Of a stretch of DNA of 64,000 bases, positions 1 through 64,000 are shown in pieces; positions within the stretch are counted from its first letter, which is position 1, and every line of letters starts with the position of its first letter. The stretch is from contig NJBN01000005.1 in the NCBI GenBank assembly GCA_005223185.1, positions 29,091 to 93,090 of the forward strand. Reading direction: 5' to 3'. A program made the translations under genes and the position numbers. The DNA is from a candidate division LCP-89 bacterium B3_LCP (GTDB lineage: Bacteria > Electryoneota > B3-LCP). The notes under the pieces were generated by a model that searched no databases, was not told where the DNA came from, and saw nothing but the letters and a program-made list of their open reading frames with translations.

Positions 1-1092
1 CATGCGATATTCATTTACCCTGGTATTCGGATTGGTATCTCTGGCTTTCCAAAATTCTATCAGGAATTCGCGTTTGCCCTCTGAATTGAGCTTTTTGGCG
101 ATACGTATTTCAGATTCACTCATAAGATACTTTAGTTCGGCAACAGCTTCGTCTAACTCAGCATCGGTATATGATGCAAATTCTATTTCGTCCGCTGAAG
201 GTCCTTCGGATTGATCACCAATCTCTTCTGAGACAAAATCTTCAGGACGATATACGAAGAATTTTGCCTGGGCACTGGCACTGGCATCAACTTCACGGTC
301 ATCCACGACGAGTTTCAAGAAATAAGCACCACTCTTCAGCGATGCCACGGAAAAGCCGTCGACCTCAACTAAGCTATTACCCAATTTCTTTCTGTTCTTT
401 TGCGGAAGTGTGCGGACTTCATTATGTGCTTGATCCAAAATATAGCGCGTGACAGTATAGTTTTCGTCCGACTCCTTCAGATTATATATTTCCGCAAAAT
501 AATAAAGCATGGGAAGAGAGGTACCATAGATCTTCTCAGTGTTGGGAATTACTAAAAAACCATTCTTATAAAACTTAGATCCTTCTGCACCTTTTTGCAA
601 CTTTGTCGCCAATTCGATATCTGAAATCGAAAGACCGGAATCGGGATAGGCCTTCAAAGCCAGAGAAACACTCCGGGATTCGGTGACATTCTGATTAATA
701 TCTGTCACGAGCGCCTTAATGTTATACTTTTCGGGTGGAAGGTTGTACGCCACGATATCGGGGAGCTTCTGCCGGGGAGTAATGTCTTCCAACTGTAGTG
801 CGTAATCGCTCACTTCCCATGACGTCGTGGACAAGAGCGTATCAGTAGAATGAAGTTCCAAGGTTATCTGATATCCGGCTTCAAAACCGTCAGCGGTCTT
901 CACAAATTGCAGTTGATCCCGTTGAATCATAAAATAGACTTCCAGGTACACCAAACCGCTACTTTGACGGAACCGGGCGGCATCCATTGTGAAGATCTTT
1001 TGAGCTTGTGAAGCGTCGGTCAGGAAGAGGAGGCTCAGCAGCAACAGCGTTATTCGACTCCAGCGCGTGCAATTTATTTTTGGATTTCGCAT
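1..1092 (-). CDS. GWxTD-domain-containing exported protein (partial, runs off the left edge)
   Basis: Not in the ORF track because it has no stop in the window. Translated by hand from ATG at 1092: MRNPKINCTRWSRITLLLLSLLFLTDASQAQ (signal peptide) ... KREFLIEFWKARDTNPNTRVNEYRM, which matches the FW..RDP.P.T..NE segment that precedes the GWxTD motif. The motif itself lies beyond the edge. Confidence 0.7.
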   Translation of the reverse strand, partial: MRNPKINCTRWSRITLLLLSLLFLTDASQAQKIFTMDAARFRQSSGLVYLEVYFMIQRDQLQFVKTADGFEAGYQITLELHSTDTLLSTTSWEVSDYALQLEDITPRQKLPDIVAYNLPPEKYNIKALVTDINQNVTESRSVSLALKAYPDSGLSISDIELATKLQKGAEGSKFYKNGFLVIPNTEKIYGTSLPMLYYFAEIYNLKESDENYTVTRYILDQAHNEVRTLPQKNRKKLGNSLVEVDGFSVASLKSGAYFLKLVVDDREVDASASAQAKFFVYRPEDFVSEEIGDQSEGPSADEIEFASYTDAELDEAVAELKYLMSESEIRIAKKLNSEGKREFLIEFWKARDTNPNTRVNEYRM

Positions 1093-1106
1093 ATTATTTT
1101 TTTAGG

Positions 1107-4100
1107 TTAGTTGATCTGCACAGGTACAACTTTGGAAATACCATTTTCTTCCATGGTTACGCCCAACAAATTATCAGCTACCTCCATAGTCCGTTTATTG
1201 TGCGTTACAATCAAAAATTGGGTTTTGGGTGTAAGTTTATCCAGCAGGTGATTGAACCTCATGGTATTCTCTTCATCTAACGGTGCATCCACTTCATCCA
1301 GGATGCAGAAGGGACTGGGCTTTTCCAGATAGATTGCGAAGAGAAGCGATATCGCCGTAAGCGCTTTCTCACCGCCGGAAAGGAGTGAAAGTGCCCCTAT
1401 CTTCTTCTTACCGGGAGTAGCCAGCACCTCTATTCTCGATTCTAAGGAATTATCCTCAGTCAAGCGCAAGTCAGCATCTCCGCCTTCGAAAAGGTCGCAG
1501 AATATCTTCCTGAAGTTGTCTTTTACTCGTTGGAATCCTTCATCGAACCGCTCTCGGGCTTCACTGTTTAGCGTTGTTATGGTTTCCTCGAGGCTCTTTT
1601 CAGCTTCATTCAAGTCCTGTAATTGTTCGCTTAAGAAATCCAGCCTCTTCTTCTGTTCAAAATACTCACCTTCGGCGGCAAGATTCAGCGGCTCTGCTGC
1701 GATCATTTTTTTCTCCAAATCGAACAGCAGTTCCTCATCGGCATCTTCATCCTTGATCTCACCCAGGTCAACGCCATCAAGCTTCTGACGTTCTTCACCC
1801 AGGGTTGTCTCTATCTGGACTTTCTCCAACTGGATTTGGTGTACACTTTCAGATATCTCTTCCAACTTCGACCGCAATTCCCGTACCTTTTGACCGGCTT
1901 GGTGATGTTCTTCCTGCAAAGCGCGCCTCTGAGAATCCAAATCGTCAAGTTTCTCTTTATGATCCTTGACGAAAGCGCCCAGTTCGGTTACCTTTTCTTG
2001 TTTGTTGGACAGTTGATCAACAATTTTCTCTTTTAAGGCAGTATAATTATCTCTATTCTGGCTGAGTTCAGTCAACCTCTCATCAAGCCGCCCTTTGCGG
2101 TTCTGCAAGCTGCTTTGATGATCAGTGGCACGATCAATGCGGGCACGCGCTCTCTCAAAGTCAATTTCAACAGAAGCTAACTTTTTATGAACCTCCTCCC
2201 TACCTTCCAGCGTTTCTGCTTCAGTGGTCATAAAATTCTTAAGTTGTTCTTCTGCTTCAGCTAAACGATTGACGACATTGTCAATCTCTATCTCCTGTGC
2301 TTCTTCAGCGGATGACAGCTTTTCAATACGTGCAGGAATTCCTTCAATCTCACTACCAAGCTGTTCGATAATTGGACTGGAACTGACAATCTGAGCGTCC
2401 AGTTTCATCCTCTTCACAGTTAAGTTATCGAGATCGAGCCTGGCGGTGCTTAGAGATTTCTGCGAAGTTTGCACCTCCGTACGCAACTCTTCTACCTGAC
2501 GCCGGATTTCGGAAATGGAAGCCTCTAAATTAGTGCTGTTCTCCTCCAATGAGCGCAATTCTCTTGCCAATTCTGTCATACGGTTGGAAACGCCCACTGC
2601 TTTATGAGATTTTTCACCTGTGGTGCCGATAATCCAGAATCCTCGGGCGTCGGTGAACTCACCTGAAAGTGCGACGAGAGAAAGATTATTTTTTAGGGCA
2701 TTTTTTTTAACATTCTGGATCTCTTTGATAGTTTCGTAGAGAACCGTACTGCACAGTAAGTAACGTATCCATTGTGAAATCACTGAATCGCCCTGAATTA
2801 CTTCAGCTAAGGGGGTACCGTTGGTTTTGCTGGCGAAGTCAAAGATCCCAGACAGATCAAATGAAGGTGGACTCCCGGTGAGGATGGCGGCACGACCGTT
2901 CTTCTCGCCACTCAGGCAATCGAGTATCATTTTAAAGCTCTGTGATTCCTGCAGAACCCTGCAATAGAACATACCTCGCAGTGCGCTTTCGACAGGTACT
3001 ACGTATCGATCTTCCACCTGCAGTTCATCACCCAATGTAGCGCTGATTTCCCCCGGAAACTTCTCAGCCAATAAGCCGCCAGCGGGATAGACCGGTGATT
3101 CTCTTCGCTGCAATTCTCCTATATGCTCTATTTGTAGTTTGACCTGTTCCTTCTGGTTTTCGGTCTGCTCGTATTCAGACTCTGTTTTCCTGAGTTGCTC
3201 TTGCAGACTTTCGAGTTTCTCATGGTTCTTCTTAACATACTGAGAAGCTTCATCATGGACTTTTGTGCTTTCATCCAGATCAACCTGAGCCGAAGTCAAC
3301 TCTGTTTCTCTTTGTCCTACCTGCACCAGCAGCTCATCGCGACGGCGGTTGAGTTCATCATAGCGAAGGCGGAGGGTTCTGATATTCGCTTTGCGTTCTT
3401 CCGAAGATCTGATAGCGTCGGCTTCACTTTCACGGAGTGCTTGCAGATCCTGCTGATTTCTTAAAGACAAATTCCGTGCAGTTTTAAATTTTTCATCTTT
3501 ATCCTGGAATTCTTTGCGGCGCTTCTGCAGTGTATTATCAAGTTCGGGCAATTCACCTTTACTCTTGTTCAGTTCTTCATCAGCTTCTGAAATTTGGCTA
3601 TCGAGCTGCTTCAAGGTGGATTTTACCTTGTCAATATCTTCTGAGCAATCCTGCAAACGCCAGGAATTCAGTCTGCCTTCTTCTTCAAGCCGGGACTTTT
3701 CGTGAGAAGCTTCCTGATAGGTTTCCTGCGATTGGTTATACTGCCGGGAGATCGCCTGTCTATCGTTTTCAAGGTTCAGCAGATCGCCTTCCAACCGGAT
3801 AAGCGTGGCTTCACTGGATCCCAGTTCTGCGGTTTTATCCTCCGCTAATGTTCTATGTTCCTTCAAAGAATCATCTAAAGGCAACAGCCTGCTTTCATAT
3901 TGCTGGACGCGATTATAAACAATAGCAGACCTGATACGCTCTACTCTTTCCTGCAACCGTTTGTAGGACCTGGCTTTGGCAGCCTGCCTCTTCAGACTGT
4001 TTGCCTGCTTCTCAACTTCTGATAGAATATCCAGCACGCGTTCACGATCCTGGCGCGCATCTATGAGGCGGCGAAGAGCTTCCTTGCGGCGCACCTTGTA

Positions 4101-4607
4101 GCGGGTGATGCCGGTGGCTTCATCCAACAGATGACGGATTTCATTGGGGTCTTCGCTGATAATGTCTTCAACCATTTTCAGTTCGATGATGCTGTAGGAA
4201 TCAGGTCCGACGCCGGTATCCATGAACAGTCCCACCAGATCCTTGAGGCGACAGACTGTTTTGTTCAGTAGATATTCAGACTTGCCGGATCGAAACAACC
4301 GCCGCGTTAAAGTAACTTCATCGTAATCGACCGGCAGCATTCCGTCAGTATCCTGCAGGGTGAGACTGATTTCTGCCATCCCTAAAGGACGCTTCTTTTC
4401 GGAGCCGCCGAAAATGACGTTATCCATCCTTTCGGACCTGAGCGCCGATTCTCGTTGTTCACCCAGCACCCAGCGCACTGCATCGACAATATTAGTTTTC
4501 CCGCATCCGTTGGGACCGACAATGGCGGTTACACCGGGAGCGAAGTCAATGCGCGTCCGCCTGGCAAACGATTTAAATCCGAAGATATCTATAGACGATA
4601 AGTACAT
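1107..4607 (-). CDS. smc: Chromosome segregation protein SMC
   Basis: 1166 aa; Walker A GPNGCGKTN, long coiled coils with a hinge, LSGGE signature, Walker B ILDEVD. Confidence 0.97.
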   Translation of the reverse strand: MYLSSIDIFGFKSFARRTRIDFAPGVTAIVGPNGCGKTNIVDAVRWVLGEQRESALRSERMDNVIFGGSEKKRPLGMAEISLTLQDTDGMLPVDYDEVTLTRRLFRSGKSEYLLNKTVCRLKDLVGLFMDTGVGPDSYSIIELKMVEDIISEDPNEIRHLLDEATGITRYKVRRKEALRRLIDARQDRERVLDILSEVEKQANSLKRQAAKARSYKRLQERVERIRSAIVYNRVQQYESRLLPLDDSLKEHRTLAEDKTAELGSSEATLIRLEGDLLNLENDRQAISRQYNQSQETYQEASHEKSRLEEEGRLNSWRLQDCSEDIDKVKSTLKQLDSQISEADEELNKSKGELPELDNTLQKRRKEFQDKDEKFKTARNLSLRNQQDLQALRESEADAIRSSEERKANIRTLRLRYDELNRRRDELLVQVGQRETELTSAQVDLDESTKVHDEASQYVKKNHEKLESLQEQLRKTESEYEQTENQKEQVKLQIEHIGELQRRESPVYPAGGLLAEKFPGEISATLGDELQVEDRYVVPVESALRGMFYCRVLQESQSFKMILDCLSGEKNGRAAILTGSPPSFDLSGIFDFASKTNGTPLAEVIQGDSVISQWIRYLLCSTVLYETIKEIQNVKKNALKNNLSLVALSGEFTDARGFWIIGTTGEKSHKAVGVSNRMTELARELRSLEENSTNLEASISEIRRQVEELRTEVQTSQKSLSTARLDLDNLTVKRMKLDAQIVSSSPIIEQLGSEIEGIPARIEKLSSAEEAQEIEIDNVVNRLAEAEEQLKNFMTTEAETLEGREEVHKKLASVEIDFERARARIDRATDHQSSLQNRKGRLDERLTELSQNRDNYTALKEKIVDQLSNKQEKVTELGAFVKDHKEKLDDLDSQRRALQEEHHQAGQKVRELRSKLEEISESVHQIQLEKVQIETTLGEERQKLDGVDLGEIKDEDADEELLFDLEKKMIAAEPLNLAAEGEYFEQKKRLDFLSEQLQDLNEAEKSLEETITTLNSEARERFDEGFQRVKDNFRKIFCDLFEGGDADLRLTEDNSLESRIEVLATPGKKKIGALSLLSGGEKALTAISLLFAIYLEKPSPFCILDEVDAPLDEENTMRFNHLLDKLTPKTQFLIVTHNKRTMEVADNLLGVTMEENGISKVVPVQIN

Positions 4608-4667
4608 CGTATCTATGTCCTGTAAAGTAATAAATAGCGGTTGTCATCTGTCGAAATCAAAGTACGG

Positions 4668-4871
4668 TTATCCTTTATAACTATCCGGTTTATTCTTATC
4701 ATCATCATTCATAATGTCGATATCCATTTCGCGTTTGAATTCCCTGGTAGCTTTCTGCATATCGCCTATGATCTTACCGATATTGCGCGCTATCCCGGGG
4801 ATTTTCTTTCCACCAAAGAGAATCAGGACAGCGAATAAAATAATGATCAGTTCAGAACCTGAGGGTATCAT
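4668..4871 (-). CDS. tatA: Twin-arginine translocase TatA/E subunit
   Basis: 67 aa; N-terminal TM helix ending LFGGKKIP, then an amphipathic helix; overlaps the tatC stop. Confidence 0.9.
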   Translation of the reverse strand: MIPSGSELIIILFAVLILFGGKKIPGIARNIGKIIGDMQKATREFKREMDIDIMNDDDKNKPDSYKG

Positions 4872-5647
4872 GATGAGGCACTTTTTTTATCACCGGGTGC
4901 ATGGTGTTTACGATGAGTAAATGAAGCAATGATTATACTCAGTTCATAGAGAACGGTCAAGGGAACAGCTAAGACAACCATGGTGAATATATCAGGCGGC
5001 GATATAACCGCAGCAAGAACTAAGAAAATAATAATTGCATAGCGTCTTTTCTTTCTCAGGAATTGCGGAGTTACAATACCAAGTCGGACTAAAAAATAAA
5101 TAACCAGAGGCAATTCGAATACCAGACCGAACGCCAGCAGAATTCTAATGATAAAATCAACGTAACTGCCGAATGACCAGGCGTTTTGAATCTCCGTACC
5201 CGCAAAGGAAAGAAAGAAACGAGTTGCATAGGGCAGTACAAAAAAAGAAAAGGCAGCTCCCACCAAGAAACTCACGGTCGAGGTTATCACAACCGGAATT
5301 ACGAAGTGTTTTTCCTTGGCGTAAAGACCCGGCGCCACGAATCTCCAGAACTGGTAAAAAACACCTGGCGAAGCAATTATCAGCCCACCGATAAATCCCA
5401 ATTTCAAGCGAACGATGAATCCTTCTGTAGGCGCAAGGAAGGCTAATGGGGCAACTTCTTCTTCAAAGAACCGCTCGATTAAGAATTCCTGCATACCAGG
5501 CACGAAGGCGTAAACGGCACAAAAACCGGCGATAACAAAGAGAATAGTTTTGATAAGTCTGCTGCGCAGTTCTTCCAAATGATCCCAGAAACTCATGGGA
5601 TTGGAACCACCCTCTTTCTTATCCTGATCTGTCGTTTTCTCTGCCAT
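4868..5647 (-). CDS. tatC: Twin-arginine translocase TatC
   Basis: MSFWDHLEELRSRL, FVAPGLY..EK, PPD motif; six TM segments. Confidence 0.96.
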   Translation of the reverse strand: MAEKTTDQDKKEGGSNPMSFWDHLEELRSRLIKTILFVIAGFCAVYAFVPGMQEFLIERFFEEEVAPLAFLAPTEGFIVRLKLGFIGGLIIASPGVFYQFWRFVAPGLYAKEKHFVIPVVITSTVSFLVGAAFSFFVLPYATRFFLSFAGTEIQNAWSFGSYVDFIIRILLAFGLVFELPLVIYFLVRLGIVTPQFLRKKRRYAIIIFLVLAAVISPPDIFTMVVLAVPLTVLYELSIIIASFTHRKHHAPGDKKSASS

Positions 5648-5650
5648 CTT

Positions 5651-6346
5651 TTATAAAGAAGCCGTAGCTACAGCCTGGAACAGAGCCTGACCGTCGGCGT
5701 ACCCCAGTTTTGCGTTTAATCGCCTTTCCGGATGGGGCATCATGCCCATCACGTTGCCTTTATCATTGCATATACCCGCAATTTGATTAACCGATCCGTT
5801 GGGATTCCATGCGGGGCTCAGTTCGCCTTTTGGATTACTGTAGCGGAATAGTATCCTATTATTTTCCTCCAGGCTATCGATAACGTCAGGTGGAGCATAG
5901 TACTTACCCTGTCCGTGAGCGATGGGAAGTTCTATTACCTGGTCTTTATGATAGGCGGAGGTGAAATCAGCTTGTACCTGTTCCACGCGGAGCGAAACCG
6001 GACGATGGATAAAACGCAGTGAATCGTTACGAAGAAGGGCGCCGGGGAGCAGTCCAATTTCCGTTAATACCTGAAAACCGTTGCATATTCCTATAACTGG
6101 TTTACCGGATTGGGCATGTTTGACGACGGCATCCATTATAGGACTAAATCGTGCGATAGCGCCTGCCCGCAGGTAATCACCGTAGGCAAAACCACCCGGC
6201 AAGATAACGCAATCTATGTCATCCAGGTCACGCTGCCGGTGCCAGAGAAATTGAACCTGGTAGGCTAAATCATTTTTTAGTCCGTAATAGCAGTCATAAT
6301 CGCAGTTTGAACCGGGGAAAACAACAATACCAAAGCGCACTTTCAA
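5651..6346 (-). CDS. purQ: Phosphoribosylformylglycinamidine synthase subunit PurQ
   Basis: VVFPGSNCD, LPGGFAYGDYLRAG, GICNGFQ, MMPHPER. Confidence 0.97.
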   Translation of the reverse strand: MKVRFGIVVFPGSNCDYDCYYGLKNDLAYQVQFLWHRQRDLDDIDCVILPGGFAYGDYLRAGAIARFSPIMDAVVKHAQSGKPVIGICNGFQVLTEIGLLPGALLRNDSLRFIHRPVSLRVEQVQADFTSAYHKDQVIELPIAHGQGKYYAPPDVIDSLEENNRILFRYSNPKGELSPAWNPNGSVNQIAGICNDKGNVMGMMPHPERRLNAKLGYADGQALFQAVATASL

Positions 6347-6588
6347 TCTTCCATTATTTCTATCTTATAGCTTTCCACGTTGATATTAGCAAGCAAGCGC
6401 TTGCACATCTCCTCTAAGCGCTGGCGCGGGTCCTGATCGTCAACAGAATCGATCTTAAGGATGATATATCTTCCCACGCGAACGTCAGTTACTTCGTTAT
6501 ATCCCAGGTCGCGAAGGGCGTTACCTACCGCTTTGCCCTGAGGATCTAAGATATCCTGCTTGGGCGTGATGTACACATTAGCTGTCAT
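6343..6588 (-). CDS. purS: Phosphoribosylformylglycinamidine synthase subunit PurS
   Basis: ILDPQGKAV...VRVGRYI...LLAN; adjacent to purQ. Confidence 0.95.
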   Translation of the reverse strand: MTANVYITPKQDILDPQGKAVGNALRDLGYNEVTDVRVGRYIILKIDSVDDQDPRQRLEEMCKRLLANINVESYKIEIMED

Positions 6589-6626
6589 CGATGACAGAAC
6601 CTCATATTTATAGGGAGATATTAAAT

Positions 6627-7370
6627 TCAGATAAACTTTTCATCTTCCAACACTTCCTCGATTTCATCTGCGGGCATACCCAGCCGTAACACAGTGATAA
6701 TCAATCCTTTCAGCAGATACATCATAATCAGAGGAAAGAACATCAGGGAGGGATTAATCAGCAGCAGGGCAAATCCTGTAACTATCAGAGCCAGGTTCAC
6801 CTTGTTCTTTTTCGTATCTCGCAGTGAAAATCGAGGCATAGCATCGTAGGGAAGATGGCTGACCATCAAAATGGATAATGCCATTGTCATGGGAATGAGT
6901 AGGATTTCCAGGTGGAGATCGCCCCAAATCGAGTAATTGAACACTATAAAAGTTGCTGTAGTGACAGCTTGCATAGGGATAGGAAGCCCCAAGTACCCCC
7001 TCTTTTCGCCAGTGGTGGCGCTCACGTTGAAGCGCGCTAACCTGATAACACCGAAGAGAAGGGGTAATGCAGCCAGTAGAACGCCAGCAAAGCCGAATTT
7101 CTGAAATGAGATAGTATAAAGGAGCACCGAAGGCGCCACTCCAAAAGACACAATATCGACGAGGCTGTCCAGTTCGATGCCCATTTCAGAAGAACTCCGG
7201 GTAAAGCGGGCGATCTTGCCATCCAAACCATCGCAAATGGCGGCAATCACAATTAGCCAACATGCCATGAAAATACTGCCTTCAATCGCCTGCACAATAG
7301 CCCAGAAGCCCAAGAACAGACTTAAGCCTGTCAGCAGTTGTGCTGCCCACGCCAATTCATTCCTTTTCAT
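6627..7370 (-). CDS. pssA: CDP-diacylglycerol--serine O-phosphatidyltransferase
   Basis: CDP-alcohol phosphotransferase motif DGLDGKIAR...G.ELDSLVD, RLARFN; adjacent to psd. Confidence 0.9.
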   Translation of the reverse strand: MKRNELAWAAQLLTGLSLFLGFWAIVQAIEGSIFMACWLIVIAAICDGLDGKIARFTRSSSEMGIELDSLVDIVSFGVAPSVLLYTISFQKFGFAGVLLAALPLLFGVIRLARFNVSATTGEKRGYLGLPIPMQAVTTATFIVFNYSIWGDLHLEILLIPMTMALSILMVSHLPYDAMPRFSLRDTKKNKVNLALIVTGFALLLINPSLMFFPLIMMYLLKGLIITVLRLGMPADEIEEVLEDEKFI

Positions 7371-8013
7371 GCAAGACTCCTATTACAGTTTCGCCAGCAG
7401 TAACTCTTTGACCGTGTCCGATCTTTAGATCGAATCCTCCGGGAATGTAAAGATCCAGCCGGGAACCGAAGCGGATCATCCCGAAGCGTTCACCGGTTGA
7501 CACCTTTTGACCTTTAGAAAGGTGGCAGACAATCCGCCTGGCGAACCAACCGGCGATCTGGACGCAGCCAATCTTCCTTCCCCCTGTATCTATCTCTATG
7601 TACTGTTGTTCATTCAGATCACTTGCCTTATCGTGGAAAGCAGTCAGAAATTTCCCTCGATTATAGCGAAGATCTGATATTGCACCCCCAATGGGGATAT
7701 AATTTACGTGCACATTGAAGGGCGACATGAAGATGGAAATTTTTAGATGATCCTCATTAAAGTAGTCACCCGACTCATGCTGTGAAATCTCAATGATCTT
7801 ACCGTCCGCGGGAGCTACGAGCGCACCCGGCAGATCAGGGGCTACGCGGATTGGATCCCTAAAAAACCAAGCAGCAAACAAAAGGAGAATAAAGCTCAAA
7901 GGAACGATCCACACAGCAGTTTTGCCGCCCCACAACAAAGCCAGCACTGCACATATTACAGCAAAACCGGCTGCTGCAATGAGTATAGGAATCCCTTCAG
8001 GCGCCAGCCGCAT
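7357..8013 (-). CDS. psd: Phosphatidylserine decarboxylase proenzyme
   Basis: WFFRDP, APADG, IFMSPFNVHVN, self-cleavage site FGSRLDL. ATG at 8013 overlaps the purC stop. Confidence 0.93.
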   Translation of the reverse strand: MRLAPEGIPILIAAAGFAVICAVLALLWGGKTAVWIVPLSFILLLFAAWFFRDPIRVAPDLPGALVAPADGKIIEISQHESGDYFNEDHLKISIFMSPFNVHVNYIPIGGAISDLRYNRGKFLTAFHDKASDLNEQQYIEIDTGGRKIGCVQIAGWFARRIVCHLSKGQKVSTGERFGMIRFGSRLDLYIPGGFDLKIGHGQRVTAGETVIGVLHEKE

Positions 8014-8735
8014 CAATCACCCATTAGACGATCACGCAGTTCTCGATAGGCTTTATCCACACCACCCATGTCATGGCGGAAACGATCTTTATCCAGCTTT
8101 TTATGGGTCTTCTTATCCCAGATTCTGCAGGTATCCGGACTAATTTCGTCAGCTAAGTATATGTCCTTAATGCGTTTGCCGAATTCCAGCTTGAAATCCA
8201 CTAAGACGAGATTACGGCGGTCAAAGAATGATTTCAAGATAGCATTAACCTTAGAAGCTATGCGATTGATCGCTTTCATCTCATCGGGCGTCGCGTGACC
8301 AAAGGCGTAAGCATGATATTCATTGATCATGGGATCGTGAAGCTCATCGTCTTTCAGATAATATTCTAAGATGGGGTATTCCATCACCTTTCCTTCAGGG
8401 ATATTGTACCTGGCGCAAAGGCTTCCCGCGGCAACGTTGCGAAGCACGATCTCTATCGGTATGATTTCAAGCTTCCTGATTAACATTTCATTAGCAGACA
8501 GTTTCTCAAAATAGTGAGTGGGGATATGATAATTTTCAAGGTATTCAAATAGATACGCGGAGATGGCATTATTGATCTCACCTTTTTTGCTGATAGTGCC
8601 TTTCTTAGCGCCATCGAATGCCGTGGCATCGTCTTTGAATTCCTGGATGAGTTTATCTTCTTCACTGGTCAGATAAACTTTCTTCGCTTTTCCTTCGTAA
8701 AGTAATTCTTTTTTCTGCAATGTTTTACTCCTCAT
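8013..8735 (-). CDS. purC: SAICAR synthase
   Basis: LYEGKAKKVY, FKDDATAFDG, LVDFKLEFG, LADEISPDTCRIWD, DKDRFR. Confidence 0.97.
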   Translation of the reverse strand: MRSKTLQKKELLYEGKAKKVYLTSEEDKLIQEFKDDATAFDGAKKGTISKKGEINNAISAYLFEYLENYHIPTHYFEKLSANEMLIRKLEIIPIEIVLRNVAAGSLCARYNIPEGKVMEYPILEYYLKDDELHDPMINEYHAYAFGHATPDEMKAINRIASKVNAILKSFFDRRNLVLVDFKLEFGKRIKDIYLADEISPDTCRIWDKKTHKKLDKDRFRHDMGGVDKAYRELRDRLMGD

Positions 8736-8762
8736 GTCACCATTATTCGGCTAATTACTTTG

Positions 8763-10058
8763 TTATGAAAGCCCCAAACGGGCGAAAATTTCATTGATAC
8801 GCTTTAAAGATTTTTCAAGGTCGAAACAGGCGGAAATTTCCTCATCAGACAGGTGTGCGCTAACTTCCTCATCAGCTACCAGGAGATCTCTGAACTCAGA
8901 ATCGCTTTCCTGGGATTTCAGGGCGTTTTTCTGAATTATCTGGTAGGCTTCATCACGCGAAACGCCTTTATCAGTCAGCGCCAACAACACCGACTGTGAA
9001 TGAATCGATCCCAGAGTTGAGCCCAAATTAGCCGCCATCACTTCCGGTCTAATGTCCAAATTCTGAAGCACTTGATCAGCAGTCTTAAGCATGTAATGCA
9101 GCGTGTGGGCGCTATCTGGAAGCATAACCCTCTCAGCGGAAGAATGAGAGATATCGCGTTCATGCCAGAGGCTGACGTTCTCCAGGGCGCAGACTGCATG
9201 TCCCCGCAGTAACCTCGCCATCCCGCATATCCGTTCACAAAGTATGGGATTACGCTTGTGCGGCATAGCGGATGAACCTTTCTGCTTTTGGGCGAATCCT
9301 TCCAGGACTTCACCTACTTCCGTCCTGTGCAGATGCCTGATCTCAGTAGCCAAAGATTCGAGAGTAGCGCCGATACCTGCCAAAACAGACACCCAATGAG
9401 CGTGACGATCGCGGGAAACTATTTGAGATGCCGCAGGTTCCGGTTTCAGACCTAACATTCTGCAAACGTCTTCCTCTATCCTGGGTTCGATGTGAACAAA
9501 AGTGCCGACAACGCCCGATATTTTTCCATATAGAACCTGATCATAGGCACTCTTCAGGCGGTTTTCCTGCCTTAGAATTTCACTGTAAACCCGAGCCATT
9601 TTCAGTCCGAAGGTAATCGGTTCAGCATGAACACCGTGCGTGCGACCGATCATAGCCGTAAGTTTATACTGAAGGGCTAATGCAGCCAAGGTTTCCCGCA
9701 GATTGTGGAGGTCTTCCAATAGAAGCGCTCCGGCTTTCTTAAGCTGTAAAGCAAGGGCAGTGTCCAACACGTCCGAAGAGGTCATTCCTCTGTGAATATG
9801 CTGGGCTTCTGGACCAACTGCTTCGGCAACGGACGTTAGAAAAGCGATCATATCGTGGTGTACTTCAGCTTCGATCTCTTCGATGCGGGCAATATCGAAG
9901 CTGGCTTTCTGGATTATCACATCCACTGTTTCACGAGGAATCAGACCGAATTTAGCCATAGATTTGCAGACTGCCAATTCGACCTCAAGCCAGGCTTCAT
10001 ACTTAGCCTGATCCGTCCAGATTGCGGACATATCTGGTAAACTATACCTTGCAATCAC
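8763..10058 (-). CDS. purB: Adenylosuccinate lyase
   Basis: GRTHGVHAEP and KGSSAMPHKRNP signatures. Start reassigned to GTG at 10058 (MIARYSLP, preceded by a GGAAGGA SD); the ORF-track start lies inside htrA. Confidence 0.95.
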   Translation of the reverse strand: MIARYSLPDMSAIWTDQAKYEAWLEVELAVCKSMAKFGLIPRETVDVIIQKASFDIARIEEIEAEVHHDMIAFLTSVAEAVGPEAQHIHRGMTSSDVLDTALALQLKKAGALLLEDLHNLRETLAALALQYKLTAMIGRTHGVHAEPITFGLKMARVYSEILRQENRLKSAYDQVLYGKISGVVGTFVHIEPRIEEDVCRMLGLKPEPAASQIVSRDRHAHWVSVLAGIGATLESLATEIRHLHRTEVGEVLEGFAQKQKGSSAMPHKRNPILCERICGMARLLRGHAVCALENVSLWHERDISHSSAERVMLPDSAHTLHYMLKTADQVLQNLDIRPEVMAANLGSTLGSIHSQSVLLALTDKGVSRDEAYQIIQKNALKSQESDSEFRDLLVADEEVSAHLSDEEISACFDLEKSLKRINEIFARLGLS

Positions 10059-10110
10059 GTTAATCCTTCCCGCCAAAAGGCGATTTAAGCGTGAATTTTC
10101 AAGTAATATA

Positions 10111-11346
10111 TCACCTCGGCATTTCCTCGAGGCGAAGTTCCAAATCCCTGTTCTTTCCATCGCGCTTAATGGTGAAGTTCAACAGGTCGCCGACTTTCAG
10201 ATCCTCATTTTCCAGAAACGTACGGACGGCATTGTAATTGGTTACCTTCTGATTATTGATGGCAATGATAATGTCTGCCACCTGAAAACCGGCTTTTTCG
10301 CCCGGGCTGTCAGTTTCCACATCGGTGACGATCACGCCGTCGGTGGAATTCAGTTTCATGGAGAGAGCGATCAGGCGATCCAGGTTCTGAATTGACAAGC
10401 CGGTCCAGTAGTTGCGGTTTACACCGCCTGCCTCTTGTAGCGCTTCAACTATCTCGGTAATTCTATATACAGGTGTAGCAAAGCCTATCCCCAGTGATCC
10501 TCCTCCTTCGGTGAAGATCATGGTTGCCATACCGATTACTTCTCCTTCAGCGTTGACTAAAGGTCCACCGGAATTCCCCCGGTTGATGGAGGCATCCGTT
10601 TGAATCATGTTTTTGTATATTCGCCCTTCGGAGGTGCGGTTAAAATCACGATCGGTGGCAGAGACGACTCCGACAGTGGCAGTCGGTTGATCGTTGTTGG
10701 TGAAAAGACCGAAAGGATTCCCCAGGGCAATCACCCATTCGCCTATGATAATTTCATCGGATTGGCTCAGCTTTGCGTAGGGAAGATTATCAGCATGAAT
10801 CTGAAGAAGGGCGATATCGCTGTAGTAATCCGCACCGACAATCTGCGCATGGTACTGTTCACCACCTTCCATAGTCACTAATATTTCGGTGGCATTATGG
10901 ACGACGTGCTCGTTGGTTATCACCAGTCCATCAGGACTAATGATGAAGCCTGAACCCAAATTTTCCACTTTCTTCTGGTAATTCCTGCCACGGAAGAACT
11001 GACCCCAGAAGGGATCGTTCCAGAAGGGATTGGGACTGCGGTATTCCCGTACTTGCGTAACATTGATACCGACAACTGCAGGGGCTACCTCTTTTATAGC
11101 TCTGGTGATGGCGTTATTACGGCTTTCCGTTACTGTTTCTGCAAAATATTGGCTTGACGATTGTATCGGAGCTGTCCCCTGTGTTTGCGCGGGATTTTCC
11201 TGTGCTGAAATACCCTCAACAGAAATGCCAGCCGTCAGTTGAGAACGAAAATATTCTCTGAAGCCTAAAATGACAACTGCGCCAATTAGAAAACCGATTG
11301 TGATGTCTCGCCAGAGTTTCACTTCAAATCTTTGACTTTTTTCCAA
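10111..11346 (-). CDS. htrA: HtrA/DegP-family membrane-anchored serine protease with a single PDZ domain
   Basis: N-terminal TM helix, [32 protein letters not shown]-terminal PDZ. Confidence 0.92.
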
Positions 11347-11969
11347 TCTTTTAAGAAACTATCTATACCCTTATCTGTGAGAGGATGTTTGACCAGTTTC
11401 TCAATGACTTTAAAGGGCATGGTCACCACGTCCGCTCCCATCATGGCTGCTTCTACAACATGCAGGGGATGGCGCACCGAAGCGACCAGAACTTCGCTGG
11501 TGTAGCCATAATTCTCATATATAGTAACGATTTGATCGATTAGATCCATACCGGAAGTGCTTATGTCGTCCAGACGACCGACGAAGGGGCTGACGAAAGT
11601 GGCTCCGGCTTTGGCAGCTAAAAGCGCCTGCGAAGGACTGAAAACCAGCGTCATGTTGGTCATTATGTCAGCATCTGTCAGTGTGCGGCACGCTTTTAAG
11701 CCTTCCAGGGTCATGGGGAGTTTTATGGTTATGTTCTTGTGGATCTGAGCTAACTTCTTAGCCTCCTTCACCATACCATCGTATTCTAACGAAATCACTT
11801 CTGCAGAAATGGGACCATCGACAATACCGCATATTTCCTTGATCAGATCTTCAAATTTGCGGTTCTCTCTAGCGACCAAAGTGGGGTTGGTGGTTACGCC
11901 ATCCAGGACGCCGATGCTGGCAGCTTGCTTAATTTCATCTACGTTGGCAGTATCAATAAAGAACTTCAT
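11319..11969 (-). CDS. tal: Transaldolase (small MipB/FSA-like class)
   Basis: [17 protein letters not shown], Schiff-base Lys in [21 protein letters not shown]. Confidence 0.92.
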
Positions 11970-11992
11970 ATTATCTCCGGTTTGGTTGTTTT

Positions 11993-12835
11993 TTAGGGAA
12001 AGGGAAAGTTCTGTATCACATTACAATCTTTATCAAGATAGGGAAAAGTACCGTACCCTACCTTCATCAAGCATAACCCGTGTGCGGGCGCTGTATAAAC
12101 GTTTAAAATTTTTCGCTTCGATGCTAAGGCTTCCGAAATTTGATCTGATGAGTACTTTCCACGAGCCACATCGCAAATAGAACCTACAATCTGCCTGACC
12201 ATATGGCGCAGGAATCTATTCGCCACGATGTGAAACTTCCATTCGTCATCAAGACACAGCCACTCAGCGGCATGAACACAACAACGGTGATCATCAATAG
12301 CAGGGTCAGCTTTGGAAAAAGCGGTGAAGTCGTGTTCGCCGATGAACAGATCAGCAGCTTGCTTAAGCAGTTCGTCATCCAGTTGGAAATCCGGCGTCCA
12401 GCGGTACTGGCGTCCGAGGGGGCTGTATTTACGGCTAAGTCTGTATCTGTACCAGCGCCATCTGGCGCTGAATCGAGCGTGAAAATCAGGTGAAACGGGT
12501 TCTATTTCAGTTATCCTGACATCCGGAGGCAGATTAGCATTAACAGCCTTCAGAATCACCTCTTGGGTATATTTATGCGGCGAATCGAAGTGCGCCACCA
12601 TACCGGATGCATGTACTCCAGTATCAGTTCTGCCACTGCCGTAAACCTGTATCCTCCCTCCGTACAGACGCGCTAAAGCATCTTCCAATTGCCCCTGAAC
12701 TGTCCGCTGTTCCGGCTGAATCTGCCAGCCAAAGAAATCGCTGCCATCATATTCAAGGGTGATTCTGTATCGCTTACTATTAGAATCGTTTACGCTGGTT
12801 TCTTCTTCAGGACTAAAATTGGATTTATCAGACAT
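11993..12835 (-). CDS. truA: tRNA pseudouridine(38-40) synthase
   Basis: [15 protein letters not shown], catalytic [25 protein letters not shown]. Start set at ATG 12835, overlapping the ecfT stop (TGATG). Confidence 0.96.
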
Positions 12836-13635
12836 CAACCATAAAGAATGAATAATACAGCAGTTATGGTAACAACGGAAATCGCCGTGAAATCGTGGAG
12901 CGCAGGATTTCGGGTCAACATTTGGGTGCGTTTTCCACCGCAACGGTAAGCCCTGGCTTCCAGCGCCAGCGCCAAATCGTCTGCTTTCTTTAGAGCGCCG
13001 GCAAACAGCGGAAAAACCATGGGCAGCATGTTGCGAATGACCGCTATCCTGGACCCTTCCAATTCAACGCCTCTGGCAGCCTGTGCCTTGCTGATTTCTT
13101 TAGCTTCCTGCATTAATATGGGCACAAAACGCAACGCTATAGAAACCACCAGGGCGCCTTCGCTGACGGGTAATCCGAAGAACTTCAAGGGACGGAATAT
13201 CTTCTCCAGACCATCGGTCAATTCCTGCGGAGTAGCTACCGCCATGAGAATGGTAGATACCAATACCAGAACGGCAATGCGCACCGTGAATAGAATCCCG
13301 GCAGTTATCCCTTCAGTAGTAACCGCCAACCCAATCAAGGGAATGCGCAGGATTTCGTGTCCGCTGTGAAAGAACAGGTGGATCAAAAATGTTATCAGAT
13401 ACAGCCATTTGAAAGCTGTAACATATCTCCAGAACAGGTGCAGCGGGATTTTTGCTGCGGGAAATAATAGGATCGATAGAAAGAGAAACAGGACTATAGC
13501 GACAACGTTACCGATAAAAAACACTGTCAGCATCAACATCAAAGAGCAGACAATCTTGGTGCGGGAATCCAGTCTGTGAAGTGCCGAATCCCCGGGAAAA
13601 TACCGACCTAATGTCAGATCCTGGAGAAAGCGCAA
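12835..13635 (-). CDS. ecfT: Energy-coupling factor transporter transmembrane component T
   Basis: GRYFPGDSALHRLDSRTK, IALRFVP, AQAARG and ALEARAY (the two conserved ARG-type motifs). Confidence 0.9.
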   Translation of the reverse strand: MRFLQDLTLGRYFPGDSALHRLDSRTKIVCSLMLMLTVFFIGNVVAIVLFLFLSILLFPAAKIPLHLFWRYVTAFKWLYLITFLIHLFFHSGHEILRIPLIGLAVTTEGITAGILFTVRIAVLVLVSTILMAVATPQELTDGLEKIFRPLKFFGLPVSEGALVVSIALRFVPILMQEAKEISKAQAARGVELEGSRIAVIRNMLPMVFPLFAGALKKADDLALALEARAYRCGGKRTQMLTRNPALHDFTAISVVTITAVLFILYG

Positions 13636-13650
13636 TTTGTATAACCTGTA

Positions 13651-13679
13651 AATTTAAACAAAAACAGAGTCAAAGTCAA
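13651..13679 (-). promoter_or_regulatory. Putative sigma70 promoter for ecfT-truA
   Basis: Minus strand TTGACT-N17-TAAATT, 16 nt upstream of the TTG start. Confidence 0.5.
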
Positions 13680-13703
13680 TCAGAATTTGAACGGATACCA
13701 CAG

Positions 13704-14225
13704 TTAGCACCGATCTTTTTTGTCGCTTTTTTTGCTGAATGCACGTTGCAGCCAGTTATCGTCATCTTCTGACCATCCCGGTGGTGCGGTTCCCGTTTTT
13801 TCAAAATTGAGAGATGCGCTAATTATACCTTTGGGGCGTTTGTTCAGCCAATTCCAGAACTCTTCGGAAGTGATCCATTCGACACCGCAGGTTTTGGCAT
13901 AATTCCCTATATCCTTACGATCAGAAGACACCACAACCAAATTTTTGTTATTCTGATTCTTACTGATTTCGCCGCGAATGAAGGCATCTGCGGAAGGTTT
14001 TGCGTAATTGACCCGGATGCCTGGATAATTTGATCTGCCGTTAATATGGCAGGAGGTATCGAAGATGAGATGGAGTCCAATATTCCTATCCGCAGAGAGG
14101 CCGACCAGTTTCCTGATCAGCCTCTCCCGTTGTTCTTCGAAGTTATCTGAATCATTATCGGTCAGAAAGGGTGCTTTGTACAGTAAATTATAGCCATCAA
14201 TCAGATATTTCCGGTTGACAGGCAT
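13704..14225 (-). CDS. NYN/PIN-domain protein, YacP(Rae1)-like
   Basis: YLIDGYNLL, L.FD, SADAFI, VVSSDR acidic PIN motifs. Confidence 0.8.
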   Translation of the reverse strand: MPVNRKYLIDGYNLLYKAPFLTDNDSDNFEEQRERLIRKLVGLSADRNIGLHLIFDTSCHINGRSNYPGIRVNYAKPSADAFIRGEISKNQNNKNLVVVSSDRKDIGNYAKTCGVEWITSEEFWNWLNKRPKGIISASLNFEKTGTAPPGWSEDDDNWLQRAFSKKSDKKDRC

Positions 14226-14779
14226 TATTGCCTAAGTAGCGGTTTTGCTGCATTTTCAAACACGGCTTTATCGCGATAACCGACGAAGCGTTCAGTGATA
14301 TTTCCTTCTCTGTCGATTATGAAGGTGAAGGGGATACTCCCCTGCATATTAGCAGGTATGAGACGTTGATAATTCCCGTAAGCCTCACCATCGGTGAGCA
14401 AGACGGGATAGTTGATTCCCTGCTCCTCGATGAAAGGTGACACCACACTCCAGCCTTTTTGATCGACAGAAATTCCCACAACCATCAATCCCTTATCGCC
14501 ATAGGTATTTTGCAGTTCGATAAAGTGGGGAATCTCATTCCGGCAGGGTGGGCACCAGGTCGCCCAGAAATCTAAGATGACCACTTTGCCTTTTAAATCC
14601 GCTAAACTTAAGTTTTCACCATTTTCATCTTGAAGCTTAAAATCGGGCGCTTTGGTTAGTTTGGCAGCTTGAGCGGTTGCTGTATTTTGTGTTTCCTGAT
14701 CCTTTTTGTCAGAAGCGCAGGCTATCAATGCTGCAGTCAGGGCAAATACCAGGATAAAGCCCGTTATTCTCTTAATCAT
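14225..14779 (-). CDS. TlpA/ResA-family thiol-disulfide oxidoreductase lipoprotein
   Basis: Lipobox ALIAC, APDFKL, DFWATWCPPCRNEIP, IPFTFIIDREG. Confidence 0.9.
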   Translation of the reverse strand: MIKRITGFILVFALTAALIACASDKKDQETQNTATAQAAKLTKAPDFKLQDENGENLSLADLKGKVVILDFWATWCPPCRNEIPHFIELQNTYGDKGLMVVGISVDQKGWSVVSPFIEEQGINYPVLLTDGEAYGNYQRLIPANMQGSIPFTFIIDREGNITERFVGYRDKAVFENAAKPLLRQ

Positions 14780-14788
14780 TATTTTCTC

Positions 14789-15112
14789 CTATATGTGCGT
14801 ATCTATTTTTTCTATCAATTTTGCTTTAGGCAGGACCCCTACAATGCGTTCAACAACCTTTCCTTCCTTGAAGAAAAGTACCTGCGGAACGGAGATCACC
14901 GCATGTTTCTGAGCAGATTGTGGGCTTAAGCCAACGTCAACCTCGACGATCTTGGCTTTGTCAGCCATTTCTTCGGCTAATTCAGCCATTATGGGGTGTA
15001 GTTTTTTGCAGGGACCGCACCATTCAGCCCCGAAATCCACAACTACCAGACGATCGCATTCAATCACTTCATTTTCGAACTGATCGTCATTTATTTTGAG
15101 GACTTCCGCCAT
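14789..15112 (-). CDS. trxA: Thioredoxin
   Basis: 107 aa, DFGAEWCGPC, cis-Pro SVP; no signal peptide. Confidence 0.9.
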   Translation of the reverse strand: MAEVLKINDDQFENEVIECDRLVVVDFGAEWCGPCKKLHPIMAELAEEMADKAKIVEVDVGLSPQSAQKHAVISVPQVLFFKEGKVVERIVGVLPKAKLIEKIDTHI

Positions 15113-15155
15113 TTAATTCTCCTCTTTTGTGATGTTACTATTTATGATAATTCTC

Positions 15156-15620
15156 TCATTCGACAAATATTCTGTCTTCACCGTCAAAAGGCGGGGACAT
15201 TATTGAAAGCGCCACTAAGGGTTGAGCGGTTTTATTTTTCACGCTGTGAACCACGCCTCTCTTCATGAGGATGACGTCTCCGGCGTTGATGGCGCGGGTT
15301 TCATGACCCACAGTCATGACGCCTTTTCCTCTGATGACGTACACAATTTCATCGTGTTTGGCGTGGTAGTGTGCTTTCACCTCTTCGCGCACCTGGATTA
15401 GGGTAGCGCTGCTGGTCGCACTTTGAAGCAGCTTGAGAACTGATATTTCCTGATCATACGGCAGCGGTTGCTGCTGCAGCATATTGAAGACATTTCCTCG
15501 GAAAGCCGACCTGTTTTCCGGCTGCGGGGGACCTTCCTGCGCAAATGCATCATTATGAAGACTTAGGACGAAAAGACTAACCAGTACTATCAGGATCGGG
15601 TTGCTCGATTTAGCGAACAT
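15156..15620 (-). CDS. Exported cupin-domain protein
   Basis: Start set at ATG 15620 behind a GGAGG SD. Signal peptide ending AFA-QE; cupin motifs HYHAKHDEIVYVIRGKG and GDVILMKRGVVHSV. Confidence 0.78.
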   Translation of the reverse strand: MFAKSSNPILIVLVSLFVLSLHNDAFAQEGPPQPENRSAFRGNVFNMLQQQPLPYDQEISVLKLLQSATSSATLIQVREEVKAHYHAKHDEIVYVIRGKGVMTVGHETRAINAGDVILMKRGVVHSVKNKTAQPLVALSIMSPPFDGEDRIFVE

Positions 15621-15651
15621 TTTCAACCTCCACTTTGTTTTCTTCAACTAT

Positions 15652-17526
15652 TCAGTTTTCAGAGATTACACGTTCCATTATTGCAGCTACACCGACGCTG
15701 TTTTTATAACCTACGAATCGTTCCAGCTCATCACCTTGCGGCGAAAAGAAGATGACGGTCGGCATTCCCATCACTCGATAATCCGCCGTCATTTTTCGTG
15801 TCCATTCATTTTGTGTGGTAAAGTCCATCTTCAGGTTGATGAACTGCCGGGATAGCGCTAATACTTCCGGTTGATTGTAGGTTTTATGATCCAATTCCAC
15901 GCAGGCGACACACCAATCGGCGTAGAAATCCATCATCATGGGTTTACCTTGTGCTTCTGCTTTGGTGAAAGCGCCGTCCACATCGTTGATGATCCAGTCC
16001 GGTTCCGATTGGACAGTTTCAACATTACTGGGTGCCGATGGCAGATGCCAGCCAGCTACCTGTGTCAAACCGAAGATGAAGAAGAAGATGCCCACAATCA
16101 TAGCCAGTATGCCGATCCACTTTCTCAACATCCAATTCCATCCGGAAGTTCCATCTGTGGGTCGGAAAGCGCCTAAGTATATGCCAAGCAGGCAGAAGAA
16201 AGCACCCAAGATGAGGTGAAAATAACTTTGGGGGATAATCACGCTGGCGAAATAGACCGCAGTACCCCACAGCAGCCATCCGAAGAAATGCTTGACGCCA
16301 TCCATCCAACCGCCAGACTGGGGAAGTGAAGAAACAGCCCCAGCAAAAGTGCCGATGACTATGAACAGCATACCCAATCCCATGGAAAAAGTGAAGAGCA
16401 ACCCAAAGCCTATGATGACGGAACCGGTCCTGGCTACCCAGGATAGGAGCGCCACCAGGACTGGTCCCACGCAGGGAGCTGCGATCAAACCCGCAGCCAT
16501 ACCCATGAGTATTGCGCCTACCACGCCTTTGCGCTTTCCCGATTGGAGCTTGCCCTGCCAACTGGCAGGTAGCTGAATGTCAAAAGCTCCCATCATGGAG
16601 GCACCCATCACCAGAAAAATGATAATCATGAAACCATACACGGCAGGGTGTTGCGTCAGTCCTCCAAAGACTCCTCCCGATAAAGCAGCGATCACGCCCA
16701 AGGACGAGTACATTATACCCAGTCCAAGAACGAAAAACAGGGATAAGAAGAAGCCCTGAAGCTTGCTTCCGCCTGCATGAGCTCCGATGAAACTGACCGT
16801 TATGGGGATAATTGGGTAAATGCACGGGGTAAAACTAGTTAATATTCCGCCTAAAAATACTAAGAACAACGCCAGCAATGACCCTCTCGCAAGAGCGGAT
16901 TCCACTGAGCCTGCCAAACCTTCACTCCTCGGTGTTGATTCAGGAGAACTTATCTCCTCAAAAGCAGCTTCATCTGTACTGAAGATATCCTCATTTATTA
17001 ATTGCGGCGCAGTTCCTTTCGGGAGGATTTCAGTATCTATTGTCAGTTCTTTTTCAACCGGAAAGAAGCACTGCTGACTTCCAGTTTCCACACAAACCTG
17101 ATATCCGGCTGAAGCGTTAATTAAAATCGAGCCCGGATTGACATTATCAGTTGCGGTAACAGAGGTTCTAACAATGACTTCTCCCTGGAATACATCGTCT
17201 CCTTGAAAATCAACTGCAGGTGGGAACAGAGGCTCACCGAATTCAAGTCCATCGACCGGTTGAAAATCGACGTAGAAAAGTCCCGTTTCCAGCGAAGTTA
17301 TGTGATAATCATTCGGCACCTTAAAAATCACCGCAATTTCAATTGTTTCACCTTGCGTTATGCCCGTGGCTGAAGCCAACATTTCCACAGAAACGTCTTT
17401 CTGTGGATCAAGAGTCTGCGCTTCCGCCTGGACGAGCGTCATCAGTCCAATTGTCAGAATCAAACCAACGATGACAAGCGGTAAAACGAAATATGATGAC
17501 GGTTTGGTAAAATTGATTTGTACCAT
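15652..17526 (-). CDS. dsbD: Three-domain thiol:disulfide interchange protein DsbD
   Basis: Ig-like N-domain with YQVC...QQCFFP, TM domain with TPCIYP and APCVGP, C-terminal thioredoxin DFYADWCVAC. Confidence 0.92.
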   Translation of the reverse strand: MVQINFTKPSSYFVLPLVIVGLILTIGLMTLVQAEAQTLDPQKDVSVEMLASATGITQGETIEIAVIFKVPNDYHITSLETGLFYVDFQPVDGLEFGEPLFPPAVDFQGDDVFQGEVIVRTSVTATDNVNPGSILINASAGYQVCVETGSQQCFFPVEKELTIDTEILPKGTAPQLINEDIFSTDEAAFEEISSPESTPRSEGLAGSVESALARGSLLALFLVFLGGILTSFTPCIYPIIPITVSFIGAHAGGSKLQGFFLSLFFVLGLGIMYSSLGVIAALSGGVFGGLTQHPAVYGFMIIIFLVMGASMMGAFDIQLPASWQGKLQSGKRKGVVGAILMGMAAGLIAAPCVGPVLVALLSWVARTGSVIIGFGLLFTFSMGLGMLFIVIGTFAGAVSSLPQSGGWMDGVKHFFGWLLWGTAVYFASVIIPQSYFHLILGAFFCLLGIYLGAFRPTDGTSGWNWMLRKWIGILAMIVGIFFFIFGLTQVAGWHLPSAPSNVETVQSEPDWIINDVDGAFTKAEAQGKPMMMDFYADWCVACVELDHKTYNQPEVLALSRQFINLKMDFTTQNEWTRKMTADYRVMGMPTVIFFSPQGDELERFVGYKNSVGVAAIMERVISEN

Positions 17527-17531
17527 GATGA

Positions 17532-18299
17532 TTAATCCTTAAATTCGAACGGATCTCCTACTGGTCGTTCAACAGGTGAAGGCGGTGGATCGGAATAGAC
17601 CATAGACGGAACTATCCAAGCCTTAGAACTGATTAAACTCACTGTTTTATTCATCCAATTTACTGCATCGGACCGACTCATAAAATCGCCAATCCTCACT
17701 GCGTAGGAACCCTTTTGAAAGATGACGTAGACGCGAATATCGGAGTGATCAAAATCCAGTTTCCGCCCTAATTCCAATGCTTGTTCCCTACCTTTAAGAG
17801 CGTTCACCTGAATTCTGAAGCCCTGCACTTTGGGGCTTCTTTGAGTATTATCCAAATTAGATGCAATTTTGTCCGATACGATTCTCGCATCGAAGAAATT
17901 CGAGAATGCCAGGGCAGTATTGCGATATTCGGCTGCTGAAACTGAATCAGAGAAATCACCCACGCGCACCCTCCAGATATTATCCTCGAAGCGGATATGC
18001 ACTTTTTCATCCAATCTCAAATCCAAGGTATCCTTGAAATTCCTGGCATAATCCGCTTTGGAGAAGGCACCAAGCTGTATTCTATATCCATCGACAAGGC
18101 GTGGAAAATCGTCAAGATTGATCTCCACTGCCTCACCATGGTTATACGCATCCTGAGCCCGGATCGTAGATGAAATCATTAGGAGAATAATGGTGATAAA
18201 TAAGATGAGATTGCTTCGGGGCTTCGCCCTCGTCCCGAAGGGATCCCTATGGGGCGATGACGGTAAAAAATAGTTATCCAATATTCTCAAGATAGACAT
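17532..18299 (-). CDS. Exported protein with two SPOR (peptidoglycan-binding) domains
   Basis: Two repeats: GYRIQLGAF...WRVRVGDF and GFRIQVNAL...YAVRIGDF; hydrophobic signal h-region. Start uncertain (ATG 18299 or a nearby TTG). Confidence 0.8.
   Translation of the reverse strand: MSILRILDNYFLPSSPHRDPFGTRAKPRSNLILFITIILLMISSTIRAQDAYNHGEAVEINLDDFPRLVDGYRIQLGAFSKADYARNFKDTLDLRLDEKVHIRFEDNIWRVRVGDFSDSVSAAEYRNTALAFSNFFDARIVSDKIASNLDNTQRSPKVQGFRIQVNALKGREQALELGRKLDFDHSDIRVYVIFQKGSYAVRIGDFMSRSDAVNWMNKTVSLISSKAWIVPSMVYSDPPPSPVERPVGDPFEFKD
18207..18261 (-). repeat. REP/RPE-like palindromic element inside the 5' end of the SPOR gene
   Basis: Minus strand GTCATCGC-CCCATAGGGATCCCTTCGGGAC-GAGGGCGAAGCCCCGAAGCAATCTC, containing the hairpins TCCC-TTCG-GGA and GGGC-GAA-GCCC. 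The ends resemble the GTCATTGCGAG...GAAGCAATCTC repeat family (recalled from memory, not searched). Confidence 0.6.
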
Positions 18300-18301
18300 C
18301 C

Positions 18302-20920
18302 TCACGATGGTTTTTCCAATTTCTTCTTCTGTTCGATAACCCACTGCAATGCTTCTAAGGGAGTTAATTGATCGGGATCAATCTTCTTTAAAGATTCTTC
18401 CACCTGAGATATTTCCCGGATAAACAGGTGGAGCTGGTTCTCTGATTCCGCTTCAGTTGAATCCGATCTTCTCCCGCGAATATTACGGCGCGAGGGCATC
18501 AGTTCTTTCTCTTCCAAGTCCGATAAGATTTCTTTGGCTCGCTCTATCACGTCCAGGGGCAGTCCAGCCAGTCTGGCTACCTGAATTCCATACGATGCGC
18601 CTGCCGATCCGGGAATGATCTTGCGCAGAAAGGAGATCTCATCACCCCATTGCTTAACCGCAACGTTCAAATTCTGAACTCCTTCAAAGAGCTGGGCTAA
18701 TTCGGTAAGTTCATGGTAATGCGTGGCAAAAAGGCTACGGGCTTGAAGTTTGGGATCGGTTTCCAGATGTTCCACTATCGCCCAGGCTAAAGATAAACCG
18801 TCAAAGGTGGAGGTGCCTCGACCTATTTCATCCAGGAGGATAAGGCTTTTGGGCGTAGCATTGTTCAAGATATTCGCCGCTTCATGCATTTCCATTAAAA
18901 AGGTGGATTCTCCGCCAGCTAGATTATCCTGCGCACCCACACGTGTGAAGATGCGGTCTACAATGCCAATCTGTGCGGATTTACAGGGGACAAAGCAGCC
19001 GGTTTGTGCCATCAGCACTATCAATCCGATCTGGCGAAGATATGTGGACTTGCCCGCCATATTGGGACCGGTAACTAAAAGGAAGCGGTTCTCGTTGCGG
19101 TCAATTTCAAGATCGTTGGGGACGAACTTTTCTCCCGGGGGCAGCAGTTTTTCCACAACTGGATGGCGCGAATCTGTAAGTATAATACTCTCGTCCTCGC
19201 CTACTTCCGGACGACTGAAGTCCTCCTGTGTTGCCACGATGGCGAAATTAACCAGAACGTCCAATACAGCTACAACACCGGCATCGATTTGGATATCACC
19301 GCTACGTTTGGTTACCCTCTGGCGCAAATCCTCAAAGATTTGAACTTCGATATTTTTTATCTTCTCTTCAGCGCCCAATACCCTGGATTCCATCTCCTTC
19401 AATTCGGGAGTAATGTATCTTTCGGCATTAATCAGCGTTTGTTTGCGGATGTATTCCGGGGGTACTTTATCCTGGTGGGTTTTAGTGACTTCGATATAAA
19501 AGCCGAAGACCTTATTAAAACCGATTTTCAGGGAAGGAATGCCGGTCCTGTTGCGCTCTTTTTCCTGCTGGGAGTGAATCCAACCTTTTCCAGAATGAGC
19601 GATTTCGTTCAGTTCATCCAGTTCAGAATTTACGCCATCCCGTATCAGTCCACCGTCACGGATGGAAATGGGTGGTGAATCCACCAGCGTTTCGGCAATG
19701 TCTTTGATAACTTCTGGTAGTAAAACCAGGCGGTGACGCAACTCTCCCAACAGACCATGATCATTTTGGGGAAGCAAATCTTGAAGAACTGGTAGTTTTT
19801 CCAGGGAATGCCGCAAAGCTTGAAGATCGCGGCCATTGGCGCGGTTCATGGAGATTCGCGCTACCGAACGTTCCAGGTCAGTAAGCTGGGATAACACCTT
19901 GGCTGTTTCTGTCCGCAAACCCCGATCGTTCACCATTAGTTCTACGGCATCAAGACGGCGGTTTATGTCATAGACGTCCACCAGGGGTCTCTCCAACCAG
20001 CGGCGCAGGAGACGTCTGCCCATGGGAGTAGAGGTCTGATCCAGTACACCCAAAAGTGTCGCATCGCGCCCTCCGGATACCGACATCGGTTCGGCCAGTT
20101 CCAGATTGCGGCGGGTGGGCGCATCTAGAATCATCCCCTCTTCCTGGCGCTCTATGTTAAGGGATTGTATATGAGTGAGGTCGCGCTTTTGGTGTTCCTG
20201 GAGGTAAAATAACGTGGCGCCGGCTGCGCTAACGGCTGAGACGCTGCCATCCAACCCGAAACCTTTCAGGGAGAGGACGTTAAAGTGCTTTTTTAGGATC
20301 TCTTCGGTATGATCGCCTGCGAAAATCCAGTCATCAAGGGACGTTATGATGGGATCTAAACCTGTTAGGGAGGATCCAAATGTCTGACCAGTGCTGGTTG
20401 GAAATATTATTTCAGCAGGACCGATAGCAATTAGACGATCATCAACACTTTCTTTAGGCAGAATGGATACGGTAAGTTCACCTGTGGTGATATCAGCCCA
20501 GGCTATAGCTACCTGGTCATCATCAGGCACCAGAGCAACCAAGAAACGATTATCCTGCGAGGAAAATGCGCCTTCAGTTAAGGCTGTACCGGCGCTGACG
20601 ACCTCAACCACTTCTCGCTTGACGACGCCTTTGGCAAGCTTAGGGTCTTCGACCTGTTCGCAGATAACAACCTGCTTACCCGCACTCACCATCTTGTCCA
20701 GGTATTGATCCAAAGCATGGTAGGGAAAACCTGCCAATGGTATCTTTTCATTGAGGTGTTCACCGCGAGTGGTCAGTGCGATTCCCAGCACATCATGGGC
20801 GATCTTGGCGTCACCAAAGAACATCTCGTAGAAATCCCCCATGCGGAAGAAGATGACCTTGTCAGGGTATTCCTTCTTCACGGCTAAATATTGGGACATT
20901 GCTGGTGTGGGTTTACGCAT
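18302..20920 (-). CDS. mutS: DNA mismatch repair protein MutS
   Basis: TPAMSQY, FFRMGDFYEMF, TGPNMAGKSTYLRQ, GESTF, DEIGRGTST, ATHYHEL. Start set at ATG 20920. Confidence 0.97.
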   Translation of the reverse strand: MRKPTPAMSQYLAVKKEYPDKVIFFRMGDFYEMFFGDAKIAHDVLGIALTTRGEHLNEKIPLAGFPYHALDQYLDKMVSAGKQVVICEQVEDPKLAKGVVKREVVEVVSAGTALTEGAFSSQDNRFLVALVPDDDQVAIAWADITTGELTVSILPKESVDDRLIAIGPAEIIFPTSTGQTFGSSLTGLDPIITSLDDWIFAGDHTEEILKKHFNVLSLKGFGLDGSVSAVSAAGATLFYLQEHQKRDLTHIQSLNIERQEEGMILDAPTRRNLELAEPMSVSGGRDATLLGVLDQTSTPMGRRLLRRWLERPLVDVYDINRRLDAVELMVNDRGLRTETAKVLSQLTDLERSVARISMNRANGRDLQALRHSLEKLPVLQDLLPQNDHGLLGELRHRLVLLPEVIKDIAETLVDSPPISIRDGGLIRDGVNSELDELNEIAHSGKGWIHSQQEKERNRTGIPSLKIGFNKVFGFYIEVTKTHQDKVPPEYIRKQTLINAERYITPELKEMESRVLGAEEKIKNIEVQIFEDLRQRVTKRSGDIQIDAGVVAVLDVLVNFAIVATQEDFSRPEVGEDESIILTDSRHPVVEKLLPPGEKFVPNDLEIDRNENRFLLVTGPNMAGKSTYLRQIGLIVLMAQTGCFVPCKSAQIGIVDRIFTRVGAQDNLAGGESTFLMEMHEAANILNNATPKSLILLDEIGRGTSTFDGLSLAWAIVEHLETDPKLQARSLFATHYHELTELAQLFEGVQNLNVAVKQWGDEISFLRKIIPGSAGASYGIQVARLAGLPLDVIERAKEILSDLEEKELMPSRRNIRGRRSDSTEAESENQLHLFIREISQVEESLKKIDPDQLTPLEALQWVIEQKKKLEKPS

Positions 20921-20973
20921 GGGGTAAAGTGAATATTTGGGATACGGATAGTGAGTTAATAGAGTATTAAAGA

Positions 20974-21002
20974 AATATAATAATAAAACCCGAATCGCGC
21001 AA
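20974..21002 (-). promoter_or_regulatory. Putative sigma70 promoter for mutS
   Basis: Minus strand TTGCGC-N17-TATATT. Confidence 0.55.
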
Positions 21003-21024
21003 GGCAATTTCGGGTATTGACTCG

Positions 21025-21057
21025 AAAAAAAACAGCGCCAAAGGCGCTGTTTTTTTT
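21025..21057. terminator. Intrinsic terminator ending the flagellar cluster (bidirectional form)
   Basis: AAAAAAAACAGCGCC-AAA-GGCGCTGTTTTTTTT: perfect stem flanked by A and T runs, just after the flgM stop. Confidence 0.9.
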
Positions 21058-21071
21058 AAATCATCAGCCCA

Positions 21072-21542
21072 TCAAGGCTTATCTTTCAGTATATTCTCGG
21101 CGGTCTTTTCCAAAACTTCAGGTTTATCGTAATATCCTGATGCGACGCGGCGCTTAGCGTTCTGCACCTTCTCCCCATTAGTATCATCCTGATCGGCGCT
21201 CTTCAGATTGGCATTTATCACTTCAGACCGCTCTTGCAGAATTTTCCCGGCAGTCTTTGCCAATACTTCCGGATCGTCATAGAATCCTTCCTGCAAGCGG
21301 CGGCGTGCTTGTTCAACGCGTTCGGATCGTACATCGGGGAGTTCTTCTAAGAGAAGCCGGGCATTTTCCGCCAGGCGGACGTTCTCCTGCCGTTTCTCAT
21401 CAACGTGGACTGTATCTTTGGAAGATGCTTCCGTTGTAGTTTTATCCGGTGAAACCTCTTCCTTGGGTTTAACAGGCGTCTGCTGGCCGCGGCTCACTTT
21501 CCCTATAGCGGAATCCGGGGCTATTTTGGGGATATTCGTCAT
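21072..21542 (-). CDS. flgM: FlgM-like anti-sigma28 factor with a duplicated C-terminal domain
   Basis: Low-complexity N-terminus, DTVHV, LPDVRSERVEQARRRLQEGFY (FlgM-type), followed by a second copy; lies after fliS. Start set at ATG 21542 behind an AGGA SD. Confidence 0.72.
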   Translation of the reverse strand: MTNIPKIAPDSAIGKVSRGQQTPVKPKEEVSPDKTTTEASSKDTVHVDEKRQENVRLAENARLLLEELPDVRSERVEQARRRLQEGFYDDPEVLAKTAGKILQERSEVINANLKSADQDDTNGEKVQNAKRRVASGYYDKPEVLEKTAENILKDKP

Positions 21543-21575
21543 AGTTGGTCCTACCAAATACTATATCCTAATTTA

Positions 21576-21604
21576 AATATAACCAAATTAATGTCATTAT
21601 GCAA
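21576..21604 (-). promoter_or_regulatory. Putative sigma70 promoter for flgM
   Basis: Minus strand TTGCAT-N17-TATATT in the AT-rich fliS-flgM gap. Confidence 0.55.
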
Positions 21605-21611
21605 GCGATTT

Positions 21612-22010
21612 TTAATCTACTGGGACGGTTTCTTTTTCGAAGATTTCAACCCAGGTATCGCGCATATCCGTAAGCACGGTTATCACGCTATTTAAAACTT
21701 CAGTATCATTATTCAAGTTTGCCAGAGTTAACTGATGCCCTAAGAACGCGTACAATTTGTTTAACGCTTCCGCCACATCTTTACCTCTTTCCATATCCAG
21801 GGATTTGCGCAGTTCTGCTATAGCATCATAGGCTTTCTGAATGGCAATTCCCTTGTACTGAACGTTACCAGAAGATATGGCAGTACACGCTTCCCGGCAA
21901 AACCTGGTAGCCGCATCGTACACCATCAGGATAAGTTTCTTCTGGTCTGCGGTCTCGATTTGCACCTGATTGTAGGCTTCGTACGGGTTAAAATAGCTCA
22001 TCTGATTCAC
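21612..22010 (-). CDS. fliS: Flagellin export chaperone FliS
   Basis: EAYNQVQIETADQKKLILMVYDAA, LDMERG..VAEALNKLY; follows fliD. Confidence 0.95.
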   Translation of the reverse strand: MNQMSYFNPYEAYNQVQIETADQKKLILMVYDAATRFCREACTAISSGNVQYKGIAIQKAYDAIAELRKSLDMERGKDVAEALNKLYAFLGHQLTLANLNNDTEVLNSVITVLTDMRDTWVEIFEKETVPVD

Positions 22011-22027
22011 CTTTTAAGTACGATTAT

Positions 22028-23701
22028 CTATAGTCCGGATATCATTGCTGAAACAAAGTTACCCTGTGTCTGGAGCTGCCCCATAAGGAGCTCCATCTGC
22101 AGGAAGTCCGCTTCCAGTTGTCCTTGTTTAATCAAGAGTCTATCTTCCCAGCGCGCAATCTGCTTGTCCAGATTTTCCATGGCATCCTGGATGCCCTCTG
22201 TGGCATTATGAATTGTTCCATCAACTGGATCTGTCAGGAAGGAGGTTCTATTGGCAATCTGCACCGAAGTACCGGTCCCTATGTTAATGTCCGCAGTTGT
22301 CTGCCCTGCGCCCCCACCGGGGTCAGTGAATTTGATGCGCAAACCCTCTTCCGGCTGACCATCCGCACCGATGATGTAGCTGCCATCAATTGTCGCCTCG
22401 TTTCCGTTAATCGTTGCGCTGGTGAGTTCTCCGCTGGCATCATAATTAGCCACGACTGTATATGTACCACCTGCAGTTTCTTCTTCACTGAGGAAATATG
22501 TCAGATTATTACTGGTTGAAGAAGACGTAAATCCAAACAGATTACCCACCGCTTCGAAATCCGCTTCCAGGGCATCGGTCAGTTTGCTATCATCAACTTG
22601 CAAAAGACCACTGGAGCCGAACTCCACTCCAACTTCAGCCACACTCTGGTAAACATTTGAATCAGCTAATCCAGGAATTACGGAAGCTATAATTGCCTGG
22701 AGATCACTTTTGATCCCGATCACTGAGGCATCTCCGAAGAGCGGACCTGCGGTGCCTTCGGGCTGTGTAATAGTACTTGTGGAAGAAGAGCTGGTGCTTT
22801 CTTCGTCTGCTTCATATTTTGTATAAAGATTTACTAAGGCGATTACCTCATTGTAAGCGGTGACGAAATCGTCTATTTTCTCCTTAGCTGCATCTAAGTC
22901 TTCAGTAATGGTAATATTGATGGTCGATCCTGCGTTAGTACTTTTCAGGTTAAGCGTAACTCCGGATATAACATCGGTAACCTCATTGGAGGAACTCTGG
23001 AGCCATTCGCCCGGAAGAATAGGATAACCATTCACCTTGAATTGGGCGTCAGAAGCATTCTGTGAATTATCGTAGTTATTGGTAAAATTATCCAGGTTCG
23101 AGCTGGCTTCCACAACAATTGTATTATCTTCGCCAGTAGCACCCGTTAAAACGAGATGGTAAGCAGTTGAGGTACTGCTGCCATCATTTAATATGGTGGC
23201 GGTTACTTCTTCGTTGTTAACATCATTGTTAATAGCTTGAGCCAGTTCAGCTAAAGTGCTGCCGGCTGACACTGTTACATCATAGGTATCACCTGCGTAG
23301 GTATAGGTAAATGTCGCTTCTCCGGGTCCATTATGAACCGCGGTGGTATTTTCGTCATCGAATCCTTCGTGAATAACTATATCACTTTGAGCCAGACTGT
23401 TGATCTCTAAAGAGTAACTGCCAGCGGCAGCGGCGGAATCTGCTGTAGCTGTGGCTATGTCAGTGTCGGTTGAACTGGCTGCTTTAGAGAGAATTTCATC
23501 TAACTCATCCATGTCTTCCATCGCTGACTTAAGAGCTAAAAGTTTGGTATTAATGGCGTTCCAGGCATCTAATTTTTCCTGGTAAGTATCCTTCTTCTGT
23601 TCAAGCTGAACCATGGGCAGACTTTCGATTTGCATCATCAGGGCGACAGTTTCCTGCCAGTCTATACCTGATGAAAGTCCTGTAATCTGGGCAGTTGGCA
23701 T
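22028..23701 (-). CDS. fliD: Flagellar filament cap protein FliD
   Basis: GLSSGIDWQETV..., INSLAQ, NEVTDVISGVTLNLK, FVTAYN, C-terminal coiled coil. Start set at ATG 23701 behind a GAGGA SD. Confidence 0.95.
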   Translation of the reverse strand: MPTAQITGLSSGIDWQETVALMMQIESLPMVQLEQKKDTYQEKLDAWNAINTKLLALKSAMEDMDELDEILSKAASSTDTDIATATADSAAAAGSYSLEINSLAQSDIVIHEGFDDENTTAVHNGPGEATFTYTYAGDTYDVTVSAGSTLAELAQAINNDVNNEEVTATILNDGSSTSTAYHLVLTGATGEDNTIVVEASSNLDNFTNNYDNSQNASDAQFKVNGYPILPGEWLQSSSNEVTDVISGVTLNLKSTNAGSTINITITEDLDAAKEKIDDFVTAYNEVIALVNLYTKYEADEESTSSSSTSTITQPEGTAGPLFGDASVIGIKSDLQAIIASVIPGLADSNVYQSVAEVGVEFGSSGLLQVDDSKLTDALEADFEAVGNLFGFTSSSTSNNLTYFLSEEETAGGTYTVVANYDASGELTSATINGNEATIDGSYIIGADGQPEEGLRIKFTDPGGGAGQTTADINIGTGTSVQIANRTSFLTDPVDGTIHNATEGIQDAMENLDKQIARWEDRLLIKQGQLEADFLQMELLMGQLQTQGNFVSAMISGL

Positions 23702-23724
23702 TTTTCTTTCCTCGTGCAAATGTC

Positions 23725-23760
23725 AGGGGTTGGGGATCCCCACTCATATAGGGACCCCCT
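23725..23760. other. GC-rich hairpin/palindrome between fliC and fliD
   Basis: AGGGGTTGGGGATCCCCACTCATATAGGGACCCCCT contains the perfect 12-bp palindrome TGGGGATCCCCA and an alternative stem GGGGaTCCC/GGGACCCC. No U-tract follows on the sense strand. Confidence 0.55.
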
Positions 23761-23853
23761 TTCTATTAACTGGTTTCCTTATTGTTTAGGAAACTTAAAA
23801 TGGACTCTACCTAAAGGAGTTGCGTTATTGGTTGATTTTCTTGTTACTGTTCA

Positions 23854-24687
23854 TTACCCAACCAGACTAGCCACCATCTGCGGCACCATATTAGCCTGCG
23901 CTAACATGGAGATACCGGTCTGCATCAGGATTTGCGACTTGACGAAGTTGGACATTTCTGCAGCGATGTCGGCATCCCGGATCATGGACTCGGAAGCTGT
24001 CGCGTTTTCGCGAGCGGTCATGAGTTCCGAAATGGTTCCCTGCAGACGTTCAACATAGGCGCCAAGCCTGGTTCTTTCAGTGTCCTTGGAATCGATGGCA
24101 GTATCAATGGAACTGATGGCGTTCTGGGCACTTGTAGTGCCAGTTATGGCCAACCCACTGATGCCTAATGCTGACGCTGTCATCGCGTTGAAGGTCACGT
24201 GATAGTAATCTTCATTCTGGACATTATGCGTGCCAATATGGAACTTTACACCCGTACTTGAATAGCTGCCATCCAGCAGATAGAGACCGTTATAATTGGT
24301 CACATTGGCGATACGGGTTACTTCTGAAAGAAGCTGTTGGAATTCCACATCGATCGCCGATCTATCCGAAGAAGTCAGCGTCCCATTTGATGCTTGAATA
24401 GCGAGAGCCCGCATACGTACAAGCGTTTCATCCAGAACTGACAATGCACCTTCAGCAGTTTGGATCATGTTTATGCTTGCATTGGCATTTCTTTCCGCTT
24501 CATCCATCGAGGCGATCTGCGCTCTGAAGCGTTCCGAAATAGCCAATCCCGCGGGATCATCCCATGCGTGATTGATCCTCAAGCCCGTTGATAACCGCTG
24601 TACAGCCCGATCCATTTGATTCTGGGTGTTCCAAATACTCCGCTGTGCGGTCATCGACAGGATGTTGTGATTGATGCGTGTACTCAT
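23854..24687 (-). CDS. fliC: Flagellin (minimal, D0-D1 only, 277 aa)
   Basis: RINHNI, RLSTGLRIN..DDPAGLAISE, IQTAEGAL, ESMIRDADIAAEM, MLAQAN. Confidence 0.97.
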   Translation of the reverse strand: MSTRINHNILSMTAQRSIWNTQNQMDRAVQRLSTGLRINHAWDDPAGLAISERFRAQIASMDEAERNANASINMIQTAEGALSVLDETLVRMRALAIQASNGTLTSSDRSAIDVEFQQLLSEVTRIANVTNYNGLYLLDGSYSSTGVKFHIGTHNVQNEDYYHVTFNAMTASALGISGLAITGTTSAQNAISSIDTAIDSKDTERTRLGAYVERLQGTISELMTARENATASESMIRDADIAAEMSNFVKSQILMQTGISMLAQANMVPQMVASLVG

Positions 24688-24727
24688 CCTTTAGTCCTCC
24701 TTGTCCTTTTAGGTTTTAGAGTCCACC
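24687..24727 (-). promoter_or_regulatory. Cluster of GGA motifs in the fliC leader (candidate CsrA/RsmA sites)
   Basis: Five GGA triplets in about 40 nt (AGGGGTGGACTCT...AAGGACAAGGAGGACTAAAGGATG), three of them ANGGA; one overlaps the SD and one the start codon. Confidence 0.45.
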
Positions 24728-24739
24728 CCTGCACCAACT

Positions 24740-24767
24740 ATATCGGCTATGAGGTGGTCAACCTTGA
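24740..24767 (-). promoter_or_regulatory. Sigma28 (FliA) promoter of flagellin
   Basis: Minus strand TCAAG-N15-GCCGATAT, about 50 nt upstream of the fliC ATG. Confidence 0.85.
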
Positions 24768-24804
24768 GAAAAGGGGCTAAAGGCACCCAAAAACGTAGCT
24801 CTTT

Positions 24805-25242
24805 TTACCCAAACCGGTTGAAAAAACGGGAATCCTGCGAATAGGGACGCCTGTAAAGATGTAAAGCTTTACGTCCTTTTTGCAGACCACCAATATCTTT
24901 CTTCAACAGAGCGACTTTTTGTCTAACCTCTGCAACGAGCTGCTCATTTTCTGACTGGAGGTCCTCTAACACCCAGCGGATCTTTCTTCTTTCATGGTGT
25001 TGCCAGGCTTCGGATTTTTCATTTTTTAAGGTTTTTATGACCTTCGATAATCCGGTCAACAGTTCATCGCGCCGGGCGACCTCTTCAGCGGCTTTTTCCC
25101 ATTCACCAGCATCGATTAACTCTTTTATGCGGTCTGTGACTACAGGAAGCTCTCCTAAGAGTTCAACACTATGTCGCAATTTGGGTGACAGAGGTAATCT
25201 ACTTTCCAGTTCTTCCTCTGTTTGTACGTTTACATCAATCAT
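24805..25242 (-). CDS. FliT-like flagellar chaperone
   Basis: 145 aa, all-helical; GEWEKAAEEVARRDELL and C-terminal LHLY...RFFN resemble FliT-type proteins; lies beside fliC/fliD/fliS. Confidence 0.55.
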   Translation of the reverse strand: MIDVNVQTEEELESRLPLSPKLRHSVELLGELPVVTDRIKELIDAGEWEKAAEEVARRDELLTGLSKVIKTLKNEKSEAWQHHERRKIRWVLEDLQSENEQLVAEVRQKVALLKKDIGGLQKGRKALHLYRRPYSQDSRFFNRFG

Positions 25243-25255
25243 GCTAACGTTACCT

Positions 25256-25945
25256 TTAGCTTACAATAGCCTCCGGATTATCCTGCAGGTCCGGCATATT
25301 TTCAGCGTCTTGATCGGACGAAGTCTTCTCTAAGATGCAAAATATCACTTCCCGCCAATCCTGCAGTGCGGGTATTAACTCGTATTCCAACATGTCAGCC
25401 AGCAGCACCCAATCCTGATCGGTCTGTACTTCCAAGATGTTGTCCAGCATCCCAAAAAGGATACGTCGGCTTTCGGCTACAGTCTGTTCATCCTCTCCTT
25501 CAGCTTGAGGAAGGTGCATTAGTTCGAAGCTGATTCCCAGCATTCTACGGCACGATTCCAACGAATGCATGAAGACCTGAATGCCATCTATACACTTCAA
25601 GAATGCCTGGGTAGAACGTTCCATGTTGCCCAGGCGGAATAGTTCTGAAGTACCTTGCAATTCCTGCAGTAGCTGTTGGTGGAAATCCGCTACGCTGTAA
25701 AGCGTCGATCGAGCCAGCGCTTTGGCATCTCCGGTTTGAACTTCCAGAAGTTCGATATCTCCAAGCGGCAACTCTTCCAGGTGCGATTTGTCCTTCCCGG
25801 TGATATCTTCGCCATTCAATTTGACCTCTAACACGCTATCCCCCTGGTCTGCCGCTCGCTCAGAGAGGGTATTCATGAGTTGACCAAAGCTGTCGATCCC
25901 TTCCGTGGGAAAATCTTCGGATTGATTATTGAGGCTTATCTGCAT
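25256..25945 (-). CDS. Hypothetical protein: ThiS-like N-terminus plus helical bundle, in the flagellar glycosylation island
   Basis: 229 aa, acidic; N-terminal MQISLNNQ...LEVKLNGEDI; C-terminal DWVLLADMLEYELIPAL. Confidence 0.6.
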   Translation of the reverse strand: MQISLNNQSEDFPTEGIDSFGQLMNTLSERAADQGDSVLEVKLNGEDITGKDKSHLEELPLGDIELLEVQTGDAKALARSTLYSVADFHQQLLQELQGTSELFRLGNMERSTQAFLKCIDGIQVFMHSLESCRRMLGISFELMHLPQAEGEDEQTVAESRRILFGMLDNILEVQTDQDWVLLADMLEYELIPALQDWREVIFCILEKTSSDQDAENMPDLQDNPEAIVS

Positions 25946-25980
25946 AGTTCCCCCTGTTGTTTTATATCAAATATTTTTAT

Positions 25981-27279
25981 TTAACTAAACCAATTTCGAA
26001 CTATGGAATTCATCTTAGCGATGCGATGACTATATGTATGTTCCTGCAGGACTCTCTCGCGACCAGCATCAATGACAGCCTGACGTGCAGTGGGGTTCTT
26101 TTTATAGAACCTCCATTTTTCCTTAAATTCAATGGTGGAATTGAAGGTAACGATTTCCTTTTCGAGTTCGAACTGTCCCTGGATCGATCTCTGTTGGTCG
26201 GTAATAACGAATCCTCCGGCGGCAGGCACGTCGTAGCAGCGCTGATTTAGGGCTGTGGGCATTTGCATACTGGTTAAATTGAGCACGGCGCCTGCATCCC
26301 GATAGACATTGGGAAGCTTTCGATAGTAATCAACAGGCGGTAATACGCTGGTTTTGCCGTTTAAAATCTTCTTCCATCCTTCATCACCGTAAACCTGAAG
26401 AGTATCAATTTCATCAGACCCGGTTAAATCTCTTAAGAAATTATGACGTTGCTGTCGCGTTGCCATCAGGACGAGCGCTGATTCTAAATTCAGGTCGTTC
26501 AATTGATCGCTTTGCGAATCAGCAGCAGGAGAACATTCCGCAATATCGTATCCCATACCCTGGGCTATCTCAGAATATATTTCCCAGGGTGCATTGTTTC
26601 TTTGGAAAGATTCAGACAGGGCAGTCTGACAGAACCTGGTTGTAAGTTCGGCTGCTAAAGCACCATCAGGATTGGTTGAATCGGGCATCAGATGCTGGGG
26701 CAGTTTGCTGAAGGCTTTTACAACTGCAAAGTCCATAGAATCACCCACGAAAACGACTGAATCGGGATTCGATGAATGATCAGTTACCGCCGAATAGGTG
26801 CCGCCCAAATGGCAAAATGTATCAGGGTCTGTGGCTAAGGGCAATGTCTCTATTTTTTTATAGCCCATCTGTCTCAACCAGGATTCGTAAGCTGCTTCCC
26901 AGAGAAAGATACCAATATTGTCGGAAACGTTCGCTAAATGGTTCAACAGGATGTAGCGGGGGCTGTCAACATACCATACTATCCCCGGTAAACTCAACGC
27001 TTCCAGCAGTTCGGTCAAACGCCCATTCTGATCGAAACCCAAATGATTGATGGTTAAGAGAAAATCCGGTCTTTCAGCCTCATAAGCATCTATTATTTGG
27101 TTTAAGAACAGAGAATACAGCCTGGGATTGTACCCGCTTTCGCCAACGTCATTCAAAGGAATGGTAACTGCACGGCAGCCTTGAGCTTGTAGAGCGCGTT
27201 TGACCTCTTTAATGAGGAAATAACCTGAGTCGATCAGTAGAATACAGCTATTATTGCGGTTATCGCTCTTAGTTAACAC
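25981..27279 (-). CDS. CgeB-like (DUF3880 + GT-B) glycosyltransferase
   Basis: WYVDSP, LPLATDP, LNLTS, LNQRCYDVPAAGGFVITD, EHTYSHR. Confidence 0.82.
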   Translation of the reverse strand: MLTKSDNRNNSCILLIDSGYFLIKEVKRALQAQGCRAVTIPLNDVGESGYNPRLYSLFLNQIIDAYEAERPDFLLTINHLGFDQNGRLTELLEALSLPGIVWYVDSPRYILLNHLANVSDNIGIFLWEAAYESWLRQMGYKKIETLPLATDPDTFCHLGGTYSAVTDHSSNPDSVVFVGDSMDFAVVKAFSKLPQHLMPDSTNPDGALAAELTTRFCQTALSESFQRNNAPWEIYSEIAQGMGYDIAECSPAADSQSDQLNDLNLESALVLMATRQQRHNFLRDLTGSDEIDTLQVYGDEGWKKILNGKTSVLPPVDYYRKLPNVYRDAGAVLNLTSMQMPTALNQRCYDVPAAGGFVITDQQRSIQGQFELEKEIVTFNSTIEFKEKWRFYKKNPTARQAVIDAGRERVLQEHTYSHRIAKMNSIVRNWFS

Positions 27280-27306
27280 TTATTTTGCTCCATTTGGGAT
27301 CGGCCT

Positions 27307-29088
27307 TCAGGCGACATCCATCGTTTCTTCGTTCTCGATTGACTGCCAGCCAATTTGCTCGAAAAGGGCATGCCAATCCTGTAATCCCTGTTTATATAAT
27401 GAACTGATAGTAAATAGCCTGTGATACAGTTTCTCCGTTTCTATCACCAAACTGATGAAATCATCACCCTGAAGGTTCTGTTTTAAGAAATTGAAGTCGA
27501 GAACTAAGTGATTGACCGGTGGCAGTCTGTACCCGGAAACAGTAATTTCAGCATCGATCTTTCCCAGAGTTTCTCCGAACGTTCTGATAAAATCCGGGTC
27601 ATCATCACCAGCAGACCACAGTTCCTGTAAATCCTGACACTGACGCTGACCATCATCAGCAAGGCTCTGCAGACGCAGGATGGAATCATACGTCGGTTCG
27701 AGTTCCTTCCGGAATATGTCAATATCAGGTTCTGAATAATCTCCAATTAGTGGAATAAAGTCCGTGACATTCAATGAATACGCCAAATCTGACTCTTCAC
27801 CGGAAACCATGAGCACTTTCTGCCAGATCAGGCGTGAACAGAGATTAATGTATTCCACGGCGGTAAGCGCGCGTTTTACCACGGGCTTAAGCATCCACAT
27901 TCCTCGGTCATCAAAATCCGTCCGCCAGATATTTACATCTGCAAAGGTCGATTGGCTTTCGAGAGGCACGTCGGTTTTGCCATTCAGCATGTTTTCTGCA
28001 ATCGTGTAAACCGCTTGTGGGGTCACGGTTTCCTGACAGCGATAACGCTGACATTCCACATGGAAACTGCAGGGGTAACAGGACAGCGACGTTTCCATGA
28101 TGTAATGATTTTTCCCATAAGGTCCGGTTTCATGCGATAAAGCGCTGCCGAAACAGAGCGAGAGTACGGGAGTTCCCACTGCCGCAGCGATATGCTGGGT
28201 ACCGGTATCATTGGTAATTAGCAAGTCCATCTTTTTTATTACTGCGCCCAATACCCCTATACTGGTTTTTCCTGCCAGATTTAGAGTATTATTCCCAAGA
28301 GCGCTGGTTATCTCGTGTGCCAATCCCACTTCGCTCGAAGAGCCGAAGACAGCTATGGAGGCACCGCAGTTTTCCTGAAGCTGTTTGCCTAAATCCACGA
28401 AGCATTCTGCGGGCCAGCGTTTACATGCCAAGGAAGCTCCCGGTTGCAAACCTATCTTGAAACCATTTTCTTTATCCGTCCATTTCTTAAGCAGTGCTTC
28501 AGCGCCATCACTGTTGCGCTGTTGCAGTTTCAGGCTGTAATCCTGAATTGCAAAAGGGTTAAAGCCGGATGATGCAGTGTTTACTTCATTGTCATACGCC
28601 AATCCCTTGTTGATGTCAACCAAATTGAAGCGGTTGTGATGACGATTTAGATTTGCAGTAAAAAAGTACCTCGCCCAGGGGTGCCGGATCAGCCTGTAAC
28701 CTTCGGAACCTAAAGTCAATCCCACGGTTTTTTCAACTCCCAGCAAGTAACATATCAATGCTGATATTTTTGAATGGGAGAGGTTCAAAACTTCATCGAA
28801 TTTTTCTGATCTAAGAGAATCAATAAACGTTTTCGTCTCCTGCAACCTGCGGGGAAGTGAATAAATTGCTTCCTTTGATACTGCAACTGAAGCGTTAAAA
28901 TCAAATGGAATCAGTTTATCGATATAGGGTATATGGCGGCAGATATCCATGTAACCCTTTACTGCTAAGTAAGATATGTGTATATCGGGATCAGCCAACT
29001 TCAGTACATGCAGAAGTGGGGATGACTGGAGAATGTCTCCCATGCGGGTTAGATTGATGACCAGTATTTTCTTTTGCTTTTCTCGCAT
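27307..29088 (-). CDS. GT9 (heptosyltransferase-like) glycosyltransferase with a long C-terminal extension
   Basis: ILVINLTRMGDILQ, KRWPAECF, LITNDTGTQHIAAAVGTP, HETGPYG, CYPC..C..C; 593 aa. Confidence 0.85.
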   Translation of the reverse strand: MREKQKKILVINLTRMGDILQSSPLLHVLKLADPDIHISYLAVKGYMDICRHIPYIDKLIPFDFNASVAVSKEAIYSLPRRLQETKTFIDSLRSEKFDEVLNLSHSKISALICYLLGVEKTVGLTLGSEGYRLIRHPWARYFFTANLNRHHNRFNLVDINKGLAYDNEVNTASSGFNPFAIQDYSLKLQQRNSDGAEALLKKWTDKENGFKIGLQPGASLACKRWPAECFVDLGKQLQENCGASIAVFGSSSEVGLAHEITSALGNNTLNLAGKTSIGVLGAVIKKMDLLITNDTGTQHIAAAVGTPVLSLCFGSALSHETGPYGKNHYIMETSLSCYPCSFHVECQRYRCQETVTPQAVYTIAENMLNGKTDVPLESQSTFADVNIWRTDFDDRGMWMLKPVVKRALTAVEYINLCSRLIWQKVLMVSGEESDLAYSLNVTDFIPLIGDYSEPDIDIFRKELEPTYDSILRLQSLADDGQRQCQDLQELWSAGDDDPDFIRTFGETLGKIDAEITVSGYRLPPVNHLVLDFNFLKQNLQGDDFISLVIETEKLYHRLFTISSLYKQGLQDWHALFEQIGWQSIENEETMDVA

Positions 29089-29116
29089 TTAGCGCTTTTT
29101 ATGTAAGTATCATAAT

Positions 29117-30748
29117 TTATGAGACTTCGCTCATCTGAACAGCGCGCTCCACATGCGCATTTAGAGTGTGATTTATCTGTGATATGGATTTCGTCTTCAT
29201 CAAATTGCCAAGATGTTGTTCTATCAGGTGGAAACGGTGCAAAAGCGTATCCATGGCTGCCAGAATCCTTTCCGGTTGACTTAAGCCCTTCGCTGTATCT
29301 CCGCTCAGGCAGTCCATCATATACAGATCGAGTATTGGCCTCATTTGCGGATACTTGGATAAGAGCACTGGCATCTGAATAGCTATTGAATCCATCTGCT
29401 GATCGCTATTTGCGTGTTGATCATTTTCCAGATTGTTCATGGTCTGTTTTGACAATTCGATGAGTTCATTCTTCACGGGTTCGATCACGGCGTAGAATTC
29501 ATCATAGAATTTCGCGGAAACACGTGGCGCTGTTAATAAATCCGTTGATTCAGGATTGAAGATCAGTTCGATAAGAGAGCGCCATAATAGTCGCTGGGAA
29601 TCGTCAGATTTATACTCACCCTTTAGGTTAAGTTTACCCCTGGCATCGAAATATGCGATCTTCTTGATACAACCATCATGGTGATCTAACCGCGATATAT
29701 TCAGCGCATTCATGCAGGTTTCCGCCACTGCAGTGGGAGTGATACTTCTGTGGCATTTGGGATCAGTGCAGAGGATAGATTCGCTGCAGGGGTGGCAGGG
29801 AAGATCGGGTTCAATTGTGATAGCGCCATCGGAATATGGCGCGGTATCCCAAGCTGAAGCCATGGCTAAATAGATTCCCACGCAGGGTTTACCAAGTGAT
29901 GCTGCCAGATGCAGCGATCCGGAATCATTTCCGACAAAAATATCACATTCATCGATCACGCCAGCCAATTGGACGGGATCCGTCTGACCGCATAAGTTCA
30001 GACAATTACCACCTGAATTACGGGCTATTTCTGATGAAATTTCAGCCTCACTATCAGTACCGAGCAGGACGATACCCGCACCTAACTTCGAAATCAATAA
30101 CTCTATTGTTCCCTTCCAGTTACCAGATGACCAGTGCCGTAAAGGATGATTGGCTCCCACTGCTATAGCGATTTTGGCTCTGCCATCGAAGATGTGAAGT
30201 TTATTCCTGGCATATCGAACGGCTTGCTCAGGGACGTTCGGTTTATGAAAATTCCCCCGTTCTCCTGCAGCAATATCACGCTGGACGTCAACCAGATTGA
30301 AACCGTTACAGCTCCTGGATTCTAAAAGAGTGAAGAAATACCGGCTCCAGAAACCGTGCAGGCAGGAACCGGATTCCCGGTCATCCACTCTGCCAAATAG
30401 TTGGCGCGTATCGACAAAACTACAGAACCTGCTTGAAAAGGATGTGTGGGTTAGATTCACTACCTTGTCGGGTTTTATCTGATCAATTTGCTCGAAAATG
30501 TCTTTGAGGCAACTGAGTCCATCAAGGGACATCCCATTTCTGTCCCGCAGAGTGTCCAGTAAAGCATTACCGTCAAAACCTATCACGCCATCAAGCGCTG
30601 GTGACATTTTTGCTAATTCTTGCAGATCGTTCTGAACGATAGCGTAAACTCCTCCATCTCCTGCTGATCTCTGCAAATCCGAGAATGCCGGGAAGTTCTG
30701 CACTATATCACCAATGCGAGCCAGCGATATCACCAAGACGCCACTCAT
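29117..30748 (-). CDS. GT9 glycosyltransferase with C-terminal extension
   Basis: VLVISLARIGDIVQ, FVGNDSGSLHLAASLGKP, WDTAPYS, CHPC..C..C. Start set at ATG 30748. Confidence 0.85.
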   Translation of the reverse strand: MSGVLVISLARIGDIVQNFPAFSDLQRSAGDGGVYAIVQNDLQELAKMSPALDGVIGFDGNALLDTLRDRNGMSLDGLSCLKDIFEQIDQIKPDKVVNLTHTSFSSRFCSFVDTRQLFGRVDDRESGSCLHGFWSRYFFTLLESRSCNGFNLVDVQRDIAAGERGNFHKPNVPEQAVRYARNKLHIFDGRAKIAIAVGANHPLRHWSSGNWKGTIELLISKLGAGIVLLGTDSEAEISSEIARNSGGNCLNLCGQTDPVQLAGVIDECDIFVGNDSGSLHLAASLGKPCVGIYLAMASAWDTAPYSDGAITIEPDLPCHPCSESILCTDPKCHRSITPTAVAETCMNALNISRLDHHDGCIKKIAYFDARGKLNLKGEYKSDDSQRLLWRSLIELIFNPESTDLLTAPRVSAKFYDEFYAVIEPVKNELIELSKQTMNNLENDQHANSDQQMDSIAIQMPVLLSKYPQMRPILDLYMMDCLSGDTAKGLSQPERILAAMDTLLHRFHLIEQHLGNLMKTKSISQINHTLNAHVERAVQMSEVS

Positions 30749-30749
30749 G

Positions 30750-32585
30750 TTAAAGCACCCCCTTTTCCACACCCCAGCGGCGAAACTCGTTCAGCAGTAG
30801 TATCATCCCTTCTGTTCGGGAGAGCTCACCTTCACCTTTTTCTATTTCGCTGGCAATATCCTCCAGGGTTAGCGGACCCCGATCCTTGAAGCGCTCCATT
30901 ACTCCTGCTAAGGCACTACCGGGTTTCTCTCCAACTATGATCTCTTCGGCAGTAGGCAGACCACCTCCCTGCGGCGTCCAGTGGGGATTCCTACCTGCGA
31001 TAACACCCAGCAGTTCTAACATGCGATGTTCGTAAGTGTGCATTGTCAGGACGCGTTGGCGGGCTCTACCGGCAATTTCGATCCTTTCGTGGGGATTAGC
31101 TAAGTAGTGGACGATTCTTTCTCTACAGTCCTGAATAGAATCGAAAGTGATGATTTCATCTCCGACCTCGAAAGATTCTGATAGATATTGACGGTTGTCA
31201 ACCAGTTGGAAAGCACCACAGGCAGCTATTTCGAATGTGCGCGGATTCAGATAATCTCCGAAGGGATTAATGCCGTCATGATAAGTGGAAGAATGTAGAT
31301 TGACGTTTATTTTGGTAGTATTGAAAATCCTGGTGCTGTCCTCGGTGTTTATTCGTTCACCTTCACGCTGGAGCGCAGTTTTCAGAGTGCCCGGGTTGTC
31401 CCAGTCGTTGCCCCAAATTTTGAAGTCCAGATCCAACAATCCCGCAAAGAAATTGCGCCTGTTGTGATAACCTGCTCCAACATGGGATACATTGCCGCCA
31501 AATTCGGATTCTTCCTCTTGAGTTAGCTGCATGGGATTGTGCACATCAGGATTTGCCGCTAAGGGAAGGTAGTTGGGGAAAGGGCAGCCGTTCTCTTTTA
31601 ATTTTTCAGCGTATTCGCCCTTTTGTATGGCGAAGAAATTTTCCACAAAAGGCACAAGAGCCTTCCAGTATTCCAGAATCTGCAGATCTTCTATGAACCA
31701 GAAGGCGGTTTGTATTCCGGCTTTTTTAAGCTCCCGCAATACTTCCGGCGTCAGAGGCGATTGCGCCATTCCTAAAACCAGATCAGCCTTAATTTCCAGT
31801 GCGCGTGCGGTAACTGATTCGGCTAAAAGCGTTGTCAATCCTGAATCTAAGCGCGACTGGTGATTCTTGTTAGAAGTTAAATCGTTTAGATGCTGCATTC
31901 CGGGGTAGAAGACGCTGTTATCGAGCAGTTCACAGCGGTGCCCAAGTTTGTTCAGTGCATCATGAACATGGTAGCTGATGGGCAAAGACCCACCGTACAG
32001 AGGTGAGACCAACAAGATTTTATACCCACCGCGCTTAGTAGTCCACTGTGCCTTAACAATTCCTTTCAGAGTAATATAGAAATCTGGATATAATGAACTG
32101 GAAGCAGGATGTTCTAAAAAAAAGATTTCATCATTCTGTGAGGCACAATAACGAATGATTCTTTCAAAGGATTGTACTGCGCTTAAGCCGACCAACAGGC
32201 GGACTTTATCCGGCAGAAAGCCTACCGGACGATTCGCCAGAACAGCAGCCGCAAGACCCGGATCCTTTTCAACGATGATCAGGCGTTCTGGAGGAATGAT
32301 TTTCAATAGTTCATCAACGTGATAGCCGAATCCTATCCCGCCCAAAACGTAGGTTTTATTATCATTTGCGTGGAGATCACACGACTCCATCCATTTCTGA
32401 GCTTCTGCAATGGGGTTATAAGTGCTGTGCAGACATTTTTTATTCACCACTGGGATGGCTTCACCTGATTTGGCGGTGCGAATTTCTGGATAACCCGGAT
32501 CGTACGATTGGCGCAGGAGGTCAGCTAAGCGTTCATCAGAAGCTGCGATTTTTTTAAGGTTACCTTCTAAGTTGTTAGAGGGCAT
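30750..32585 (-). CDS. Maf-N-like domain fused to a CgeB-like glycosyltransferase
   Basis: N-terminal LHSTYNPIAEA...GGIGFGYHV...IIVEKD (N-domain of motility-accessory-factor proteins); then AFWFIED, YLPLAA, INVNLHSS, NPRTFEIAACGAFQLVD, HTYEHR. Confidence 0.8.
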   Translation of the reverse strand: MPSNNLEGNLKKIAASDERLADLLRQSYDPGYPEIRTAKSGEAIPVVNKKCLHSTYNPIAEAQKWMESCDLHANDNKTYVLGGIGFGYHVDELLKIIPPERLIIVEKDPGLAAAVLANRPVGFLPDKVRLLVGLSAVQSFERIIRYCASQNDEIFFLEHPASSSLYPDFYITLKGIVKAQWTTKRGGYKILLVSPLYGGSLPISYHVHDALNKLGHRCELLDNSVFYPGMQHLNDLTSNKNHQSRLDSGLTTLLAESVTARALEIKADLVLGMAQSPLTPEVLRELKKAGIQTAFWFIEDLQILEYWKALVPFVENFFAIQKGEYAEKLKENGCPFPNYLPLAANPDVHNPMQLTQEEESEFGGNVSHVGAGYHNRRNFFAGLLDLDFKIWGNDWDNPGTLKTALQREGERINTEDSTRIFNTTKINVNLHSSTYHDGINPFGDYLNPRTFEIAACGAFQLVDNRQYLSESFEVGDEIITFDSIQDCRERIVHYLANPHERIEIAGRARQRVLTMHTYEHRMLELLGVIAGRNPHWTPQGGGLPTAEEIIVGEKPGSALAGVMERFKDRGPLTLEDIASEIEKGEGELSRTEGMILLLNEFRRWGVEKGVL

Positions 32586-32640
32586 GTGAATTTCCTTGTA
32601 GAATCGAACGGAATTTATATCTGTGTTCAGTGATTTTCAT

Positions 32641-34446
32641 CTATGACTGGTTAAAGAGAACTCTTCTCCTTGTGGTGCTATTTTTCGCAATGGCTTCGGG
32701 GCTGAAATCGAAATTACGACTCTGGTTGTGCACGTCGTCAAGTAACAACTGCTTCTCATCATCAGATATGGGTATCTCTTCAATCGCTTCCCATTTAGCT
32801 GGGTCATTTGATTTAGTAAGGAATTGCACCAGCATTTCCATGCCTTCTTTACGGCAGTATGAGCTCAATAGCATCTTGGCGAATTTCAATCGTAGTTCGG
32901 GATTCCAAGGCTGCAATTCGACAGCTTTTCCTAAAACGATAATGGCAAAATCAGGAGAATTGCAACGCTGCAGTAGATCTGCACAATGGGTCAATGCCGT
33001 CCAGGTTTTGGGCGAAACTACAATCGCCATCTGCAAAGCATCGAAGGCATTCCAGCGGCAAGGGTGCGACCCAGAACGGTTGATGCCATTTTCCAGAAGC
33101 CAGCCGGCTTCTTCCATGAGATCTGCTAAATAGAGATAATCTGATGCTAAAAATTCTTCAGTTTTAGCTAACTGACCCAAATAGTCAGGATCATAATCGC
33201 TGATGCGCAGATGATGACAGAGGCTTTGTAGGGCATCGGCGGCAGATTCATAATCCGCCAGCATCTTTTGACACCAGAACATTCCCCAATGTGCTCGCAA
33301 GCAAGAGGGATCACAATCGAGGGCTTTTTTCAGGGATTCCAGCGCGTCTTGAGGTTTGTCATCCTCCATAGCTTGAGCGGCGAGTTCAAAATGGAGATCA
33401 GCCGAATCATTTTTAGATGACGTGGCGTCCAGCAGAAGGCGCACACCTTCATCTTTTAATTTCCCCACGGGTTGATCGGGCCAACGGTTTGCCAACTGCA
33501 GGAAGGATTTGCCAAAATGATAGGATCTGTGGGTATCAACGGTATTATTTATGTCAGGCAAGCACTCCTGGACAATTTGCATGAATTGTTCAGCACGTTT
33601 GTCAATCGTATGCTTTTCCTTTATTATTTTGGCTCCTTCATCGGCAATCTGCTTCCGTTTAGAATCATCATTAAGCAGGGTTTCAACATTTCTTATCAGA
33701 TTTTCCGGTCTGAAGGAAACCAGGTGCTTCCCATCTTTAAAGAATTCCCTCCAGCTACCATCGCTTTCTTCCGTTAAAAGGCAGGTTCCACAAGCCATGA
33801 TCTCCAAAGTGCGCAGATTAAGTCCGGGGAACATGTTTTCGTTCAAGACTATCTTAGACTGGTTGTAGATCGATCGGACTGCATTAGGTGGCAGTGAACG
33901 GTGACCTTCACCATCGAATATTTCCACACTGAAATGCCTCTGTAATTCCTGCAGAAGCCAGCTCCTTTTAGGTCGAACTGCCGGATTAAGTGAACCAACG
34001 AAAGCGATATCATAGAGGGTGTCTTCTTTCTGTGGGTAATACAAATTGTGATCTGCTGCCAGAGGCATCCAGTGGATACGTTCTGATTCCTGCGGATGCA
34101 GCTTACAGATTTCATCCACGACAGCCTTTTGATCCAAAAAAGCCAGATCAAAGCCAAGAGCGAAATCGAACTGCCAGAATTTGTTCATGGGGCTGTCTAT
34201 GCCGAAGAAAACTTTGGGAATCTGGACTCTTTCCAATCCCAACGGTACGGACCGTAAATTCAAAGAATCGGAAAAGAGCAAAATGTCAGGTTTAAAGGGG
34301 CAATGCGACAGAATCTGTTCAATGGTAATGGTATTCAATTCGTACTGAAAATCCGCTAACGTGTCCGGACTGGCGTAGAACAGCTCACAGCCCAAATCGC
34401 GTAGACTTTTTACGAAGTAGGAGTCGTTTACTAATAAGATGCGCAT
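32641..34446 (-). CDS. GT-B (CgeB/Glyco_trans_1_2-like) glycosyltransferase with C-terminal TPR repeats
   Basis: WMPLAAD, DIAFVGS, KIVLNE, NLRTLEIMACGTCLLTE, KHTIDKR, then TPR-like helices (ALESLKKALDCDP, LGKAVELQP). Confidence 0.78.
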   Translation of the reverse strand: MRILLVNDSYFVKSLRDLGCELFYASPDTLADFQYELNTITIEQILSHCPFKPDILLFSDSLNLRSVPLGLERVQIPKVFFGIDSPMNKFWQFDFALGFDLAFLDQKAVVDEICKLHPQESERIHWMPLAADHNLYYPQKEDTLYDIAFVGSLNPAVRPKRSWLLQELQRHFSVEIFDGEGHRSLPPNAVRSIYNQSKIVLNENMFPGLNLRTLEIMACGTCLLTEESDGSWREFFKDGKHLVSFRPENLIRNVETLLNDDSKRKQIADEGAKIIKEKHTIDKRAEQFMQIVQECLPDINNTVDTHRSYHFGKSFLQLANRWPDQPVGKLKDEGVRLLLDATSSKNDSADLHFELAAQAMEDDKPQDALESLKKALDCDPSCLRAHWGMFWCQKMLADYESAADALQSLCHHLRISDYDPDYLGQLAKTEEFLASDYLYLADLMEEAGWLLENGINRSGSHPCRWNAFDALQMAIVVSPKTWTALTHCADLLQRCNSPDFAIIVLGKAVELQPWNPELRLKFAKMLLSSYCRKEGMEMLVQFLTKSNDPAKWEAIEEIPISDDEKQLLLDDVHNQSRNFDFSPEAIAKNSTTRRRVLFNQS

Positions 34447-35924
34447 TTTGCCGCCTCTTTTGGGGTTATCATTTCTCGTCCGCCTATCAAGTCAACGCAA
34501 ATCGGTTCCAGTATCTGGCGGGCTTTTTCTTTGGCTCTGGTCACTTTATCATTGGGGATGGTGCGCGGTAACTGCAGATCAGCAGCAGCCGCTGACCAAC
34601 TTTTTAGAATATTTTTATGAATATCTGATGGTTCGATATCAGGCAAGCCATACATGCGGTTATCCAGCAAATGTGTCGGTTCACTCAAATTAAAGATTGT
34701 TCTGACAATGGTAGTGAAAGCGTCTATTTCCGGCACGGATTTCCGTATTCCCAGCAATTGATAAGACTGACCTTCTTTTGTGCGTTTTGAGCGGAATAAC
34801 TGCAAACCAACACCAAACCGGTAGTCATCTCTTATTGTATCCGATCTGGCGAGGCTGCTCAGCAGTCCGCTTATGCTACCAGAGGCAGCATAGGTAGTCA
34901 GACACTTATAACCACATTGTTCAGCAAGCAAGGCATTGCAGGGATAATCGTTGCAATCAGGCGTCAAGATCAAATGATCATTCCCTAAAGGACCAGTGTC
35001 ATGCAAGCCAGCATCGCCAAAATAGATGCCCAATACTCTGGTTCCAACAGCAGCAGCCCAGTGTAAAGGACCGGTGTCAACTCCTATCACAAGATCCACT
35101 GTTCGGAAGAGCGCCAGTAACTCTGCGGGTGAAAGCTCCCCTACCAAATTAACCACCCTCTCTGCCAGAGGATGCGAAGCATTCAGAAACCTACGCGCTA
35201 ATTCCTTTTCGGCTTTACCACCTACCAAGACACAGTTGGGCCGGATATCCTCTGGGACTCCCTTCCACCAGTTGGCGAAAACTTTGGGATCAATCCGCCG
35301 CGCTTTTCCACCCGAACCCACTATAAACGCCCAGGTCTGCCTCTGGGGATTCATTTCAAATTGGTTAATAAGAGGGATTCTACCTCTTCTCTCTTTCGGT
35401 TCGGACAGACGGTAATCGGTTAATTCAGTCTTTGGACAACCCGCCAGATATCCCCACAGATCACTCAGGTGGATCCGGTTCCATTCGCGGGCTTTAGCGA
35501 TAGCCCGCAGGTAAGACCGCAGGAGAATCAGGCGATGGTTTACCCATCCATACGGATCTTCACTTCTAACTATTGAGGAAATAATATCACAGACCGGATG
35601 ATCGTTCAAGGAAAAGACGGAACAGGATGCAAGATTGGATATTGCCTGGATGTCCGCATGGAGCTTCTGTATTACCTGTGGGACGTTTAGATCTTCTTCA
35701 GTGGCAATTTTCCTCCACAAGCATGTGTCAATCGTATGGACACCGTCAATCCCAGGCAGTTGTTCAGCCCAGTCCTCAACTATATTGTCACAGATCAGAT
35801 TTATTTTAAAATAACTTTTTAGCCTATTAATCAAAGGCAGCATCTGCACTAAATCGCCCAGACGCGCCAATTGGCATATGGTTGTTCGTTCCTGGGAATG
35901 GGCGCTTTGGGACTCTGACATCAT
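34431..35924 (-). CDS. GT9 glycosyltransferase with C-terminal extension
   Basis: ICQLARLGDLVQMLP, VIGVDTGPLHWAAAVGT, HDTGPLG, CNDYPC..C..C; 497 aa. Confidence 0.83.
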   Translation of the reverse strand: MMSESQSAHSQERTTICQLARLGDLVQMLPLINRLKSYFKINLICDNIVEDWAEQLPGIDGVHTIDTCLWRKIATEEDLNVPQVIQKLHADIQAISNLASCSVFSLNDHPVCDIISSIVRSEDPYGWVNHRLILLRSYLRAIAKAREWNRIHLSDLWGYLAGCPKTELTDYRLSEPKERRGRIPLINQFEMNPQRQTWAFIVGSGGKARRIDPKVFANWWKGVPEDIRPNCVLVGGKAEKELARRFLNASHPLAERVVNLVGELSPAELLALFRTVDLVIGVDTGPLHWAAAVGTRVLGIYFGDAGLHDTGPLGNDHLILTPDCNDYPCNALLAEQCGYKCLTTYAASGSISGLLSSLARSDTIRDDYRFGVGLQLFRSKRTKEGQSYQLLGIRKSVPEIDAFTTIVRTIFNLSEPTHLLDNRMYGLPDIEPSDIHKNILKSWSAAAADLQLPRTIPNDKVTRAKEKARQILEPICVDLIGGREMITPKEAAKCASY

Positions 35925-35962
35925 GACAAATCAGTCACTAGAAACCAAATCGGTTTTTTGGA

Positions 35963-36889
35963 TTACAGGAAATCTGCCAATGATGGCTGAATAACCATAC
36001 TACCCACATTCAAAGCAACCTGATAGGCGTTCTGCTCCAGGGTCATATCGGTCATCAGTTCGACTAAGTCGGCATCTTCCTTTTCCGAAAGCTGACCAGT
36101 CAGAGCTGTCTCCTTGAATAAAAGGCTGCTTTGCAGGTTAGTCAGTCTGGTTACTCTGGATCCAGCTAAAGATGCAAACGCTGAAGTAGTGTCCATAACG
36201 GTGTCAATCTGGGTGATGGTCTCACCCACAAGATCTACATCACCGGCTTGTAATGCGTTTCGCAAATTTATCAGAACCTGAAACATATCTTCACTGCCAC
36301 CAGATCCGTCTGGCTGGAAAAGTTCTGCACCGGCAATGTTGATCTGAATGCTTTCGCTCGAGCCTACCTGCCGCATGACCGAACCGGTCGTTCCATCCGG
36401 ATTAGCAATTATGGCGGTAATCTGATCGGTTACTGGATCCCGAGTAGCTATAAACGGGGAGGTATTAGTGTTGGTACCGCCGAACATATATTTTCCCGAA
36501 TACTGGTCATTGGCAAGGGCAAATATATTCTCCAGATAGCTATCAACTTCGTTTGCAAGATCAGCCATAGCTTCCGCTCCCAAAGCGCTGTTGCTGCCCT
36601 CGACAGCGTCAGCACGAGCCTGAGTTAAGATATCATTGAGCTGTTGAATTACCGATTCAGTACTCCCCAGCCAGTTCACCCCGCTCTGAACGTTCTCCTG
36701 GAACTGTGAATTCTGGCTTAGATGCGAACGCAACTCTAAAATCAAGCCAGCAGCCGCAGGATCATCCGAAGCGTAGAAAACTTGCTTCCCTGACGATAAC
36801 TGCTGCTGAAGATCATTCAAAGATCTCATCCGTTCATTCAGAGTACGGATCAGATCGTTTACCATCATGTTATTGGTTATTCGCTGCAT
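35963..36889 (-). CDS. flgL: Hook-filament junction protein FlgL
   Basis: MQRITNNMM, QQQLSSGKQVFYASDDPAAA, GKYMFGG, EDADLVELMTD. Confidence 0.95.
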   Translation of the reverse strand: MQRITNNMMVNDLIRTLNERMRSLNDLQQQLSSGKQVFYASDDPAAAGLILELRSHLSQNSQFQENVQSGVNWLGSTESVIQQLNDILTQARADAVEGSNSALGAEAMADLANEVDSYLENIFALANDQYSGKYMFGGTNTNTSPFIATRDPVTDQITAIIANPDGTTGSVMRQVGSSESIQINIAGAELFQPDGSGGSEDMFQVLINLRNALQAGDVDLVGETITQIDTVMDTTSAFASLAGSRVTRLTNLQSSLLFKETALTGQLSEKEDADLVELMTDMTLEQNAYQVALNVGSMVIQPSLADFL

Positions 36890-36922
36890 AATTTCACCTG
36901 GTATATGCTATTATCGGAATCC

Positions 36923-37309
36923 TCATCCGGCTAAACTCTGAACCATGCCCTGTAATTCGTTCATGTTAAACGGTTTCGGCAGCAAGAAGTCCACGATTCT
37001 ATCACTGAGCATACGATGAACGTCATCATTGGCGTATGAGGTCATCAGCGCCAGGGGTAGTTCAGGGAATTTCTGCCGCACTCTTTTCACCAGTGCAAGA
37101 CCGTCCATGCCCTCCATTTTGACGTCGGAAATCAGCAGATCAACGGAACTCTCATCGATCAAATTCAAGGCGGCTTCACCGCTGCTGACGCCGTGCACTT
37201 CATAACCTAGATCAGCTATCATCTCAGCGATTATTTCGCGGACGTCACGTTCGTCGTCCACGACCAGCACTTTTTTGGGCTTAAGTCTTACGGCTGCTAA
37301 AGCTTCCAT
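36923..37309 (-). CDS. Single-domain response regulator (receiver only)
   Basis: VLVVDDE, LLISDVKM (phospho-Asp), LMTSY, PKPF; no output domain. Confidence 0.9.
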   Translation of the reverse strand: MEALAAVRLKPKKVLVVDDERDVREIIAEMIADLGYEVHGVSSGEAALNLIDESSVDLLISDVKMEGMDGLALVKRVRQKFPELPLALMTSYANDDVHRMLSDRIVDFLLPKPFNMNELQGMVQSLAG

Positions 37310-37357
37310 TTCCCCTCCGGTTTCTCCTTACCCAACCGCCCCATCAGGTAATCCATT

Positions 37358-38740
37358 TTATCCTATATTGATCAGGACCCCCAGCATCTCATCGACTGTA
37401 TTTAAAAACTTCGCCATAGCGGTATATACTTGCTGATAACGCACTAAATTAGCCATCTCTTCATCAAGGGAGACTCCTTCAGCAGAAGTCTGCCAATTTT
37501 CTAATTGCTGCATGCTGACATCGCTCTCCATCAATTCCATTTCGGCAGTCTGTTTCAGCGCGCCGACGTCGGTAGCCAGCGACGCGTAAAATCCCCCTAA
37601 CGTTGCAGTGTTCTGGTTCATGACCAGTTCATTCTGGAGATCGTATATCTGATTGGCTATATCACTATTGCCTACGCTGCCATCGGCTGAAACGGCGATC
37701 TTGGCAACGTCCTGTGATACTTCCAGAGACAGCGCTATATCCGCGGCGCCTGTGGTATCCGGATTGAAGAAGTTATTGCCCGTCGAGCCATCCAAGCCGT
37801 ATCCCGTGGAATGCAAGGCGTTAAGTTGTGAACTTAATGCTACTGCGAATTGATCGAGACCTGACATCAATTCGGGGATAACCTCATCTCTGACAAACAG
37901 CAGGGCAGCCGCTTCACCTGATTGCAGGTTAACTGAATTACCGCTGCCTGCCCAAACGACGTCGTGCACTTTAGCAAGTGAGTCTGTTCGCTCTTTTAAA
38001 GATAACTGCTGGGCGGAATCCTTGTAAACCAGTATCTGCCCTCCCAGCCAAATGCTGGTACTGCCGTTGGATTCATCCTGCATCTCTATATTGGCAATCT
38101 TTGCAAGTCCATCTATCAAGAGGTCTCGCTGATCCATGAGATCGTTGGGCGAAAATCCCTGGGAAACCTGCTGAGCAATGGTGTCGTTTAAGGAGGCGAT
38201 CTGCGCGGCTTTCATATTAATTTCGTTCACGTACCCGGACAGTTGCTGATCCAGCTCTTTCTGCTGAGTGATTAAATCTGAATACAAGTTGTTCAGATTT
38301 TGGGCAACCTGTTCCCCCTTCTGCTGAAGAGCCACCCGGACGGCTGTGTTTTCAGGTTCGTTAGCGACGTCTGACCAGCAAGACCAAAATTCATCCAGGA
38401 CGCCACTCAAACCATAACCAGAAGTCTCGCCCAATATCGTTTCGACCTGTGACAGGGCGGTATTCTCAAATTCCAGGAAGCCCTGGTTTTGTCTCTCATC
38501 TAAAACCTGTCGATCCAGATAACGATTGCGTAACCGGGTGATTTCACCCACATCCGAACCCATACCGATCAGACCACCGGGGATTTCCAGAGGTTCTTTA
38601 AAGGCTTCAAGAACAGCTCTCTGGCGTGTAAAACCGGGCGTGTTCACATTCGACATATTGTGTGAAGCCGTGGTCAGCGCCCATTGCTGCGCCATCAAGG
38701 ATCGTTTTGCCAGATTTACTGCATCGAATAAACCCGCCAT
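37358..38740 (-). CDS. flgK: Hook-associated protein FlgK
   Basis: HNMSNVNTPGFTRQR, NDLMDQRDLLID, GVSLDEEMANLVRYQQ. Confidence 0.95.
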   Translation of the reverse strand: MAGLFDAVNLAKRSLMAQQWALTTASHNMSNVNTPGFTRQRAVLEAFKEPLEIPGGLIGMGSDVGEITRLRNRYLDRQVLDERQNQGFLEFENTALSQVETILGETSGYGLSGVLDEFWSCWSDVANEPENTAVRVALQQKGEQVAQNLNNLYSDLITQQKELDQQLSGYVNEINMKAAQIASLNDTIAQQVSQGFSPNDLMDQRDLLIDGLAKIANIEMQDESNGSTSIWLGGQILVYKDSAQQLSLKERTDSLAKVHDVVWAGSGNSVNLQSGEAAALLFVRDEVIPELMSGLDQFAVALSSQLNALHSTGYGLDGSTGNNFFNPDTTGAADIALSLEVSQDVAKIAVSADGSVGNSDIANQIYDLQNELVMNQNTATLGGFYASLATDVGALKQTAEMELMESDVSMQQLENWQTSAEGVSLDEEMANLVRYQQVYTAMAKFLNTVDEMLGVLINIG

Positions 38741-38779
38741 CTTTGCACCCTAAAGGTTAAGCGTTTAGTTTCTCTACCG

Positions 38780-39280
38780 TTATAACACTTTGTTGACAAT
38801 CACATTAGTGCCGGTCTGCCGCGTCGTGTTGCCGTTAGGATCGTACAGACTGGTGAAATCGGAAGAATCAATCATCCAATCTATGCTCTTCTGAATGAAA
38901 TTAAGGCTTCGTTTAATCAGCATTTCATTCACACGGTTGGCTCGGTGAATCTTTTCAACGAGCTTGGAAAGATTGTTCTTCATGGTCTGTAACTCTTCGG
39001 ATACATCGCCCAAGGTAACTTCAATCAGGTGAGTAAGCGTGATTTCATCATCGCGAAGACCTTCAGTAGAGGCGAATTCCCTGACTTTGTCGATGCGCTT
39101 GTTTTCCAATTTCTTGATTTCGTTTACCAGTTCATCCTGCCGTTGGGTAGTACTCTGAAACTGTTCAATTTCGTCAGCTAAGAGATACTGTTTTTGCAGA
39201 TTCAGCAAGTTTAAGAAAGCGCTTAACACTTTCTCCTCTTCCTTGATCAGGTCAATCAGTTCCTGGATGAATCTATCCAT
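38780..39280 (-). CDS. flgN: Flagellar export chaperone FlgN
   Basis: Helical; NRVNEMLIKRSLNFI; directly upstream of flgK. Confidence 0.85.
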   Translation of the reverse strand: MDRFIQELIDLIKEEEKVLSAFLNLLNLQKQYLLADEIEQFQSTTQRQDELVNEIKKLENKRIDKVREFASTEGLRDDEITLTHLIEVTLGDVSEELQTMKNNLSKLVEKIHRANRVNEMLIKRSLNFIQKSIDWMIDSSDFTSLYDPNGNTTRQTGTNVIVNKVL

Positions 39281-39307
39281 TATTGCCTCCAGATATTAGG
39301 CTGATTT

Positions 39308-39709
39308 TTATTTAGGGGTATTATCCGTCTCTTCAGTTTGATGGTTTCCATCTTCCCGGCTTTCGTTCAGGTTAGGAAACCCCGATGAATTGGGTGGATT
39401 CTGGTCTTCAGTCAATTGCCCAAAGAGCACCTCAGCCAACCCCAGACCACCGGCCTGAGACAGGCTGCGCGCCATAGCTTCTATGGTGATATCACCGTAC
39501 ATTTTCGAGGTACCGTTACCTTCTCCCCCCAATGAACGTTCCAGGTGTGATTCCTTCAACAACTGGCGAAGGAAGATCTCTTCAAACTTCTTACAAGCTT
39601 CTTCTAATTCCTGATTTCCTTTGGGCGCTTTTGGGCTGGTGGCAGTGCTATCACTCGCCTTTATATCACCAATAACGTCCACTGTGTCTATGTCTATCGA
39701 ATTCGGCAT
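39308..39709 (-). CDS. flgJ: FlgJ, rod-binding domain only (no muramidase domain)
   Basis: LEEACKKFEEIFLRQLLK...GGLGLAEVL; 133 aa; follows flgI. Confidence 0.85.
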   Translation of the reverse strand: MPNSIDIDTVDVIGDIKASDSTATSPKAPKGNQELEEACKKFEEIFLRQLLKESHLERSLGGEGNGTSKMYGDITIEAMARSLSQAGGLGLAEVLFGQLTEDQNPPNSSGFPNLNESREDGNHQTEETDNTPK

Positions 39710-39727
39710 TGTTACCCGAATTTAGAT

Positions 39728-40849
39728 TTATAATATTACCAATTCAGCCTGCAAAGCACCGGCTTCTTTCAAAGCCTGAAATATGGCTATCAAATCGGTT
39801 GGGGATACGCCCAGACTGTTTAATGCCGAAGATATTTCACCAACCGTAGTCCCTTCAGGAACGGCGACCAGGGGAGTAGCAGTTTCGTTTACCACGATCT
39901 GGTCTAGCGGGACTGCTACGGTTCTCCCGGATGAGAACGGTCCAGGCTGCGATATCACCGGTGCGGATTTGATGGCAATCGAAATTGATCCGTGCGTTAT
40001 AGCCGCAGGTTTCAGCTTGACGTTTTCACCGACCACTACTGTGCCAGTACGTTCGTTGATGACTACTTTCGCCGGAGTATCCACGTTCAGAGTCAGTGCT
40101 TCTGCCAGAGCAATGAATTCAACTCTGCGGTTTCCATCGAACTCACCCGGCGGCGTAATAGCGATGGTAGTGGCGTTCATGGCATAGGCAGATTCAGATC
40201 CAAATTGGGCGTTTAGGGCTTCCGCCACACGTTGTGCGGTTGTGAAATCCGGCTGATTCAAGTTAAAATGCAGGGTGTTAGAATCGAAATTCAGGGAATC
40301 TGCGCTTCTGACTGCGACGCCGCCATTGGGTACTCGGCCCACCATGGTGTAGTTTTTTCGCATGGCTACGCGTCCGGCTTGAATATTGAATCCTCCCACA
40401 GAAACCGGTCCCTGTCCATTCGCCCAGACATCGCCACCCATATCGGACAGAGGCGTCGGTAGCAGGGTTCCTCCCGCAAGGCTGGTGGCATCGCCGATAG
40501 AGCTGACCAGAACGTCGAACCGGGATCCAGGTCGTACGTAAGGAGACATTTCGGCGGTTACCATCACCGCAGCCACGTTGCGGGGGCGAATGTCATTGGG
40601 ATCGATGGTGATCCCAAAACGATCAAGCATATTAGCTAAAGACTGATCGGTGTAGGGCGTGCGGTAACGGTCTCCAGTTCCGTTTAGACCAATTACCAAT
40701 CCGTAACCTACAATCGAGTTAGCTCCCGATCCTTCCAAACGGGCAATATCCTTCAAACGCACTTCACTGCAAGCAATGCTGACAAACAGTGCAGGTATCA
40801 GTACCGTTAAGAAATACTTATGGTGCCTGATCTCATTTATCATATTCAT
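39728..40849 (-). CDS. flgI: Flagellar P-ring protein
   Basis: RLKDIA, GYGLVIGLNGTGD, NVAAVMVTA, SLAGGTLL, VVINERTGTVV, LKEAGALQAEL. Confidence 0.97.
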   Translation of the reverse strand: MNMINEIRHHKYFLTVLIPALFVSIACSEVRLKDIARLEGSGANSIVGYGLVIGLNGTGDRYRTPYTDQSLANMLDRFGITIDPNDIRPRNVAAVMVTAEMSPYVRPGSRFDVLVSSIGDATSLAGGTLLPTPLSDMGGDVWANGQGPVSVGGFNIQAGRVAMRKNYTMVGRVPNGGVAVRSADSLNFDSNTLHFNLNQPDFTTAQRVAEALNAQFGSESAYAMNATTIAITPPGEFDGNRRVEFIALAEALTLNVDTPAKVVINERTGTVVVGENVKLKPAAITHGSISIAIKSAPVISQPGPFSSGRTVAVPLDQIVVNETATPLVAVPEGTTVGEISSALNSLGVSPTDLIAIFQALKEAGALQAELVIL

Positions 40850-40855
40850 CTCGTG

Positions 40856-41467
40856 TTAAAATATCATGTTGATTATCTTGGTGAAGAATCCCGGTTTCTG
40901 AGCAGAATTGACGTCACCTTTGCCGGTGTAGGTGATCTCAGCATCGGCTATCTTATAGGAAAACACCTCGTTCTGCCCGGAAATGTCTTCGGGGCGGACC
41001 ACTCCGCGCAGTTTGGTTATCTGCTTTTCGCCATTAACTGTAACGGCTCTCTCACCTTCGATGACCAGATTACCAGTCTCGGTTATTTCCACAATGCGAG
41101 CGCTCAGTGTACCCTCCAGGGCAGCAGACCTTGAAGTTCCTCCTGTACCGTCATAATCGTGTCCCCATTTGCCATCGACGCCCATATTGGTATCTGACAA
41201 ATCCCCGGAACCGACTGCGGAAAGTCCCAGTTCGTTGCTGTTGCTGGTTTCCGTGCCAGCTTCATGCTGCCCCATGGAGTATTCCATAATCAGAATGGTG
41301 ACGACGTCTCCAACCTGGTAAGCGCGTCTGTCAGAGAAGAGTGAACGGGCGATGTTATCGGAGAATTTCTTCCCCCCAGCGTCTCCGATGGTCGTAACGG
41401 CAATCAGTAACATCACCATTAACAAACCTGAGTGGACGAATCTTCCTGTTCTCATCATAAGCCTCAT
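40856..41467 (-). CDS. flgH: Flagellar L-ring protein
   Basis: SLFSDRRAYQVGDVVTILI, GNLVIEG, GVVRPEDI, KIADAEITYTG. Confidence 0.93.
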   Translation of the reverse strand: MRLMMRTGRFVHSGLLMVMLLIAVTTIGDAGGKKFSDNIARSLFSDRRAYQVGDVVTILIMEYSMGQHEAGTETSNSNELGLSAVGSGDLSDTNMGVDGKWGHDYDGTGGTSRSAALEGTLSARIVEITETGNLVIEGERAVTVNGEKQITKLRGVVRPEDISGQNEVFSYKIADAEITYTGKGDVNSAQKPGFFTKIINMIF

Positions 41468-41533
41468 TTGTGTTTAGCATCATCCGGGCGAAACTCAAGC
41501 CCCGACCCCCACCCGGAAGTAATCCATCTTCAA

Positions 41534-42487
41534 CTATTGCAGTGTCACATGGTCAGTGTCCACCACCACCGCCCGTAATCTCTTCTGATTACTTTCCAAA
41601 CGTACCCAGATTTCATCACCAGCTGAACCTGATTCCAAAGCTCTGGCTGCTGCTTTTATCTTAAAACTTCCTGATTTAACTACGATCTCCACCCCATCAC
41701 CTTTGCGTATGTCCGGCGGCAGGCAGACCTGATCCCACCGTATGGGCGAACCGGGTGATAGATGCCTTGAAGCCTCTAAACCGATCAGGTTGTGCGGAGA
41801 TAAAGCCAGTGCGGAGATACTACCGGATTCGAATGCAACTGTTCTAATTTCAATATTATCCGCGGCTATCTTGGATCCGCGCTTGATGAGTTCTAAAGGG
41901 TGAGCAACCTGTGCCAATACCTTCACGCGTACATTCTGATGATGTCTGATTCTTTTGCCACTGCCATCGATGCAATCCAAAGAGATAACCTGCTGTCCGG
42001 GTGAAGGCGTTTCGTTATTCAAAATCCTGCCTGATACAGGTGGTTCACATGATGAAAATATCTGAGCATCCTTCTGAACTGGTTTAATGGATATTTGCAA
42101 TGAATCGCCGCTAAGTGATGAAAAATAACGTTCGATCAGTCCACAGATTTCTGAAGCAGGTAATCCGTCATTCCAGACAGCTATTTGAACCGTTAAAGCA
42201 CCGGTAATATTGATTGTCTCATTTGACTTAAGGGCGCCTTTCAAATCGGTTCTGTTTACAGTAACTGTTTGGTCCTCATTTATATTGACAGGAATTGACA
42301 TATCGCGCAGACGATCTGCATCCTCGGACTTGCCTTCGATGAAAGCGAAATTACCTAAGCGGATTTCGCCATCTTCCACGATGGCGAAATCAGGCAGTGT
42401 GATGGTTACCTGCGCCTGAGATATCCAGGGTGAGGCAATCAGAACCACCAGTAGAATCAACGATGTCATGTAGAGGTTAGCCTTCAC
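41534..42487 (-). CDS. flgA: P-ring assembly chaperone FlgA
   Basis: C-terminal SAF/FlgA domain: IKRGSKI, IRKGDGVEI, ARALESGSAGDEIWV; lies between flgG and flgH. Confidence 0.88.
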   Translation of the reverse strand: MKANLYMTSLILLVVLIASPWISQAQVTITLPDFAIVEDGEIRLGNFAFIEGKSEDADRLRDMSIPVNINEDQTVTVNRTDLKGALKSNETINITGALTVQIAVWNDGLPASEICGLIERYFSSLSGDSLQISIKPVQKDAQIFSSCEPPVSGRILNNETPSPGQQVISLDCIDGSGKRIRHHQNVRVKVLAQVAHPLELIKRGSKIAADNIEIRTVAFESGSISALALSPHNLIGLEASRHLSPGSPIRWDQVCLPPDIRKGDGVEIVVKSGSFKIKAAARALESGSAGDEIWVRLESNQKRLRAVVVDTDHVTLQ

Positions 42488-42495
42488 ATTCTGCC

Positions 42496-43284
42496 CTATC
42501 GCTTGAGGTTGGCAGCGTGTTGAAGCATTTGATCTGCCGTTTTGATGCTCTTGGAGTTGATTTCATAAGCTCGTTGAGTTGTGATCATTTCAACCATCTC
42601 CTCCACCACAGAGACGTTGGATGCTTCCAGATAGCCCTGTTCAATCGAACCGAATCCATCGAGGCTGGCTTCCCCACGAATGGGGGGACCGGACGCGATG
42701 GTTTCCGCAAATAGATTCTGACCTAAACTGGTCATTCCCGCCGGATTGATAAACCGCGCCAGTTCCAGTTGTCCGATCTCTTCTGGAAGGGTTTTCCCAG
42801 CAACGTACGCCATAACGATCCCTTCTCTGTTGATAGCTATCTGCTGAGTATCGTCAGGCAGGTTGATATCGGGTTCTACATAATAACCGTTTGCTGTAAC
42901 TATAACTCCATCAGCATTGATCTTCATCTGTCCGTCACGTGTATAGGCTATCTGTCCGTCAGGCATTTGAACCTGGAAGAAGCCGTCACCGCTAATGGCA
43001 AGATCTAACGGATTGCCGGTTCCCGTCAAAGTACCCTGCGCGTAACTGCGCGTATTAGCGACCGGTCTGACTCCGTGTCCCACAGCCAGTTCGACAGGTT
43101 CGATCACATTGGATTGCAGAGATGCACTGGCAGGCCGAATAACCTGGTACATCAAATCCTGAAACTGAACGTCCGATTTCTTAAAGCCCGTGGTATTGAC
43201 ATTAGCCAGATTGTTGGCGATATTATCCAGTCTCAACTGCTGAGCAAACATGCCCGAAGCCGCTGATCGTAACGATCTGATCAT
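42496..43284 (-). CDS. flgG: Flagellar distal rod protein FlgG
   Basis: MIRSLRSAASGM, IANNLANVNTTGFKK, YTRDG, YLEASNVSVVEEMVEMITTQRAYEINSK. Confidence 0.97.
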   Translation of the reverse strand: MIRSLRSAASGMFAQQLRLDNIANNLANVNTTGFKKSDVQFQDLMYQVIRPASASLQSNVIEPVELAVGHGVRPVANTRSYAQGTLTGTGNPLDLAISGDGFFQVQMPDGQIAYTRDGQMKINADGVIVTANGYYVEPDINLPDDTQQIAINREGIVMAYVAGKTLPEEIGQLELARFINPAGMTSLGQNLFAETIASGPPIRGEASLDGFGSIEQGYLEASNVSVVEEMVEMITTQRAYEINSKSIKTADQMLQHAANLKR

Positions 43285-43301
43285 GATATCTTCCCCTTAG
43301 G

Positions 43302-44048
43302 TTATCTCACTCTGCCAACGTCATTCACCGCCTTGCTTAATGTCTGATCCTGAGTGTGGATGGCTTTGGCGGAAGCTTCATACATCCTGTTCAATTCTAT
43401 CATTTCAACCATTCCGGAAACAACGTCCACAGTTGATTCCTCTAAGTATCCAACCCTGATTACCGGTTCATCCAGGGCAACAGGTTCTTGATCGGTAACC
43501 AAAAGCCCATCTCTGGTAGGCGTCAACTGTGATGGGTCATTGAACGCTACAACCATGAGACTATCTAAAATCTGCTCTCTTTTCGAACCATTATCATACA
43601 AAACCAGCTCACCTTCTGGTGAGATGCGCAGATCTCCATCCTGCAATTGCAGCGTTCCACCTGCTGTCAGTACCGGATATCCGGTCAGTGTAACCAATTC
43701 TCCTTCGCCGTTTAGTGCGAACCTGCCGTCTCTTGAGTAAGCTAAACCATTACCCGTATCCACAGCGAAAAAACCATCTCCTACGATAGCGACGTCTAAG
43801 GGATTGTCAGTTCTCTTTAAGGACCCCTGCTGGTTCATCATCTGACCACCGCGCTGAGCCTGAACGAATTTCTCTCCTGAAAGAAACGGATAAGGCGGAA
43901 AGGACGAATTGTTCAGCGCCTGGCGGAAGGAGATTTTTTCTTTCTTATATCCAATCGTTGAGGCATTAGCCAAATTGTTCGACACCGTTTCCAAATGCCG
44001 TTGACCAGCTAGCATGCCTTCCGCTGAATGATATATCCCTTTAATCAT
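43302..44048 (-). CDS. flgF: Flagellar proximal rod protein FlgF
   Basis: MIKGIYHSAEGM, SNNLANASTIGYKK, NPLDVAIVGDGFF, YSRDG. Start set at ATG 44048, downstream of the sigma54 promoter. Confidence 0.9.
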   Translation of the reverse strand: MIKGIYHSAEGMLAGQRHLETVSNNLANASTIGYKKEKISFRQALNNSSFPPYPFLSGEKFVQAQRGGQMMNQQGSLKRTDNPLDVAIVGDGFFAVDTGNGLAYSRDGRFALNGEGELVTLTGYPVLTAGGTLQLQDGDLRISPEGELVLYDNGSKREQILDSLMVVAFNDPSQLTPTRDGLLVTDQEPVALDEPVIRVGYLEESTVDVVSGMVEMIELNRMYEASAKAIHTQDQTLSKAVNDVGRVR

Positions 44049-44083
44049 GGTATCACTTTCCTTATTATCCTGCTTCAACTAAA

Positions 44084-44099
44084 AGCAAGGAGCGTGCCA
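44084..44099 (-). promoter_or_regulatory. Sigma54 (-24/-12) promoter of the flgF operon
   Basis: Minus strand TGGCACGCTCCTTGCT, a perfect match to TGGCAC-N5-TTGCW. Confidence 0.9.
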
Positions 44100-44234
44100 T
44101 GGGCAAAAGCTCCTGATAAACATATACATAGACTGAGATGAAGCCGATTTTGACAGGGTAAGGGATTCCCAGCAGGGATCAAAGGGGGTATTTTTTTCCT
44201 GAAAAGTGAGGTGAAATTTTAATCGAAAGCGGGG

Positions 44235-45095
44235 TTAGTTTTTCGCTTTAGGGGGTAGTTTTCCGGTCTGCAGGAGGGCGTTTACCGGAAGAGAGATCAA
44301 TTCCCAGATGAGATTGAGGCAGAACAGGGGCCAGGTAACAGGTGGTGTATGCTTTCGAACCAACCGGAAAAGACTACGATAGCGTTGAAGCCATTTCCGG
44401 GGATGATAAGCACCGCCACTGGAACGAGAGAGCTTGTGATATATTCGAGACCTGGGTTCATAGACAAGCTTGAACCCAGTCTTCGCCGTGCGCAGACAGT
44501 AGTCAGCGTCTTCGCTGTAGAGGTAGAACCCTTCGTCCAGAAGACCCACTTTGAAGATGACATTCTTACTGATCAATATGCAACAACCGGTGAGAAAGCT
44601 TACCCAGCGCGGTTCATCGAAACTGCCATCATCAGGCTGGCGCAGACCGAAGTGGCGCACGTAACCCCAGGCTGGCTTAATAATGCCACCGGCGAACCAG
44701 ATGACGTCGGGACGGTCATGGTAGAGTATCTTCGGTCCTACGATGCCGATGGATGAGTCAGCCGCAGCAGCGACGAGGTGGCTTAGAAAATCGGGTTCTA
44801 CGGTCGTATCGTTGTTGAGTAGGAGGTAGAAATCGTCATCATCAGCGCTGATGGCATTCAACCCTAAATTATTGCCGCCGGCAAAACGGAGGTTCTCTCC
44901 GGCTTCTATGATCTTAACTTCAGGATGCTCATCACGAACGGCTTCAATAGAACCGTCATCAGAGCCATTGTCAACCAGGACTATTCTATAGTTGCCATAG
45001 TTGATACTTGATAATGATTCTAAACATTCCAGGGTGTCATCGCGCCGGTTCCAGTTGACGATGATTATGGCTACTTTGGGAGATTTTTCAGTCAA
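44235..45095 (-). CDS. GT2-family glycosyltransferase (WbbL/rhamnosyltransferase-like)
   Basis: IIIVNWN, VDNGSDDGS, FAGGNNLG, LLLNND, LDEGFYLYSEDADYC. Confidence 0.88.
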   Translation of the reverse strand: MTEKSPKVAIIIVNWNRRDDTLECLESLSSINYGNYRIVLVDNGSDDGSIEAVRDEHPEVKIIEAGENLRFAGGNNLGLNAISADDDDFYLLLNNDTTVEPDFLSHLVAAAADSSIGIVGPKILYHDRPDVIWFAGGIIKPAWGYVRHFGLRQPDDGSFDEPRWVSFLTGCCILISKNVIFKVGLLDEGFYLYSEDADYCLRTAKTGFKLVYEPRSRIYHKLSRSSGGAYHPRKWLQRYRSLFRLVRKHTPPVTWPLFCLNLIWELISLPVNALLQTGKLPPKAKN

Positions 45096-45128
45096 ATTAT
45101 TGCCAATAAATATTGTTATGCCTACCTG

Positions 45129-45509
45129 TTAATCATCCCACCCATCGGGAGGCCAGAAGGCATTTTCGAAGTGTTCCACTACCGTTTCTCCACGAACCAA
45201 TTTCACGGAGATAATGTCAAACCTGCATGAATCGAAAGAAGGTCTGTTTTCCACCAGAAAGCTTTGTGCACACTTAGCGATCTTTATCTGTTTTTTGTGA
45301 CCAACGCGGATTTCAGGATGTGATTCACCGCTAAAACGGCTGCTCTTTACTTCGCAGAAAACCAGGACGTCATCCTTCTGAGCTATAATATCTATCTCAG
45401 CAAAGCGTATGCGATAGTTGCGTACAATGATGCGATAACCTTTATTTTGAAGGTACTGTGCAGCTTGACCTTCTGCCTCGTTACCAATGTCTCTGGTCGA
45501 TGGATTCAA
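45129..45509 (-). CDS. yraN: YraN/UPF0102 family protein
   Basis: GNEAEGQAAQYL, NYR...EIDIIA, FCEVK, CRFDII. Confidence 0.9.
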   Translation of the reverse strand: MNPSTRDIGNEAEGQAAQYLQNKGYRIIVRNYRIRFAEIDIIAQKDDVLVFCEVKSSRFSGESHPEIRVGHKKQIKIAKCAQSFLVENRPSFDSCRFDIISVKLVRGETVVEHFENAFWPPDGWDD

Positions 45510-45510
45510 G

Positions 45511-46146
45511 TTAAAGCGTTACTTTAAAACTACGGCGATGTATATCGCAATATCCGTGTGTTTTAATGGATTCCCTATGAGCTTTTACAGGATAACCTTT
45601 ATGCTTGTCAAAGCCGTATTCCGGGTGCCGGTGGTGATAGTCAACCATTATGCGATCTCGTGTAACTTTGGCGATGATCGAAGCGGCTGCGATGGAAAAA
45701 GAGCGACTATCGCCTTTTATCAGCGAATCCTGAGGAATATCGCAATCGGAGATCATCTGATTGCCATCAATCAGGAGATGATCCGGACGAATGACCAGAT
45801 CATCAACTGCCCTGCGCATGGCTAAAAGACTGGCATTGAGGATATTCATGCTATCTATTTCAACAGGGGAAGCCTGACCAATACCCACGTCCAGAGCGGC
45901 GGCAATGATGCTTTTGTAGATAATTTCACGCTGTTGGGGTGACAGGAGTTTGCTGTCGTTGACTTGCGGGATGAACAGTTCCTGTGAAAATATCACCGCA
46001 GCAGCGACTACGGGACCGGCTAAAGGACCTCTTCCCGCTTCATCGATTCCGGCAATGTAGTGCTTTCCCGCACTCCAGAGGTTTCGTTCAAAGTGGAAAA
46101 GTCCCTCTATTCGGTCCTTTTCATGTTTATTAATCTTCAGCGCCAA
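45511..46146 (-). CDS. rnhB: Ribonuclease HII
   Basis: AGIDEAGRGPLAGPV, NDSK, LLIDGN, IAAASIIAKVTRD, HKGY. Confidence 0.96.
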   Translation of the reverse strand: MALKINKHEKDRIEGLFHFERNLWSAGKHYIAGIDEAGRGPLAGPVVAAAVIFSQELFIPQVNDSKLLSPQQREIIYKSIIAAALDVGIGQASPVEIDSMNILNASLLAMRRAVDDLVIRPDHLLIDGNQMISDCDIPQDSLIKGDSRSFSIAAASIIAKVTRDRIMVDYHHRHPEYGFDKHKGYPVKAHRESIKTHGYCDIHRRSFKVTL

Positions 46147-48452
46147 TCGACACTCCAGAGATCCCTGCCATTTGACTTATAAACGGCGGCATTATGCATA
46201 TCGGTTCGGTGTACGAATGTTTTCATCTCCTGTAAGTTGGACATAACTTCAGCAGCAGGGTGTCCGTATGGGTTATATTTCCCACAGCTAATAACCGCAT
46301 GTTCCGGTTTTACCATATTTAAGAAATCTACGTCTGAAGAATAACGACTGCCATGATGCGGTATTTTCAATACTTCGCAGTTCAGATAACTTCCAGAAGT
46401 TGTAAGGATCCTCTCCTGTTTCCATCCGATATCGCCGGTGAATAAGAAATCAACGTCACCATGCGACAATTTCAGCACAAGGGAACGGTCGTTATCATCA
46501 CCCTGGTAGTTCCGTGGCGGCCAGAGCGCCAAACATTTTGCACCAGCTAAAATACATATAGTATCACCAAGGCTGATTTGCCGTACAGGAATATCCTTTG
46601 ATCGCGCTGTTTGGATGATCATTCTACCTAATTTATCTTCGGGATCAAGCTGGTTTACTATTAACCGTTTCACCTTCAGGAAATTCATGATTTCGCAGGC
46701 TCCACCGGCATGGTCAGAATCAAAATGCGAAATGATCAAGGCATCTATGCGGTGAAACCCTCGTTTCTTCAGTGAAGGAATAACTTCGAATTTGGCGGCG
46801 TCAGCGCTGCCGCAGTCAATCAAAACATTCGCTTTTTCAGGGAAGTGGACAAAGGCAGCATCTCCCTGGCTAATGTCTAAGAATTCCACTCGCAGATGCG
46901 CGTCAGTTGGAACCACAGGGAGTAACAAAAAGAAGGCTAAGGCGCCCCCAACTACGATAATCCTCAGCTTCCAGGTGCGGTATAGAATGAATCCCAATAG
47001 TGCCGCTGACAACACAATAGCGGATAACAGTCCGCCATGTCCGAAAGCGAAGCTGCCCGGGAGTGTAGATCCCAATTGTGCCAACCATTGCAGTGATTTC
47101 AAGCCTAATTCGATAGCGCCTGAGATGGCTGTAGCAGGGATGCCAGCTATAAAATCAAAGATTATTGCCAGCCAGCCTAAGAAAAATACGACTCCGGTCA
47201 ACGGAATGGCTATGAGATTCAGGAGAATGGAAACAGGCGCGTAACCACCGAAATGAGCTATCAGAACAGGAGCAGTGAAGGTTACAGTACAGACGCTGAT
47301 GAGCAGTGGGATGAAAGCGTAATTTTCTATGAACCGCCAGAAATTCCCGTTCCAGTGGGAAAAATCGGTTCGTCTGAAGAACAGGTTCTCACGAACGTCG
47401 ATCGCCAGTAAAACGCCCGCCATAGCTGTGAAGGAAAGTTGAAATCCCGGCGTGAAGAGCTGGTGGGGAGCGAACAGCAGGATAATTAAGGCTGCTGCAC
47501 CCAGCAAATTCCAGCGGTTGGGAAGCCGTTTAATTTCGTGACTCAATAAGAATAGAGAGATCATCAAAGCGGCTCGCAGGGTGGGCGTGTTGGAGCCAGT
47601 TACAATTACGAAACCCCACATCAAGGCAAGCAGTAGAAACCGGCGAATGTGAAGATTGCGCACGAAAGGGTTGATGAACAGTGTCAGCACGGCTAATAGA
47701 AATCCGATATGGAGACCGCTCACTGCCAAGAGATGATAAAGACCACTGCGCCTGAAATCATCTCGAATGTCGGTGGGAAGAGCCGATTTCTGACCTAACA
47801 GCATACCGGACAGGTGACCAGCCTGTCGCGGCGGCAGCATCCTGGCGATGGCACCCGTTAGGGCACACGATACTTTATTCGCGGCTGAAGGGTCAGCTAT
47901 CTGCACAGGCACGATCGAATGGGGTTTCATCCATCCCATGATACCTCGATAGGCGAACTCGAGCTTAAGGTCCCTGCCGCCGGGATTGCGCTTGGGCGGA
48001 TAGGGTTTTATTTCTCCTGATAATAGCAGTCGCGATCCTGGAACTGCGGGAAATTCTCCATTATCGGTGATTAGGCGTAATTTGCCATTTAATTCTTGAA
48101 ACGCAATCGCATCTGAGCTAAACCAATCCGGTTCGAAAACCGATACCGTTCTCTCGCCCGTCTGATATGTAACCTCAACAAGTTCGCCGCAGAGCAATAT
48201 TTCACCCTGAGGCAGGTTTTCTGCGGAGTACCTAATGAGATTAATACTTCCCGATAGCAGCACACCAACTAAAAACAACGAAAGGTAAACTAAGAAATCA
48301 CACCATCTTGACTTGAAGAAAGCTATTGTAACTAAAATCCCGACTGCCGTTGAACACAGAAATATCAATGTATCCTCGAGTACGAGGAGATTTCCTATGA
48401 TAATTCCAATCGCTAAGAATAACGCTATTTTCAGTGCTGGAAGCGACTTCAC
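46137..48452 (-). CDS. comEC: DNA internalisation competence protein ComEC/Rec2
   Basis: HLLAVSGLHIG, PGFQLSF, metallo-beta-lactamase domain DISQGDA, SHFDSDHAGG, LKIPHHGS, N.YGHP. Confidence 0.93.
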   Translation of the reverse strand: MKSLPALKIALFLAIGIIIGNLLVLEDTLIFLCSTAVGILVTIAFFKSRWCDFLVYLSLFLVGVLLSGSINLIRYSAENLPQGEILLCGELVEVTYQTGERTVSVFEPDWFSSDAIAFQELNGKLRLITDNGEFPAVPGSRLLLSGEIKPYPPKRNPGGRDLKLEFAYRGIMGWMKPHSIVPVQIADPSAANKVSCALTGAIARMLPPRQAGHLSGMLLGQKSALPTDIRDDFRRSGLYHLLAVSGLHIGFLLAVLTLFINPFVRNLHIRRFLLLALMWGFVIVTGSNTPTLRAALMISLFLLSHEIKRLPNRWNLLGAAALIILLFAPHQLFTPGFQLSFTAMAGVLLAIDVRENLFFRRTDFSHWNGNFWRFIENYAFIPLLISVCTVTFTAPVLIAHFGGYAPVSILLNLIAIPLTGVVFFLGWLAIIFDFIAGIPATAISGAIELGLKSLQWLAQLGSTLPGSFAFGHGGLLSAIVLSAALLGFILYRTWKLRIIVVGGALAFFLLLPVVPTDAHLRVEFLDISQGDAAFVHFPEKANVLIDCGSADAAKFEVIPSLKKRGFHRIDALIISHFDSDHAGGACEIMNFLKVKRLIVNQLDPEDKLGRMIIQTARSKDIPVRQISLGDTICILAGAKCLALWPPRNYQGDDNDRSLVLKLSHGDVDFLFTGDIGWKQERILTTSGSYLNCEVLKIPHHGSRYSSDVDFLNMVKPEHAVISCGKYNPYGHPAAEVMSNLQEMKTFVHRTDMHNAAVYKSNGRDLWSVDWR

Positions 48453-48456
48453 TTCA

Positions 48457-49152
48457 CTATTCTTTTTGAAATATTGCCAAGATTACTGCTCCCCGCAGGA
48501 TTAGTCTGTAGTCTTTCATGGTGAAACCAGCTCTGGCGTTTTCCTCTTCAAGTTCATCTAAACCGGGGAATTGATAGACCGAATCACGGAGGTATTGGTA
48601 AGCATGCGGATCAGAGGAAAGCGCCCGACCGATTAAGGGCACGATTCTCTTGAAATACAGACTGTAAACATGAGGAAAAATGAAACCGTGCGGTGTGGAC
48701 ATTTCCAAAAAGCCCCAGAAACTACCAGGTTTCAGCACACGGTGAATTTCCTTAAATCCCAGCAGACGATCCTGAAAGTTGCGGATTCCAAAAGTACATA
48801 TTACGCCATCTACCGATTCTGACTGCAAGGGGAGCGATTCTGCTACACCCTTGGTCAACTTAGCCGAATTGACTTTCTTGCGGTAGAGTTCAAGCATGGG
48901 AATGGAGGGATCGATACCTATAACTTCAACCCGAGGACAGATCGCTTTAAGAGCATTTTCCATATCCCCGGTACCTGCGGATATATCCAGGAATATCTGT
49001 CCTGATCGGGGATTCATCCACCTGGCTAAATCCGAACGCCAACGCTTGTCGCGTCGCCAAGATATTATGGAATTCAGATGATCATATACTGGCGCTATGC
49101 GATCGAAATGCGAGACAACATTGTGGCGATCCGGACACATCAGGGCAGACAC
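48457..49152 (-). CDS. menG: UbiE/MenG-family quinone C-methyltransferase
   Basis: FDRIAPVYDHLN...WR, LDISAGTGD, FGIRNF, AYQYLRDSV. Confidence 0.8.
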   Translation of the reverse strand: MSALMCPDRHNVVSHFDRIAPVYDHLNSIISWRRDKRWRSDLARWMNPRSGQIFLDISAGTGDMENALKAICPRVEVIGIDPSIPMLELYRKKVNSAKLTKGVAESLPLQSESVDGVICTFGIRNFQDRLLGFKEIHRVLKPGSFWGFLEMSTPHGFIFPHVYSLYFKRIVPLIGRALSSDPHAYQYLRDSVYQFPGLDELEEENARAGFTMKDYRLILRGAVILAIFQKE

Positions 49153-49159
49153 AGGCGCG

Positions 49160-49993
49160 TTAAAAGAGATTTATATGATAATGTGCCACCTGCCATATAA
49201 ACACAAAGGGTACCGATAGAATTAAGCTGTCGAAACGATCCAGAACGCCGCCATGTTCGGAGAGGAGGGTTCCTGAATCCTTGACGCCTGCAGATCGTTT
49301 GAAGTAAGATTCGATAAGATCACCGAATTGCCCCACCAACCCGACAACGACGGCGACAAACAGCAGGTCGTTCAGGTCGGTTCTACCGGCTAAAAAGGGC
49401 CACCAGAGAAATGCCCAGATAAAAGCTCCCATAACGCCGAAGAAAAAGCCTTCCCAAGTCTTTCGGGGGCTTACATAAGGAGACATCCTGTGTCTTCCGA
49501 AAGCTTTGCCACCGGCGTAAGCTGCCGTATCACAGATCCAGATTGATGAAAACAGGTAGAGGGTGTACCCAGTTGAGATCTGTAAATCATCCCATACTGC
49601 ACTGCGGATATAGACTAACAACCCCAAGAAAAGGGGTATGTATATCCAGCCGAAGATGGTCAGAGGAAGATCTCGGTAAGCCTGCCGTTCACCGAAGCGA
49701 ATTTCGATAAAGGCCAAGAGAACTGCCAAAATGAGCATTAAAGCTAACCAATGCCCGGGTAACAGAAATTCGGCCATAAAAACCGCCAGGACGGCAGATA
49801 ACACCGCTGGAAAGGTCTGCGGGTTGAAATGACGAGTTTCCGCCATAGAATAGAATTCAAAGAGAGCGATACCTGCGATTACCGCTACAAAGAGGGCGAA
49901 AACCCATCCTCCCAACAGCGTCACTATAAAGATTAAGGGTATTCCCCAAGCGGCTACACCCAGACGGGTAATCAGAGGTCTTTGATTCTGCAT
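49160..49993 (-). CDS. cdsA: Phosphatidate cytidylyltransferase
   Basis: DTAAY..G, SPRKTWEG, GDLIESYFKR..GVKDSG, HGGVLDRFDS. Confidence 0.95.
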   Translation of the reverse strand: MQNQRPLITRLGVAAWGIPLIFIVTLLGGWVFALFVAVIAGIALFEFYSMAETRHFNPQTFPAVLSAVLAVFMAEFLLPGHWLALMLILAVLLAFIEIRFGERQAYRDLPLTIFGWIYIPLFLGLLVYIRSAVWDDLQISTGYTLYLFSSIWICDTAAYAGGKAFGRHRMSPYVSPRKTWEGFFFGVMGAFIWAFLWWPFLAGRTDLNDLLFVAVVVGLVGQFGDLIESYFKRSAGVKDSGTLLSEHGGVLDRFDSLILSVPFVFIWQVAHYHINLF

Positions 49994-50036
49994 AATGTGA
50001 TTTTTTACTTATATTATTTGATTCATCACCATTACC

Positions 50037-50735
50037 TTACCGGGTAATGTACTTAATGTGCCAGAAGCATTCGCCTATGTGAATATCCATTTTGTCCGTC
50101 CATGGAGCGAAAATATGGCGGAGCGCTTCTGCGTCATAATAGTTTTTCAGGATTTTATGCTCAGTTCCGTCCAGAAGATGGCGCAATTTGTAACTGTTTT
50201 CGTCACTTTTCTCTGCTATCAATTCGCCACCAATTCCTGGTATATAGACATTATCCACCATGAATACCGGTGAATTCGCTGTCAATCTGTCGTGAAAACC
50301 GCTTAAGAATTGCTTGATCTTGACTTTCGGAACGTGCGAAAACCAGAAAGCTGCCAGACCTGCGTCGAACTTTTCCGGGATCGCATCCAACTGATAGGCA
50401 TCTACCTGCCGGAATTCGATCACGGATCGGGGAAAGCCTTTTTGTCGTGCTTCTTTCAGCATTTCAGGAGAAGTGTCAGTGGCAAGGATTTTATCCGCGA
50501 TTTTTACCAATTCTGCAGTCCAGAAACCGCTTCCGCAGGCGATTTCCAGCACGCGACGCTCTCTGAATATCTCCTTGATATTGTCAGCGATATCCTCCTG
50601 TTCTCGCTGACGAACAGGATCATCACGATGGAATTTATCTTCATAATCACAAGCGTGGCGGTTGTAATATTCCCGCACAGCGAGTTCATTAACGGGAAGG
50701 TTTGGGGAGTTTTCTCTATTCTTTGTGGAGTTCAT
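50037..50735 (-). CDS. Class I SAM-dependent methyltransferase, substrate unknown
   Basis: VLEIACGSGFWT motif I, FDAGLAAFWFSHVP. Start set at ATG 50735. Confidence 0.8.
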   Translation of the reverse strand: MNSTKNRENSPNLPVNELAVREYYNRHACDYEDKFHRDDPVRQREQEDIADNIKEIFRERRVLEIACGSGFWTAELVKIADKILATDTSPEMLKEARQKGFPRSVIEFRQVDAYQLDAIPEKFDAGLAAFWFSHVPKVKIKQFLSGFHDRLTANSPVFMVDNVYIPGIGGELIAEKSDENSYKLRHLLDGTEHKILKNYYDAEALRHIFAPWTDKMDIHIGECFWHIKYITR

Positions 50736-50749
50736 ATAATGATCTTTTT

Positions 50750-51217
50750 CTAATTCGCACCCTTCCCTGTCCCCCACTCGATAACTTCAATACGTACTCG
50801 CGCAGTTCCAGCAACCACCATATCGATAACCTGGGCTGCGCCTAAAGAAAGATCGATGATGCGCCCTTTTACGAAGGGACCGCGGTCATTGATGCGAACG
50901 TTTAAGCTTTTTCCGTTATCTAAGTTTTTCACCTTTACCACAGTGCCCAGCGGTAGAGTTTTATGTGCGGCAGAAATCCCGTTCATATCGAATATTTCAC
51001 CTGATGAAGTGGGTCTTCCGTGAAATTTATCGGCGTAATAACTGGCGATACCGGTTTCGACATACCTGCTTCCAGGTTCTACAACCGGAGACACGGGACC
51101 ACTGCGATAGCGGGGCATGGACGTGCAACCCCAGAAGGAAAGGGTTACGAATAAAACGATGAGACAAGCTGGAAAAGTTGTGACAAAAGTTCGTTTAGAA
51201 TATCTGATAAAATTCAT
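50750..51217 (-). CDS. rlpA: RlpA septal-ring lytic transglycosylase lipoprotein (DPBB domain only)
   Basis: Lipobox [38 protein letters not shown]. Confidence 0.92.
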
Positions 51218-51236
51218 GTGTTACGCTGCAATTATT

Positions 51237-52151
51237 TTATATGTCCAACGTGCCCACCAAATCCTGGACTCCGCTGATATCATGGCTAATACAGAACTCT
51301 TCGATCCCACTTAGTACCTCCAGCGGAGCTTGAGGATCGACAAAATTGGCAGTACCGATCTGAACGGCGTTGGCTCCGGTGATGATGAATTCAAGCGCAT
51401 CTGAAGCTTTAGAAATTCCTCCAATACCGATTATGGGGATGGAGACCGCTCTTCTAACTTCCAGCACTTTAGCCAGCGCTACCGGCTTAATAGGCGGTCC
51501 GGAATAACCTCCTGTTACGGTGGCAAGTTGAGGACGACGCGTTTCGATATCTACTGACATGCCAACCAGAGTGTTAATCAGAGACACAGCATCGGCGCCG
51601 GAGTCCGCGCAGACTCGAGCTATCTCAGCGATGGAAGTGACGTTCGGTGTAAGTTTAGGTATTACTGGTCTTTCGGTGCGCTGGCGTATTCCGCTTATAA
51701 TTTCTTCCGTTACAGCAGGGTTAGACCCAAAAGCCATCCCCTCGTCCTTCACATTGGGGCAGGAGATGTTTATTTCATAAGCATCTATGCCCGTTTGATC
51801 ATCCAGTTTTTCTATCAGTTCCCAGTACTCTTCTACATTCGATCCGGCGATGTTTACGATTATTGCTGTATCGATCTCCCGCAAGGCGGGGAGTTTGTCA
51901 GTGATGAAAGCATCGGAACCGACATTAGCCAGACCGATGGAGTTGAGCATACCTCCAGATGTCTCCCAGATGCGAGGCGGAGGATTACCCGGGCGGGGCT
52001 GCGGCGTTATGGTCTTGGTGATAATGCCACCTAACCTGGATACGTCAATCAGTTCTGCATATTCAGTGCCGTATCCGAAAGTACCGGAAGCAACTAAAAC
52101 GGGATTCTTCAGATCCAGCTTCCCAAGCTTGACTGACAGATCGACTTTCAT
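51237..52151 (-). CDS. pyrD: Dihydroorotate dehydrogenase, catalytic subunit (class 1B)
   Basis: KNPVLVASGTFG, NSIGLAN, EINISCPN, KLTPNV, INTL, GGYSGP. ATG at 52151 overlaps the upstream stop (ATGA). Confidence 0.96.
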   Translation of the reverse strand: MKVDLSVKLGKLDLKNPVLVASGTFGYGTEYAELIDVSRLGGIITKTITPQPRPGNPPPRIWETSGGMLNSIGLANVGSDAFITDKLPALREIDTAIIVNIAGSNVEEYWELIEKLDDQTGIDAYEINISCPNVKDEGMAFGSNPAVTEEIISGIRQRTERPVIPKLTPNVTSIAEIARVCADSGADAVSLINTLVGMSVDIETRRPQLATVTGGYSGPPIKPVALAKVLEVRRAVSIPIIGIGGISKASDALEFIITGANAVQIGTANFVDPQAPLEVLSGIEEFCISHDISGVQDLVGTLDI

Positions 52152-53065
52152 GCGCCTATTGCCTCCCTTCGGCGGAGGTAACGGTTCAAATATTGACCGC
52201 AATTCGATCCTATCCTGTCCTCTTCCGGTTGCCCGAGACTCAAGATTACTTCATACCCGACACGTTTAAGTTCCACAACGATCTCACCCGAACCATCGCC
52301 ACTATGGGGATTAATCCGGGTTTGGAGGTTGTTCTTTTGGCTGTTCTGGGTAGGATTAAGCGGAGTTAGTTTTACTAGAAAGACGTCTGTATCGAAGAAT
52401 TCAAGGAGCACGTCCGCATCAATTGGGAATCCTTCAGCCATGGCGAAATTCAAGGCTATTTTCCTATCACCTGGTGAAAAGAAGCTCTCCCCTATTTCCG
52501 CTGCTTGATGGAAATCCATCAGGGGATAATTTATCAATTCATGACGCAATTGCTGGTCTGTAGTGTGCAGTGAAAACTGCAGCTGAAAGCGACCACCAGA
52601 ATAGAGTTCATTCTTTATAGTTACCAACTCATCGAAAAAACTGTGGCGTTTTGCAGGTAAAACCGATGAAATACAGGGCATTAGTCCGGGAGCGTGATAC
52701 TTTTTTGGTAGAGTTCTCAGAACGTTCAGAACCGCATCGTTTAGCGCTGGTTCACCCATGCGTGCAAACTGGATCTTGAACTTGGGAACAGGCACGCTGC
52801 GATCTGGGAAACGCGCTGTCACCAGAGCATCGATCTGCGCGAAGATTTCATCTTCACTCAAACGACCATGATAATCACCCCCTGCATCACACATAAGGCA
52901 GCGCACAGGACAACCGTTCAGAGTGGAGACGATCAGCACCCATTTTTCCTCGCGAGGAATTGGGGGTTGAAGGGATTCGACGAATTCCACTACTGAACCA
53001 GTTTCCGTTTCACCCAGATACAACATCGCCAGATCTTCACGACCGTGATGTTCTATTATGTTCAT
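52148..53065 (-). CDS. RlmN/Cfr-like radical SAM protein (short, function unknown)
   Basis: C52-C56-C59 (GCPVRCLMC), RMGEPALN, LQFSLH, C-terminal GSNCGQ; 305 aa. Confidence 0.82.
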   Translation of the reverse strand: MNIIEHHGREDLAMLYLGETETGSVVEFVESLQPPIPREEKWVLIVSTLNGCPVRCLMCDAGGDYHGRLSEDEIFAQIDALVTARFPDRSVPVPKFKIQFARMGEPALNDAVLNVLRTLPKKYHAPGLMPCISSVLPAKRHSFFDELVTIKNELYSGGRFQLQFSLHTTDQQLRHELINYPLMDFHQAAEIGESFFSPGDRKIALNFAMAEGFPIDADVLLEFFDTDVFLVKLTPLNPTQNSQKNNLQTRINPHSGDGSGEIVVELKRVGYEVILSLGQPEEDRIGSNCGQYLNRYLRRREAIGA

Positions 53066-53946
53066 TATTGATTATTTTCCTGTAGAAATTGCGTGATTTC
53101 CATGGCACAACGCAGCCCATCTCCGACGGCAATGCCCACCTGACGGCAACTGCCGTTAACCACGTCCCCGATGAAATGGAACTGCGGAATTTCAGGCTTG
53201 TTCTTCAGTTCCGGTGATAAAAAAGCTAACTCAGGATGACGCCCAACAGCGCAAAGCACTAAATCTGCACAGATTGGTGAAGGCGTTCCGCCTCTAAAAT
53301 TGACCACGACCTGTGATTTTTCTCTGGTTATAGCAACTGGTTCTGCGTTGTAGATACGCTTAATATCTGACATTGATAGTACTCGTTCATCAAGAATCCG
53401 AAGGCAACACGGACTTGCGGATCTCATGGCGATGATCACGTCCATCTTGCGCCATGCCAAAGATAGAGCATAGTCGAAAGCCGCGTCTCCGCCTCCAATG
53501 ATGCAGGCAGTGCCAGCCAAACTTTCGGGAAGGTTCCTCAGTTCGGTAAAGACCTTCTTCCCAGACAAATCCTCAACGCCGTGTATATCCAGTTGATTGG
53601 GTGTCGTACCAGCAGCTACTATAACAGTACGTGCAATAACTTCTTTATTATTAATTGAAGCAATGAAATGATCGTCCATCCGGTGCAGATCATCTGCATG
53701 AGCATGCTGAACTTGTATGTCAAGCTCTTCTAAATGTTCCTGAAATAACTTCGCCAGATCAAGCCCAGAGATGCCCCGGGCAAAACCCGGGTAGTTTTCA
53801 ACCCAACCGGCGTTTAATAAAGCTCCTCCTATACGATCCTTTTCGACTATGAATGGATCAAACCCGGCTCTCTTCAGTTGCAGCGCAGCCGCTATTCCCG
53901 CAGGTCCAGCGCCAATTATAAGAACCTCAACTTCTTGTGATTGCAT
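53065..53946 (-). CDS. TrxB-fold FAD/NAD(P)H oxidoreductase lacking the CxxC disulfide
   Basis: IIGAGPAG, ENYPG, IIGGGDAA, FIGDV...RQVGIAVGDG; KVFTELRNL replaces the usual VSACATCD. Confidence 0.85.
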   Translation of the reverse strand: MQSQEVEVLIIGAGPAGIAAALQLKRAGFDPFIVEKDRIGGALLNAGWVENYPGFARGISGLDLAKLFQEHLEELDIQVQHAHADDLHRMDDHFIASINNKEVIARTVIVAAGTTPNQLDIHGVEDLSGKKVFTELRNLPESLAGTACIIGGGDAAFDYALSLAWRKMDVIIAMRSASPCCLRILDERVLSMSDIKRIYNAEPVAITREKSQVVVNFRGGTPSPICADLVLCAVGRHPELAFLSPELKNKPEIPQFHFIGDVVNGSCRQVGIAVGDGLRCAMEITQFLQENNQ

Positions 53947-53962
53947 TAAATAATTGCTGCTT

Positions 53963-54736
53963 TCAGGTAATTAAATCCCAATCAACGTCGGCTCCGTTGA
54001 AGACTGGGCCATCCGTGCAGACGAGCTTATATCCTCCACCAACACTCTGCGCACACCCCTGGCAAACCCCAATTCCGCAAGCCATTCTACTTTCAAGTGA
54101 TACTTGATATAATATGCTGTTATGTGCGCATAATTCATCTGTTTTTCTCATCATGGGTACAGGACCACAGGTATAAACTGTATGAATCTCTGATGGATTT
54201 TCACCGAGGTGTTTTTCCAGTAGATCAGTAACCAAACCTTTAATCCCGAAGCTGCCGTCATCTGTGCAGTAGGAAATATTGCGTTCGGGAATAACCGCAT
54301 CCGGCAAGGGGAATTTTTCATGTGATTGTCCACCCAAAAAGAATGGCACTTTTTTTCCCTGTTTGACTAACTCATCCTGTAGCATCAGTAAGGGCACTAC
54401 ACCGATTCCACCGCCTACTAAAACCACAGCATCCGCATTTTGGTAGGTGAAACCTTTCCCCAAAGGCCCAATTACGTCGCATATTTGACCTGTTTGCAAA
54501 TTGGACAATAACTCAGTACCCTTGCCGACAATTTGTATAATGAGGGAAATAAGGCCGTCCCCTGCGCCTGCAATACTAAACGGTCTGCGTAGAAGGATCC
54601 CAGCACCATCTACCTTCAGATGTACAAATTGACCGGGCTTGGCCAACTCAGCAATTTGTGGTAGTTCTAAGACGAGGGAAAATATAGTCGGACGATACCT
54701 TTCAACCTGGCGGACGACGCCTTTTTCCTGGATCAT
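53963..54736 (-). CDS. pyrK: Dihydroorotate dehydrogenase electron-transfer subunit
   Basis: PGQFV, LRRPFSI, GPLGKGF, GGGIGVVP, CGPVPMM, RMACGIGVCQGC...VCTDGPVF (2Fe-2S). Confidence 0.95.
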   Translation of the reverse strand: MIQEKGVVRQVERYRPTIFSLVLELPQIAELAKPGQFVHLKVDGAGILLRRPFSIAGAGDGLISLIIQIVGKGTELLSNLQTGQICDVIGPLGKGFTYQNADAVVLVGGGIGVVPLLMLQDELVKQGKKVPFFLGGQSHEKFPLPDAVIPERNISYCTDDGSFGIKGLVTDLLEKHLGENPSEIHTVYTCGPVPMMRKTDELCAHNSILYQVSLESRMACGIGVCQGCAQSVGGGYKLVCTDGPVFNGADVDWDLIT

Positions 54737-54738
54737 TA

Positions 54739-57132
54739 TTAAGGTGTAAACCGAACGAGTTGAGTCATGGGAGAATCTATATACTGCCCGTCTCTGTACC
54801 CTGGGCGAAATTGGACGCTCTGCAGTACTTGAATTGCATTTTCAGCGAAATCGAAACCATCCGGCGTTTCCCGAAGTACTTCAAAGTAATCAGGTATCCC
54901 TTGCGAGTTCACTGTAAATGTCAAGATGACTTCACCTGCAATGGAAGCTTCCAGCGCAACCGGAGGGTATAGGCGATTCTGGCTGATAGCATCACTTAAC
55001 GCTCTTTCACCACCCATTATTTCGGGCATACCGGAACCGGGGGGCACAGGTTCGAATTCATCGGCTAATTCAACGGTTCCGGTCGTATCCTCCCCTACTT
55101 TCAGACTATCCGGAATTTCGACTGGTGGGGGAGCGACCTTCTTTTTCGCCATAGTTATATATTGCGATTCGGGATACCAAGCGATTAACGAATCGTAGGA
55201 AGCAAAAGCGCCTTCGGCGTCCTCCATAACGTTTTCCATAATCCAGGCGGATGCGTAGAGCGCCTGAGGCGCCAGATCTGAATCGGGCCATTTTTCCGTA
55301 ATGAGAAGGTAAGCATCCACGGCTTCAGACGGTGATTCTTCTTCCAGCCAGAGATTTTCGGCATTTAAATAAGCTTCAGCAACTGTATCTACCGGTTCAG
55401 GCAACGGTTCCAAACCTAAGAGATTTCTCGCCCACCGATCGTATTCGCCTGCGGGGTACTCTTCATGCAGAATGTTGGGAATTGAATCCGACATGGCGGA
55501 ATCGGATGAAGCAAGCTCCTGCAAGTAGTGTAGTGAAAGCAGTGCTTTAGCGCGAAGATCAACATAATCATGCTGCCCGGCTATATCATTGAATATAACA
55601 TTCGCTGAATCAATATCGTCAAACCTGGTCCAGAGGTGTTCTGCTAATCTGAAACGGTAATCGGCGAGTTCCGCTCTGTCCAGGTCGATGCGCTCATAGA
55701 CTTCTGCAGAATCGGTGGGTAATTCTCTGGCGAAAGCCGGAGATGGCATTTGCTGACCAGGTGTCTGCCCAGGTCCAAATTTTCCCTGCGGAAATTGCCC
55801 GGGATACTGAGGATTGTATCCGGGGGGCATAGCGCCTTCAGGCATGGATGATTGAAATCCTGGTTTTGGGGGAATTCCCGGCTGTTCCGGACTATCACCA
55901 CCAGCCTGCTGAACACCTGCGTCTTTCAAGGTATCCAATTGCACTGCTGCTGATGAATCCACCATACTTGAGTCCACCGAAAGGCTGTCACTATTTTCAG
56001 CAATCCACTCCAACCTGTACTCAAGAGTGTCTATATCGGCAGTCAGAGAATCAATACCGGTGATCAGTGTGGTTAGGTACTGTAAATCTATGACTGTTTC
56101 AGAAGCCTCTTCAACAAATTCACTATCGCTCGCCTCACTGCTGACTTTGGCTAGATACTCTTCAGCCTGAGTGAAATCGTTCATACTCATGTATATTTGT
56201 CCCAGACGAAAACTCGCCACTGCGGATGTTTCTGAACGAGGATAGAGTTCGAGAATTCGCTTGTAGATTTCAATGGCTTCTTCTGTTTGTCCCAGCTCAT
56301 TGAGAACACCAGCTTTAGCCAGATAAGCACGATCGTAATAGCTGAAATAGATGTCCTTCTTTAATAGTTTATTGCAAATTTTCAGAGCATCCTGCAGACG
56401 TCCCATCTGTTGTAAAGTTAAGGCGAGTTTATAATTAGCTTCAAAGCGCCGTAACCGGGTCGGTTTTTCATCGGATACCTGCGAATACGCTTGCTCTGCT
56501 TCCTGAAATTCCCCTAATTCATAGTGACATTCACCTTTCTGGTAGAGGATGCTGGCTCGCTCTTTTTTGTCTTTGGTGGCGCCCAGAAGTTTATCATATT
56601 CAGCGAGCGCCTGGTAGTAACTCTCCTGATCGAAAAAGTAGTCCGCCTGAGTTCTGCGGCTTTCCTGACGAACTTCAATTGGCGTTTGTTCATCCAGCCA
56701 GAGGTCATTGAGGAGGGCTATCCCATCATCAGTCCTGCGCATCTTAATCAAGGTTTTTCCTAAATAGAGGCGCGCTTCGTAAGTCAGGGGTGAATCGGGG
56801 TAGTTGGTGAGGAGTTCGTCGAATTTACGCCGCGCCTTGGGATAGGTCATTATGGCATAGTAGGACTTCCCCATCAGAAGTATGGCATCATCGACGTATT
56901 TGCTATCGGGGTAATATTCGATAACTCGCGCAGCAGAGTCAATTGATTTCTGGTAGTTAGCGGTCGATGGTCTTCCGGTAGTGGTGTTTTCGCTGTCCTT
57001 CTCACCTTCCTTGAAGTACTTCTTGGCGTTATAATAAGTATTAAAATAGACACACGACGACAGATTGAACGCTATGAATACATTCAATAATACGACCGTC
57101 AGTATCCTGATATGTTGCCAACGAGAGGTCAT
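54739..57132 (-). CDS. TPR lipoprotein (SprE/BamD-like) fused to a C-terminal TonB domain
   Basis: Lipobox LSSC followed by VYFNTYYNA, many TPRs (YPDSKYVDDA, YPRSE), a P/G/Q-rich insert, and C-terminal YPPVALEASIAGEVILTFTVNSQG...FRPG. Confidence 0.8.
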   Translation of the reverse strand: MTSRWQHIRILTVVLLNVFIAFNLSSCVYFNTYYNAKKYFKEGEKDSENTTTGRPSTANYQKSIDSAARVIEYYPDSKYVDDAILLMGKSYYAIMTYPKARRKFDELLTNYPDSPLTYEARLYLGKTLIKMRRTDDGIALLNDLWLDEQTPIEVRQESRRTQADYFFDQESYYQALAEYDKLLGATKDKKERASILYQKGECHYELGEFQEAEQAYSQVSDEKPTRLRRFEANYKLALTLQQMGRLQDALKICNKLLKKDIYFSYYDRAYLAKAGVLNELGQTEEAIEIYKRILELYPRSETSAVASFRLGQIYMSMNDFTQAEEYLAKVSSEASDSEFVEEASETVIDLQYLTTLITGIDSLTADIDTLEYRLEWIAENSDSLSVDSSMVDSSAAVQLDTLKDAGVQQAGGDSPEQPGIPPKPGFQSSMPEGAMPPGYNPQYPGQFPQGKFGPGQTPGQQMPSPAFARELPTDSAEVYERIDLDRAELADYRFRLAEHLWTRFDDIDSANVIFNDIAGQHDYVDLRAKALLSLHYLQELASSDSAMSDSIPNILHEEYPAGEYDRWARNLLGLEPLPEPVDTVAEAYLNAENLWLEEESPSEAVDAYLLITEKWPDSDLAPQALYASAWIMENVMEDAEGAFASYDSLIAWYPESQYITMAKKKVAPPPVEIPDSLKVGEDTTGTVELADEFEPVPPGSGMPEIMGGERALSDAISQNRLYPPVALEASIAGEVILTFTVNSQGIPDYFEVLRETPDGFDFAENAIQVLQSVQFRPGYRDGQYIDSPMTQLVRFTP

Positions 57133-57143
57133 GCGTAAATGGT

Positions 57144-57908
57144 TTAGTTCTTAGATTTTGTTTCGATCTGCTTGATTTTGTTCACCAAATCAGGCAGCAC
57201 CTGCGCTGAAGAATCCGTGAAGACTGCATCTGCTAATGATGTGATGGGCGTCCTATCTGGATTAATTTCAACCAATAAAGCGCCGCTATCCTTGGCTACA
57301 ACGGGCAATGCCGCAGCAGGATGAACCACTGCTGACGTTCCTATTGAGAGAAACAGGGTAGCCTGTTGCGAATGAAGAAAAGCATCTTCTATTGTCACAT
57401 GATTTAAACCTTCTCCGAACCAGACTACGTCCGGGCGTATCTGTCCCTGACAGTTCAAACAAAGGGGCGGTAACTTATCGAAGTCCAGGGTATCATCCGG
57501 ATAGCGTTCAGAACATGAATTGCACCTGTTCAGGAAGATGTTTCCATGCAGTTCAATAGGATTTTTATGACCGGCGCGGCGGTGCAGGCCATCCACGTTC
57601 TGGGTTATTAAGATAAAACGATCCTTTAGCACTTTTTCCAATTCCACCAGCGCGTCATGCCCGGCGTTTGGGTTCGATTGTGCTATTATCTGTCTCCTGT
57701 ACAGATACCATTCCCAAACCATTTGAGGATTACTGGCGAAAGCCTGCGGTGTGGCTAATTCTTCCGGTCTGTGTTGCCGCCACATTCCTCCTTCCCCACG
57801 GAAGGTCGGCACGCCTGATTCTGCTGATATACCGGCACCAGTTAAGGCAACTACCTTCCTGAGATGGTCAGCGGAGATATCAAACGAATCTATTTCAGTT
57901 AAATCCAT
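57144..57908 (-). CDS. cobB: NAD-dependent protein deacylase (class III sirtuin)
   Basis: GAGISAESGVPTFRG, TQNVDGLH, ELHG, CxxC/CxxC zinc site, RPDVVWFGE, GTS; the WYLYRR (YxxR) motif suggests desuccinylase activity. Start set at ATG 57908. Confidence 0.93.
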   Translation of the reverse strand: MDLTEIDSFDISADHLRKVVALTGAGISAESGVPTFRGEGGMWRQHRPEELATPQAFASNPQMVWEWYLYRRQIIAQSNPNAGHDALVELEKVLKDRFILITQNVDGLHRRAGHKNPIELHGNIFLNRCNSCSERYPDDTLDFDKLPPLCLNCQGQIRPDVVWFGEGLNHVTIEDAFLHSQQATLFLSIGTSAVVHPAAALPVVAKDSGALLVEINPDRTPITSLADAVFTDSSAQVLPDLVNKIKQIETKSKN

Positions 57909-57910
57909 AC

Positions 57911-57939
57911 TTGACAAACGATGTTTTTTTTCATATATT
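57911..57939 (+). promoter_or_regulatory. Sigma70 promoter of rpsT
   Basis: TTGACA-N17-TATATT, 27 nt upstream of the ATG. Confidence 0.8.
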
Positions 57940-57966
57940 TAAAGTTCACTTAATTTCGGAGAGTAC

Positions 57967-58263
57967 ATGCCACAACATAAATCCTGTAAGAAACGCGTAA
58001 AAACCAGCGCTATATCAAGGGAAAGCAATCGAACATATCGGTCTCAGGTTAAGACGTTAGTACGCCAAATCAAAGAAGCCAAAGACCCTGAATCAACACA
58101 AGCGAGCCTGCGCCAGGCAATATCTCATTTAGATCGTTTAGCGCAGAAGGGCATCGTGCACAAAAATAAGGCTGCCAACCAGAAATCCAAGTTATCTAAG
58201 TTAGCCAATAAGATGACTCAGGTGTCAAACCACTCAAGGGTCCTTACGGACGAGGGCGTTTAA
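57967..58263 (+). CDS. rpsT: 30S ribosomal protein S20
   Basis: MPQHKSCKKRVK...N..YRSQVKT, LDRLAQKGIVHKNKAANQKSKL. Confidence 0.96.
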   Translation: MPQHKSCKKRVKTSAISRESNRTYRSQVKTLVRQIKEAKDPESTQASLRQAISHLDRLAQKGIVHKNKAANQKSKLSKLANKMTQVSNHSRVLTDEGV

Positions 58264-58289
58264 CACCACAGTACTATAACCAGAGACAT

Positions 58290-59789
<1,500 letters not shown>

Positions 59790-59888
59790 TTAAGTCTATT
59801 TAATCCGTTATACCTTAAACGAATGGTGATGTTCCGAACCTTAGGCTGATCTTTGCACTTTAAGTCATCAAAAATAATGCACGATAAT

Positions 59889-60497
59889 CTAAGTTTTCCC
59901 AACAGCTTCAATTTTGCGAACGCGGCGCTCATGCCTACCACCGGAGAAAGGCTCAGAAAGAAATACTTCCAGAATTTCCCAGGCTGTTTCGGGCGTCAAA
60001 ATCTTCCCACCGAAGGTGATCACATTAGCGTCGTTATGGCTTCTGGCACTACGAGCGACGTCCACGTTCCAGCACGGAGCAGCGCGAATCCCCTTAACCT
60101 TATTAGCTACGATACAAGAGGCGATGCCTATGGTGTCAATCATCACGCCGCGATCGGATTTTCCTTCCGTCACATGATCCGCAACGGCTAAAGCGATATC
60201 AGGATAGTCAACTGATTGCTCGTCATGTGTCCCCAAATCAAATAGTGTGTAACCAGCAGTTTCAAGCCGGGAAATGAGTGCTTGTTTCAAAGTGAAACCA
60301 CCATGGTCAGCACCGATAGCTACTCGCTTTACTTTCTGGGACGCTGGATGATATTGACTACTCTCACGGATAAGCTTCAGATCATATTGATTCACGAGAT
60401 CCTGGGCAGCAGGCGTTAAGCGTTCATCTGTCAGAAAAATGATCTTTTCACCGAGCTTGATGCGCGCTAAAAGAGTTCTTTCATCTATAATCTTCAA
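59889..60497 (-). CDS. rpiB: RpiB/LacA/LacB-family sugar-phosphate isomerase with N-terminal extension
   Basis: AIGADHGG, DYPD, ANKVKGIRAA, HNDANV, GGRHERRV; about 55 extra N-terminal residues; the usual catalytic Cys position reads Asp. Confidence 0.82.
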   Translation of the reverse strand: MKIIDERTLLARIKLGEKIIFLTDERLTPAAQDLVNQYDLKLIRESSQYHPASQKVKRVAIGADHGGFTLKQALISRLETAGYTLFDLGTHDEQSVDYPDIALAVADHVTEGKSDRGVMIDTIGIASCIVANKVKGIRAAPCWNVDVARSARSHNDANVITFGGKILTPETAWEILEVFLSEPFSGGRHERRVRKIEAVGKT

Positions 60498-60501
60498 ATG
60501 T

Positions 60502-63027
60502 TTATCCTCCTTTGAATAGCTGTATAAAGTAACCGGTATAGTACAAAGTCTGTTTGGTGAACTGCAGAGAGATGATATACAGCAATATTAAACTCATGGG
60601 CAAGACCAAACCGATGATAACGGGACGTACAAAATTACGGCGAAAACAGACATTTATTGCACTAAGCAGTCGCAAATATGACCACAGTACCATCCACAAG
60701 GCGATTATAAGGATAATCCACTTAAGGACAACCACGTTTTCCAGGCGAATGTAGAATGAAGAGATAGGCAGAACCAGGAGCATGGGTACTCCCGCCCAGA
60801 AAATGAGGTGCAATGATTGAATCACAGTAATGCGGTTCTGGTACGGAGGGCTGAACAATCTGACCATAACGGCTCCGCCGAACAATAGGGCTAAAATAAC
60901 AACAGTATTCAATAAAACACCATAGAAGGGCTGCCACAACGCTGAACGGAAAATGATGCTAAACAAATCAACAGGGATAAGATGTTCCATCAGCGCGCTT
61001 AATCCATAATTAGCTCTCAATTCGTAAGATAACGATGCGCTCAGGTTGCCCAGACCGATTCCGGCAAAAATGAGAATAAACAGCGTCTCAGTTCCCTGCA
61101 AAAAGCGGCGGTCTCTTATATCGCTGAAAAATCCTAATGAGTGACTAAAAGAGCGGTGCAAATTCTGTCTTAACAACTTATCTGAACGCATCATCCACAG
61201 ACCAATGGCACTAAACAACAGACCAACGCTTAAGAACTGCCAGGGGAGTTCTTCCCTTTCAGATGGAGGCAAACTTACAGGTTCGATGACAGGTGATTTA
61301 ATACTCTGGCTTAACTGGTAAAATATATCCTTAGGTTTGCGTGAAGAAAAAACCAAACCTTCGGTATGCTGATAAGGACCTATGTTTAGAGGATTAGTGA
61401 GTATTGGTCTACTGCTATGCCAATCGTTGAAACAGCTCAAGAAGAAAGGTTCTTCATTCTTCACTAATGAGGTGACTTGTTTATTGACATTATTGCCACT
61501 ACCGCGACTCTTTTCAAAGGCGGGAATTTCAGGGATGGAAACAGTGGAAATACCCTCCCCCTCGGAGGGAATCATTATGGTGAACTCAGGGTCTCTTTCA
61601 GGTGTACCGATAGTATGAACATAGTAGGGAATCTGTGATGGCAGCTCTTCGATCCAGGAGGTGATAATTCCGCCTTCAGTGATTACCTCCGGTTCTAAAT
61701 TTGATCCCCACCCCAGCGCGAGAATGCAGGGGTGCTCATCTGCTAAAGATTGCATTTCAAGCATACTCGAAAAAGCAGCCCGTTTCACGTCACTCTTTAA
61801 TAACATTTTGTTTGAGACGCCAAAAAGTGGGATTTCGACAAATAGACCTATCCCTAAAGAATCGCAGAGGTGGAGAAAATAAGGATGCGGAGGGGAAAAA
61901 GCGTTTCTCACAACCGTAGCGCCCAATTCCTGCAGCAATTCAATGTCTTGTGATAACTGCCTTTTTGAGGGCGATACGCCGCTTTGAGGCCATTGTGCAA
62001 TTCTGCTTATGCCGATAAATGGTTGGGGCCAGCTAACGGGAAAACCGTTTTCGACCTTGTTGAGATCGCGCAAGGCAAACTTATTATTAATTTCGTCTAA
62101 AGGAACATTCCCGCGTGTTAATCGAGATTTGATGCGATAAAACGATGGATTTTCAGACTTCCAGGCTTTAGGGCTGGGAATCGAGAAGGAAGATTCTTCA
62201 TTGTAAACAGCTCCTGATTCCTCCGCCTCGAAAGTACAGGTCCTATCGGCAAGGTGTTTTCCAGACTGGTCGAACAGTTCCAGTGTTAATTCTACCGGTC
62301 CTCTTTCTGGATTATACTCAAAATCGATCAGACATTGAACGATTGCGCTTGTCTCGCTGACATTGTTCTCACTTAATTTTACGGACAGAACCCTTTCAGG
62401 CGGCAAGGCTTGAAGAAAGATCGCACGGGTCATTCCCCCGAAATTCTGGGGGGCAAACAGGGATGACTTAAGGGGAAGTTCATTCAACGGCAACTTGCGG
62501 TTATCAACTTCGACGACCAGTTCATTAACCGCGTCGAAACGGATTAATCTCTCATCGATAGGGATATCGAAAGGTACCTGACCGCCATCAAATGAACCAA
62601 TTAAAGCATCATTCAGTTTGAAAATTGCTCTATGCTGAACGCCAAATACCTTTATTACAAGAGATTTTCCCGCCCACTCCTGGGAAATTTTTATTTTCCG
62701 TTTAAAAGCAACCATGCCATCATAACCGATGAAACAGGAAGGCACATTTATAGGACCCACATCATTTCCGGCTCGAAACCACCATTCACCACAGAGATTC
62801 AGCACGGGCGCAACGTCCAGGGAACGTTCAGGATGGTAATCCGACCATTTCAGGTTTTCAGGTGAGAGGAAAAAGCTCAGATCAGCGCTTGCTGCAGTAG
62901 AAGCGAGTAAACCGGTTAATACGGATAAATACAGACACCAGGTATACCACTTTAGATGGCGGCTGGAGCGCTTTTTCAATTTGTTTTTAATCAAGTTAAA
63001 CATCACCCGCTTTCTCTGGTCAGCCAA
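60502..63027 (-). CDS. GH2-like (beta-galactosidase/glucuronidase fold) protein with a C-terminal multi-TM domain
   Basis: Sugar-binding domain (VFGVQHRA, NELVVEVDN, FGGMTR), TIM barrel (DIELLQELGATVVR, LCDSLGI, GLVFSSRKPK), about six C-terminal TM helices. Alternative start at ATG 63003. Confidence 0.75.
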   Translation of the reverse strand: MADQRKRVMFNLIKNKLKKRSSRHLKWYTWCLYLSVLTGLLASTAASADLSFFLSPENLKWSDYHPERSLDVAPVLNLCGEWWFRAGNDVGPINVPSCFIGYDGMVAFKRKIKISQEWAGKSLVIKVFGVQHRAIFKLNDALIGSFDGGQVPFDIPIDERLIRFDAVNELVVEVDNRKLPLNELPLKSSLFAPQNFGGMTRAIFLQALPPERVLSVKLSENNVSETSAIVQCLIDFEYNPERGPVELTLELFDQSGKHLADRTCTFEAEESGAVYNEESSFSIPSPKAWKSENPSFYRIKSRLTRGNVPLDEINNKFALRDLNKVENGFPVSWPQPFIGISRIAQWPQSGVSPSKRQLSQDIELLQELGATVVRNAFSPPHPYFLHLCDSLGIGLFVEIPLFGVSNKMLLKSDVKRAAFSSMLEMQSLADEHPCILALGWGSNLEPEVITEGGIITSWIEELPSQIPYYVHTIGTPERDPEFTIMIPSEGEGISTVSIPEIPAFEKSRGSGNNVNKQVTSLVKNEEPFFLSCFNDWHSSRPILTNPLNIGPYQHTEGLVFSSRKPKDIFYQLSQSIKSPVIEPVSLPPSEREELPWQFLSVGLLFSAIGLWMMRSDKLLRQNLHRSFSHSLGFFSDIRDRRFLQGTETLFILIFAGIGLGNLSASLSYELRANYGLSALMEHLIPVDLFSIIFRSALWQPFYGVLLNTVVILALLFGGAVMVRLFSPPYQNRITVIQSLHLIFWAGVPMLLVLPISSFYIRLENVVVLKWIILIIALWMVLWSYLRLLSAINVCFRRNFVRPVIIGLVLPMSLILLYIISLQFTKQTLYYTGYFIQLFKGG

Positions 63028-63041
63028 TCAGCAGACAAAAG

Positions 63042-63070
63042 AATATAGTGAATCCGACCGATAAAAGCAA
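63042..63070 (-). promoter_or_regulatory. Putative sigma70 promoter for the GH2-rpiB unit
   Basis: Minus strand TTGCTT-N17-TATATT. Confidence 0.55.
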
Positions 63071-63140
63071 ACGAAACTGAGTGCGAAGTGTTGTTGAAAC
63101 TTGATGGATCATTCCTCAAACAGGAATTAATGGATAGAGC

Positions 63141-63169
63141 TTGATATTCTTAGCGATATTGGTTATTTT
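63141..63169 (+). promoter_or_regulatory. Putative sigma70 promoter for the nhaC-like gene
   Basis: TTGATA-N17-TATTTT, 32 nt upstream of the ATG. Confidence 0.5.
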
Positions 63170-63201
63170 GGTGGTGAAAGACCAATTCAAGAAAACTTCA
63201 T

Positions 63202-64000
63202 ATGTTTAACTTCCGGCTAATTTTAGCGATCATCATCTGCTTAGCAGCGGTAATTACGCTGATTGGATCACCAACGGGATCTGAGGATTTCGGGTTTCGG
63301 TCCATTCTGCCTCCGCTACTGGCGATATTGTTAGCGTTAATAAGCCGTGAAGTCATTCTGGCACTCGTAGGGGGAATCTGGTTAGGGGCGTCATTTTTGG
63401 CTGATGGCAACTTAATCGCTGGACTGCTGCGTACGCTGGACACTCACTTAGTGGGAGCGTTGGCGAATGAGGATCACGCATTCATACTACTCTTCAGCTT
63501 GACTTTAGGAGGGATGGTCGGTATCATCGGGGCATCTGGCGGGGCGGCTGGCATAGTACTCAGGATAGGCAAATGGGCAAAGAGTGCCAGATCCGGTCAG
63601 ATTGCCGCCTGGGCTATGGGAATGTTCATCTTCTTCGATGACTATGCGAACACCTTAATCGTGGGCAACACTTTCCGGCCGCTGTGTGACAAGCTCCGCA
63701 TCAGTCGGGAGAAATTGAGCTTCATCGTAGATTCGACCGCGGCGCCGATTGCATCTATCGCTCTGATTTCCACCTGGATAGGTTTTGAAGTCGGACTGAT
63801 CTCAGATAGTCTCCTGCCTTCCGGCGCCATAAGCGGATCCAATCAGGCTTACGGCATATTTATAGAGACGATTCCCTACCGCTTCTATCCCATCTTTCTG
63901 CTGTTATTAGTCTTTATGGTGGGTTTCTGGAACCGTGATTTCGGCTCCATGTTAACCGCCGAACGGCGCTGCCGGAAAACCGGACAAGTGCAGTCCGACA
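63202..64000 (+). CDS. Na+/H+ antiporter NhaC-family protein (partial, runs off the right edge)
   Basis: Not in the ORF track. Hand translation: SILPPLLAILLAL...IFFDDYANTLIVG...R.SREKLSFIVDSTAAPIA...IPYRFY. Confidence 0.88.
   Translation, partial: MFNFRLILAIIICLAAVITLIGSPTGSEDFGFRSILPPLLAILLALISREVILALVGGIWLGASFLADGNLIAGLLRTLDTHLVGALANEDHAFILLFSLTLGGMVGIIGASGGAAGIVLRIGKWAKSARSGQIAAWAMGMFIFFDDYANTLIVGNTFRPLCDKLRISREKLSFIVDSTAAPIASIALISTWIGFEVGLISDSLLPSGAISGSNQAYGIFIETIPYRFYPIFLLLLVFMVGFWNRDFGSMLTAERRCRKTGQVQSD

What the first reader, a model, noticed from the sequence alone, without database searches (positions are those of the whole stretch)
25256..35924. Six-glycosyltransferase island inside the flagellar operon: candidate new flagellar glycosylation system
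Seen: about 10 kb between flgL and fliT/fliC encodes, in transcription order, GT9, GT-TPR, MafN-CgeB GT, GT9, GT9, CgeB GT and the ThiS-like protein, with gaps of only tens of bp, no terminator, and no nucleotide-sugar synthesis genes (no pse/leg/neu, rml or gmh). Known: flagellin O-glycosylation normally uses Maf or FlmG enzymes with nonulosonic acids made by linked pathways; GT9 enzymes use ADP-heptose. Inference: a multi-step assembly line building a complex, possibly heptose-containing oligosaccharide on a minimal flagellin from housekeeping donors. I do not know a characterised system with this 3 GT9 + 3 CgeB architecture.
Basis: partly seen in the sequence, partly recalled or inferred. 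Interest (0 to 1): 0.78.

Follow-up and report, generated by a model that had tools for sequence, protein, structure and literature searches.

The report
Uncharacterised flagellar glycosyltransferase gene cluster
Seven tightly packed genes between flgL and the flagellin gene encode six soluble sugar-transferring enzymes and a small helper-like protein. Three of these genes recur next to flagellar filament genes in many bacterial phyla, so this is most likely an undescribed way of adding sugars to flagellin.

Summary
On the minus strand, 25256-35924 holds three GT9 genes (gtA, gtD, gtE), three PF13524 "CgeB-like" genes (gtB with TPR, gtC, gtF) and a 229-aa protein (orfG). Gaps run from -23 to +55 bp. 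There is no intergenic terminator and no sugar-nucleotide gene anywhere in the 64 kb.

New findings:
- A three-gene core, gtC-gtE-orfG, recurs across Nitrospirota, Nitrospinota, Desulfobacterota, Hydrogenedentota, Calditrichota and unclassified MAGs.
- All six Pfam-annotated contexts place it beside fliC-fliD-fliS.
- The gtC N-terminus is the N-domain of Maf flagellin glycosyltransferases, but the Maf catalytic domain is replaced.
- gtE is a canonical GT9 fold. It keeps the residues that align with what I recall as the WaaC catalytic and ADP-heptose-binding residues, and adds a 200-aa helical domain found almost only in this subfamily.
- orfG is DUF8042, not a ThiS-type carrier. It is a beta-grasp plus four-helix bundle and may be analogous to the Maf adaptor GlfM.
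- All proteins are soluble.

The best reading is cytoplasmic O-glycosylation of the 277-aa flagellin before export. Heptose as the sugar is plausible but untested. No paper in the searchable library describes this system. I rate it a new variant of a known kind, with moderate-to-high interest.

The parts
35963..36889 (-). flgL (hook-filament junction protein), the upstream boundary of the cluster
   Evidence: Pfam Flagellin_N, E = 1.2e-18. It is 60% identical to the L001 gene in the same position.
34431..35924 (-). gtA: a GT9-type glycosyltransferase (497 aa) with its own roughly 150-aa C-terminal extension. It is an accessory, lineage-specific gene.
   Evidence: PF01075, E = 4.4e-14. It is 26% identical to gtE over 354 aa. 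It has a Cys4 motif, C324-x4-C-x7-C-x3-C, and no membrane segment. Its extension is unrelated to the gtE C-domain.
32641..34446 (-). gtB: an N-terminal PF13524-type GT-B half-domain followed by a C-terminal TPR region (601 aa). It is a candidate substrate-binding glycosyltransferase.
   Evidence: PF13524, E = 1.4e-22, at residues 163-290. TPR_19 and other TPR families match residues 338-545. The L001 orthologue is 47% identical. Relatives carry a larger GT + CgeB + methyltransferase + TPR protein of about 1100 aa in this position.
30750..32585 (-). gtC: a Maf-N-like domain (about residues 1-190) followed by DUF3880 and a PF13524 glycosyltransferase domain (611 aa). Core gene 1.
   Evidence: PF13524, E = 2.7e-36; DUF3880, E = 4.9e-6. 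The N-terminus matches PF20157 Maf_flag10_N at E = 0.0066 in this protein, and in 17 of 21 homologues with a best E of 4.7e-14. In my label-based tally a PF13524-type gene lies directly upstream of a GT9 gene in 31 loci.
29117..30772 (-). gtD: a GT9-type glycosyltransferase (551 aa; the likely true start is the ATG at 30748) with its own roughly 190-aa helical extension. Accessory gene.
   Evidence: PF01075, E = 5.5e-22. It is 28% identical to gtE over 362 aa. Cys4 motif C326-x2-C-x5-C-x4-C. Its extension is unrelated to the gtE C-domain.
27307..29088 (-). gtE: a GT9 glycosyltransferase (residues 1-370) with a conserved beta-hairpin and four-helix C-domain (about residues 378-582). Core gene 2.
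   Evidence: PF01075, E = 1.9e-31. The AlphaFold model has pLDDT 89. Foldseek matches WaaF (1psw, 1.2e-16), 3tov and WaaC. D18, K223, E253 and D294-T-G-x-x-H299 align with WaaC D13, K192, E222 and D261..H266, and these columns are invariant or nearly so in 33 homologues. The C-domain profile finds 480 cluster representatives among 1.84 billion proteins; in the full-length (~550-600 aa) matches it sits at about residues 360-580.
25981..27279 (-). gtF: a PF13524 (CgeB-like) glycosyltransferase of 432 aa. In relatives it is fused to the C-terminus of gtE.
   Evidence: PF13524, E = 1.3e-27. In L002 the best matches of both gtE and gtF fall in one 1003-aa gene. PF01075 + PF13524 proteins of about 1000 aa are 45-47% identical to gtE (P0020, P0023, P0024).
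25256..25945 (-). orfG: a DUF8042 protein (229 aa) with an N-terminal beta-grasp-like domain and a four-helix bundle. Core gene 3 and candidate adaptor.
   Evidence: The identical database protein P0121 carries PF27299 (TP0873_N) plus PF26154 (DUF8042). The AlphaFold model has pLDDT 84, with strands and a helix in residues 1-72 and helices 74-105, 108-136, 156-175 and 179-209. No PDB fold match reaches E <= 0.001. It lies directly downstream of a GT9 gene in 34 loci.
24805..25242 (-). FliT-like small helical protein (145 aa)
   Evidence: PF05400 FliT, E = 1.1e-5, 26.6 bits against a cut-off of 29.5. An unannotated or faint-FliT gene of 100-145 aa sits in the same position in L001, L002, L003, L084 and L063.
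24740..24767 (-). Sigma-28 (FliA)-like promoter of fliC: TCAA-N16-GCCGATAT, followed by the ribosome-binding site AAGGAGGA
   Evidence: Read directly from the sequence. The consensus TAAA-N15-GCCGATAA is from my own knowledge.
23854..24687 (-). fliC: a minimal flagellin (277 aa) and the presumed acceptor
   Evidence: Flagellin_N, E = 1.2e-43; Flagellin_C, E = 4.2e-22. It has 53 Ser/Thr, 15 of them in the central segment 141-195. It is 69-77% identical to the flagellins of distant genomes that carry the module.

Best explanation
This is a cytoplasmic glycosylation system for the flagellar filament. It is transcribed with the late flagellar genes flgK-flgL.

The conserved core has three parts:
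- gtC: a Maf-type N-domain joined to a CgeB-type GT-B catalytic domain.
- gtE: a GT9 enzyme with a family-specific helical C-domain.
- orfG: DUF8042, a beta-grasp plus four-helix bundle.

Proposed mechanism (inferred, not shown): the non-catalytic modules recruit unfolded or chaperone-bound flagellin. These modules are the Maf-N domain, the gtB TPRs, the gtE C-domain and orfG acting as an adaptor in the manner of GlfM. One enzyme puts the first sugar on Ser/Thr of the exposed central segment of the 277-aa flagellin. The other transferases (gtA, gtB, gtD, gtF) extend or diversify a short glycan before export through the flagellar type III channel.

The GT9 enzymes most likely use ADP-heptose drawn from the LPS-core pathway. 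The donors of the CgeB-type enzymes are unknown.

Shown here: gene content, domain make-up, folds, retention of the residues that align with WaaC's catalytic residues, solubility, conserved synteny with filament genes, and gene fusions.

Inferred: the acceptor, the donors, the order of action and the adaptor role.
For: 1. Position and operon structure. The seven genes lie between flgL and FliT-like/fliC, with gaps of -23 to +55 bp and no intergenic terminator. fliC has its own sigma-28-like promoter.

2. Conserved synteny.
- The gene order is identical in L001 at 39-65% identity.
- The core sits beside fliC-fliD-fliS in all six Pfam-annotated contexts: L001, L002, L003, L084, L085 and L086. 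These show two different arrangements.
- Of 61 loci with a module-type GT9, 20 have filament or hook-associated genes within about 10 kb. I estimate about 1% would be expected at random.
- In Hydrogenedentota the core lies next to fliW.

3. Domains that point to flagellar substrates.
- Maf_flag10_N is found in 17 of 21 gtC-type proteins.
- gtB has TPRs. TPRs bind flagellin in FlmG (PMC7591256) and in Maf-1 (bioRxiv 10.1101/2023.12.03.569772).
- L003 has a GT2 fused to a FlgN domain.

4. The enzymes look active.
- gtE has a GT9 fold.
- The columns aligning with WaaC D13, K192, E222 and D261-x4-H266 are conserved.
- gtA and gtD keep the Asp and the D-[TS]-G-x-x-H motif (read).

5. Functional coupling. 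gtE and gtF are fused in relatives. GT9 is directly followed by DUF8042 in 34 loci.

6. Cytoplasmic location. No protein has a membrane segment; the maximum 19-residue hydropathy is <= 1.65. The window holds no flippase, polymerase or lipid-carrier genes.

7. Precedents.
- Cytoplasmic protein O-heptosylation by TibC/AAH (PMC4358343).
- Reported heptosylation of ETEC FliC (PMC5000012).
- The four-helix-bundle adaptor GlfM, encoded next to Maf-2.
Against: - There is no experimental evidence for any member, and I found no glycoproteomic data for any carrier organism.
- The core is not always flagellum-linked. In Nitrospinales (L011), Desulfovibrio falkowii (L063) and Desulfomicrobium (L038) it stands among unrelated genes. 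In 41 of 61 module loci my limited query set found no flagellar gene.
- The donor cannot be read from sequence. No ADP-heptose genes are in the window or in the six Pfam-annotated relatives' loci, and I could not check the rest of the genome.
- The gtE C-domain and DUF8042 show no significant profile similarity to FlgN, FliS or FliT.
- orfG matches no solved fold.
- Homology of orfG to GlfM was not tested.
Confidence: 0.62

Rival explanations
1. The same enzymes glycosylate other exported axial proteins (FlgK, FlgL, FliD or the hook) instead of, or as well as, flagellin.
For: The cluster starts directly after flgK-RR-flgL and appears to be co-transcribed with them. L003 has a GT2 fused to FlgN, the chaperone of FlgK/FlgL. 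A FliT-like gene follows DUF8042 in several loci; FliT is the FliD chaperone, which I state from my own knowledge.
Against: In the second arrangement (L085, L086) the module follows fliC-fliD-fliS and is far from flgK/flgL. The Maf-N and TPR modules are known only from flagellin-directed enzymes. Flagellin is by far the most abundant acceptor.
Confidence: 0.13
2. The genes build LPS/LOS core or another cell-envelope glycan, as GT9 enzymes usually do, and lie in the flagellar locus for co-regulation or by chance.
For: GT9 enzymes characterised so far are mostly LPS heptosyltransferases. gtE scores 119 bits on the WaaF model TIGR02195 and matches WaaF and WaaC by fold. PF13524/DUF3880 proteins occur in Acinetobacter LOS outer-core loci (papers listed). 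In some lineages the core stands apart from flagellar genes.
Against: All NCBIfam LPS-heptosyltransferase scores are below the equivalog cut-offs (119 against 134.6; 101 against 185). No lpx, kdt, waaL, flippase or polymerase gene appears in the window or in the six annotated contexts. The module-type GT9 carries a 200-aa C-domain that is absent from the solved WaaC/WaaF/3tov chains of 326-349 aa. The Maf-N domain, the TPRs and the FlgN fusion also argue against this. Synteny with fliC holds across phyla.
Confidence: 0.08
3. Some or all of the proteins are non-catalytic. They would act as glycosyltransferase-fold scaffolds, chaperones or regulators of late flagellar assembly, as in the dual role of Listeria GmaR (from my own knowledge).
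For: The proteins carry large non-catalytic extensions: the gtE C-domain, the gtA and gtD tails, the TPRs and orfG. A response regulator is embedded in the operon at 36923-37309. The PF13524 hits cover only the C-terminal half of a GT-B fold.
Against: The gtE columns that align with the WaaC catalytic Asp, the phosphate-binding Lys and the D-T-G-x-x-H motif are invariant or nearly so across 33 homologues from many phyla. Six paralogous enzymes are maintained at 39-60% identity between the window and L001. That pattern fits enzymes under selection better than scaffolds.
Confidence: 0.05

Closest known systems
Maf (motility-associated factor) flagellin glycosyltransferases with the adaptor GlfM (Shewanella oneidensis Maf-2/GlfM; bioRxiv 10.1101/2023.12.03.569772)
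   Same: Both are soluble enzymes encoded in the flagellar locus. The gtC family shares the Maf N-terminal domain (PF20157; 17 of 21 homologues). A small four-helix-bundle protein is encoded directly beside the transferase (orfG here, GlfM there). TPR-bearing and TPR-less transferases coexist, as with Maf-1 and Maf-2.
   Different: The MAF_flag10 (DUF115, GT-A-like) catalytic domain is absent and is replaced by DUF3880 plus a PF13524 GT-B-type domain. There is no nonulosonic-acid pathway in the window. orfG is 229 aa with an extra beta-grasp domain, against 89 aa for GlfM. Sequence homology to GlfM was not tested; the only link is a matching F-R ... D-x-x-E pattern, and that is a lead.
FlmG-class flagellin glycosyltransferases (Caulobacter crescentus; PMC7591256)
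   Same: Both are modular, with a TPR module plus a GT-B-type transferase. They are cytoplasmic, act on small (about 273-aa) flagellins and are encoded with flagellar genes. gtB has both modules.
   Different: The domain order is reversed: gtB has the transferase first and the TPRs last. FlmG transfers pseudaminic acid made by linked genes, and there are none here. One FlmG enzyme is reported as sufficient, whereas here six transferases are kept together. Sequence relatedness to FlmG was not tested.
BAHT protein O-heptosyltransferases TibC/AAH (PMC4358343)
   Same: They are a precedent for cytoplasmic transfer of heptose from ADP-heptose onto Ser of a secreted protein by a WaaC-like GT-B enzyme. 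They have a Cys4 metal knuckle inserted near the end of the C-lobe (TibC Cys339/342/358/370). gtA, gtD and gtE each have a Cys4 motif at the corresponding place (gtE C337/340/346/351).
   Different: The gtE-family profile finds no TibC chain in the PDB even at E <= 10. There is no N-terminal beta-barrel. The Cys4 motif also occurs in 15 of 40 short, ordinary GT9 proteins, so it does not mark protein-directed enzymes. The acceptors differ: autotransporters there, presumably flagellin here.
LPS heptosyltransferases WaaC/WaaF and the Veillonella GT9 3tov (CAZy GT9)
   Same: They share the same Pfam family and the same fold. The columns aligning with the WaaC catalytic Asp, Lys, Glu and D-T-G-x-x-H donor-binding motif are conserved.
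   Different: NCBIfam scores are below every LPS-heptosyltransferase equivalog cut-off. gtE has an extra 200-aa C-domain, and gtA and gtD have other tails. The context is flagellar, not LPS. There are no lipid A/Kdo genes nearby.
Multi-gene flagellin glycosylation islands such as the Pseudomonas aeruginosa a-type island (from my own knowledge, not checked here)
   Same: Several glycosyltransferases are encoded between flagellar genes and build an O-linked oligosaccharide on flagellin.
   Different: Those islands carry sugar-nucleotide synthesis genes and transferases of other families. None is known to me with GT9, PF13524 and DUF8042.

Membership tests
GT9 / Pfam PF01075 (heptosyltransferase family) | Profile match above the curated threshold | tested here: met
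   gtA scores 52.8 bits, gtD 78.7 bits and gtE 109.7 bits, against a cut-off of 22.
GT9 / Pfam PF01075 (heptosyltransferase family) | GT-B fold superposable on WaaC/WaaF | tested here: met
   The gtE model (pLDDT 89) matches 1psw at E = 1.2e-16, 3tov at 1.6e-15 and 2h1h at 9e-13, with target TM-scores of 0.75-0.79. gtA and gtD were not modelled.
GT9 / Pfam PF01075 (heptosyltransferase family) | Catalytic Asp and ADP-heptose-binding residues (WaaC D13, K192, E222, D261-T-G-x-x-H266; residue roles recalled from the WaaC structure papers) | tested here: met
   gtE D18, K223, E253 and D294-T-G-T-Q-H299 align to them. These columns are invariant or at least 90% conserved in 33 homologues. gtA and gtD keep the Asp and D-[TS]-G-x-x-H but have R in place of K (read).
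GT9 / Pfam PF01075 (heptosyltransferase family) | ADP-heptose as donor | not testable with these tools
   This needs an enzyme assay or the glycan structure. No gmhA/hldE/gmhB/hldD genes are in the window, and the rest of the genome is not available.
LPS heptosyltransferase I/II/III (NCBIfam equivalogs TIGR02193/02195/02201) | Score above the equivalog cut-off | tested here: not met
   Best case is gtE: 119.0 against 134.6 (II), 100.9 against 185.3 (I) and 79.9 against 170.2 (III). gtA and gtD score far lower.
Maf flagellin glycosyltransferases | Maf N-terminal domain (PF20157) | tested here: met
   17 of 21 gtC-type N-domains match, best E = 4.7e-14. The window's own copy is weak (E = 0.0066, 16.4 bits against a cut-off of 23.5).
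Maf flagellin glycosyltransferases | MAF_flag10 / DUF115 catalytic domain (PF01973) | tested here: not met
   PF01973 does not match any of the seven proteins at E <= 0.01. gtC has DUF3880 plus PF13524 in its place.
Maf flagellin glycosyltransferases | Linked nonulosonic-acid (Pse/Leg) pathway | tested here: not met
   None in 64 kb, and none in the six annotated relatives' loci.
FlmG class | TPR module plus GT-B module in one protein | tested here: inconclusive
   gtB has both but in the reverse order: transferase at 163-290 and TPRs at 338-545. FlmG has TPRs at 1-313 and the transferase at 309-596.
FlmG class | Sequence homology to FlmG | not tested
BAHT (TibC/AAH) | Sequence relatedness to TibC, and an N-terminal beta-barrel | tested here: not met
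   The gtE-family profile finds no TibC chain at E <= 10. The gtE model starts directly with the Rossmann strand at residues 7-11.
BAHT (TibC/AAH) | Cys4 iron finger in the C-lobe | tested here: inconclusive
   A Cys4 motif is present in gtA, gtD and gtE and is at least 90% conserved in the gtE family. It is also present in 15 of 40 short GT9 proteins. Metal binding and its role are unknown.
GlfM-type adaptor | Small soluble four-helix bundle encoded next to the transferase | tested here: met
   The orfG model has helices 74-105, 108-136, 156-175 and 179-209. It follows a GT9 gene directly in 34 loci. It differs from GlfM in size and in having an added beta-grasp domain.
GlfM-type adaptor | Sequence homology to GlfM; binding to the transferase and to flagellin | not tested
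   No GlfM sequence was available. The only link is the pattern F103-R104 ... D184-x-x-E187 against GlfM F24-R25 ... D77-x-x-E80. The profile search returned no proteins of about 90 aa among the 120 of 253 hits that were listed.
PF13524 Glyco_trans_1_2 (CgeB-like) | Profile match above the threshold | tested here: met
   gtB scores 80.7 bits, gtC 125.1 and gtF 96.9, against a cut-off of 25. DUF3880 is above its cut-off only in gtC (27.1 against 25.2).
DUF8042 (PF26154) with TP0873_N (PF27299) | Profile match | tested here: met
   The precomputed Pfam annotation of P0121, which is 100% identical to orfG, and of more than 100 homologues shows both families. The local, older Pfam copy lacks these models.

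The most novel reading that the evidence does not exclude
The gtC-gtE-orfG core would be a previously unrecognised, phylum-spanning class of flagellin glycosyltransferase system, alongside Maf, FlmG and the GT2-type enzymes. It would be tripartite:
- a GT9 enzyme that O-heptosylates a protein from ADP-heptose;
- a Maf-N/CgeB chimeric transferase;
- a DUF8042 adaptor that is the GlfM counterpart.

That would make heptose a regular flagellar sugar in Nitrospirota, Nitrospinota, Desulfobacterota and many uncultured lineages.
Probability: 0.35. Interest if true: 0.78.

Novelty: new variant of a known kind. Interest (0 to 1): 0.62.

Why it matters
- Flagellin glycosylation is known mainly from pathogens and a few model organisms. 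Nearly all characterised systems use Maf, FlmG or GT2-type enzymes with linked sugar pathways.
- This module would extend flagellin glycosylation to ecologically important groups that are hard to culture, including nitrite oxidisers and sulfate reducers.
- It would give GT9 a protein-directed role outside the BAHT family.
- It would give a first functional context to three unannotated elements: DUF8042/TP0873_N, the GT9 C-domain and the Maf-N/CgeB chimera.
- It offers a self-contained, soluble enzyme set that needs no dedicated sugar pathway. That is attractive for glyco-engineering in ADP-heptose-producing hosts such as E. coli.

Tried and rejected
- Exact look-up of the window's own gtE found no record, so the source contig could not be read beyond the window.
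- 'ThiS-like sulfur carrier' for orfG is rejected. The beta-grasp is an N-terminal domain followed by a four-helix bundle, so there is no free C-terminal Gly-Gly. The family is DUF8042.
- 'Foreign genomic island' is rejected. GC content is 0.45-0.48, the same as the flanks.
- Are the gtE C-domain or DUF8042 diverged FlgN, FliS or FliT chaperones? hhalign probabilities were all <= 6%. The best was DUF8042 against FliS at E = 0.006. This is not supported.
- Do the gtA and gtD tails match the gtE C-domain? No.
- BAHT membership: the profile does not find TibC.
- Cys4 motif as a marker of protein-directed GT9: rejected, because it also occurs in short GT9 proteins.
- PDB fold search for orfG returned only generic helical bundles with E >= 0.1.
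- Literature searches combining flagellin with heptosyltransferase, GT9, CgeB, DUF8042, TP0873, DUF3880 or PF13524 found nothing describing this system.
- The supplement of the GlfM preprint is not held, so GlfM could not be aligned.
- Rfam and tRNA scans of the window found nothing.

Full report
**What is there**

The whole stretch from about 44 kb to 21 kb of the window is one minus-strand flagellar block. In order it reads: GT2, flgF, flgG, flgA, flgH, flgI, a rod-binding-only FlgJ, flgN, flgK, a CheY-like response regulator, flgL, seven further genes, a FliT-like gene, fliC, fliD, fliS and an FlgM-like gene, followed by mutS.

- gtA: GT9, 497 aa.
- gtB: PF13524 domain plus TPRs, 601 aa.
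- gtC: DUF3880 plus PF13524, 611 aa.
- gtD: GT9, 551 aa.
- gtE: GT9, 593 aa.
- gtF: PF13524, 432 aa.
- orfG: 229 aa.

Distances between neighbours run from -23 to +55 bp. The only terminator-like hairpins on the coding strand lie inside genes.

fliC is set off by 117 bp. That gap holds a sigma-28-like TCAA-N16-GCCGATAT element and a strong ribosome-binding site.

GC content does not differ from the flanks.

Pfam scans of the ORFs of at least 110 aa that do not overlap a longer ORF found no sugar-nucleotide synthesis genes of any kind.

**The enzymes**

The three GT9 proteins are old paralogues, 23-28% identical to each other. The three PF13524 proteins are even more distant from one another.

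gtE was modelled with 33 homologues and reached pLDDT 89:
- Residues 1-370 form a GT-B fold that matches WaaF, the Veillonella GT9 3tov and WaaC.
- The sequence alignment to WaaC pairs gtE D18, K223, E253 and D294-T-G-x-x-H299 with WaaC D13, K192, E222 and D261..H266.
- I recall those WaaC residues as the catalytic base and the ADP-heptose contacts.
- The matching columns are invariant or nearly so in the family.

All NCBIfam LPS-heptosyltransferase models score below their equivalog cut-offs.

After the GT9 fold, gtE has a beta-hairpin and four long helices (residues 385-580). A profile of this C-domain finds 480 cluster representatives among 1.84 billion proteins. In the full-length matches of about 550-600 aa it lies at residues ~360-580; about a third of the listed matches are shorter, probably fragments. 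It is therefore a dedicated appendage of this GT9 subfamily. No Pfam model covers it.

gtA and gtD have different tails.

Each GT9 carries a Cys4 motif just before the last helix of the C-lobe. The place recalls the iron finger of the protein heptosyltransferase TibC. However, the motif also occurs in ordinary short GT9 proteins, and TibC is not found by the family profile. I treat it as a resemblance only.

None of the seven proteins has a membrane segment.

**gtC and orfG**

The first 190 residues of gtC match PF20157, the N-terminal domain of Maf flagellin glycosyltransferases. The match is weak in the window's copy (E = 0.0066) but clear across the family: 17 of 21 homologues hit, with a best E of 4.7e-14. 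The Maf catalytic domain itself is absent. gtC is thus a chimera of a Maf N-domain with a CgeB-type transferase.

orfG belongs to DUF8042 with TP0873_N, and every homologue is labelled 'hypothetical'. Its model (pLDDT 84) is a beta-grasp-like domain followed by a four-helix bundle, with no significant match among solved structures. It is not a ThiS-type carrier.

**Distribution**

A scan of one genome per species, together with six exact-protein look-ups, gave 86 loci.
- 61 loci contain a module-type GT9, meaning one with the C-domain and/or followed by DUF8042.
- In 34 loci DUF8042 follows the GT9 gene directly.
- In 31 loci a PF13524-type gene precedes it.

Carriers are labelled Nitrospirota/Nitrospira, Nitrospinota, Desulfovibrionaceae, Desulfomicrobium, Syntrophales, Hydrogenedentota, Calditrichota, Acidobacteriota and unclassified MAGs.

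The window's closest relative is a Lac Pavin sediment MAG, at 51% identity for gtE. Some close homologues are labelled Zixibacteria. The source organism itself is not among the species representatives.

All six contexts with Pfam annotation place the core beside fliC-fliD-fliS, in one of two arrangements:
- flgL - transferases - DUF8042 - small FliT-like gene - fliC.
- fliC - fliD - fliS - (FliT-like) - transferases - DUF8042.

Of the 61 module loci, 20 have filament or hook-associated genes within about 10 kb. I would expect about 1% by chance.

The link is not absolute. In Nitrospinales, Desulfovibrio falkowii and Desulfomicrobium the core stands among unrelated genes. In Hydrogenedentota it is next to fliW.

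Accessory content varies between loci:
- GT2-TPR proteins.
- A protein of about 1100 aa combining GT, CgeB, methyltransferase and TPR modules.
- A GT2 fused to a FlgN domain.
- gtE-gtF fusions of about 1000 aa.

**How it most likely works**

The features are:
- soluble enzymes;
- transcription with late flagellar genes;
- protein-recognition modules known from flagellin-directed enzymes;
- a small helical partner protein;
- no lipid-carrier, flippase or polymerase genes.

Together these fit the known logic of flagellin O-glycosylation: modification in the cytoplasm before export.

I propose that gtC, gtE and orfG form the core machine and that gtA, gtB, gtD and gtF extend or vary the glycan. 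This is inference.

ADP-heptose is the default donor for the GT9 enzymes. Two precedents support the idea: protein O-heptosylation by TibC/AAH, and reported heptosylation of ETEC flagellin. The donors of the CgeB-type enzymes are unknown.

The adaptor role of orfG rests on analogy with GlfM, the 89-aa four-helix bundle encoded next to Shewanella Maf-2 that bridges it to flagellin. GlfM's conserved F24-R25 and D77-x-x-E80 have a counterpart in DUF8042: F103-R104 at the end of bundle helix 1 and D184-x-x-E187 at the start of the last helix. I could not obtain a GlfM sequence, so this remains a lead.

**Rivals**

- An LPS or other envelope-glycan role is unlikely. The arguments against it are the sub-threshold equivalog scores, the extra domains, the absence of envelope genes and the flagellar synteny.
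- Modification of FlgK, FlgL or FliD, instead of or besides flagellin, cannot be excluded.
- A purely non-catalytic role conflicts with the invariant gtE columns that align with WaaC's catalytic residues.

**Comparison and novelty**

The system works like the Maf/GlfM and FlmG systems but is a member of neither:
- The Maf catalytic domain and the nonulosonic-acid pathway are absent.
- The gtB domain order is the reverse of FlmG's.
- It is not a BAHT.

Full-text searches of the library found no description of GT9, PF13524 or DUF8042 proteins in flagellin modification. I therefore class it as a new variant of a known kind, flagellar glycosylation systems.

Interest is moderate to high. The module is widespread, it gives a functional context to three unannotated protein elements, and it is readily testable in E. 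coli or Desulfovibrio. Every functional statement is still inference from sequence.

Noticed in passing
window 36923-37309 (-): A single-domain CheY-like response regulator (128 aa; Response_reg, E = 3e-26) is inserted between flgK and flgL. It is conserved in the closest relative L001 (63% identity) but missing from the same position in the other annotated loci that cover it (L003, L084, L085).
   Followed up: partly
window 44235-45095 (-): A GT2-family glycosyltransferase (286 aa) lies directly upstream of flgF, at the head of the flagellar block. It may be a seventh transferase of the same system. Relatives have GT2-TPR proteins inside the module.
   Followed up: partly
window 23854-24687 (-); L002, L003, L084: The minimal flagellin is 69-77% identical to the flagellins of distant module-bearing genomes (69-71% in L002, L003 and L084; 77% in the close relative L001). 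Most other flagellar proteins of those distant genomes are only 27-52% identical to the window's. This is unusually strong conservation of the presumed acceptor.
   Followed up: partly
L002 10001-13012; proteins P0020, P0023, P0024, P0036, P0038: In relatives gtE and gtF are a single protein of about 1000 aa: GT9, then the C-domain, then the CgeB-type domain. This is a Rosetta-stone fusion.
   Followed up: yes
L003 8713-9990: A 425-aa protein combines a GT2 domain with a FlgN (FlgK/FlgL chaperone) domain inside a related module.
   Followed up: no
L011 4734-8165; L023 4680-8006; L086 3759-6854: Nitrospinales, Hydrogenedentota and another lineage encode a protein of about 1100 aa that combines GT1, PF13524, SAM-methyltransferase and TPR modules upstream of the gtC-gtE core. 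This suggests methylated sugars in those lineages.
   Followed up: no
L063 8433-12675 (Desulfovibrio falkowii): Here the GT9 + C-domain / DUF8042 / 127-aa trio follows a 492-aa protein with a VgrG3-like C-terminal (peptidoglycan-related) domain. It is not near flagellin genes.
   Followed up: no
window 39308-39709 (-) and 50750-51217 (-): FlgJ here has only the rod-binding domain (133 aa). A DPBB-domain (PF03330, 'Lytic transglycolase'; possibly RlpA-like) gene lies 11 kb away. The partner hydrolase for rod insertion is not evident in the block.
   Followed up: no
window 52148-53065 (-): A 305-aa ORF between dihydroorotate dehydrogenase and a pyridine-nucleotide-disulfide oxidoreductase gene has no Pfam match.
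   Followed up: no
window 1-64000: There is no tRNA gene and no Rfam family at gathering threshold in 64 kb. Almost all genes are on the minus strand.
   Followed up: yes

What the first reader, a model, noticed from the sequence alone, without database searches (positions are those of the whole stretch)
27307..35924. Three extended GT9 paralogues sharing a T(G/A)P(Y/L) + four-Cys motif: possible protein heptosyltransferases
Seen: the GT9s are 497-593 aa and each has, after the D(S/T)GxxH motif, (H/W)(E/D)T(G/A)P(Y/L) and a cluster CxPC-x-C-x-C (CYPCSFHVECQRYRC; CHPCSESILCTDPKC; CNDYPCNALLAEQCGYKC), then a divergent helical tail. Known: LPS heptosyltransferases WaaC/WaaF are about 320-350 aa; the related TibC/AAH enzymes heptosylate Ser residues of proteins and bind iron through cysteines. 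Inference: the tails are acceptor-recognition modules for a protein or protein-linked glycan, and the cysteines bind a structural metal.
Basis: partly seen in the sequence, partly recalled or inferred. Interest (0 to 1): 0.68.

Follow-up and report, generated by a model that had tools for sequence, protein, structure and literature searches.

The report
Flagellar-island GT9 glycosyltransferases with helical tails
Three distantly related family-9 sugar-transferase genes with extra C-terminal domains sit with three CgeB-like transferases between the flagellar genes flgL and fliC; several environmental phyla conserve this uncharacterised gene set, which most likely puts sugars on flagellar filament proteins, but the Cys/TGP motif that drew attention is an ordinary family-9 trait and no special link to TibC/AAH.

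Summary
There are three PF01075 (GT9) proteins of 593, 551 and 497 aa, and all the quoted motifs are present.

**Motif.** The T-G-P-Y and four-Cys motif is not diagnostic. Ordinary 332-378 aa GT9 enzymes from Nitrospira, Verrucomicrobia and others carry it at the same position.

**TibC.** The family profile does not match TibC: -2.9 bits, against 116-122 bits for WaaF and WaaQ. TibC is also absent from the Foldseek top 50. No TibC-type N-terminal beta-barrel is seen, and the Cys spacing differs.

**Context.** The context still supports a protein-directed role. The genes lie in a flgK-flgL...fliC-fliD-fliS operon-like block. With them are three CgeB-like GTs (one with TPRs), a DUF8042 protein and a FliT-like protein.

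**Conservation.** The block recurs in synteny in Nitrospirota, Calditrichota, Acidobacteriota and several unclassified MAGs. In some genomes GT9a is fused to its CgeB-like neighbour.

**Tails.** The GT9a tail (beta-hairpin plus helical bundle, AF2 pLDDT 89-92) has no PDB fold match. It occurs only behind GT9 cores (478 clusters). The GT9b tail is homologous to it; the GT9c tail is not.

**Best reading.** These are cytoplasmic glycosyltransferases of an uncharacterised flagellum-associated glycosylation module. The heptose donor and flagellin acceptor are inferred, not shown.

The parts
27307..29088 (-). GT9a, 593 aa: GT-B family-9 core (res 1-368), Cys4 knuckle (res 337-351), then a beta-hairpin plus helical-bundle tail (res 372-593)
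   Evidence: PF01075 1.9e-31. AF2 pLDDT 92.5, pTM 0.93. Foldseek best hits are WaaF 1psw 1.3e-16, 3tov and WaaC. Orthologues with the tail reach 45-57% identity.
27310..27975 (-). GT9a C-terminal tail domain (res 372-593): hairpin E385-392/E398-402, helices 410-427, 456-492, 498-521, 523-537, 544-570
   Evidence: AF2. No Pfam match. No PDB fold match at E<=0.001. 478 clusters carry the domain; in the full-length proteins among the 150 listed it lies behind a GT9 core.
28036..28080 (-). GT9a Cys cluster CYPCSFHVECQRYRC (C337, C340, C346, C351), a putative structural metal knuckle
   Evidence: Each Cys is >=90% conserved in alignment A1. The same cluster occurs in ordinary short GT9 enzymes and is absent from the Hydrogenedentota members.
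29117..30772 (-). GT9b, 551 aa: GT9 core, Cys cluster (res 326-340, DNA 29753-29797) and a tail homologous to that of GT9a
   Evidence: PF01075 5.5e-22. hhalign of the GT9a tail profile against the GT9b tail gives prob 85%, E 5.8e-6, 147 columns. Orthologues are in L003 and L001.
34431..35924 (-). GT9c, 497 aa: the most divergent GT9 core, variant Cys cluster (res 324-341, DNA 34902-34955), and a shorter tail with no detectable relation to the others
   Evidence: PF01075 4.4e-14. The orthologue subfamily lies directly after flgL in L002, L003 and L009 and upstream of the Cge611-like and GT9a-like genes in L001 and the Nitrospira loci. NJ bootstrap for the subfamily is 88%. Nitrospira members lack the Cys cluster and most of the tail.
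30750..32585 (-). CgeB-like GT (611 aa): unassigned N-terminal ~190 aa, then DUF3880 and Glyco_trans_1_2
   Evidence: PF13524 2.7e-36, PF12996 4.9e-6. A homologue stands immediately upstream of the GT9a-type gene in most related loci.
32641..34446 (-). CgeB-like GT with C-terminal TPR repeats (601 aa)
   Evidence: PF13524 1.4e-22, TPR_19 1.4e-6.
25981..27279 (-). CgeB-like GT (432 aa) directly downstream of GT9a; fused to GT9a in other genomes
   Evidence: PF13524 1.3e-27. Eleven ~1000-aa proteins are colinear fusions of full GT9a and full Cge432.
25256..25945 (-). DUF8042-family protein (229 aa; PF27299 + PF26154), a conserved partner of the long GT9
   Evidence: Precomputed Pfam domains, and all homologues named 'hypothetical'. 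Found by jackhmmer in 50 of the 82 related loci.
24805..25242 (-). FliT-like small helical protein (145 aa)
   Evidence: PF05400 FliT 1.1e-5, 26.6 bits, below the cut-off of 29.5. An iterated HMM recovers 25 of the 27 ORFs that follow DUF8042, including the Desulfovibrio loci.
23854..24687 (-). Flagellin (277 aa, D0/D1-only type), the most likely acceptor
   Evidence: Flagellin_N 1.2e-43, Flagellin_C 4.2e-22. Flagellins of 269-280 aa accompany the module in other loci.
35963..36889 (-). FlgL, the upstream border of the island
   Evidence: Flagellin_N 1.2e-18. The same flgK-flgL border is seen in L002, L003, L009 and L028.

Best explanation
The three genes encode cytoplasmic GT-B glycosyltransferases of CAZy/Pfam family 9. 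They belong to a distinct, uncharacterised clade that travels with CgeB-like glycosyltransferases, a DUF8042 protein and a FliT-like protein.

In this genome the whole set is inserted between flgL and fliC and is probably co-transcribed with the late flagellar genes. The most likely function is stepwise O-glycosylation of a late flagellar export substrate in the cytoplasm before export. Flagellin is the first candidate; FliD or the junction proteins are alternatives. Each of the six transferases would add one sugar of an oligosaccharide or serve different sites.

The GT9 cores keep the family's catalytic and donor-binding motifs, so an ADP-heptose-type donor is the default guess.

The Cys4 cluster is an ancestral GT9 structural metal knuckle. 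The C-terminal hairpin plus helical bundle of GT9a and GT9b is a clade-specific add-on. Its role is either acceptor recognition or docking to the partner proteins (the CgeB-like GT or DUF8042).

**Shown:** family membership, fold, motif conservation, synteny, fusions, and distance from TibC.

**Inferred:** enzymatic activity, donor, acceptor, and the role of the tail.
For: **Family and fold**
- PF01075 passes its cut-off for all three.
- The AF2 model of GT9a has pLDDT 92.5. Its best PDB matches are WaaF, 3tov and WaaC.
- G17-D18, D294, H299 and T321 are invariant in 69 homologues; the K-R-W-P segment is in the family consensus and W225 is at least 90% conserved.
- GD and D(S/T)GxxH are kept in all three paralogues.

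**Not LPS enzymes**
- All WaaC/F/Q equivalog scores are below cut-off.

**Context**
- The window order is flgF-G-A-H-I-J-N-K, REC, flgL, GT9c, CgeB-TPR, CgeB, GT9b, GT9a, CgeB, DUF8042, FliT-like, fliC, fliD, fliS, flgM.
- Intergenic gaps inside the island are at most 55 nt or the genes overlap. No internal terminator stands out above chance.

**Conservation**
- The same arrangement is seen in L001, L002 and L003.
- 18 related loci carry flagellin, FliD, FlgL or FlgK within 10 kb.
- Hits come from Nitrospirota, Nitrospinota, Calditrichota, Hydrogenedentota, Desulfovibrionales, Acidobacteriota and Zixibacteria.
- Each paralogue has its own orthologue in L003 with 100% NJ bootstrap. The module GT9s separate from the LPS-type GT9s, E. 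coli WaaC/F/Q/U and TibC in 133 of 200 bootstraps.

**Functional coupling**
- Colinear GT9a+Cge432 fusion proteins exist.
- The GT9-DUF8042-FliT-like trio persists even where flagellin is not adjacent.
- A TPR-bearing GT is present, as in known flagellin glycosyltransferases. FlmG is described as 'modular' in the PMC7591256 title. That its substrate-binding module is a TPR domain, and that GmaR also carries TPRs, is from memory.
- The island has no flippase, polymerase or sugar-nucleotide synthesis genes. This fits a cytoplasmic protein acceptor.
Against: - No biochemical or glycoproteomic data exist for any member. Nothing was found in the literature held here.
- In Nitrospinales (L010) and Desulfovibrio (L062) the module lies among housekeeping or unrelated genes, with no flagellar gene within 10 kb. 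A flagellar acceptor is therefore not proven for the whole clade.
- The FliT-like assignment is below Pfam's cut-off.
- No ADP-heptose pathway gene is in the window. Only sporadic neighbours appear in related loci: GmhA in L015, GmhB in L012 and an HldE-like domain in L026.
- The tail shows no detectable similarity to flagellar chaperones or any known substrate-binding fold.
- GT9c has lost several positions that are nearly invariant in the GT9a family, including W225, T275, N293 and Y324. It may be less active or have another specificity.
Confidence: 0.6

Rival explanations
1. They are ordinary LPS or glycolipid core heptosyltransferases (WaaC/WaaF/WaaQ-like) that happen to lie in a flagellar locus. 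The tails would be irrelevant decorations.
For: The closest solved structures and sequences are WaaF, WaaC and 3tov. The TGPYG + Cys4 motif is shared with short LPS-type GT9s.
Against: All NCBIfam equivalog scores are below cut-off: for example 119 vs 134.6 bits for HepII and 100.9 vs 185.3 bits for HepI with GT9a, and much lower for GT9b and GT9c. No Kdo transferase, WaaL or other core genes are nearby. Synteny with flagellar genes holds across phyla, and there are fusions to CgeB-like GTs. The module GT9s group apart from the LPS-type GT9s.
Confidence: 0.08
2. They are TibC/AAH-type (BAHT) protein O-heptosyltransferases. An iron-finger would drive oligomerisation and processive hyper-heptosylation of a beta-helical substrate.
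For: Four Cys sit just before the C-terminal helix, as in TibC. The TibC segment C370-FECTRLITGAQVNGV lines up with the fourth Cys and the 'VTPQAV' helix of the profile. A protein acceptor is plausible from context.
Against: The family profile scores -2.9 bits on TibC, against 116-122 bits on WaaF and WaaQ. There is no TibC hit in the PDB at E<=10 or in the Foldseek top 50. The NCBIfam scan at E<=0.01 returned only LPS heptosyltransferase models for the three proteins. TibC's Cys spacing is x2/x15/x11 and it has an N-terminal beta-barrel of residues 1-97 (PMC4358343); the GT9a model starts its Rossmann strand at residue 7. No autotransporter gene is adjacent.
Confidence: 0.03
3. The module glycosylates something other than flagellin. 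This could be another late export substrate (the FliD cap, which has a Ser/Thr run, or FlgK/FlgL). Alternatively it could be a non-flagellar cytoplasmic or surface protein, with the flagellar location in this genome being secondary.
For: The core trio or module occurs away from flagellar genes in Nitrospinales and Desulfovibrio. The conserved small partner is FliT-like, and FliT is the FliD chaperone in Salmonella (from memory). FliD here contains ESTSSSSTSTIT.
Against: In 18 loci the module directly abuts flagellin or fliD. The accompanying flagellins are of a uniform short type of 269-280 aa. Flagellin is by far the commonest glycosylated flagellar protein (general knowledge).
Confidence: 0.22
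4. One or more of the paralogues, most plausibly GT9c, is catalytically dead. It would act as a scaffold, chaperone or regulator in the manner of bifunctional GmaR.
For: GT9c has the weakest PF01075 score and lacks several near-invariant positions. Its tails vary widely in length between orthologues.
Against: The GD and D-T-G-x-x-H motifs are retained in GT9c and its orthologues. No DNA-binding or regulator-binding domain is detectable.
Confidence: 0.07

Closest known systems
LPS heptosyltransferases WaaF (HepII, PDB 1psw), WaaC (HepI, 2gt1/2h1h/6dfe) and the uncharacterised Veillonella GT9 3tov
   Same: Same Pfam/CAZy family and GT-B fold. The N-terminal GD, the K-R-W-P segment and D(S/T)GxxH are conserved. 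In non-enterobacterial members so are the TGPYG + CxPC...C...C knuckle and the following 'I/V-T/S-P-x-x-V' helix.
   Different: These proteins are 150-250 aa longer, with a clade-specific hairpin plus helical-bundle domain. They score below all curated equivalog cut-offs. They are encoded in a flagellar late-gene block beside CgeB-like GTs, not in an LPS core cluster.
BAHT family: TibC (ETEC H10407, L084:28641-29861) and AAH, autotransporter O-heptosyltransferases
   Same: A GT-B heptosyltransferase-like catalytic domain acting (TibC) or presumed to act (here) on a protein in the cytoplasm. Both have a four-Cys metal site inserted just before the C-terminal helix.
   Different: There is no detectable sequence relationship. 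No N-terminal beta-barrel is seen in the GT9a model. The Cys spacing differs: x2/x5/x4 here against x2/x15/x11 in TibC. No autotransporter partner is present. TibC features are taken from PMC4358343.
Flagellin glycosylation islands and their transferases (Maf/PseE-type, FlmG of Caulobacter, GmaR of Listeria, FgtA of Burkholderia/Paenibacillus)
   Same: A cluster of GT genes sits next to the flagellin gene inside the late flagellar operons. It includes a TPR-bearing GT. There is no flippase, which implies cytoplasmic modification before type III export.
   Different: None of the known flagellin GT families is GT9 or CgeB-like. There are no nonulosonic-acid or other sugar-synthesis genes here. 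DUF8042 and the GT9 tail have no counterpart. Apart from the FlmG title and abstract start, this comparison rests on my own knowledge.
CgeB (Bacillus subtilis spore-crust maturation protein; Pfam Glyco_trans_1_2/DUF3880)
   Same: The three non-GT9 transferases of the island carry the same Pfam domains. CgeB is thought to glycosylate surface proteins (from memory).
   Different: The setting is flagellar rather than sporulation. One copy is fused to TPRs, and in other genomes a copy is fused to the GT9.

Membership tests
Glycosyltransferase family 9 (Pfam PF01075 / CAZy GT9) | PF01075 score above the gathering cut-off (22 bits) | tested here: met
   109.7, 78.7 and 52.8 bits for GT9a, GT9b and GT9c.
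Glycosyltransferase family 9 (Pfam PF01075 / CAZy GT9) | GT-B two-Rossmann fold closest to solved GT9 structures | tested here: met
   The GT9a AF2 model (pLDDT 92.5) hits 1psw at 1.3e-16 (TM-target 0.77), 3tov, and 2h1h/6dfe/2gt1. GT9b and GT9c were not modelled.
Glycosyltransferase family 9 (Pfam PF01075 / CAZy GT9) | N-terminal G-D (catalytic base; WaaC D13 from memory) and the C-domain D-(S/T)-G-x-x-H donor motif | tested here: met
   GD is at residues 17-18, 21-22 and 23-24. NDTGTQH, NDSGSLH and VDTGPLH are present. D18, D294 and H299 are invariant in 69 homologues.
LPS heptosyltransferases I/II/III (NCBIfam TIGR02193, TIGR02195, TIGR02201, RfaC/RfaF/RfaQ equivalogs) | Score at or above the curated equivalog cut-off | tested here: not met
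   Best case is GT9a at 119 bits against 134.6 for TIGR02195. All other model and protein pairs score far lower.
LPS heptosyltransferases I/II/III | Location in an LPS inner-core gene cluster (waaA, other core GTs, kinases, ADP-heptose genes) | tested here: not met
   The neighbours are flagellar genes and CgeB-like GTs. No GmhA/GmhB/HldE/HldD homologue is in the window.
LPS heptosyltransferases I/II/III | Transfer of heptose from ADP-heptose to Kdo2-lipid A or Hep-Kdo2-lipid A | not testable with these tools
   Needs an enzyme assay or complementation.
BAHT (TibC/AAH autotransporter heptosyltransferases) | Detectable sequence similarity to TibC/AAH | tested here: not met
   Profile A1 scores -2.9 bits on TibC. 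TibC is absent from PDB searches at E<=10 and from the Foldseek top 50.
BAHT (TibC/AAH autotransporter heptosyltransferases) | N-terminal flattened beta-barrel (TibC residues 1-97) preceding the catalytic domain | tested here: not met
   In the GT9a model the first Rossmann strand is at residues 7-11. The TibC feature is from PMC4358343.
BAHT (TibC/AAH autotransporter heptosyltransferases) | Iron-finger with Cys339/342/358/370 spacing (CX2C-X15-C-X11-C) and a beta-hairpin thumb that drive dodecamer assembly | tested here: not met
   The spacing here is CX2C-X5-C-X4-C for GT9a and GT9b, and CX4C-X7-C-X4-C for GT9c. The only hairpin (385-402) lies after the C-terminal helix, not inside the C-lobe. 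Metal identity and oligomeric state are not testable here.
BAHT (TibC/AAH autotransporter heptosyltransferases) | Adjacent autotransporter substrate gene | tested here: not met
   tibC abuts tibA in H10407. No autotransporter is in the window near the GT9 genes.
Flagellar glycosylation island | GT genes embedded between late flagellar genes and adjacent to flagellin, conserved in other genomes | tested here: met
   The window order is flgL-[8 genes]-fliC-fliD-fliS. The same order is seen in L001-L003, L009, L028 and others.
Flagellar glycosylation island | Flagellin (or another axial protein) actually carries a glycan that depends on these genes | not testable with these tools
   Needs mass spectrometry of flagellar proteins and mutants.

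The most novel reading that the evidence does not exclude
A widespread, previously unrecognised flagellar protein glycosylation system exists in Nitrospirota, Desulfovibrionales, Zixibacteria-like and other environmental lineages. In it, family-9 (heptosyltransferase-type) enzymes with a dedicated helical domain work in a complex with CgeB-like transferases and DUF8042. Together they build a heptose-containing O-glycan on short D0/D1-only flagellins. That would be a second, independent origin of protein heptosylation besides TibC/AAH.
Probability: 0.35. Interest if true: 0.75.

Novelty: new variant of a known kind. Interest (0 to 1): 0.55.

Why it matters
Flagellin glycosylation affects filament assembly, motility, phage and immune recognition. 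Its enzymology is known for only a handful of transferase families, mostly from pathogens.

Here a different enzyme set (GT9, CgeB-like and DUF8042) occupies the same genomic niche in several poorly studied phyla. These include nitrite oxidisers and sulfate reducers.

If GT9 enzymes do act on flagellar proteins, three things follow:
- The family would extend from lipid A-core acceptors to proteins by a route independent of TibC/AAH.
- Two domains of unknown function (DUF8042/PF27299 and the GT9 tail) would gain a function.
- The system would be experimentally tractable, because cultured Desulfovibrio species carry the core trio.

The negative result also matters. The Cys4/TGPYG motif should not be used as a marker of protein heptosyltransferases.

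Tried and rejected
- **Tail as a flagellar chaperone-like domain (FliS/FlgN/FliT).** A neighbouring locus has a GT2-FlgN fusion, which prompted the idea. Foldseek of the tail model gave no hit at E<=0.001, only designed or generic helical bundles. Pfam gave nothing at E<=10. The idea has no support.
- **Tail as a promiscuous targeting module on several enzyme types.** A profile search of 1.84 billion representatives found it only behind GT9 cores or in GT9-CgeB fusions. Rejected.
- **N-terminus of the 611-aa CgeB-like protein as a Maf-type domain.** There is no NCBIfam or Pfam hit, and only a weak COMT-like Rossmann match at E 0.024. Unresolved.
- **'All long GT9s are this family'.** Wrong. 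The Nitrospira 517-635 aa GT9s beside short GT9s are GT9-GmhB fusions of the LPS type and cluster with WaaF.
- **Promoter and terminator scan of the island.** Counts were no higher than in shuffles.
- **Trees.** The first attempt timed out. The second was an artefact of undefined distances. Only searches are used.
- **Sequencing runs holding the locus.** None listed.
- **Literature** on GT9, CgeB or DUF8042 in flagellar loci: nothing found.
- **Desulfovibrio and Nitrospinales neighbourhoods.** No flagellar genes within 10 kb.

Full report
**1. What is there**

The region holds eight tightly packed minus-strand genes between flgL (35963-36889) and the flagellin gene (23854-24687). In order of transcription they are:
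- GT9c (34431-35924, 497 aa)
- a CgeB-like GT with TPR repeats (32641-34446)
- a CgeB-like GT with DUF3880 (30750-32585)
- GT9b (29117-30772, 551 aa)
- GT9a (27307-29088, 593 aa)
- a third CgeB-like GT (25981-27279)
- a 229-aa DUF8042-family protein (25256-25945)
- a 145-aa FliT-like protein (24805-25242)

Pfam assigns PF01075 to the three GT9s at 1.9e-31, 5.5e-22 and 4.4e-14, and PF13524 to the three CgeB-like proteins. Upstream lie flgF, flgG, flgA, flgH, flgI, flgJ, flgN, flgK and a REC-only regulator. Downstream lie fliD, fliS and a FlgM-like gene.

Gaps inside the island are at most 55 nt or the genes overlap. The terminator scan shows nothing above the shuffle expectation. A sigma-28-like motif, TCAAGGTT-N12-GCCGATAT, lies in the 117-nt gap before fliC. 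Its range also contains two non-GT9 genes.

**2. Are the motifs special? No.**

I scanned one genome per GTDB species with the most conserved peptide of the family. This returned 80 loci. I classified their ORFs by BLAST against the window's proteins.

Among the short GT9 ORFs (332-421 aa, all but one 332-378 aa) from Nitrospira, Verrucomicrobia, Poribacteria, Planctomycetes and others, the N-D-(S/T)-G-x-x-H motif was found in 23. In 22 of these it is followed by (R/E)TGPYG and a CxPC-x4-7-C-x5-8-C cluster at the same distance. One example is NDSGPMHIAAAVGTPVVALFGPTSAVRTGPYGVGHTVLSGKVPCSPCFSRACHNTVPLECLRLVSPQQV.

E. coli WaaF has lost the cysteines but keeps the following helix, 'IDITPQRV', which matches GT9a's 'ETVTPQAV'. 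The motif is therefore an ancestral feature of WaaF-like GT9 enzymes.

Within the GT9a family the four Cys are each at least 90% conserved. In the Hydrogenedentota members all four are gone together. That all-or-none pattern fits a structural metal site. The metal itself is unknown.

**3. Relation to TibC/AAH**

The TibC features below come from PMC4358343:
- an N-terminal beta-barrel, residues 1-97
- a beta-hairpin thumb
- an iron finger made of Cys339, 342, 358 and 370

I retrieved TibC from ETEC H10407, next to tibA (L084:28641-29861). I retrieved WaaF, WaaC, WaaQ and WaaU from E. coli K-12. The profile of GT9a and 68 homologues gives these scores:

| Protein | Score (bits) |
|---|---|
| WaaQ | 122 |
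| WaaF | 116 |
| WaaC | 72 |
| WaaU | 12 |
| TibC | -2.9 |

The only aligned TibC stretch is C370 and the helix after it.

- The same profile finds no TibC chain in the PDB at E<=10, while 3tov, WaaF and WaaC score 3e-46, 2e-32 and 6e-19.
- Foldseek of the GT9a model ranks WaaF, 3tov and WaaC first and has no TibC chain in the top 50.
- The model starts its first Rossmann strand at residue 7, so there is no beta-barrel.
- The Cys spacing differs: x2/x5/x4 here against x2/x15/x11 in TibC.

Membership in the BAHT family is rejected. A functional analogy, a GT-B heptosyltransferase-like enzyme acting on a protein, is not excluded.

**4. They are also not standard LPS enzymes**

All NCBIfam WaaC/WaaF/WaaQ equivalogs score below cut-off. 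No LPS core or ADP-heptose gene is in the 64-kb window.

**5. A distinct, conserved clade and module**

A search of 5.8 billion proteins with GT9a gave 400 hits. All 120 listed hits are closest to GT9a rather than GT9b or GT9c, and most align through the tail. They come from Zixibacteria, Binatia, Hydrogenedentes, delta-proteobacterial and unclassified MAGs.

Gene neighbourhoods of two distant homologues on megabase contigs show the same order: flgK-flgL, TPR-GT, GT9, CgeB-like, GT9, DUF8042, FliT-like, flagellin, fliD, fliS.

Across the 82 loci:
- Flagellin, FliD, FlgL or FlgK lies within the flanks in 18 loci.
- DUF8042 is present in 50 loci.
- The small ORF after DUF8042 is homologous to the window's FliT-like protein in 25 of the 27 cases collected. 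These include cultured Desulfovibrio species where no flagellin is nearby.

Eleven ~1000-aa proteins are colinear fusions of a complete GT9a, tail included, with a complete copy of the downstream CgeB-like protein. This is classic evidence for functional coupling.

A neighbour-joining tree of GT9 cores pairs each window paralogue with its own orthologue in L003 at 100% bootstrap. It recovers the GT9c subfamily at 88%. It separates all module GT9s from LPS-type GT9s, the E. coli enzymes and TibC in 133 of 200 replicates. The triplication is therefore old, and the three are distinct subfamilies rather than recent copies. They are 23-28% identical over the core only.

**6. The tails**

AlphaFold2 with 69 sequences gives a confident full-length model of GT9a (pLDDT 92.5, pTM 0.93). 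Its parts are:
- GT-B core to residue 368
- the Cys knuckle as a coil at 337-351
- a beta-hairpin at 385-402
- helices at 410-427, 456-492, 498-521, 523-537 and 544-570

The tail modelled alone gives the same picture (pLDDT 88.9). It has no Pfam match and no PDB fold match at E<=0.001.

A profile of the tail finds 478 clusters among 1.84 billion representative proteins, 289 of them at E<=1e-10. In the full-length hits the tail sits at about residues 355-590 behind a GT9 core, or inside the GT9-CgeB fusions. It is a clade-specific extension, not a mobile module.

hhalign links it to the GT9b tail (probability 85%, E 5.8e-6, 147 columns). Only the hairpin region aligns with GT9c, and not significantly. 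Nitrospira GT9c orthologues lack both the Cys cluster and most of the tail. 'Three similar tails' is therefore only partly true.

In GT-B enzymes the last core helix returns to the N-terminal, acceptor-binding domain. A domain appended after it is therefore well placed to contact the acceptor or a partner protein. This is inference from the topology, because I could not inspect coordinates.

**7. Most likely mechanism**

These are cytoplasmic transferases encoded with late flagellar genes. One partner has TPR repeats. The island has no flippase, polymerase or sugar-synthesis genes. This is the signature of flagellar protein O-glycosylation before type III export.

Six transferases suggest an oligosaccharide or several sites. 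The donor of the GT9s is most simply ADP-heptose, because GD, the K-R-W-P segment and D(S/T)GxxH are conserved. The equivalence to WaaC D13, K192 and D261 is from memory.

Support from the neighbourhoods is weak. GmhA, GmhB or an HldE-like domain lies next to the module in only three loci.

The acceptor is most likely the 277-aa flagellin. FliD, which has a Ser/Thr run, is an alternative. Two cases caution against generalising:
- In Nitrospinales a three-gene module sits between pgk and rng. It consists of a 1143-aa GT/GT/methyltransferase/TPR protein, a Cge611-like protein and a GT9a-like protein.
- In Desulfovibrio falkowii the trio lies beside an RND efflux system.

**8. Novelty**

The searchable literature held nothing on GT9, CgeB-like or DUF8042 proteins in flagellar loci. 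I rate this a new variant of a known kind: a flagellar glycosylation island built from enzyme families not previously tied to flagella.

Its appeal is moderate. It is conserved, structurally well defined and testable in cultured Desulfovibrio. Every functional statement remains inferential.

Noticed in passing
window 36923-37309 (-): A stand-alone receiver-domain (CheY-like) response regulator is inserted between flgK and flgL (PF00072 3.1e-26).
   Followed up: no
window 44235-45095 (-): A family-2 glycosyltransferase gene lies directly upstream of flgF at the other end of the flagellar block.
   Followed up: no
window 24688-24804 (-): A sigma-28-like promoter motif, TCAAGGTT-N12-GCCGATAT, lies in the 117-nt gap upstream of fliC. 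This suggests fliC has its own class III promoter while the island reads through from flgKL.
   Followed up: partly
window 21072-21557 (-): A FlgM-like protein of 161 aa contains two FlgM-motif stretches. FliS is at 21612-22010.
   Followed up: no
window 30750-32585 (-), residues 1-190: The 611-aa CgeB-like GT has an unassigned N-terminal domain. Its only match is a weak catechol-O-methyltransferase-like Rossmann hit (E 0.024). It is conserved in the homologues that precede GT9a-type genes in most loci.
   Followed up: partly
window 22028-23719 (-): The FliD cap protein contains a Ser/Thr run, ESTSSSSTSTIT, which could be a glycosylation target.
   Followed up: no
L002 8713-9990: In a related island a 425-aa protein combines a GT2 domain with a FlgN (flagellar chaperone) domain, which suggests chaperone-guided glycosylation.
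   Followed up: no
L010 4734-11743: A Nitrospinales genome has a compact three-gene version between pgk and rng, with no flagellar gene within 10 kb. It consists of a 1143-aa protein (two GT1/CgeB-like domains, a SAM methyltransferase and TPRs), a Cge611-like protein and a GT9a-like protein.
   Followed up: partly
L048 1126-2814, L054, L058, L060, L064, L067, L078, L059: A different kind of long GT9 occurs in Nitrospira. These are GT9 fused C-terminally to a GmhB-like heptose-bisphosphate phosphatase and stand beside short GT9 genes (an LPS-type cluster). They group with WaaF in the tree.
   Followed up: partly
GT9a model vs PDB: Foldseek also matched chains of plant chloroplast NDH-PSI supercomplexes (9grx_1, 7f9o_6, 7wff_a) at E about 1e-5 to 1e-7. 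These appear to be GT9-like folds used as structural subunits.
   Followed up: no
L062 8433-9911: In Desulfovibrio falkowii the gene just upstream of the long GT9 encodes a protein with a T6SS VgrG3-like C-terminal domain (PF21277 5.8e-31). It follows an RND efflux operon.
   Followed up: no

Follow-up and report, generated by a model that had tools for sequence, protein, structure and literature searches.

The flavoprotein gene and the radical SAM (rSAM) gene that lie between pyrK and pyrD in the candidate division LCP-89 bacterium B3_LCP are a real conserved unit, and an enzyme system that is widespread among anaerobic bacteria and archaea has this pair as its core. A single lineage has the system inserted between the two dihydroorotate dehydrogenase (DHOD) genes, with which it is co-expressed, yet it is no general part of pyrimidine synthesis. 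We consider it highly probable that the two proteins form an obligate two-component system with a function unrelated to DHOD. The explanation that fits best, a self-contained two-component system for net-reductive radical chemistry on a small metabolite, is evenly poised when taken as a whole. The window analysed here is the full 64,000-nucleotide stretch of contig NJBN01000005.1 (positions 29,091 to 93,090).

Results

The order pyrK–flavoprotein–rSAM–pyrD on the minus strand, which a preliminary description had given with a 16-nt gap followed by TAATG and ATGA junctions, was confirmed at the coordinates in Table 1. The pyrK product matches PF10418 (DHODB_Fe-S_bind, 50.1 bits), PF00970 (FAD_binding_6), and PF00175 (NAD_binding_1), and its translation contains a cysteine-rich C-terminal stretch, CGIGVCQGC...C; its best NCBIfam matches are DHOD B electron-transfer subunit models, each under its equivalog cut-off. 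The pyrD product is matched by PF01180 (257 bits) and passes the cut-offs of NF005574 (410.6 bits; cut-off 269) and TIGR01037 (356.6 bits; cut-off 270). While the longest pyrD reading frame begins with TTG at 52202, homologous loci put the start at the ATG (L005). The 4-nt overlap of rSAM and pyrD recurs in L005 and L006, and the pyrK–flavoprotein gap is 14 nt in L005. GC content in the four-gene region is 0.46–0.49, equal to the flanks, and the search for internal promoters and terminators gave no convincing candidate. A TPR/TonB_C gene upstream stops 2 nt short of the pyrK ATG, so the co-directional string exceeds four genes.

Table 1. Genes and junctions of the four-gene region, in window positions
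Feature	Coordinates	Strand	Size and notes
pyrK, class 1B dihydroorotate dehydrogenase electron-transfer subunit, upstream flank	54736..53963	minus	257 aa
Spacer between pyrK stop and flavoprotein ATG	53947..53962	minus	16 nt, read from sequence
Flavoprotein, TrxR-fold FAD protein without redox-active CxxC	53946..53065	minus	293 aa; Pyr_redox_2/3
TAATG junction, flavoprotein stop/rSAM start, 1-nt overlap	53063..53067	minus	read from sequence
rSAM, short RlmN/Cfr-fold radical SAM protein	53065..52148	minus	305 aa; CxxxCxxC
ATGA junction, rSAM stop/pyrD start, 4-nt overlap	52148..52151	minus	read from sequence
pyrD, class 1B dihydroorotate dehydrogenase catalytic subunit, downstream flank	52151..51237	minus	304 aa from ATG

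Of the 77 related loci whose upstream DNA sufficed for the check, 76 have the rSAM gene directly preceded by the flavoprotein gene, and the pair spans over 12 phyla of bacteria and archaea, with Thermoplasmata and Heimdallarchaeota carrying the rSAM family as well as bacteria. The single exception (L062) has the flavoprotein gene two genes downstream of rSAM. Junctions between the two genes are mostly overlaps of 4 nt or 1 nt, and reciprocal look-ups from flavoprotein homologues found the rSAM gene downstream every time. The proteins are also fused, with the flavoprotein N-terminal, in P0243 (7 member sequences from several contigs), P0265, and P0295. Co-occurrence in essentially every related locus, translational coupling, and occasional fusion bear out the earlier suggestion of a dedicated two-gene module. 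Our literature search found no publication on the flavoprotein–rSAM module, nor on the biochemistry of any member.

A third gene usually accompanies the pair, that of an isochorismatase-family cysteine amidohydrolase, which adjoins it in 48 of 66 loci. P0274, P0277, and P0287 are fusions of this enzyme to rSAM; we know of no description of an isochorismatase fold fused to an rSAM domain. The amidohydrolase has the fold of PF00857, as do the isochorismatase-like cysteine hydrolases (YecD, BiuH, RutB, PncA, and N-carbamoylsarcosine amidase), and its Asp-Lys-Cys triad is conserved. Its nearest relatives are YecD, BiuH, and RutB, but it scores far under the cut-offs of all specific models. The hydrolase is absent from the window and is not adjacent to the pair in the window's clade. 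Apart from it, no recurrent neighbour was found in the related loci, where the surrounding genes vary.

Only 4 of 82 loci have the pair flanked by pyrK and pyrD, all in the window's own clade (LCP-89/Zixibacteria-like), and these are the loci with the closest rSAM proteins. The four-gene arrangement is not chance, since the same order is found in relatives (L005, L007, L008, L009, and L090) whose rSAM proteins are 62–70% identical; synteny with L005 extends over the whole region. The coupling to pyr genes had been read as a hint at the substrate, but the link is limited to this one clade, with an amidohydrolase partner and varied neighbours elsewhere, and the pyr context therefore gives no general substrate clue. 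Given this limit, the fallback offered at the time, an insertion using the operon's promoter, is the better fit.

The rSAM protein carries its cluster cysteines C52, C56, and C59 in the motif CPVRCLMC (CxxxCxxC) and a C-terminal cysteine, C289, within an invariant GSNCGQY motif. In the family alignment, the three cluster cysteines and N288-C289-G290-Q291 are invariant. No Pfam match was obtained at E<0.01, and NCBIfam RlmN/Cfr matches are weak (15–35 bits against cut-offs of 290–550, with 22 bits against 290 for the RlmN model). The family profile aligns with Cfr (9p0p, 4.9e-9) and RlmN (3rf9, 2e-6) as far as the CGQ motif, and the top Foldseek matches of the AF2 model (pLDDT 91) are the RlmN-like 6fz6, RlmN, and Cfr, at TM ~0.7. 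These scores, alignments, and structural matches agree with the earlier view of a protein that is RlmN-like yet no plain RlmN orthologue. Cross-phylum sequence conservation is high (50–60%), and the family is acidic, with a median pI of 5.8 and a pI of 5.3 for the window protein. Proteins of the window's clade retain every family-invariant residue; the 'GYTY' C-terminal tail, present in most other members, is missing from them. The automatic name of the protein at JGI is '23S rRNA (adenine2503-C2)-methyltransferase'.

RlmN and Cfr are class A radical SAM methylases of 23S rRNA A2503 and tRNA A37. The rSAM protein has their fold, the 4Fe-4S/SAM motif CxxxCxxC, and an (M)GEP motif, and the cysteine of its C-terminal CGQ falls on RlmN C355 and Cfr C338 in the alignment. 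It lacks the second cysteine, as RlmN C118 aligns to a hydrophobic I/L/M column of the family profile. Identity to RlmN/Cfr is ~17–20%, and every curated cut-off is failed. The cluster motif lies at residue 52 versus ~125 in RlmN, and the N-terminus is ~55–70 residues shorter than in RlmN/Cfr, so that there is no RlmN_N domain. A plain RlmN orthologue was rejected on the scores, the missing N-terminal domain, and the missing C118. The rSAM protein is always accompanied by the flavoprotein and usually by the amidohydrolase, whereas RlmN and Cfr have neither partner.

The flavoprotein shares the two-Rossmann FAD architecture and the VENYPGF and GDV...RQ motifs with low-Mr TrxB and those of its relatives that lack CxxC or do not depend on NADPH (FFTR and TrxR-type FNR). 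It is free of a CxxC motif, as had been described. It further differs from TrxB in its NRSxxxK/R in place of the NADPH motif HRRxxxR, its length of 293 aa, and the lack of a C-terminal extension, and it is paired with a radical SAM enzyme instead of thioredoxin or ferredoxin. The assignment to the YumC type has to be given up, with sequence and predicted structure closest to true low-Mr thioredoxin reductases. TrxRs were the best matches in a PDB sequence search (E down to 6e-25), TIGR01292 scored 133 bits against a cut-off of 343, and the AF2 model (pLDDT 92) fits best to TrxR in its NADPH-facing FR conformation (TM 0.86–0.88). TrxR-type FNRs in the PDB are 40–70 residues longer than the flavoprotein and match its N-terminal half only. 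Only one of its cysteines is semi-conserved, and since about 20% of sequences have another residue there, this candidate for a resolving cysteine in trans was rejected.

A family of short RlmN-like rSAM proteins, fused to QueT-like and MTA/SAH-nucleosidase-like domains or located in phage replication modules, is clearly homologous to the window rSAM (hhalign E 4.7e-44, 31% identity, 264 columns). Like the window rSAM, the proteins of this sister family are shortened, have no counterpart of C118, and conserve the C-terminal cysteine, but the motif is TCGN versus NCGQ, and they have their own N-terminal extension of 50–60 residues. No flavoprotein or isochorismatase partner was found in the three loci inspected. 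The family is possibly related to the queuine lyase QueL (C. difficile Q186P0).

Discussion

We propose that the rSAM protein and the flavoprotein form a complex whose target would be a small soluble metabolite instead of rRNA or tRNA, with a radical reaction that is reductive overall. A small molecule is the probable substrate rather than RNA, with an N-heterocycle or an amide the more likely kinds; the acidic pI and the missing N-terminal domain argue weakly against an RNA or protein substrate. Methyl(ene) transfer has about an even chance of being the chemistry, and its likeliest form would be an RlmN-type methylene transfer from SAM by way of methyl-Cys289 to an sp2 carbon. In RlmN, C355 is the covalent intermediate that carries the methyl or methylene group, C118 resolves the adduct, and the C118A/S substitution traps the cross-link (PMC10838301). 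The term radical methylase, used for the protein from the start, still names a presumed activity: the family keeps the motif with the cysteine that carries the methyl group but has no resolving cysteine. FAD reduced by NAD(P)H may give the two electrons, as a hydride, which RlmN draws from its C118/C355 pair, and this step would free the product as a methyl compound and regenerate Cys289. That the flavin takes part in resolution or hydride supply, and does not just reduce the cluster, we offer only tentatively, and the flavoprotein may reduce the iron-sulfur cluster too. Where present, the amidohydrolase would work on the same molecule before or after the radical step.

The working model for this mechanism is HmuW/HmuF of anaerobic heme degradation, which, like ChuW/ChuY, consists of an rSAM methyltransferase and a neighbouring reductase and, like the window pair, is linked in one operon. 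There, the rSAM methylase adds an electrophilic methylene, which the adjacent flavoprotein reduces with a hydride. The genes often lie side by side, and the two proteins have been suggested to form a complex (PMC10404700). HmuW and ChuW differ from the window rSAM in being class C (HemN-like) methyltransferases that act on heme, and neither system is homologous to the window proteins, HmuF being a flavodoxin-fold FMN protein and ChuY resembling biliverdin reductase.

The fusion or coupling of the flavoprotein would be explained equally well by a role as dedicated electron donor to the cluster. It would then be an NAD(P)H-dependent reductase of the rSAM [4Fe-4S] cluster, replacing flavodoxin or ferredoxin with their reductase and leaving the substrate untouched, a reading that we find possible but doubtful. 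The TrxR/FNR-type fold without CxxC, the partly kept NADPH-domain motif, and the tight coupling all suit it. So do the fusions, whose N-terminal flavoprotein recalls the flavodoxin domain fused to the radical SAM domain in eukaryotic TYW1 (PMC9186531). TYW1 is a precedent for joining a flavoprotein reductase to an rSAM enzyme, as in the P0243-type fusions, although its flavoprotein fold is flavodoxin/FMN, its rSAM domain comes from another family, and its substrate is tRNA. However, the hosts are anaerobes in which low-potential ferredoxins are expected, most rSAM enzymes have no reductase of their own, and linkage close to 100% in over 12 phyla suggests that the chemistry needs the flavoprotein stoichiometrically. 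The two-electron chemistry of FAD and NAD(P)H is also ill suited to a cluster that takes one electron at low potential, and a cluster reductase leaves unexplained how a class-A-type enzyme without a resolving cysteine releases its product.

The C-terminal cysteine could have another role, for example as an H-atom donor, since the sister family keeps it without any sign of methylation. We find it rather unlikely that the rSAM protein is no methylase but uses the 5'-dA radical as a lyase, isomerase, or reductive enzyme, with C289 donating the H atom and the flavoprotein re-reducing the system. The missing resolving cysteine would fit, as would the sister family, with its C-terminal cysteine and its fusions to a QueT-like transporter and an MTA/SAH-nucleosidase-like domain. 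Those fusions resemble the queuosine-salvage set of QueT, QueK, and QueL, the last of which is a radical lyase (PMC11130926; bioRxiv 10.1101/2023.12.05.570228). Against this, no preQ1 riboswitch was found upstream of the QueT-fused gene, and the exact RlmN/Cfr CGQ motif is invariant in the window's rSAM family, which argues that the role of the loop is conserved.

It is improbable that the pair is a housekeeping RNA modifier, with a divergent RlmN/Cfr acting on adenine C2/C8 or another base of rRNA or tRNA and the flavoprotein as helper. RlmN and Cfr are the closest characterised relatives, and the cross-phylum conservation and the JGI name point the same way, but the family is acidic, scores far below the cut-offs, and lacks the N-terminal domain and C118. 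A cysteine amidohydrolase partner, sometimes fused, would be useless for RNA methylation, and the spread over Thermoplasmata, Heimdallarchaeota, and bacteria in patchy, module-like contexts is typical of accessory metabolism.

Members of the window's clade have no hydrolase gene next to the pair and lack the 'GYTY' tail, so the function may have shifted there, and an order kept across such divergent relatives could mean a functional tie to DHOD. Even so, the reading in which the operon position is functional and the pair of this lineage acts on dihydroorotate, orotate, or UMP, or trades electrons with PyrK/PyrD, is the least probable that we considered: order and coupling are conserved in at least six loci (the window, L005, L007, L008, L009, and L090), the same two clade traits would fit a clade-specific adaptation, and the hydrolase's relatives include, weakly, RutB of pyrimidine degradation, but all contexts outside the few with an adjacent pyrD are non-pyrimidine, the retained family-invariant residues indicate that the chemistry is probably unchanged, and the synteny with L005 means that common descent alone can explain the conserved order.

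Locus structure

The four genes between 54736 and 51237 lie on the minus strand in the order pyrK, flavoprotein, radical SAM protein (rSAM) and pyrD, exactly as they had been placed in the preliminary description, and all four open reading frames and their junctions were read from the sequence. The TAA of the flavoprotein gene and the ATG of the rSAM gene have one base in common (TAATG), and the TGA of the rSAM gene is overlapped by the ATG of pyrD (ATGA). pyrK and pyrD are consequently not adjacent in the window, as the 1.8-kb flavoprotein-rSAM pair stands between them. PyrD is a clear class 1B protein (NF005574, 410.6 bits vs a cut-off of 269). The three Pfam domains of PyrK score above their cut-offs, and the NCBIfam equivalogs score below theirs (174.6 vs 314 bits).

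Features of the interval from pyrK to pyrD in the window
Feature	Position or length	Strand	Description
pyrK	54736..53963	-	257 aa; DHOD-B Fe-S domain PF10418 and FAD/NAD domains PF00970 and PF00175
Spacer between pyrK and flavoprotein gene	16 nt	-	Read from the sequence
Flavoprotein gene	53946..53065	-	293 aa; Pyr_redox_2/3
rSAM gene	53065..52148	-	305 aa; CPVRCLMC (CxxxCxxC) at residues 52-59
pyrD	52151..51237	-	304 aa; class 1B

A TPR/TonB_C gene upstream of pyrK stops 2 nt short of the pyrK ATG, which makes the run of co-directional genes longer than four, and no convincing internal promoter or terminator was found within the four-gene stretch. A recent horizontal insertion with foreign composition was ruled out, given that GC content and skew equal those of the flanks. 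Scans of the whole 64-kb window returned no Rfam families and no tRNAs, and when sequencing runs (RNA or DNA) containing the region were sought for co-transcription, none were listed. Of the 47 ORFs in the window (1..64000) that reach 180 aa or more, 46 are on the minus strand, an unusually strong co-orientation for 64 kb, and the cumulative GC skew falls steadily over the profiled region of 44-62 kb.

Conservation of the flavoprotein-rSAM pair

Relatives of the rSAM protein, about 305-330 aa long, number in the thousands. At E ≤ 1e-3 these form 6496 clusters at 90% identity, and the profile search returned 167, 635 and 2617 representatives at 50% identity for E ≤ 1e-30, 1e-10 and 1e-3, respectively. 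Among the pattern matches listed for species-representative genomes, at least 549 (of 600) encode an rSAM relative. The best 80 loci come nearly all from uncultured anaerobes: bacteria of LCP-89, Zixibacteria, Eisenbacteria, Cloacimonadota, Chloroflexota, Acetothermia, Fraserbacteria, Acidobacteriota, Planctomycetota, Latescibacterota, Aminicenantes, Clostridia, a Fervidobacterium and Coatesbacteria, together with Thermoplasmata, 'Methanobacteriota' and Heimdallarchaeota. The family ranges over at least 12 phyla and both prokaryotic domains.

We fetched 82 non-redundant loci (prefix L below) and located homologues of the four window proteins in them by tblastn. Adjacency of the flavoprotein gene was scored on the 77 loci in which the sequence upstream of the rSAM gene spans 900 nt or more, and in 76 of these it lies directly upstream on the same strand. 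The sole exception is a Heimdallarchaeote locus (L062), which has the order rSAM, isochorismatase, flavoprotein. A 4-nt overlap is the commonest junction between the two genes and a 1-nt overlap the second commonest. Reciprocal look-ups began from three flavoprotein homologues, one on a Methanomassiliicoccales chromosome, one on a 470-kb contig and one on a short contig belonging to the window's clade, and each time the next gene downstream was that of the rSAM. The two proteins are also found fused, in the profile-search representatives P0243 (625 aa), P0265 and P0295, the first of which is represented by seven sequences from several independent contigs. The pairing of rSAM and flavoprotein is obligate, as this tight coupling and the fusions show. 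The preliminary description had proposed a dedicated module of two partners, and the idea is borne out by near-universal adjacency, overlapping codons and fusions; far from failing to co-occur elsewhere, the two genes decisively travel together.

In one LCP-89 metagenome-assembled genome (L008, 6007-7000), the flavoprotein gene is apparently split into ORFs of 167 and 110 aa beside intact rSAM and pyrD genes. The split may reflect a frameshift, a pseudogene or faulty assembly.

A hydrolase partner and a variable neighborhood

A gene of the isochorismatase family (PF00857), here called the hydrolase, lies directly upstream of the flavoprotein gene in 48 of the 66 loci with room for it. Conservation of its Asp-Lys-Cys triad (VLDMQ, KSQYDAF, MTHLCCETTAR) predicts a cysteine amidohydrolase and not a true isochorismatase, and its nearest named relatives, all far below cut-off, are YecD, biuret hydrolase, RutB and nicotinamidase. 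Fusions of rSAM to this protein were found as well (P0274 from Elusimicrobia, P0277 and P0287), and the predicted amidohydrolase is thus frequently coupled or fused to the module. In the 64-kb window, tblastn with eight module hydrolases found no homologue (best E 0.08), and pyrK occupies that position.

Clustering of all ORFs in the 82 loci gave three recurrent families only, namely the flavoprotein (76 loci), the rSAM (73 loci) and the hydrolase (49 loci). A wider conserved neighborhood that might reveal a pathway was rejected on this result, the clustering having returned the module families only. Pfam domains were also counted in the two genes closest to the module on either side, and nothing recurred beyond the synteny of close relatives. 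Near the module, Bac_luciferase, APH, adenosine deaminase, PfkB and Pterin_bind are each confined to 2-7 related genomes. The neighbors vary from locus to locus, with folate and Wood-Ljungdahl genes in L088, NfnAB-like genes in L087 and lipA in L068.

At locus L101, rpoD-like and apt genes adjoin a fused flavoprotein-rSAM version of the module. On this metagenomic contig, at 524-3629, apt (212 bits vs a cut-off of 170) is followed directly by the isochorismatase gene and then by the fused gene. In two loci from Anaerolineales (L031 and L064), an adenosine-deaminase-family gene stands directly upstream of the module. These neighbors are faint and anecdotal hints towards an adenine-type substrate. 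An anti-phage defense system was considered and rejected, since PADLOC gave no match for the rSAM or the hydrolase and matched the flavoprotein only in its N-terminal Rossmann region.

The pyr context

The tight coupling to pyrK and pyrD had been taken as a hint at a pyrimidine, nucleoside or RNA substrate, and the comparison across loci does not support the pyrimidine hint. Only the window's closest relatives, whose rSAM proteins are 62-70% identical, have the pair between these two genes; the pyr-embedded loci are L005 (GCA_026394195), L007, L008 (from LCP-89), L009 (from Zixibacteria) and L090. An adjacent pyrD was scored in 4 of the 82 loci, in the window's own clade only. Positions 50037..59774 of the window are syntenic with L005 (GCA_026394195.1, JAPKYS010000013.1), at an rSAM identity of only 65%. 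Both have guaB, rpsT, a Sir2-family gene, TPR/TonB_C, pyrK, flavoprotein, rSAM and pyrD, followed by an RlpA-like DPBB gene, cdsA, a ubiE-like gene and comEC. Synteny of the whole neighborhood indicates that the pyr arrangement was inherited within one lineage. A pyrimidine-specific role in the window's clade is conceivable at most, the one observation pointing to it being the gene order of that clade.

Several smaller differences were observed among these loci. An extra 246-aa methyltransferase gene is present in the window (50037..50777), at the place of an FKBP gene in L005. In the pyr-embedded clade (window, L005, L007 and L008), the rSAM proteins are 305 aa long, end 14 residues past the CGQ and have no C-terminal 'GYTY' tail, which most other members carry. 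Loci with an adjacent hydrolase gene number 26 with the tail and 13 without, and loci lacking the hydrolase gene number 8 with and 8 without, so the tail does not simply track the adjacent isochorismatase gene. A second, independent case of the pair beside a PyrK-family electron-transfer gene, without pyrD, is found in Methanomassiliicoccales (L087, CP070739.1, 2726-9859). There, the pair has no hydrolase and lies downstream of a PyrK-like (DHODB_Fe-S_bind) gene, with a GltD-like gene and a gene for a large multi-domain Fe-S flavoprotein also upstream.

A short RlmN/Cfr-fold radical SAM protein

The CxxxCxxC cluster motif is invariant across the rSAM family alignment. Pfam gave no match to the window protein at E < 0.01, and its matches to the RlmN/Cfr models of NCBIfam are weak (15-35 bits vs cut-offs of 290-550), with 22.2 vs 290 for TIGR00048, 34.6 vs 422 for PRK14464 and ~15.7 vs 530-550 for the Cfr models. 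An AlphaFold2 model built from 29 family members (pLDDT 91) has as its best PDB matches in Foldseek the RlmN-like 6fz6, E. coli RlmN and Cfr (TM ~0.7). The top 11 matches are all RlmN-like, RlmN or Cfr, and other radical SAM families score much lower. The family profile matches Cfr (E 4.9e-9) and RlmN (E 2e-6) and aligns through to the C-terminal motif, where the invariant N288-C289-G290-Q291 falls on the 'AACGQ' of both. C289 is the counterpart in this alignment of C355 in RlmN, the methyl-carrying cysteine, and of C338 in Cfr.

Fold, cluster motif and C-terminal CGQ cysteine are therefore common to the window protein and RlmN/Cfr, whereas the resolving cysteine, the N-terminal accessory domain and an above-cut-off score are missing from it. 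The column of C118, the resolving cysteine of E. coli RlmN, holds I, L or M in 29 of 29 aligned family members; in the profile alignment, 'LCVSSQVGC' of RlmN and 'FCISSQCGC' of Cfr stand over 'LIVSTLxGC' of the family. Beyond the cluster cysteines and C289, the family alignment contains no further invariant cysteine. Selenocysteine variants were looked for, and none of the catalytic cysteine positions has an in-frame stop. In the window protein, the cluster cysteines begin at residue 52, vs about 125 in E. coli RlmN, so the RlmN N-terminal domain is absent from the rSAM, and the profile alignment starts at RlmN chain residue 109, Cfr residue 83 and NCBIfam model positions 77-100. The family is acidic, with a median pI of 5.8 (5.3 for the window protein).

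The rSAM is an RlmN/Cfr-fold protein that fails three defining features of the RlmN/Cfr family, and it has a class-A-like active-site loop without the resolving cysteine. A plain RlmN orthologue, the possibility that the preliminary description had set against its own proposal, is excluded by the sub-cut-off scores, the absent N-terminal domain and the absence of C118. No canonical rlmN was found in the 64-kb window, where the one weak tblastn match lies inside mutS. That match, to a fragment of E. coli RlmN (E 0.006) at 18302..21007, is spurious, as the region is a 901-aa ORF for a complete MutS with all five MutS domains.

A thioredoxin reductase fold without CxxC

The flavoprotein had been described as a thioredoxin reductase (TrxR) fold without CxxC and as YumC type, and only the first of these holds. 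No CxxC occurs in the sequence of the window protein. Its best specific model is that of thioredoxin reductase (TIGR01292, 133.1 bits vs a cut-off of 343.45), and its best PDB sequence matches are low-Mr TrxRs over the full length, with E down to 6e-25. The AlphaFold2 model (pLDDT 92) has a TM of 0.86-0.88 to the TrxR structures 5mh4, 1f6m, 5vt3 and 3cty, and the best-fitting of the TrxR structures are in the FR conformation, with NADPH facing the flavin. The protein thus has in common with low-Mr TrxB the two-domain FAD/NAD(P)H fold, but not the redox-active CxxC of the NADPH domain or a score above the TIGR01292 cut-off.

The YumC-type assignment proved wrong. TrxR-type FNRs (3lzw, 2zbw, 5ygq, 3ab1 and 6gas, 331-360 aa) match only residues ~3-172 of the flavoprotein, its N-terminal half (E 1e-9 to 2e-6), and no FNR is among the top 50 structural matches to the model. 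The protein ends at residue 293, directly after the last helix, without the FNR-type C-terminal extension. These partial matches, the shorter length and the structural neighbors together exclude a YumC-type FNR.

At the place of the TrxR motif HRRxxxR, the flavoprotein family has (L/M)(N/x)R(S/G)xxx(K/R), in which two basic residues out of three are retained; the alignment also includes a genuine TrxR (L068_1175), which reads HRRDQLR. Use of NAD(P)H by the flavoprotein is plausible on the strength of its sequence. The only semi-conserved cysteine of the family is at position 181 (80%, the rest being A, G, S or V). We considered the flavoprotein as an in-trans source of the resolving cysteine and rejected it: with this cysteine replaced in about 20% of members, the flavoprotein holds no essential cysteine for that role.

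Proposed chemistry and its main rival

In RlmN-type chemistry, the methyl group of SAM passes to the C-terminal cysteine, where it loses a hydrogen to the 5'-dA radical; the CH2 radical so formed attacks an sp2 carbon, and two electrons from the cysteine pair then resolve the thioether adduct. Because the second cysteine is absent, the rSAM would have to obtain this electron pair from another donor, and a tightly bound flavoprotein that NAD(P)H can reduce is the obvious choice. The C-terminal cysteine (C355 in RlmN, C338 in Cfr) forms the covalent substrate intermediate that C118 resolves, and the RlmN variants C118A and C118S remain cross-linked to RNA (PMC10838301; bioRxiv 10.1101/2025.09.18.677109). 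A small soluble substrate, and not RNA, is suggested by the presence of a hydrolase as partner, by the acidity of the rSAM and by its lack of the N-terminal domain.

By inference from these features, we favor a system of two components that reductively C-methylates a metabolite of heterocyclic or amide type. The rSAM would transfer a methylene from SAM, via its C-terminal cysteine, onto the metabolite. The flavoprotein would supply the two electrons for adduct resolution, giving the methyl product, and the hydrolase, where present, would process the same molecule as the pair. HmuW/HmuF is a direct precedent for such a division of labor, yet belongs to an unrelated system: a radical SAM methyltransferase installs an electrophilic methylene, which the adjacent flavoprotein reduces to a methyl by hydride transfer (PMC10404700).

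The main rival is that the flavoprotein solely reduces the rSAM cluster, a role that the flavodoxin domain in the TYW1 fusion may likewise have (PMC9186531). What makes us prefer reductive C-methylation is the missing cysteine, with the demand it leaves for two electrons. In its most specific form, which we think rather unlikely to hold in full, this would be a third route of radical SAM C-methylation. The substrate of a class-A enzyme without a resolving cysteine would be a free N-heterocyclic metabolite, for example a base of the purine, pyrimidine or pyridine kind or an amide derivative, and the reaction would take place in many uncultured anaerobes, bacterial and archaeal. An FADH- hydride from the TrxR-fold flavoprotein would resolve the Cys-S-CH2-substrate adduct or an exocyclic methylene. 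Such a route would join RlmN-style methylene transfer with ThyX/HmuF-style flavin reduction. An attractive candidate product would be 2-methyladenine, a cobamide lower ligand for which, to our knowledge, no dedicated synthase has been reported.

Literature searches found no published description of the flavoprotein-rSAM module, and NCBIfam has no model specific to it. The source annotations call the rSAM 'radical SAM protein' or '23S rRNA (adenine2503-C2)-methyltransferase', and the flavoprotein 'thioredoxin reductase (NADPH)' or 'NAD(P)/FAD-dependent oxidoreductase'. Since the defining features are lacking, the labels '23S rRNA methyltransferase' and 'thioredoxin reductase' are probably wrong. 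The rSAM family is a large sister of RlmN/Cfr in which the catalytic cysteine loop is kept and the RNA-associated N-terminal domain and the resolving cysteine are gone. It is locked to a TrxR-like flavoprotein, up to gene fusion, and usually also to the predicted cysteine amidohydrolase. The novelty of the rSAM lies in a class-A fold with a short architecture that lacks the resolving cysteine, and in its new obligate partners; every component fold is known, so it does not amount to a category of its own. If the reductive C-methylation mechanism is true, class A chemistry extends to small molecules, radical SAM enzymes and flavoenzymes divide their labor in a new way, and a TrxR-like protein without a disulfide gains a function. 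Without its flavoprotein, an rSAM that has no resolving cysteine should covalently trap its own substrate, which would be identifiable by mass spectrometry.

A sister family in fusions and phages

Another family of short RlmN-like radical SAM proteins is clearly homologous to the window's family (hhalign E 4.7e-44, 31% identity), and its C-terminal cysteine is retained in the motif TCGN. In the fusion proteins P0333, P0351 and P0384, and at L099 (7001-9445), the rSAM is fused to a QueT-like ECF S-component, and P0351 and P0384 have a further C-terminal domain above the MTA/SAH-nucleosidase cut-off (223.9 bits vs 169). The QueT-rSAM-nucleosidase fusion looks like a one-polypeptide import-and-process device, its cargo possibly a queuosine-related base. 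No preQ1 riboswitch was found upstream of the fusion gene.

QueL is a radical SAM queuine lyase (C. difficile CD1684, Q186P0). QueT, QueK and QueL are queuosine-salvage genes, with QueL acting as a radical lyase (PMC11130926; bioRxiv 10.1101/2023.12.05.570228). The domain set of the sister family recalls this salvage set, an indirect likeness at the level of domains. It is the basis of the second rival to reductive C-methylation, namely that the window's rSAM is not a methylase at all, for here a homologous family retains the cysteine in a setting reminiscent of a radical lyase.

The sister family is also phage-borne. In Bacteroides phage Versailles (ON453897.1, 15696-16703; L097), its gene sits in a replication/recombination module, and further members occur in the crAss-like Kehishuvirus and in a number of phages of Vibrio, Aeromonas and Pectobacterium. 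Three large, phage-like metagenomic contigs of 156-431 kb (L091, L093 and L095) carry it as well.
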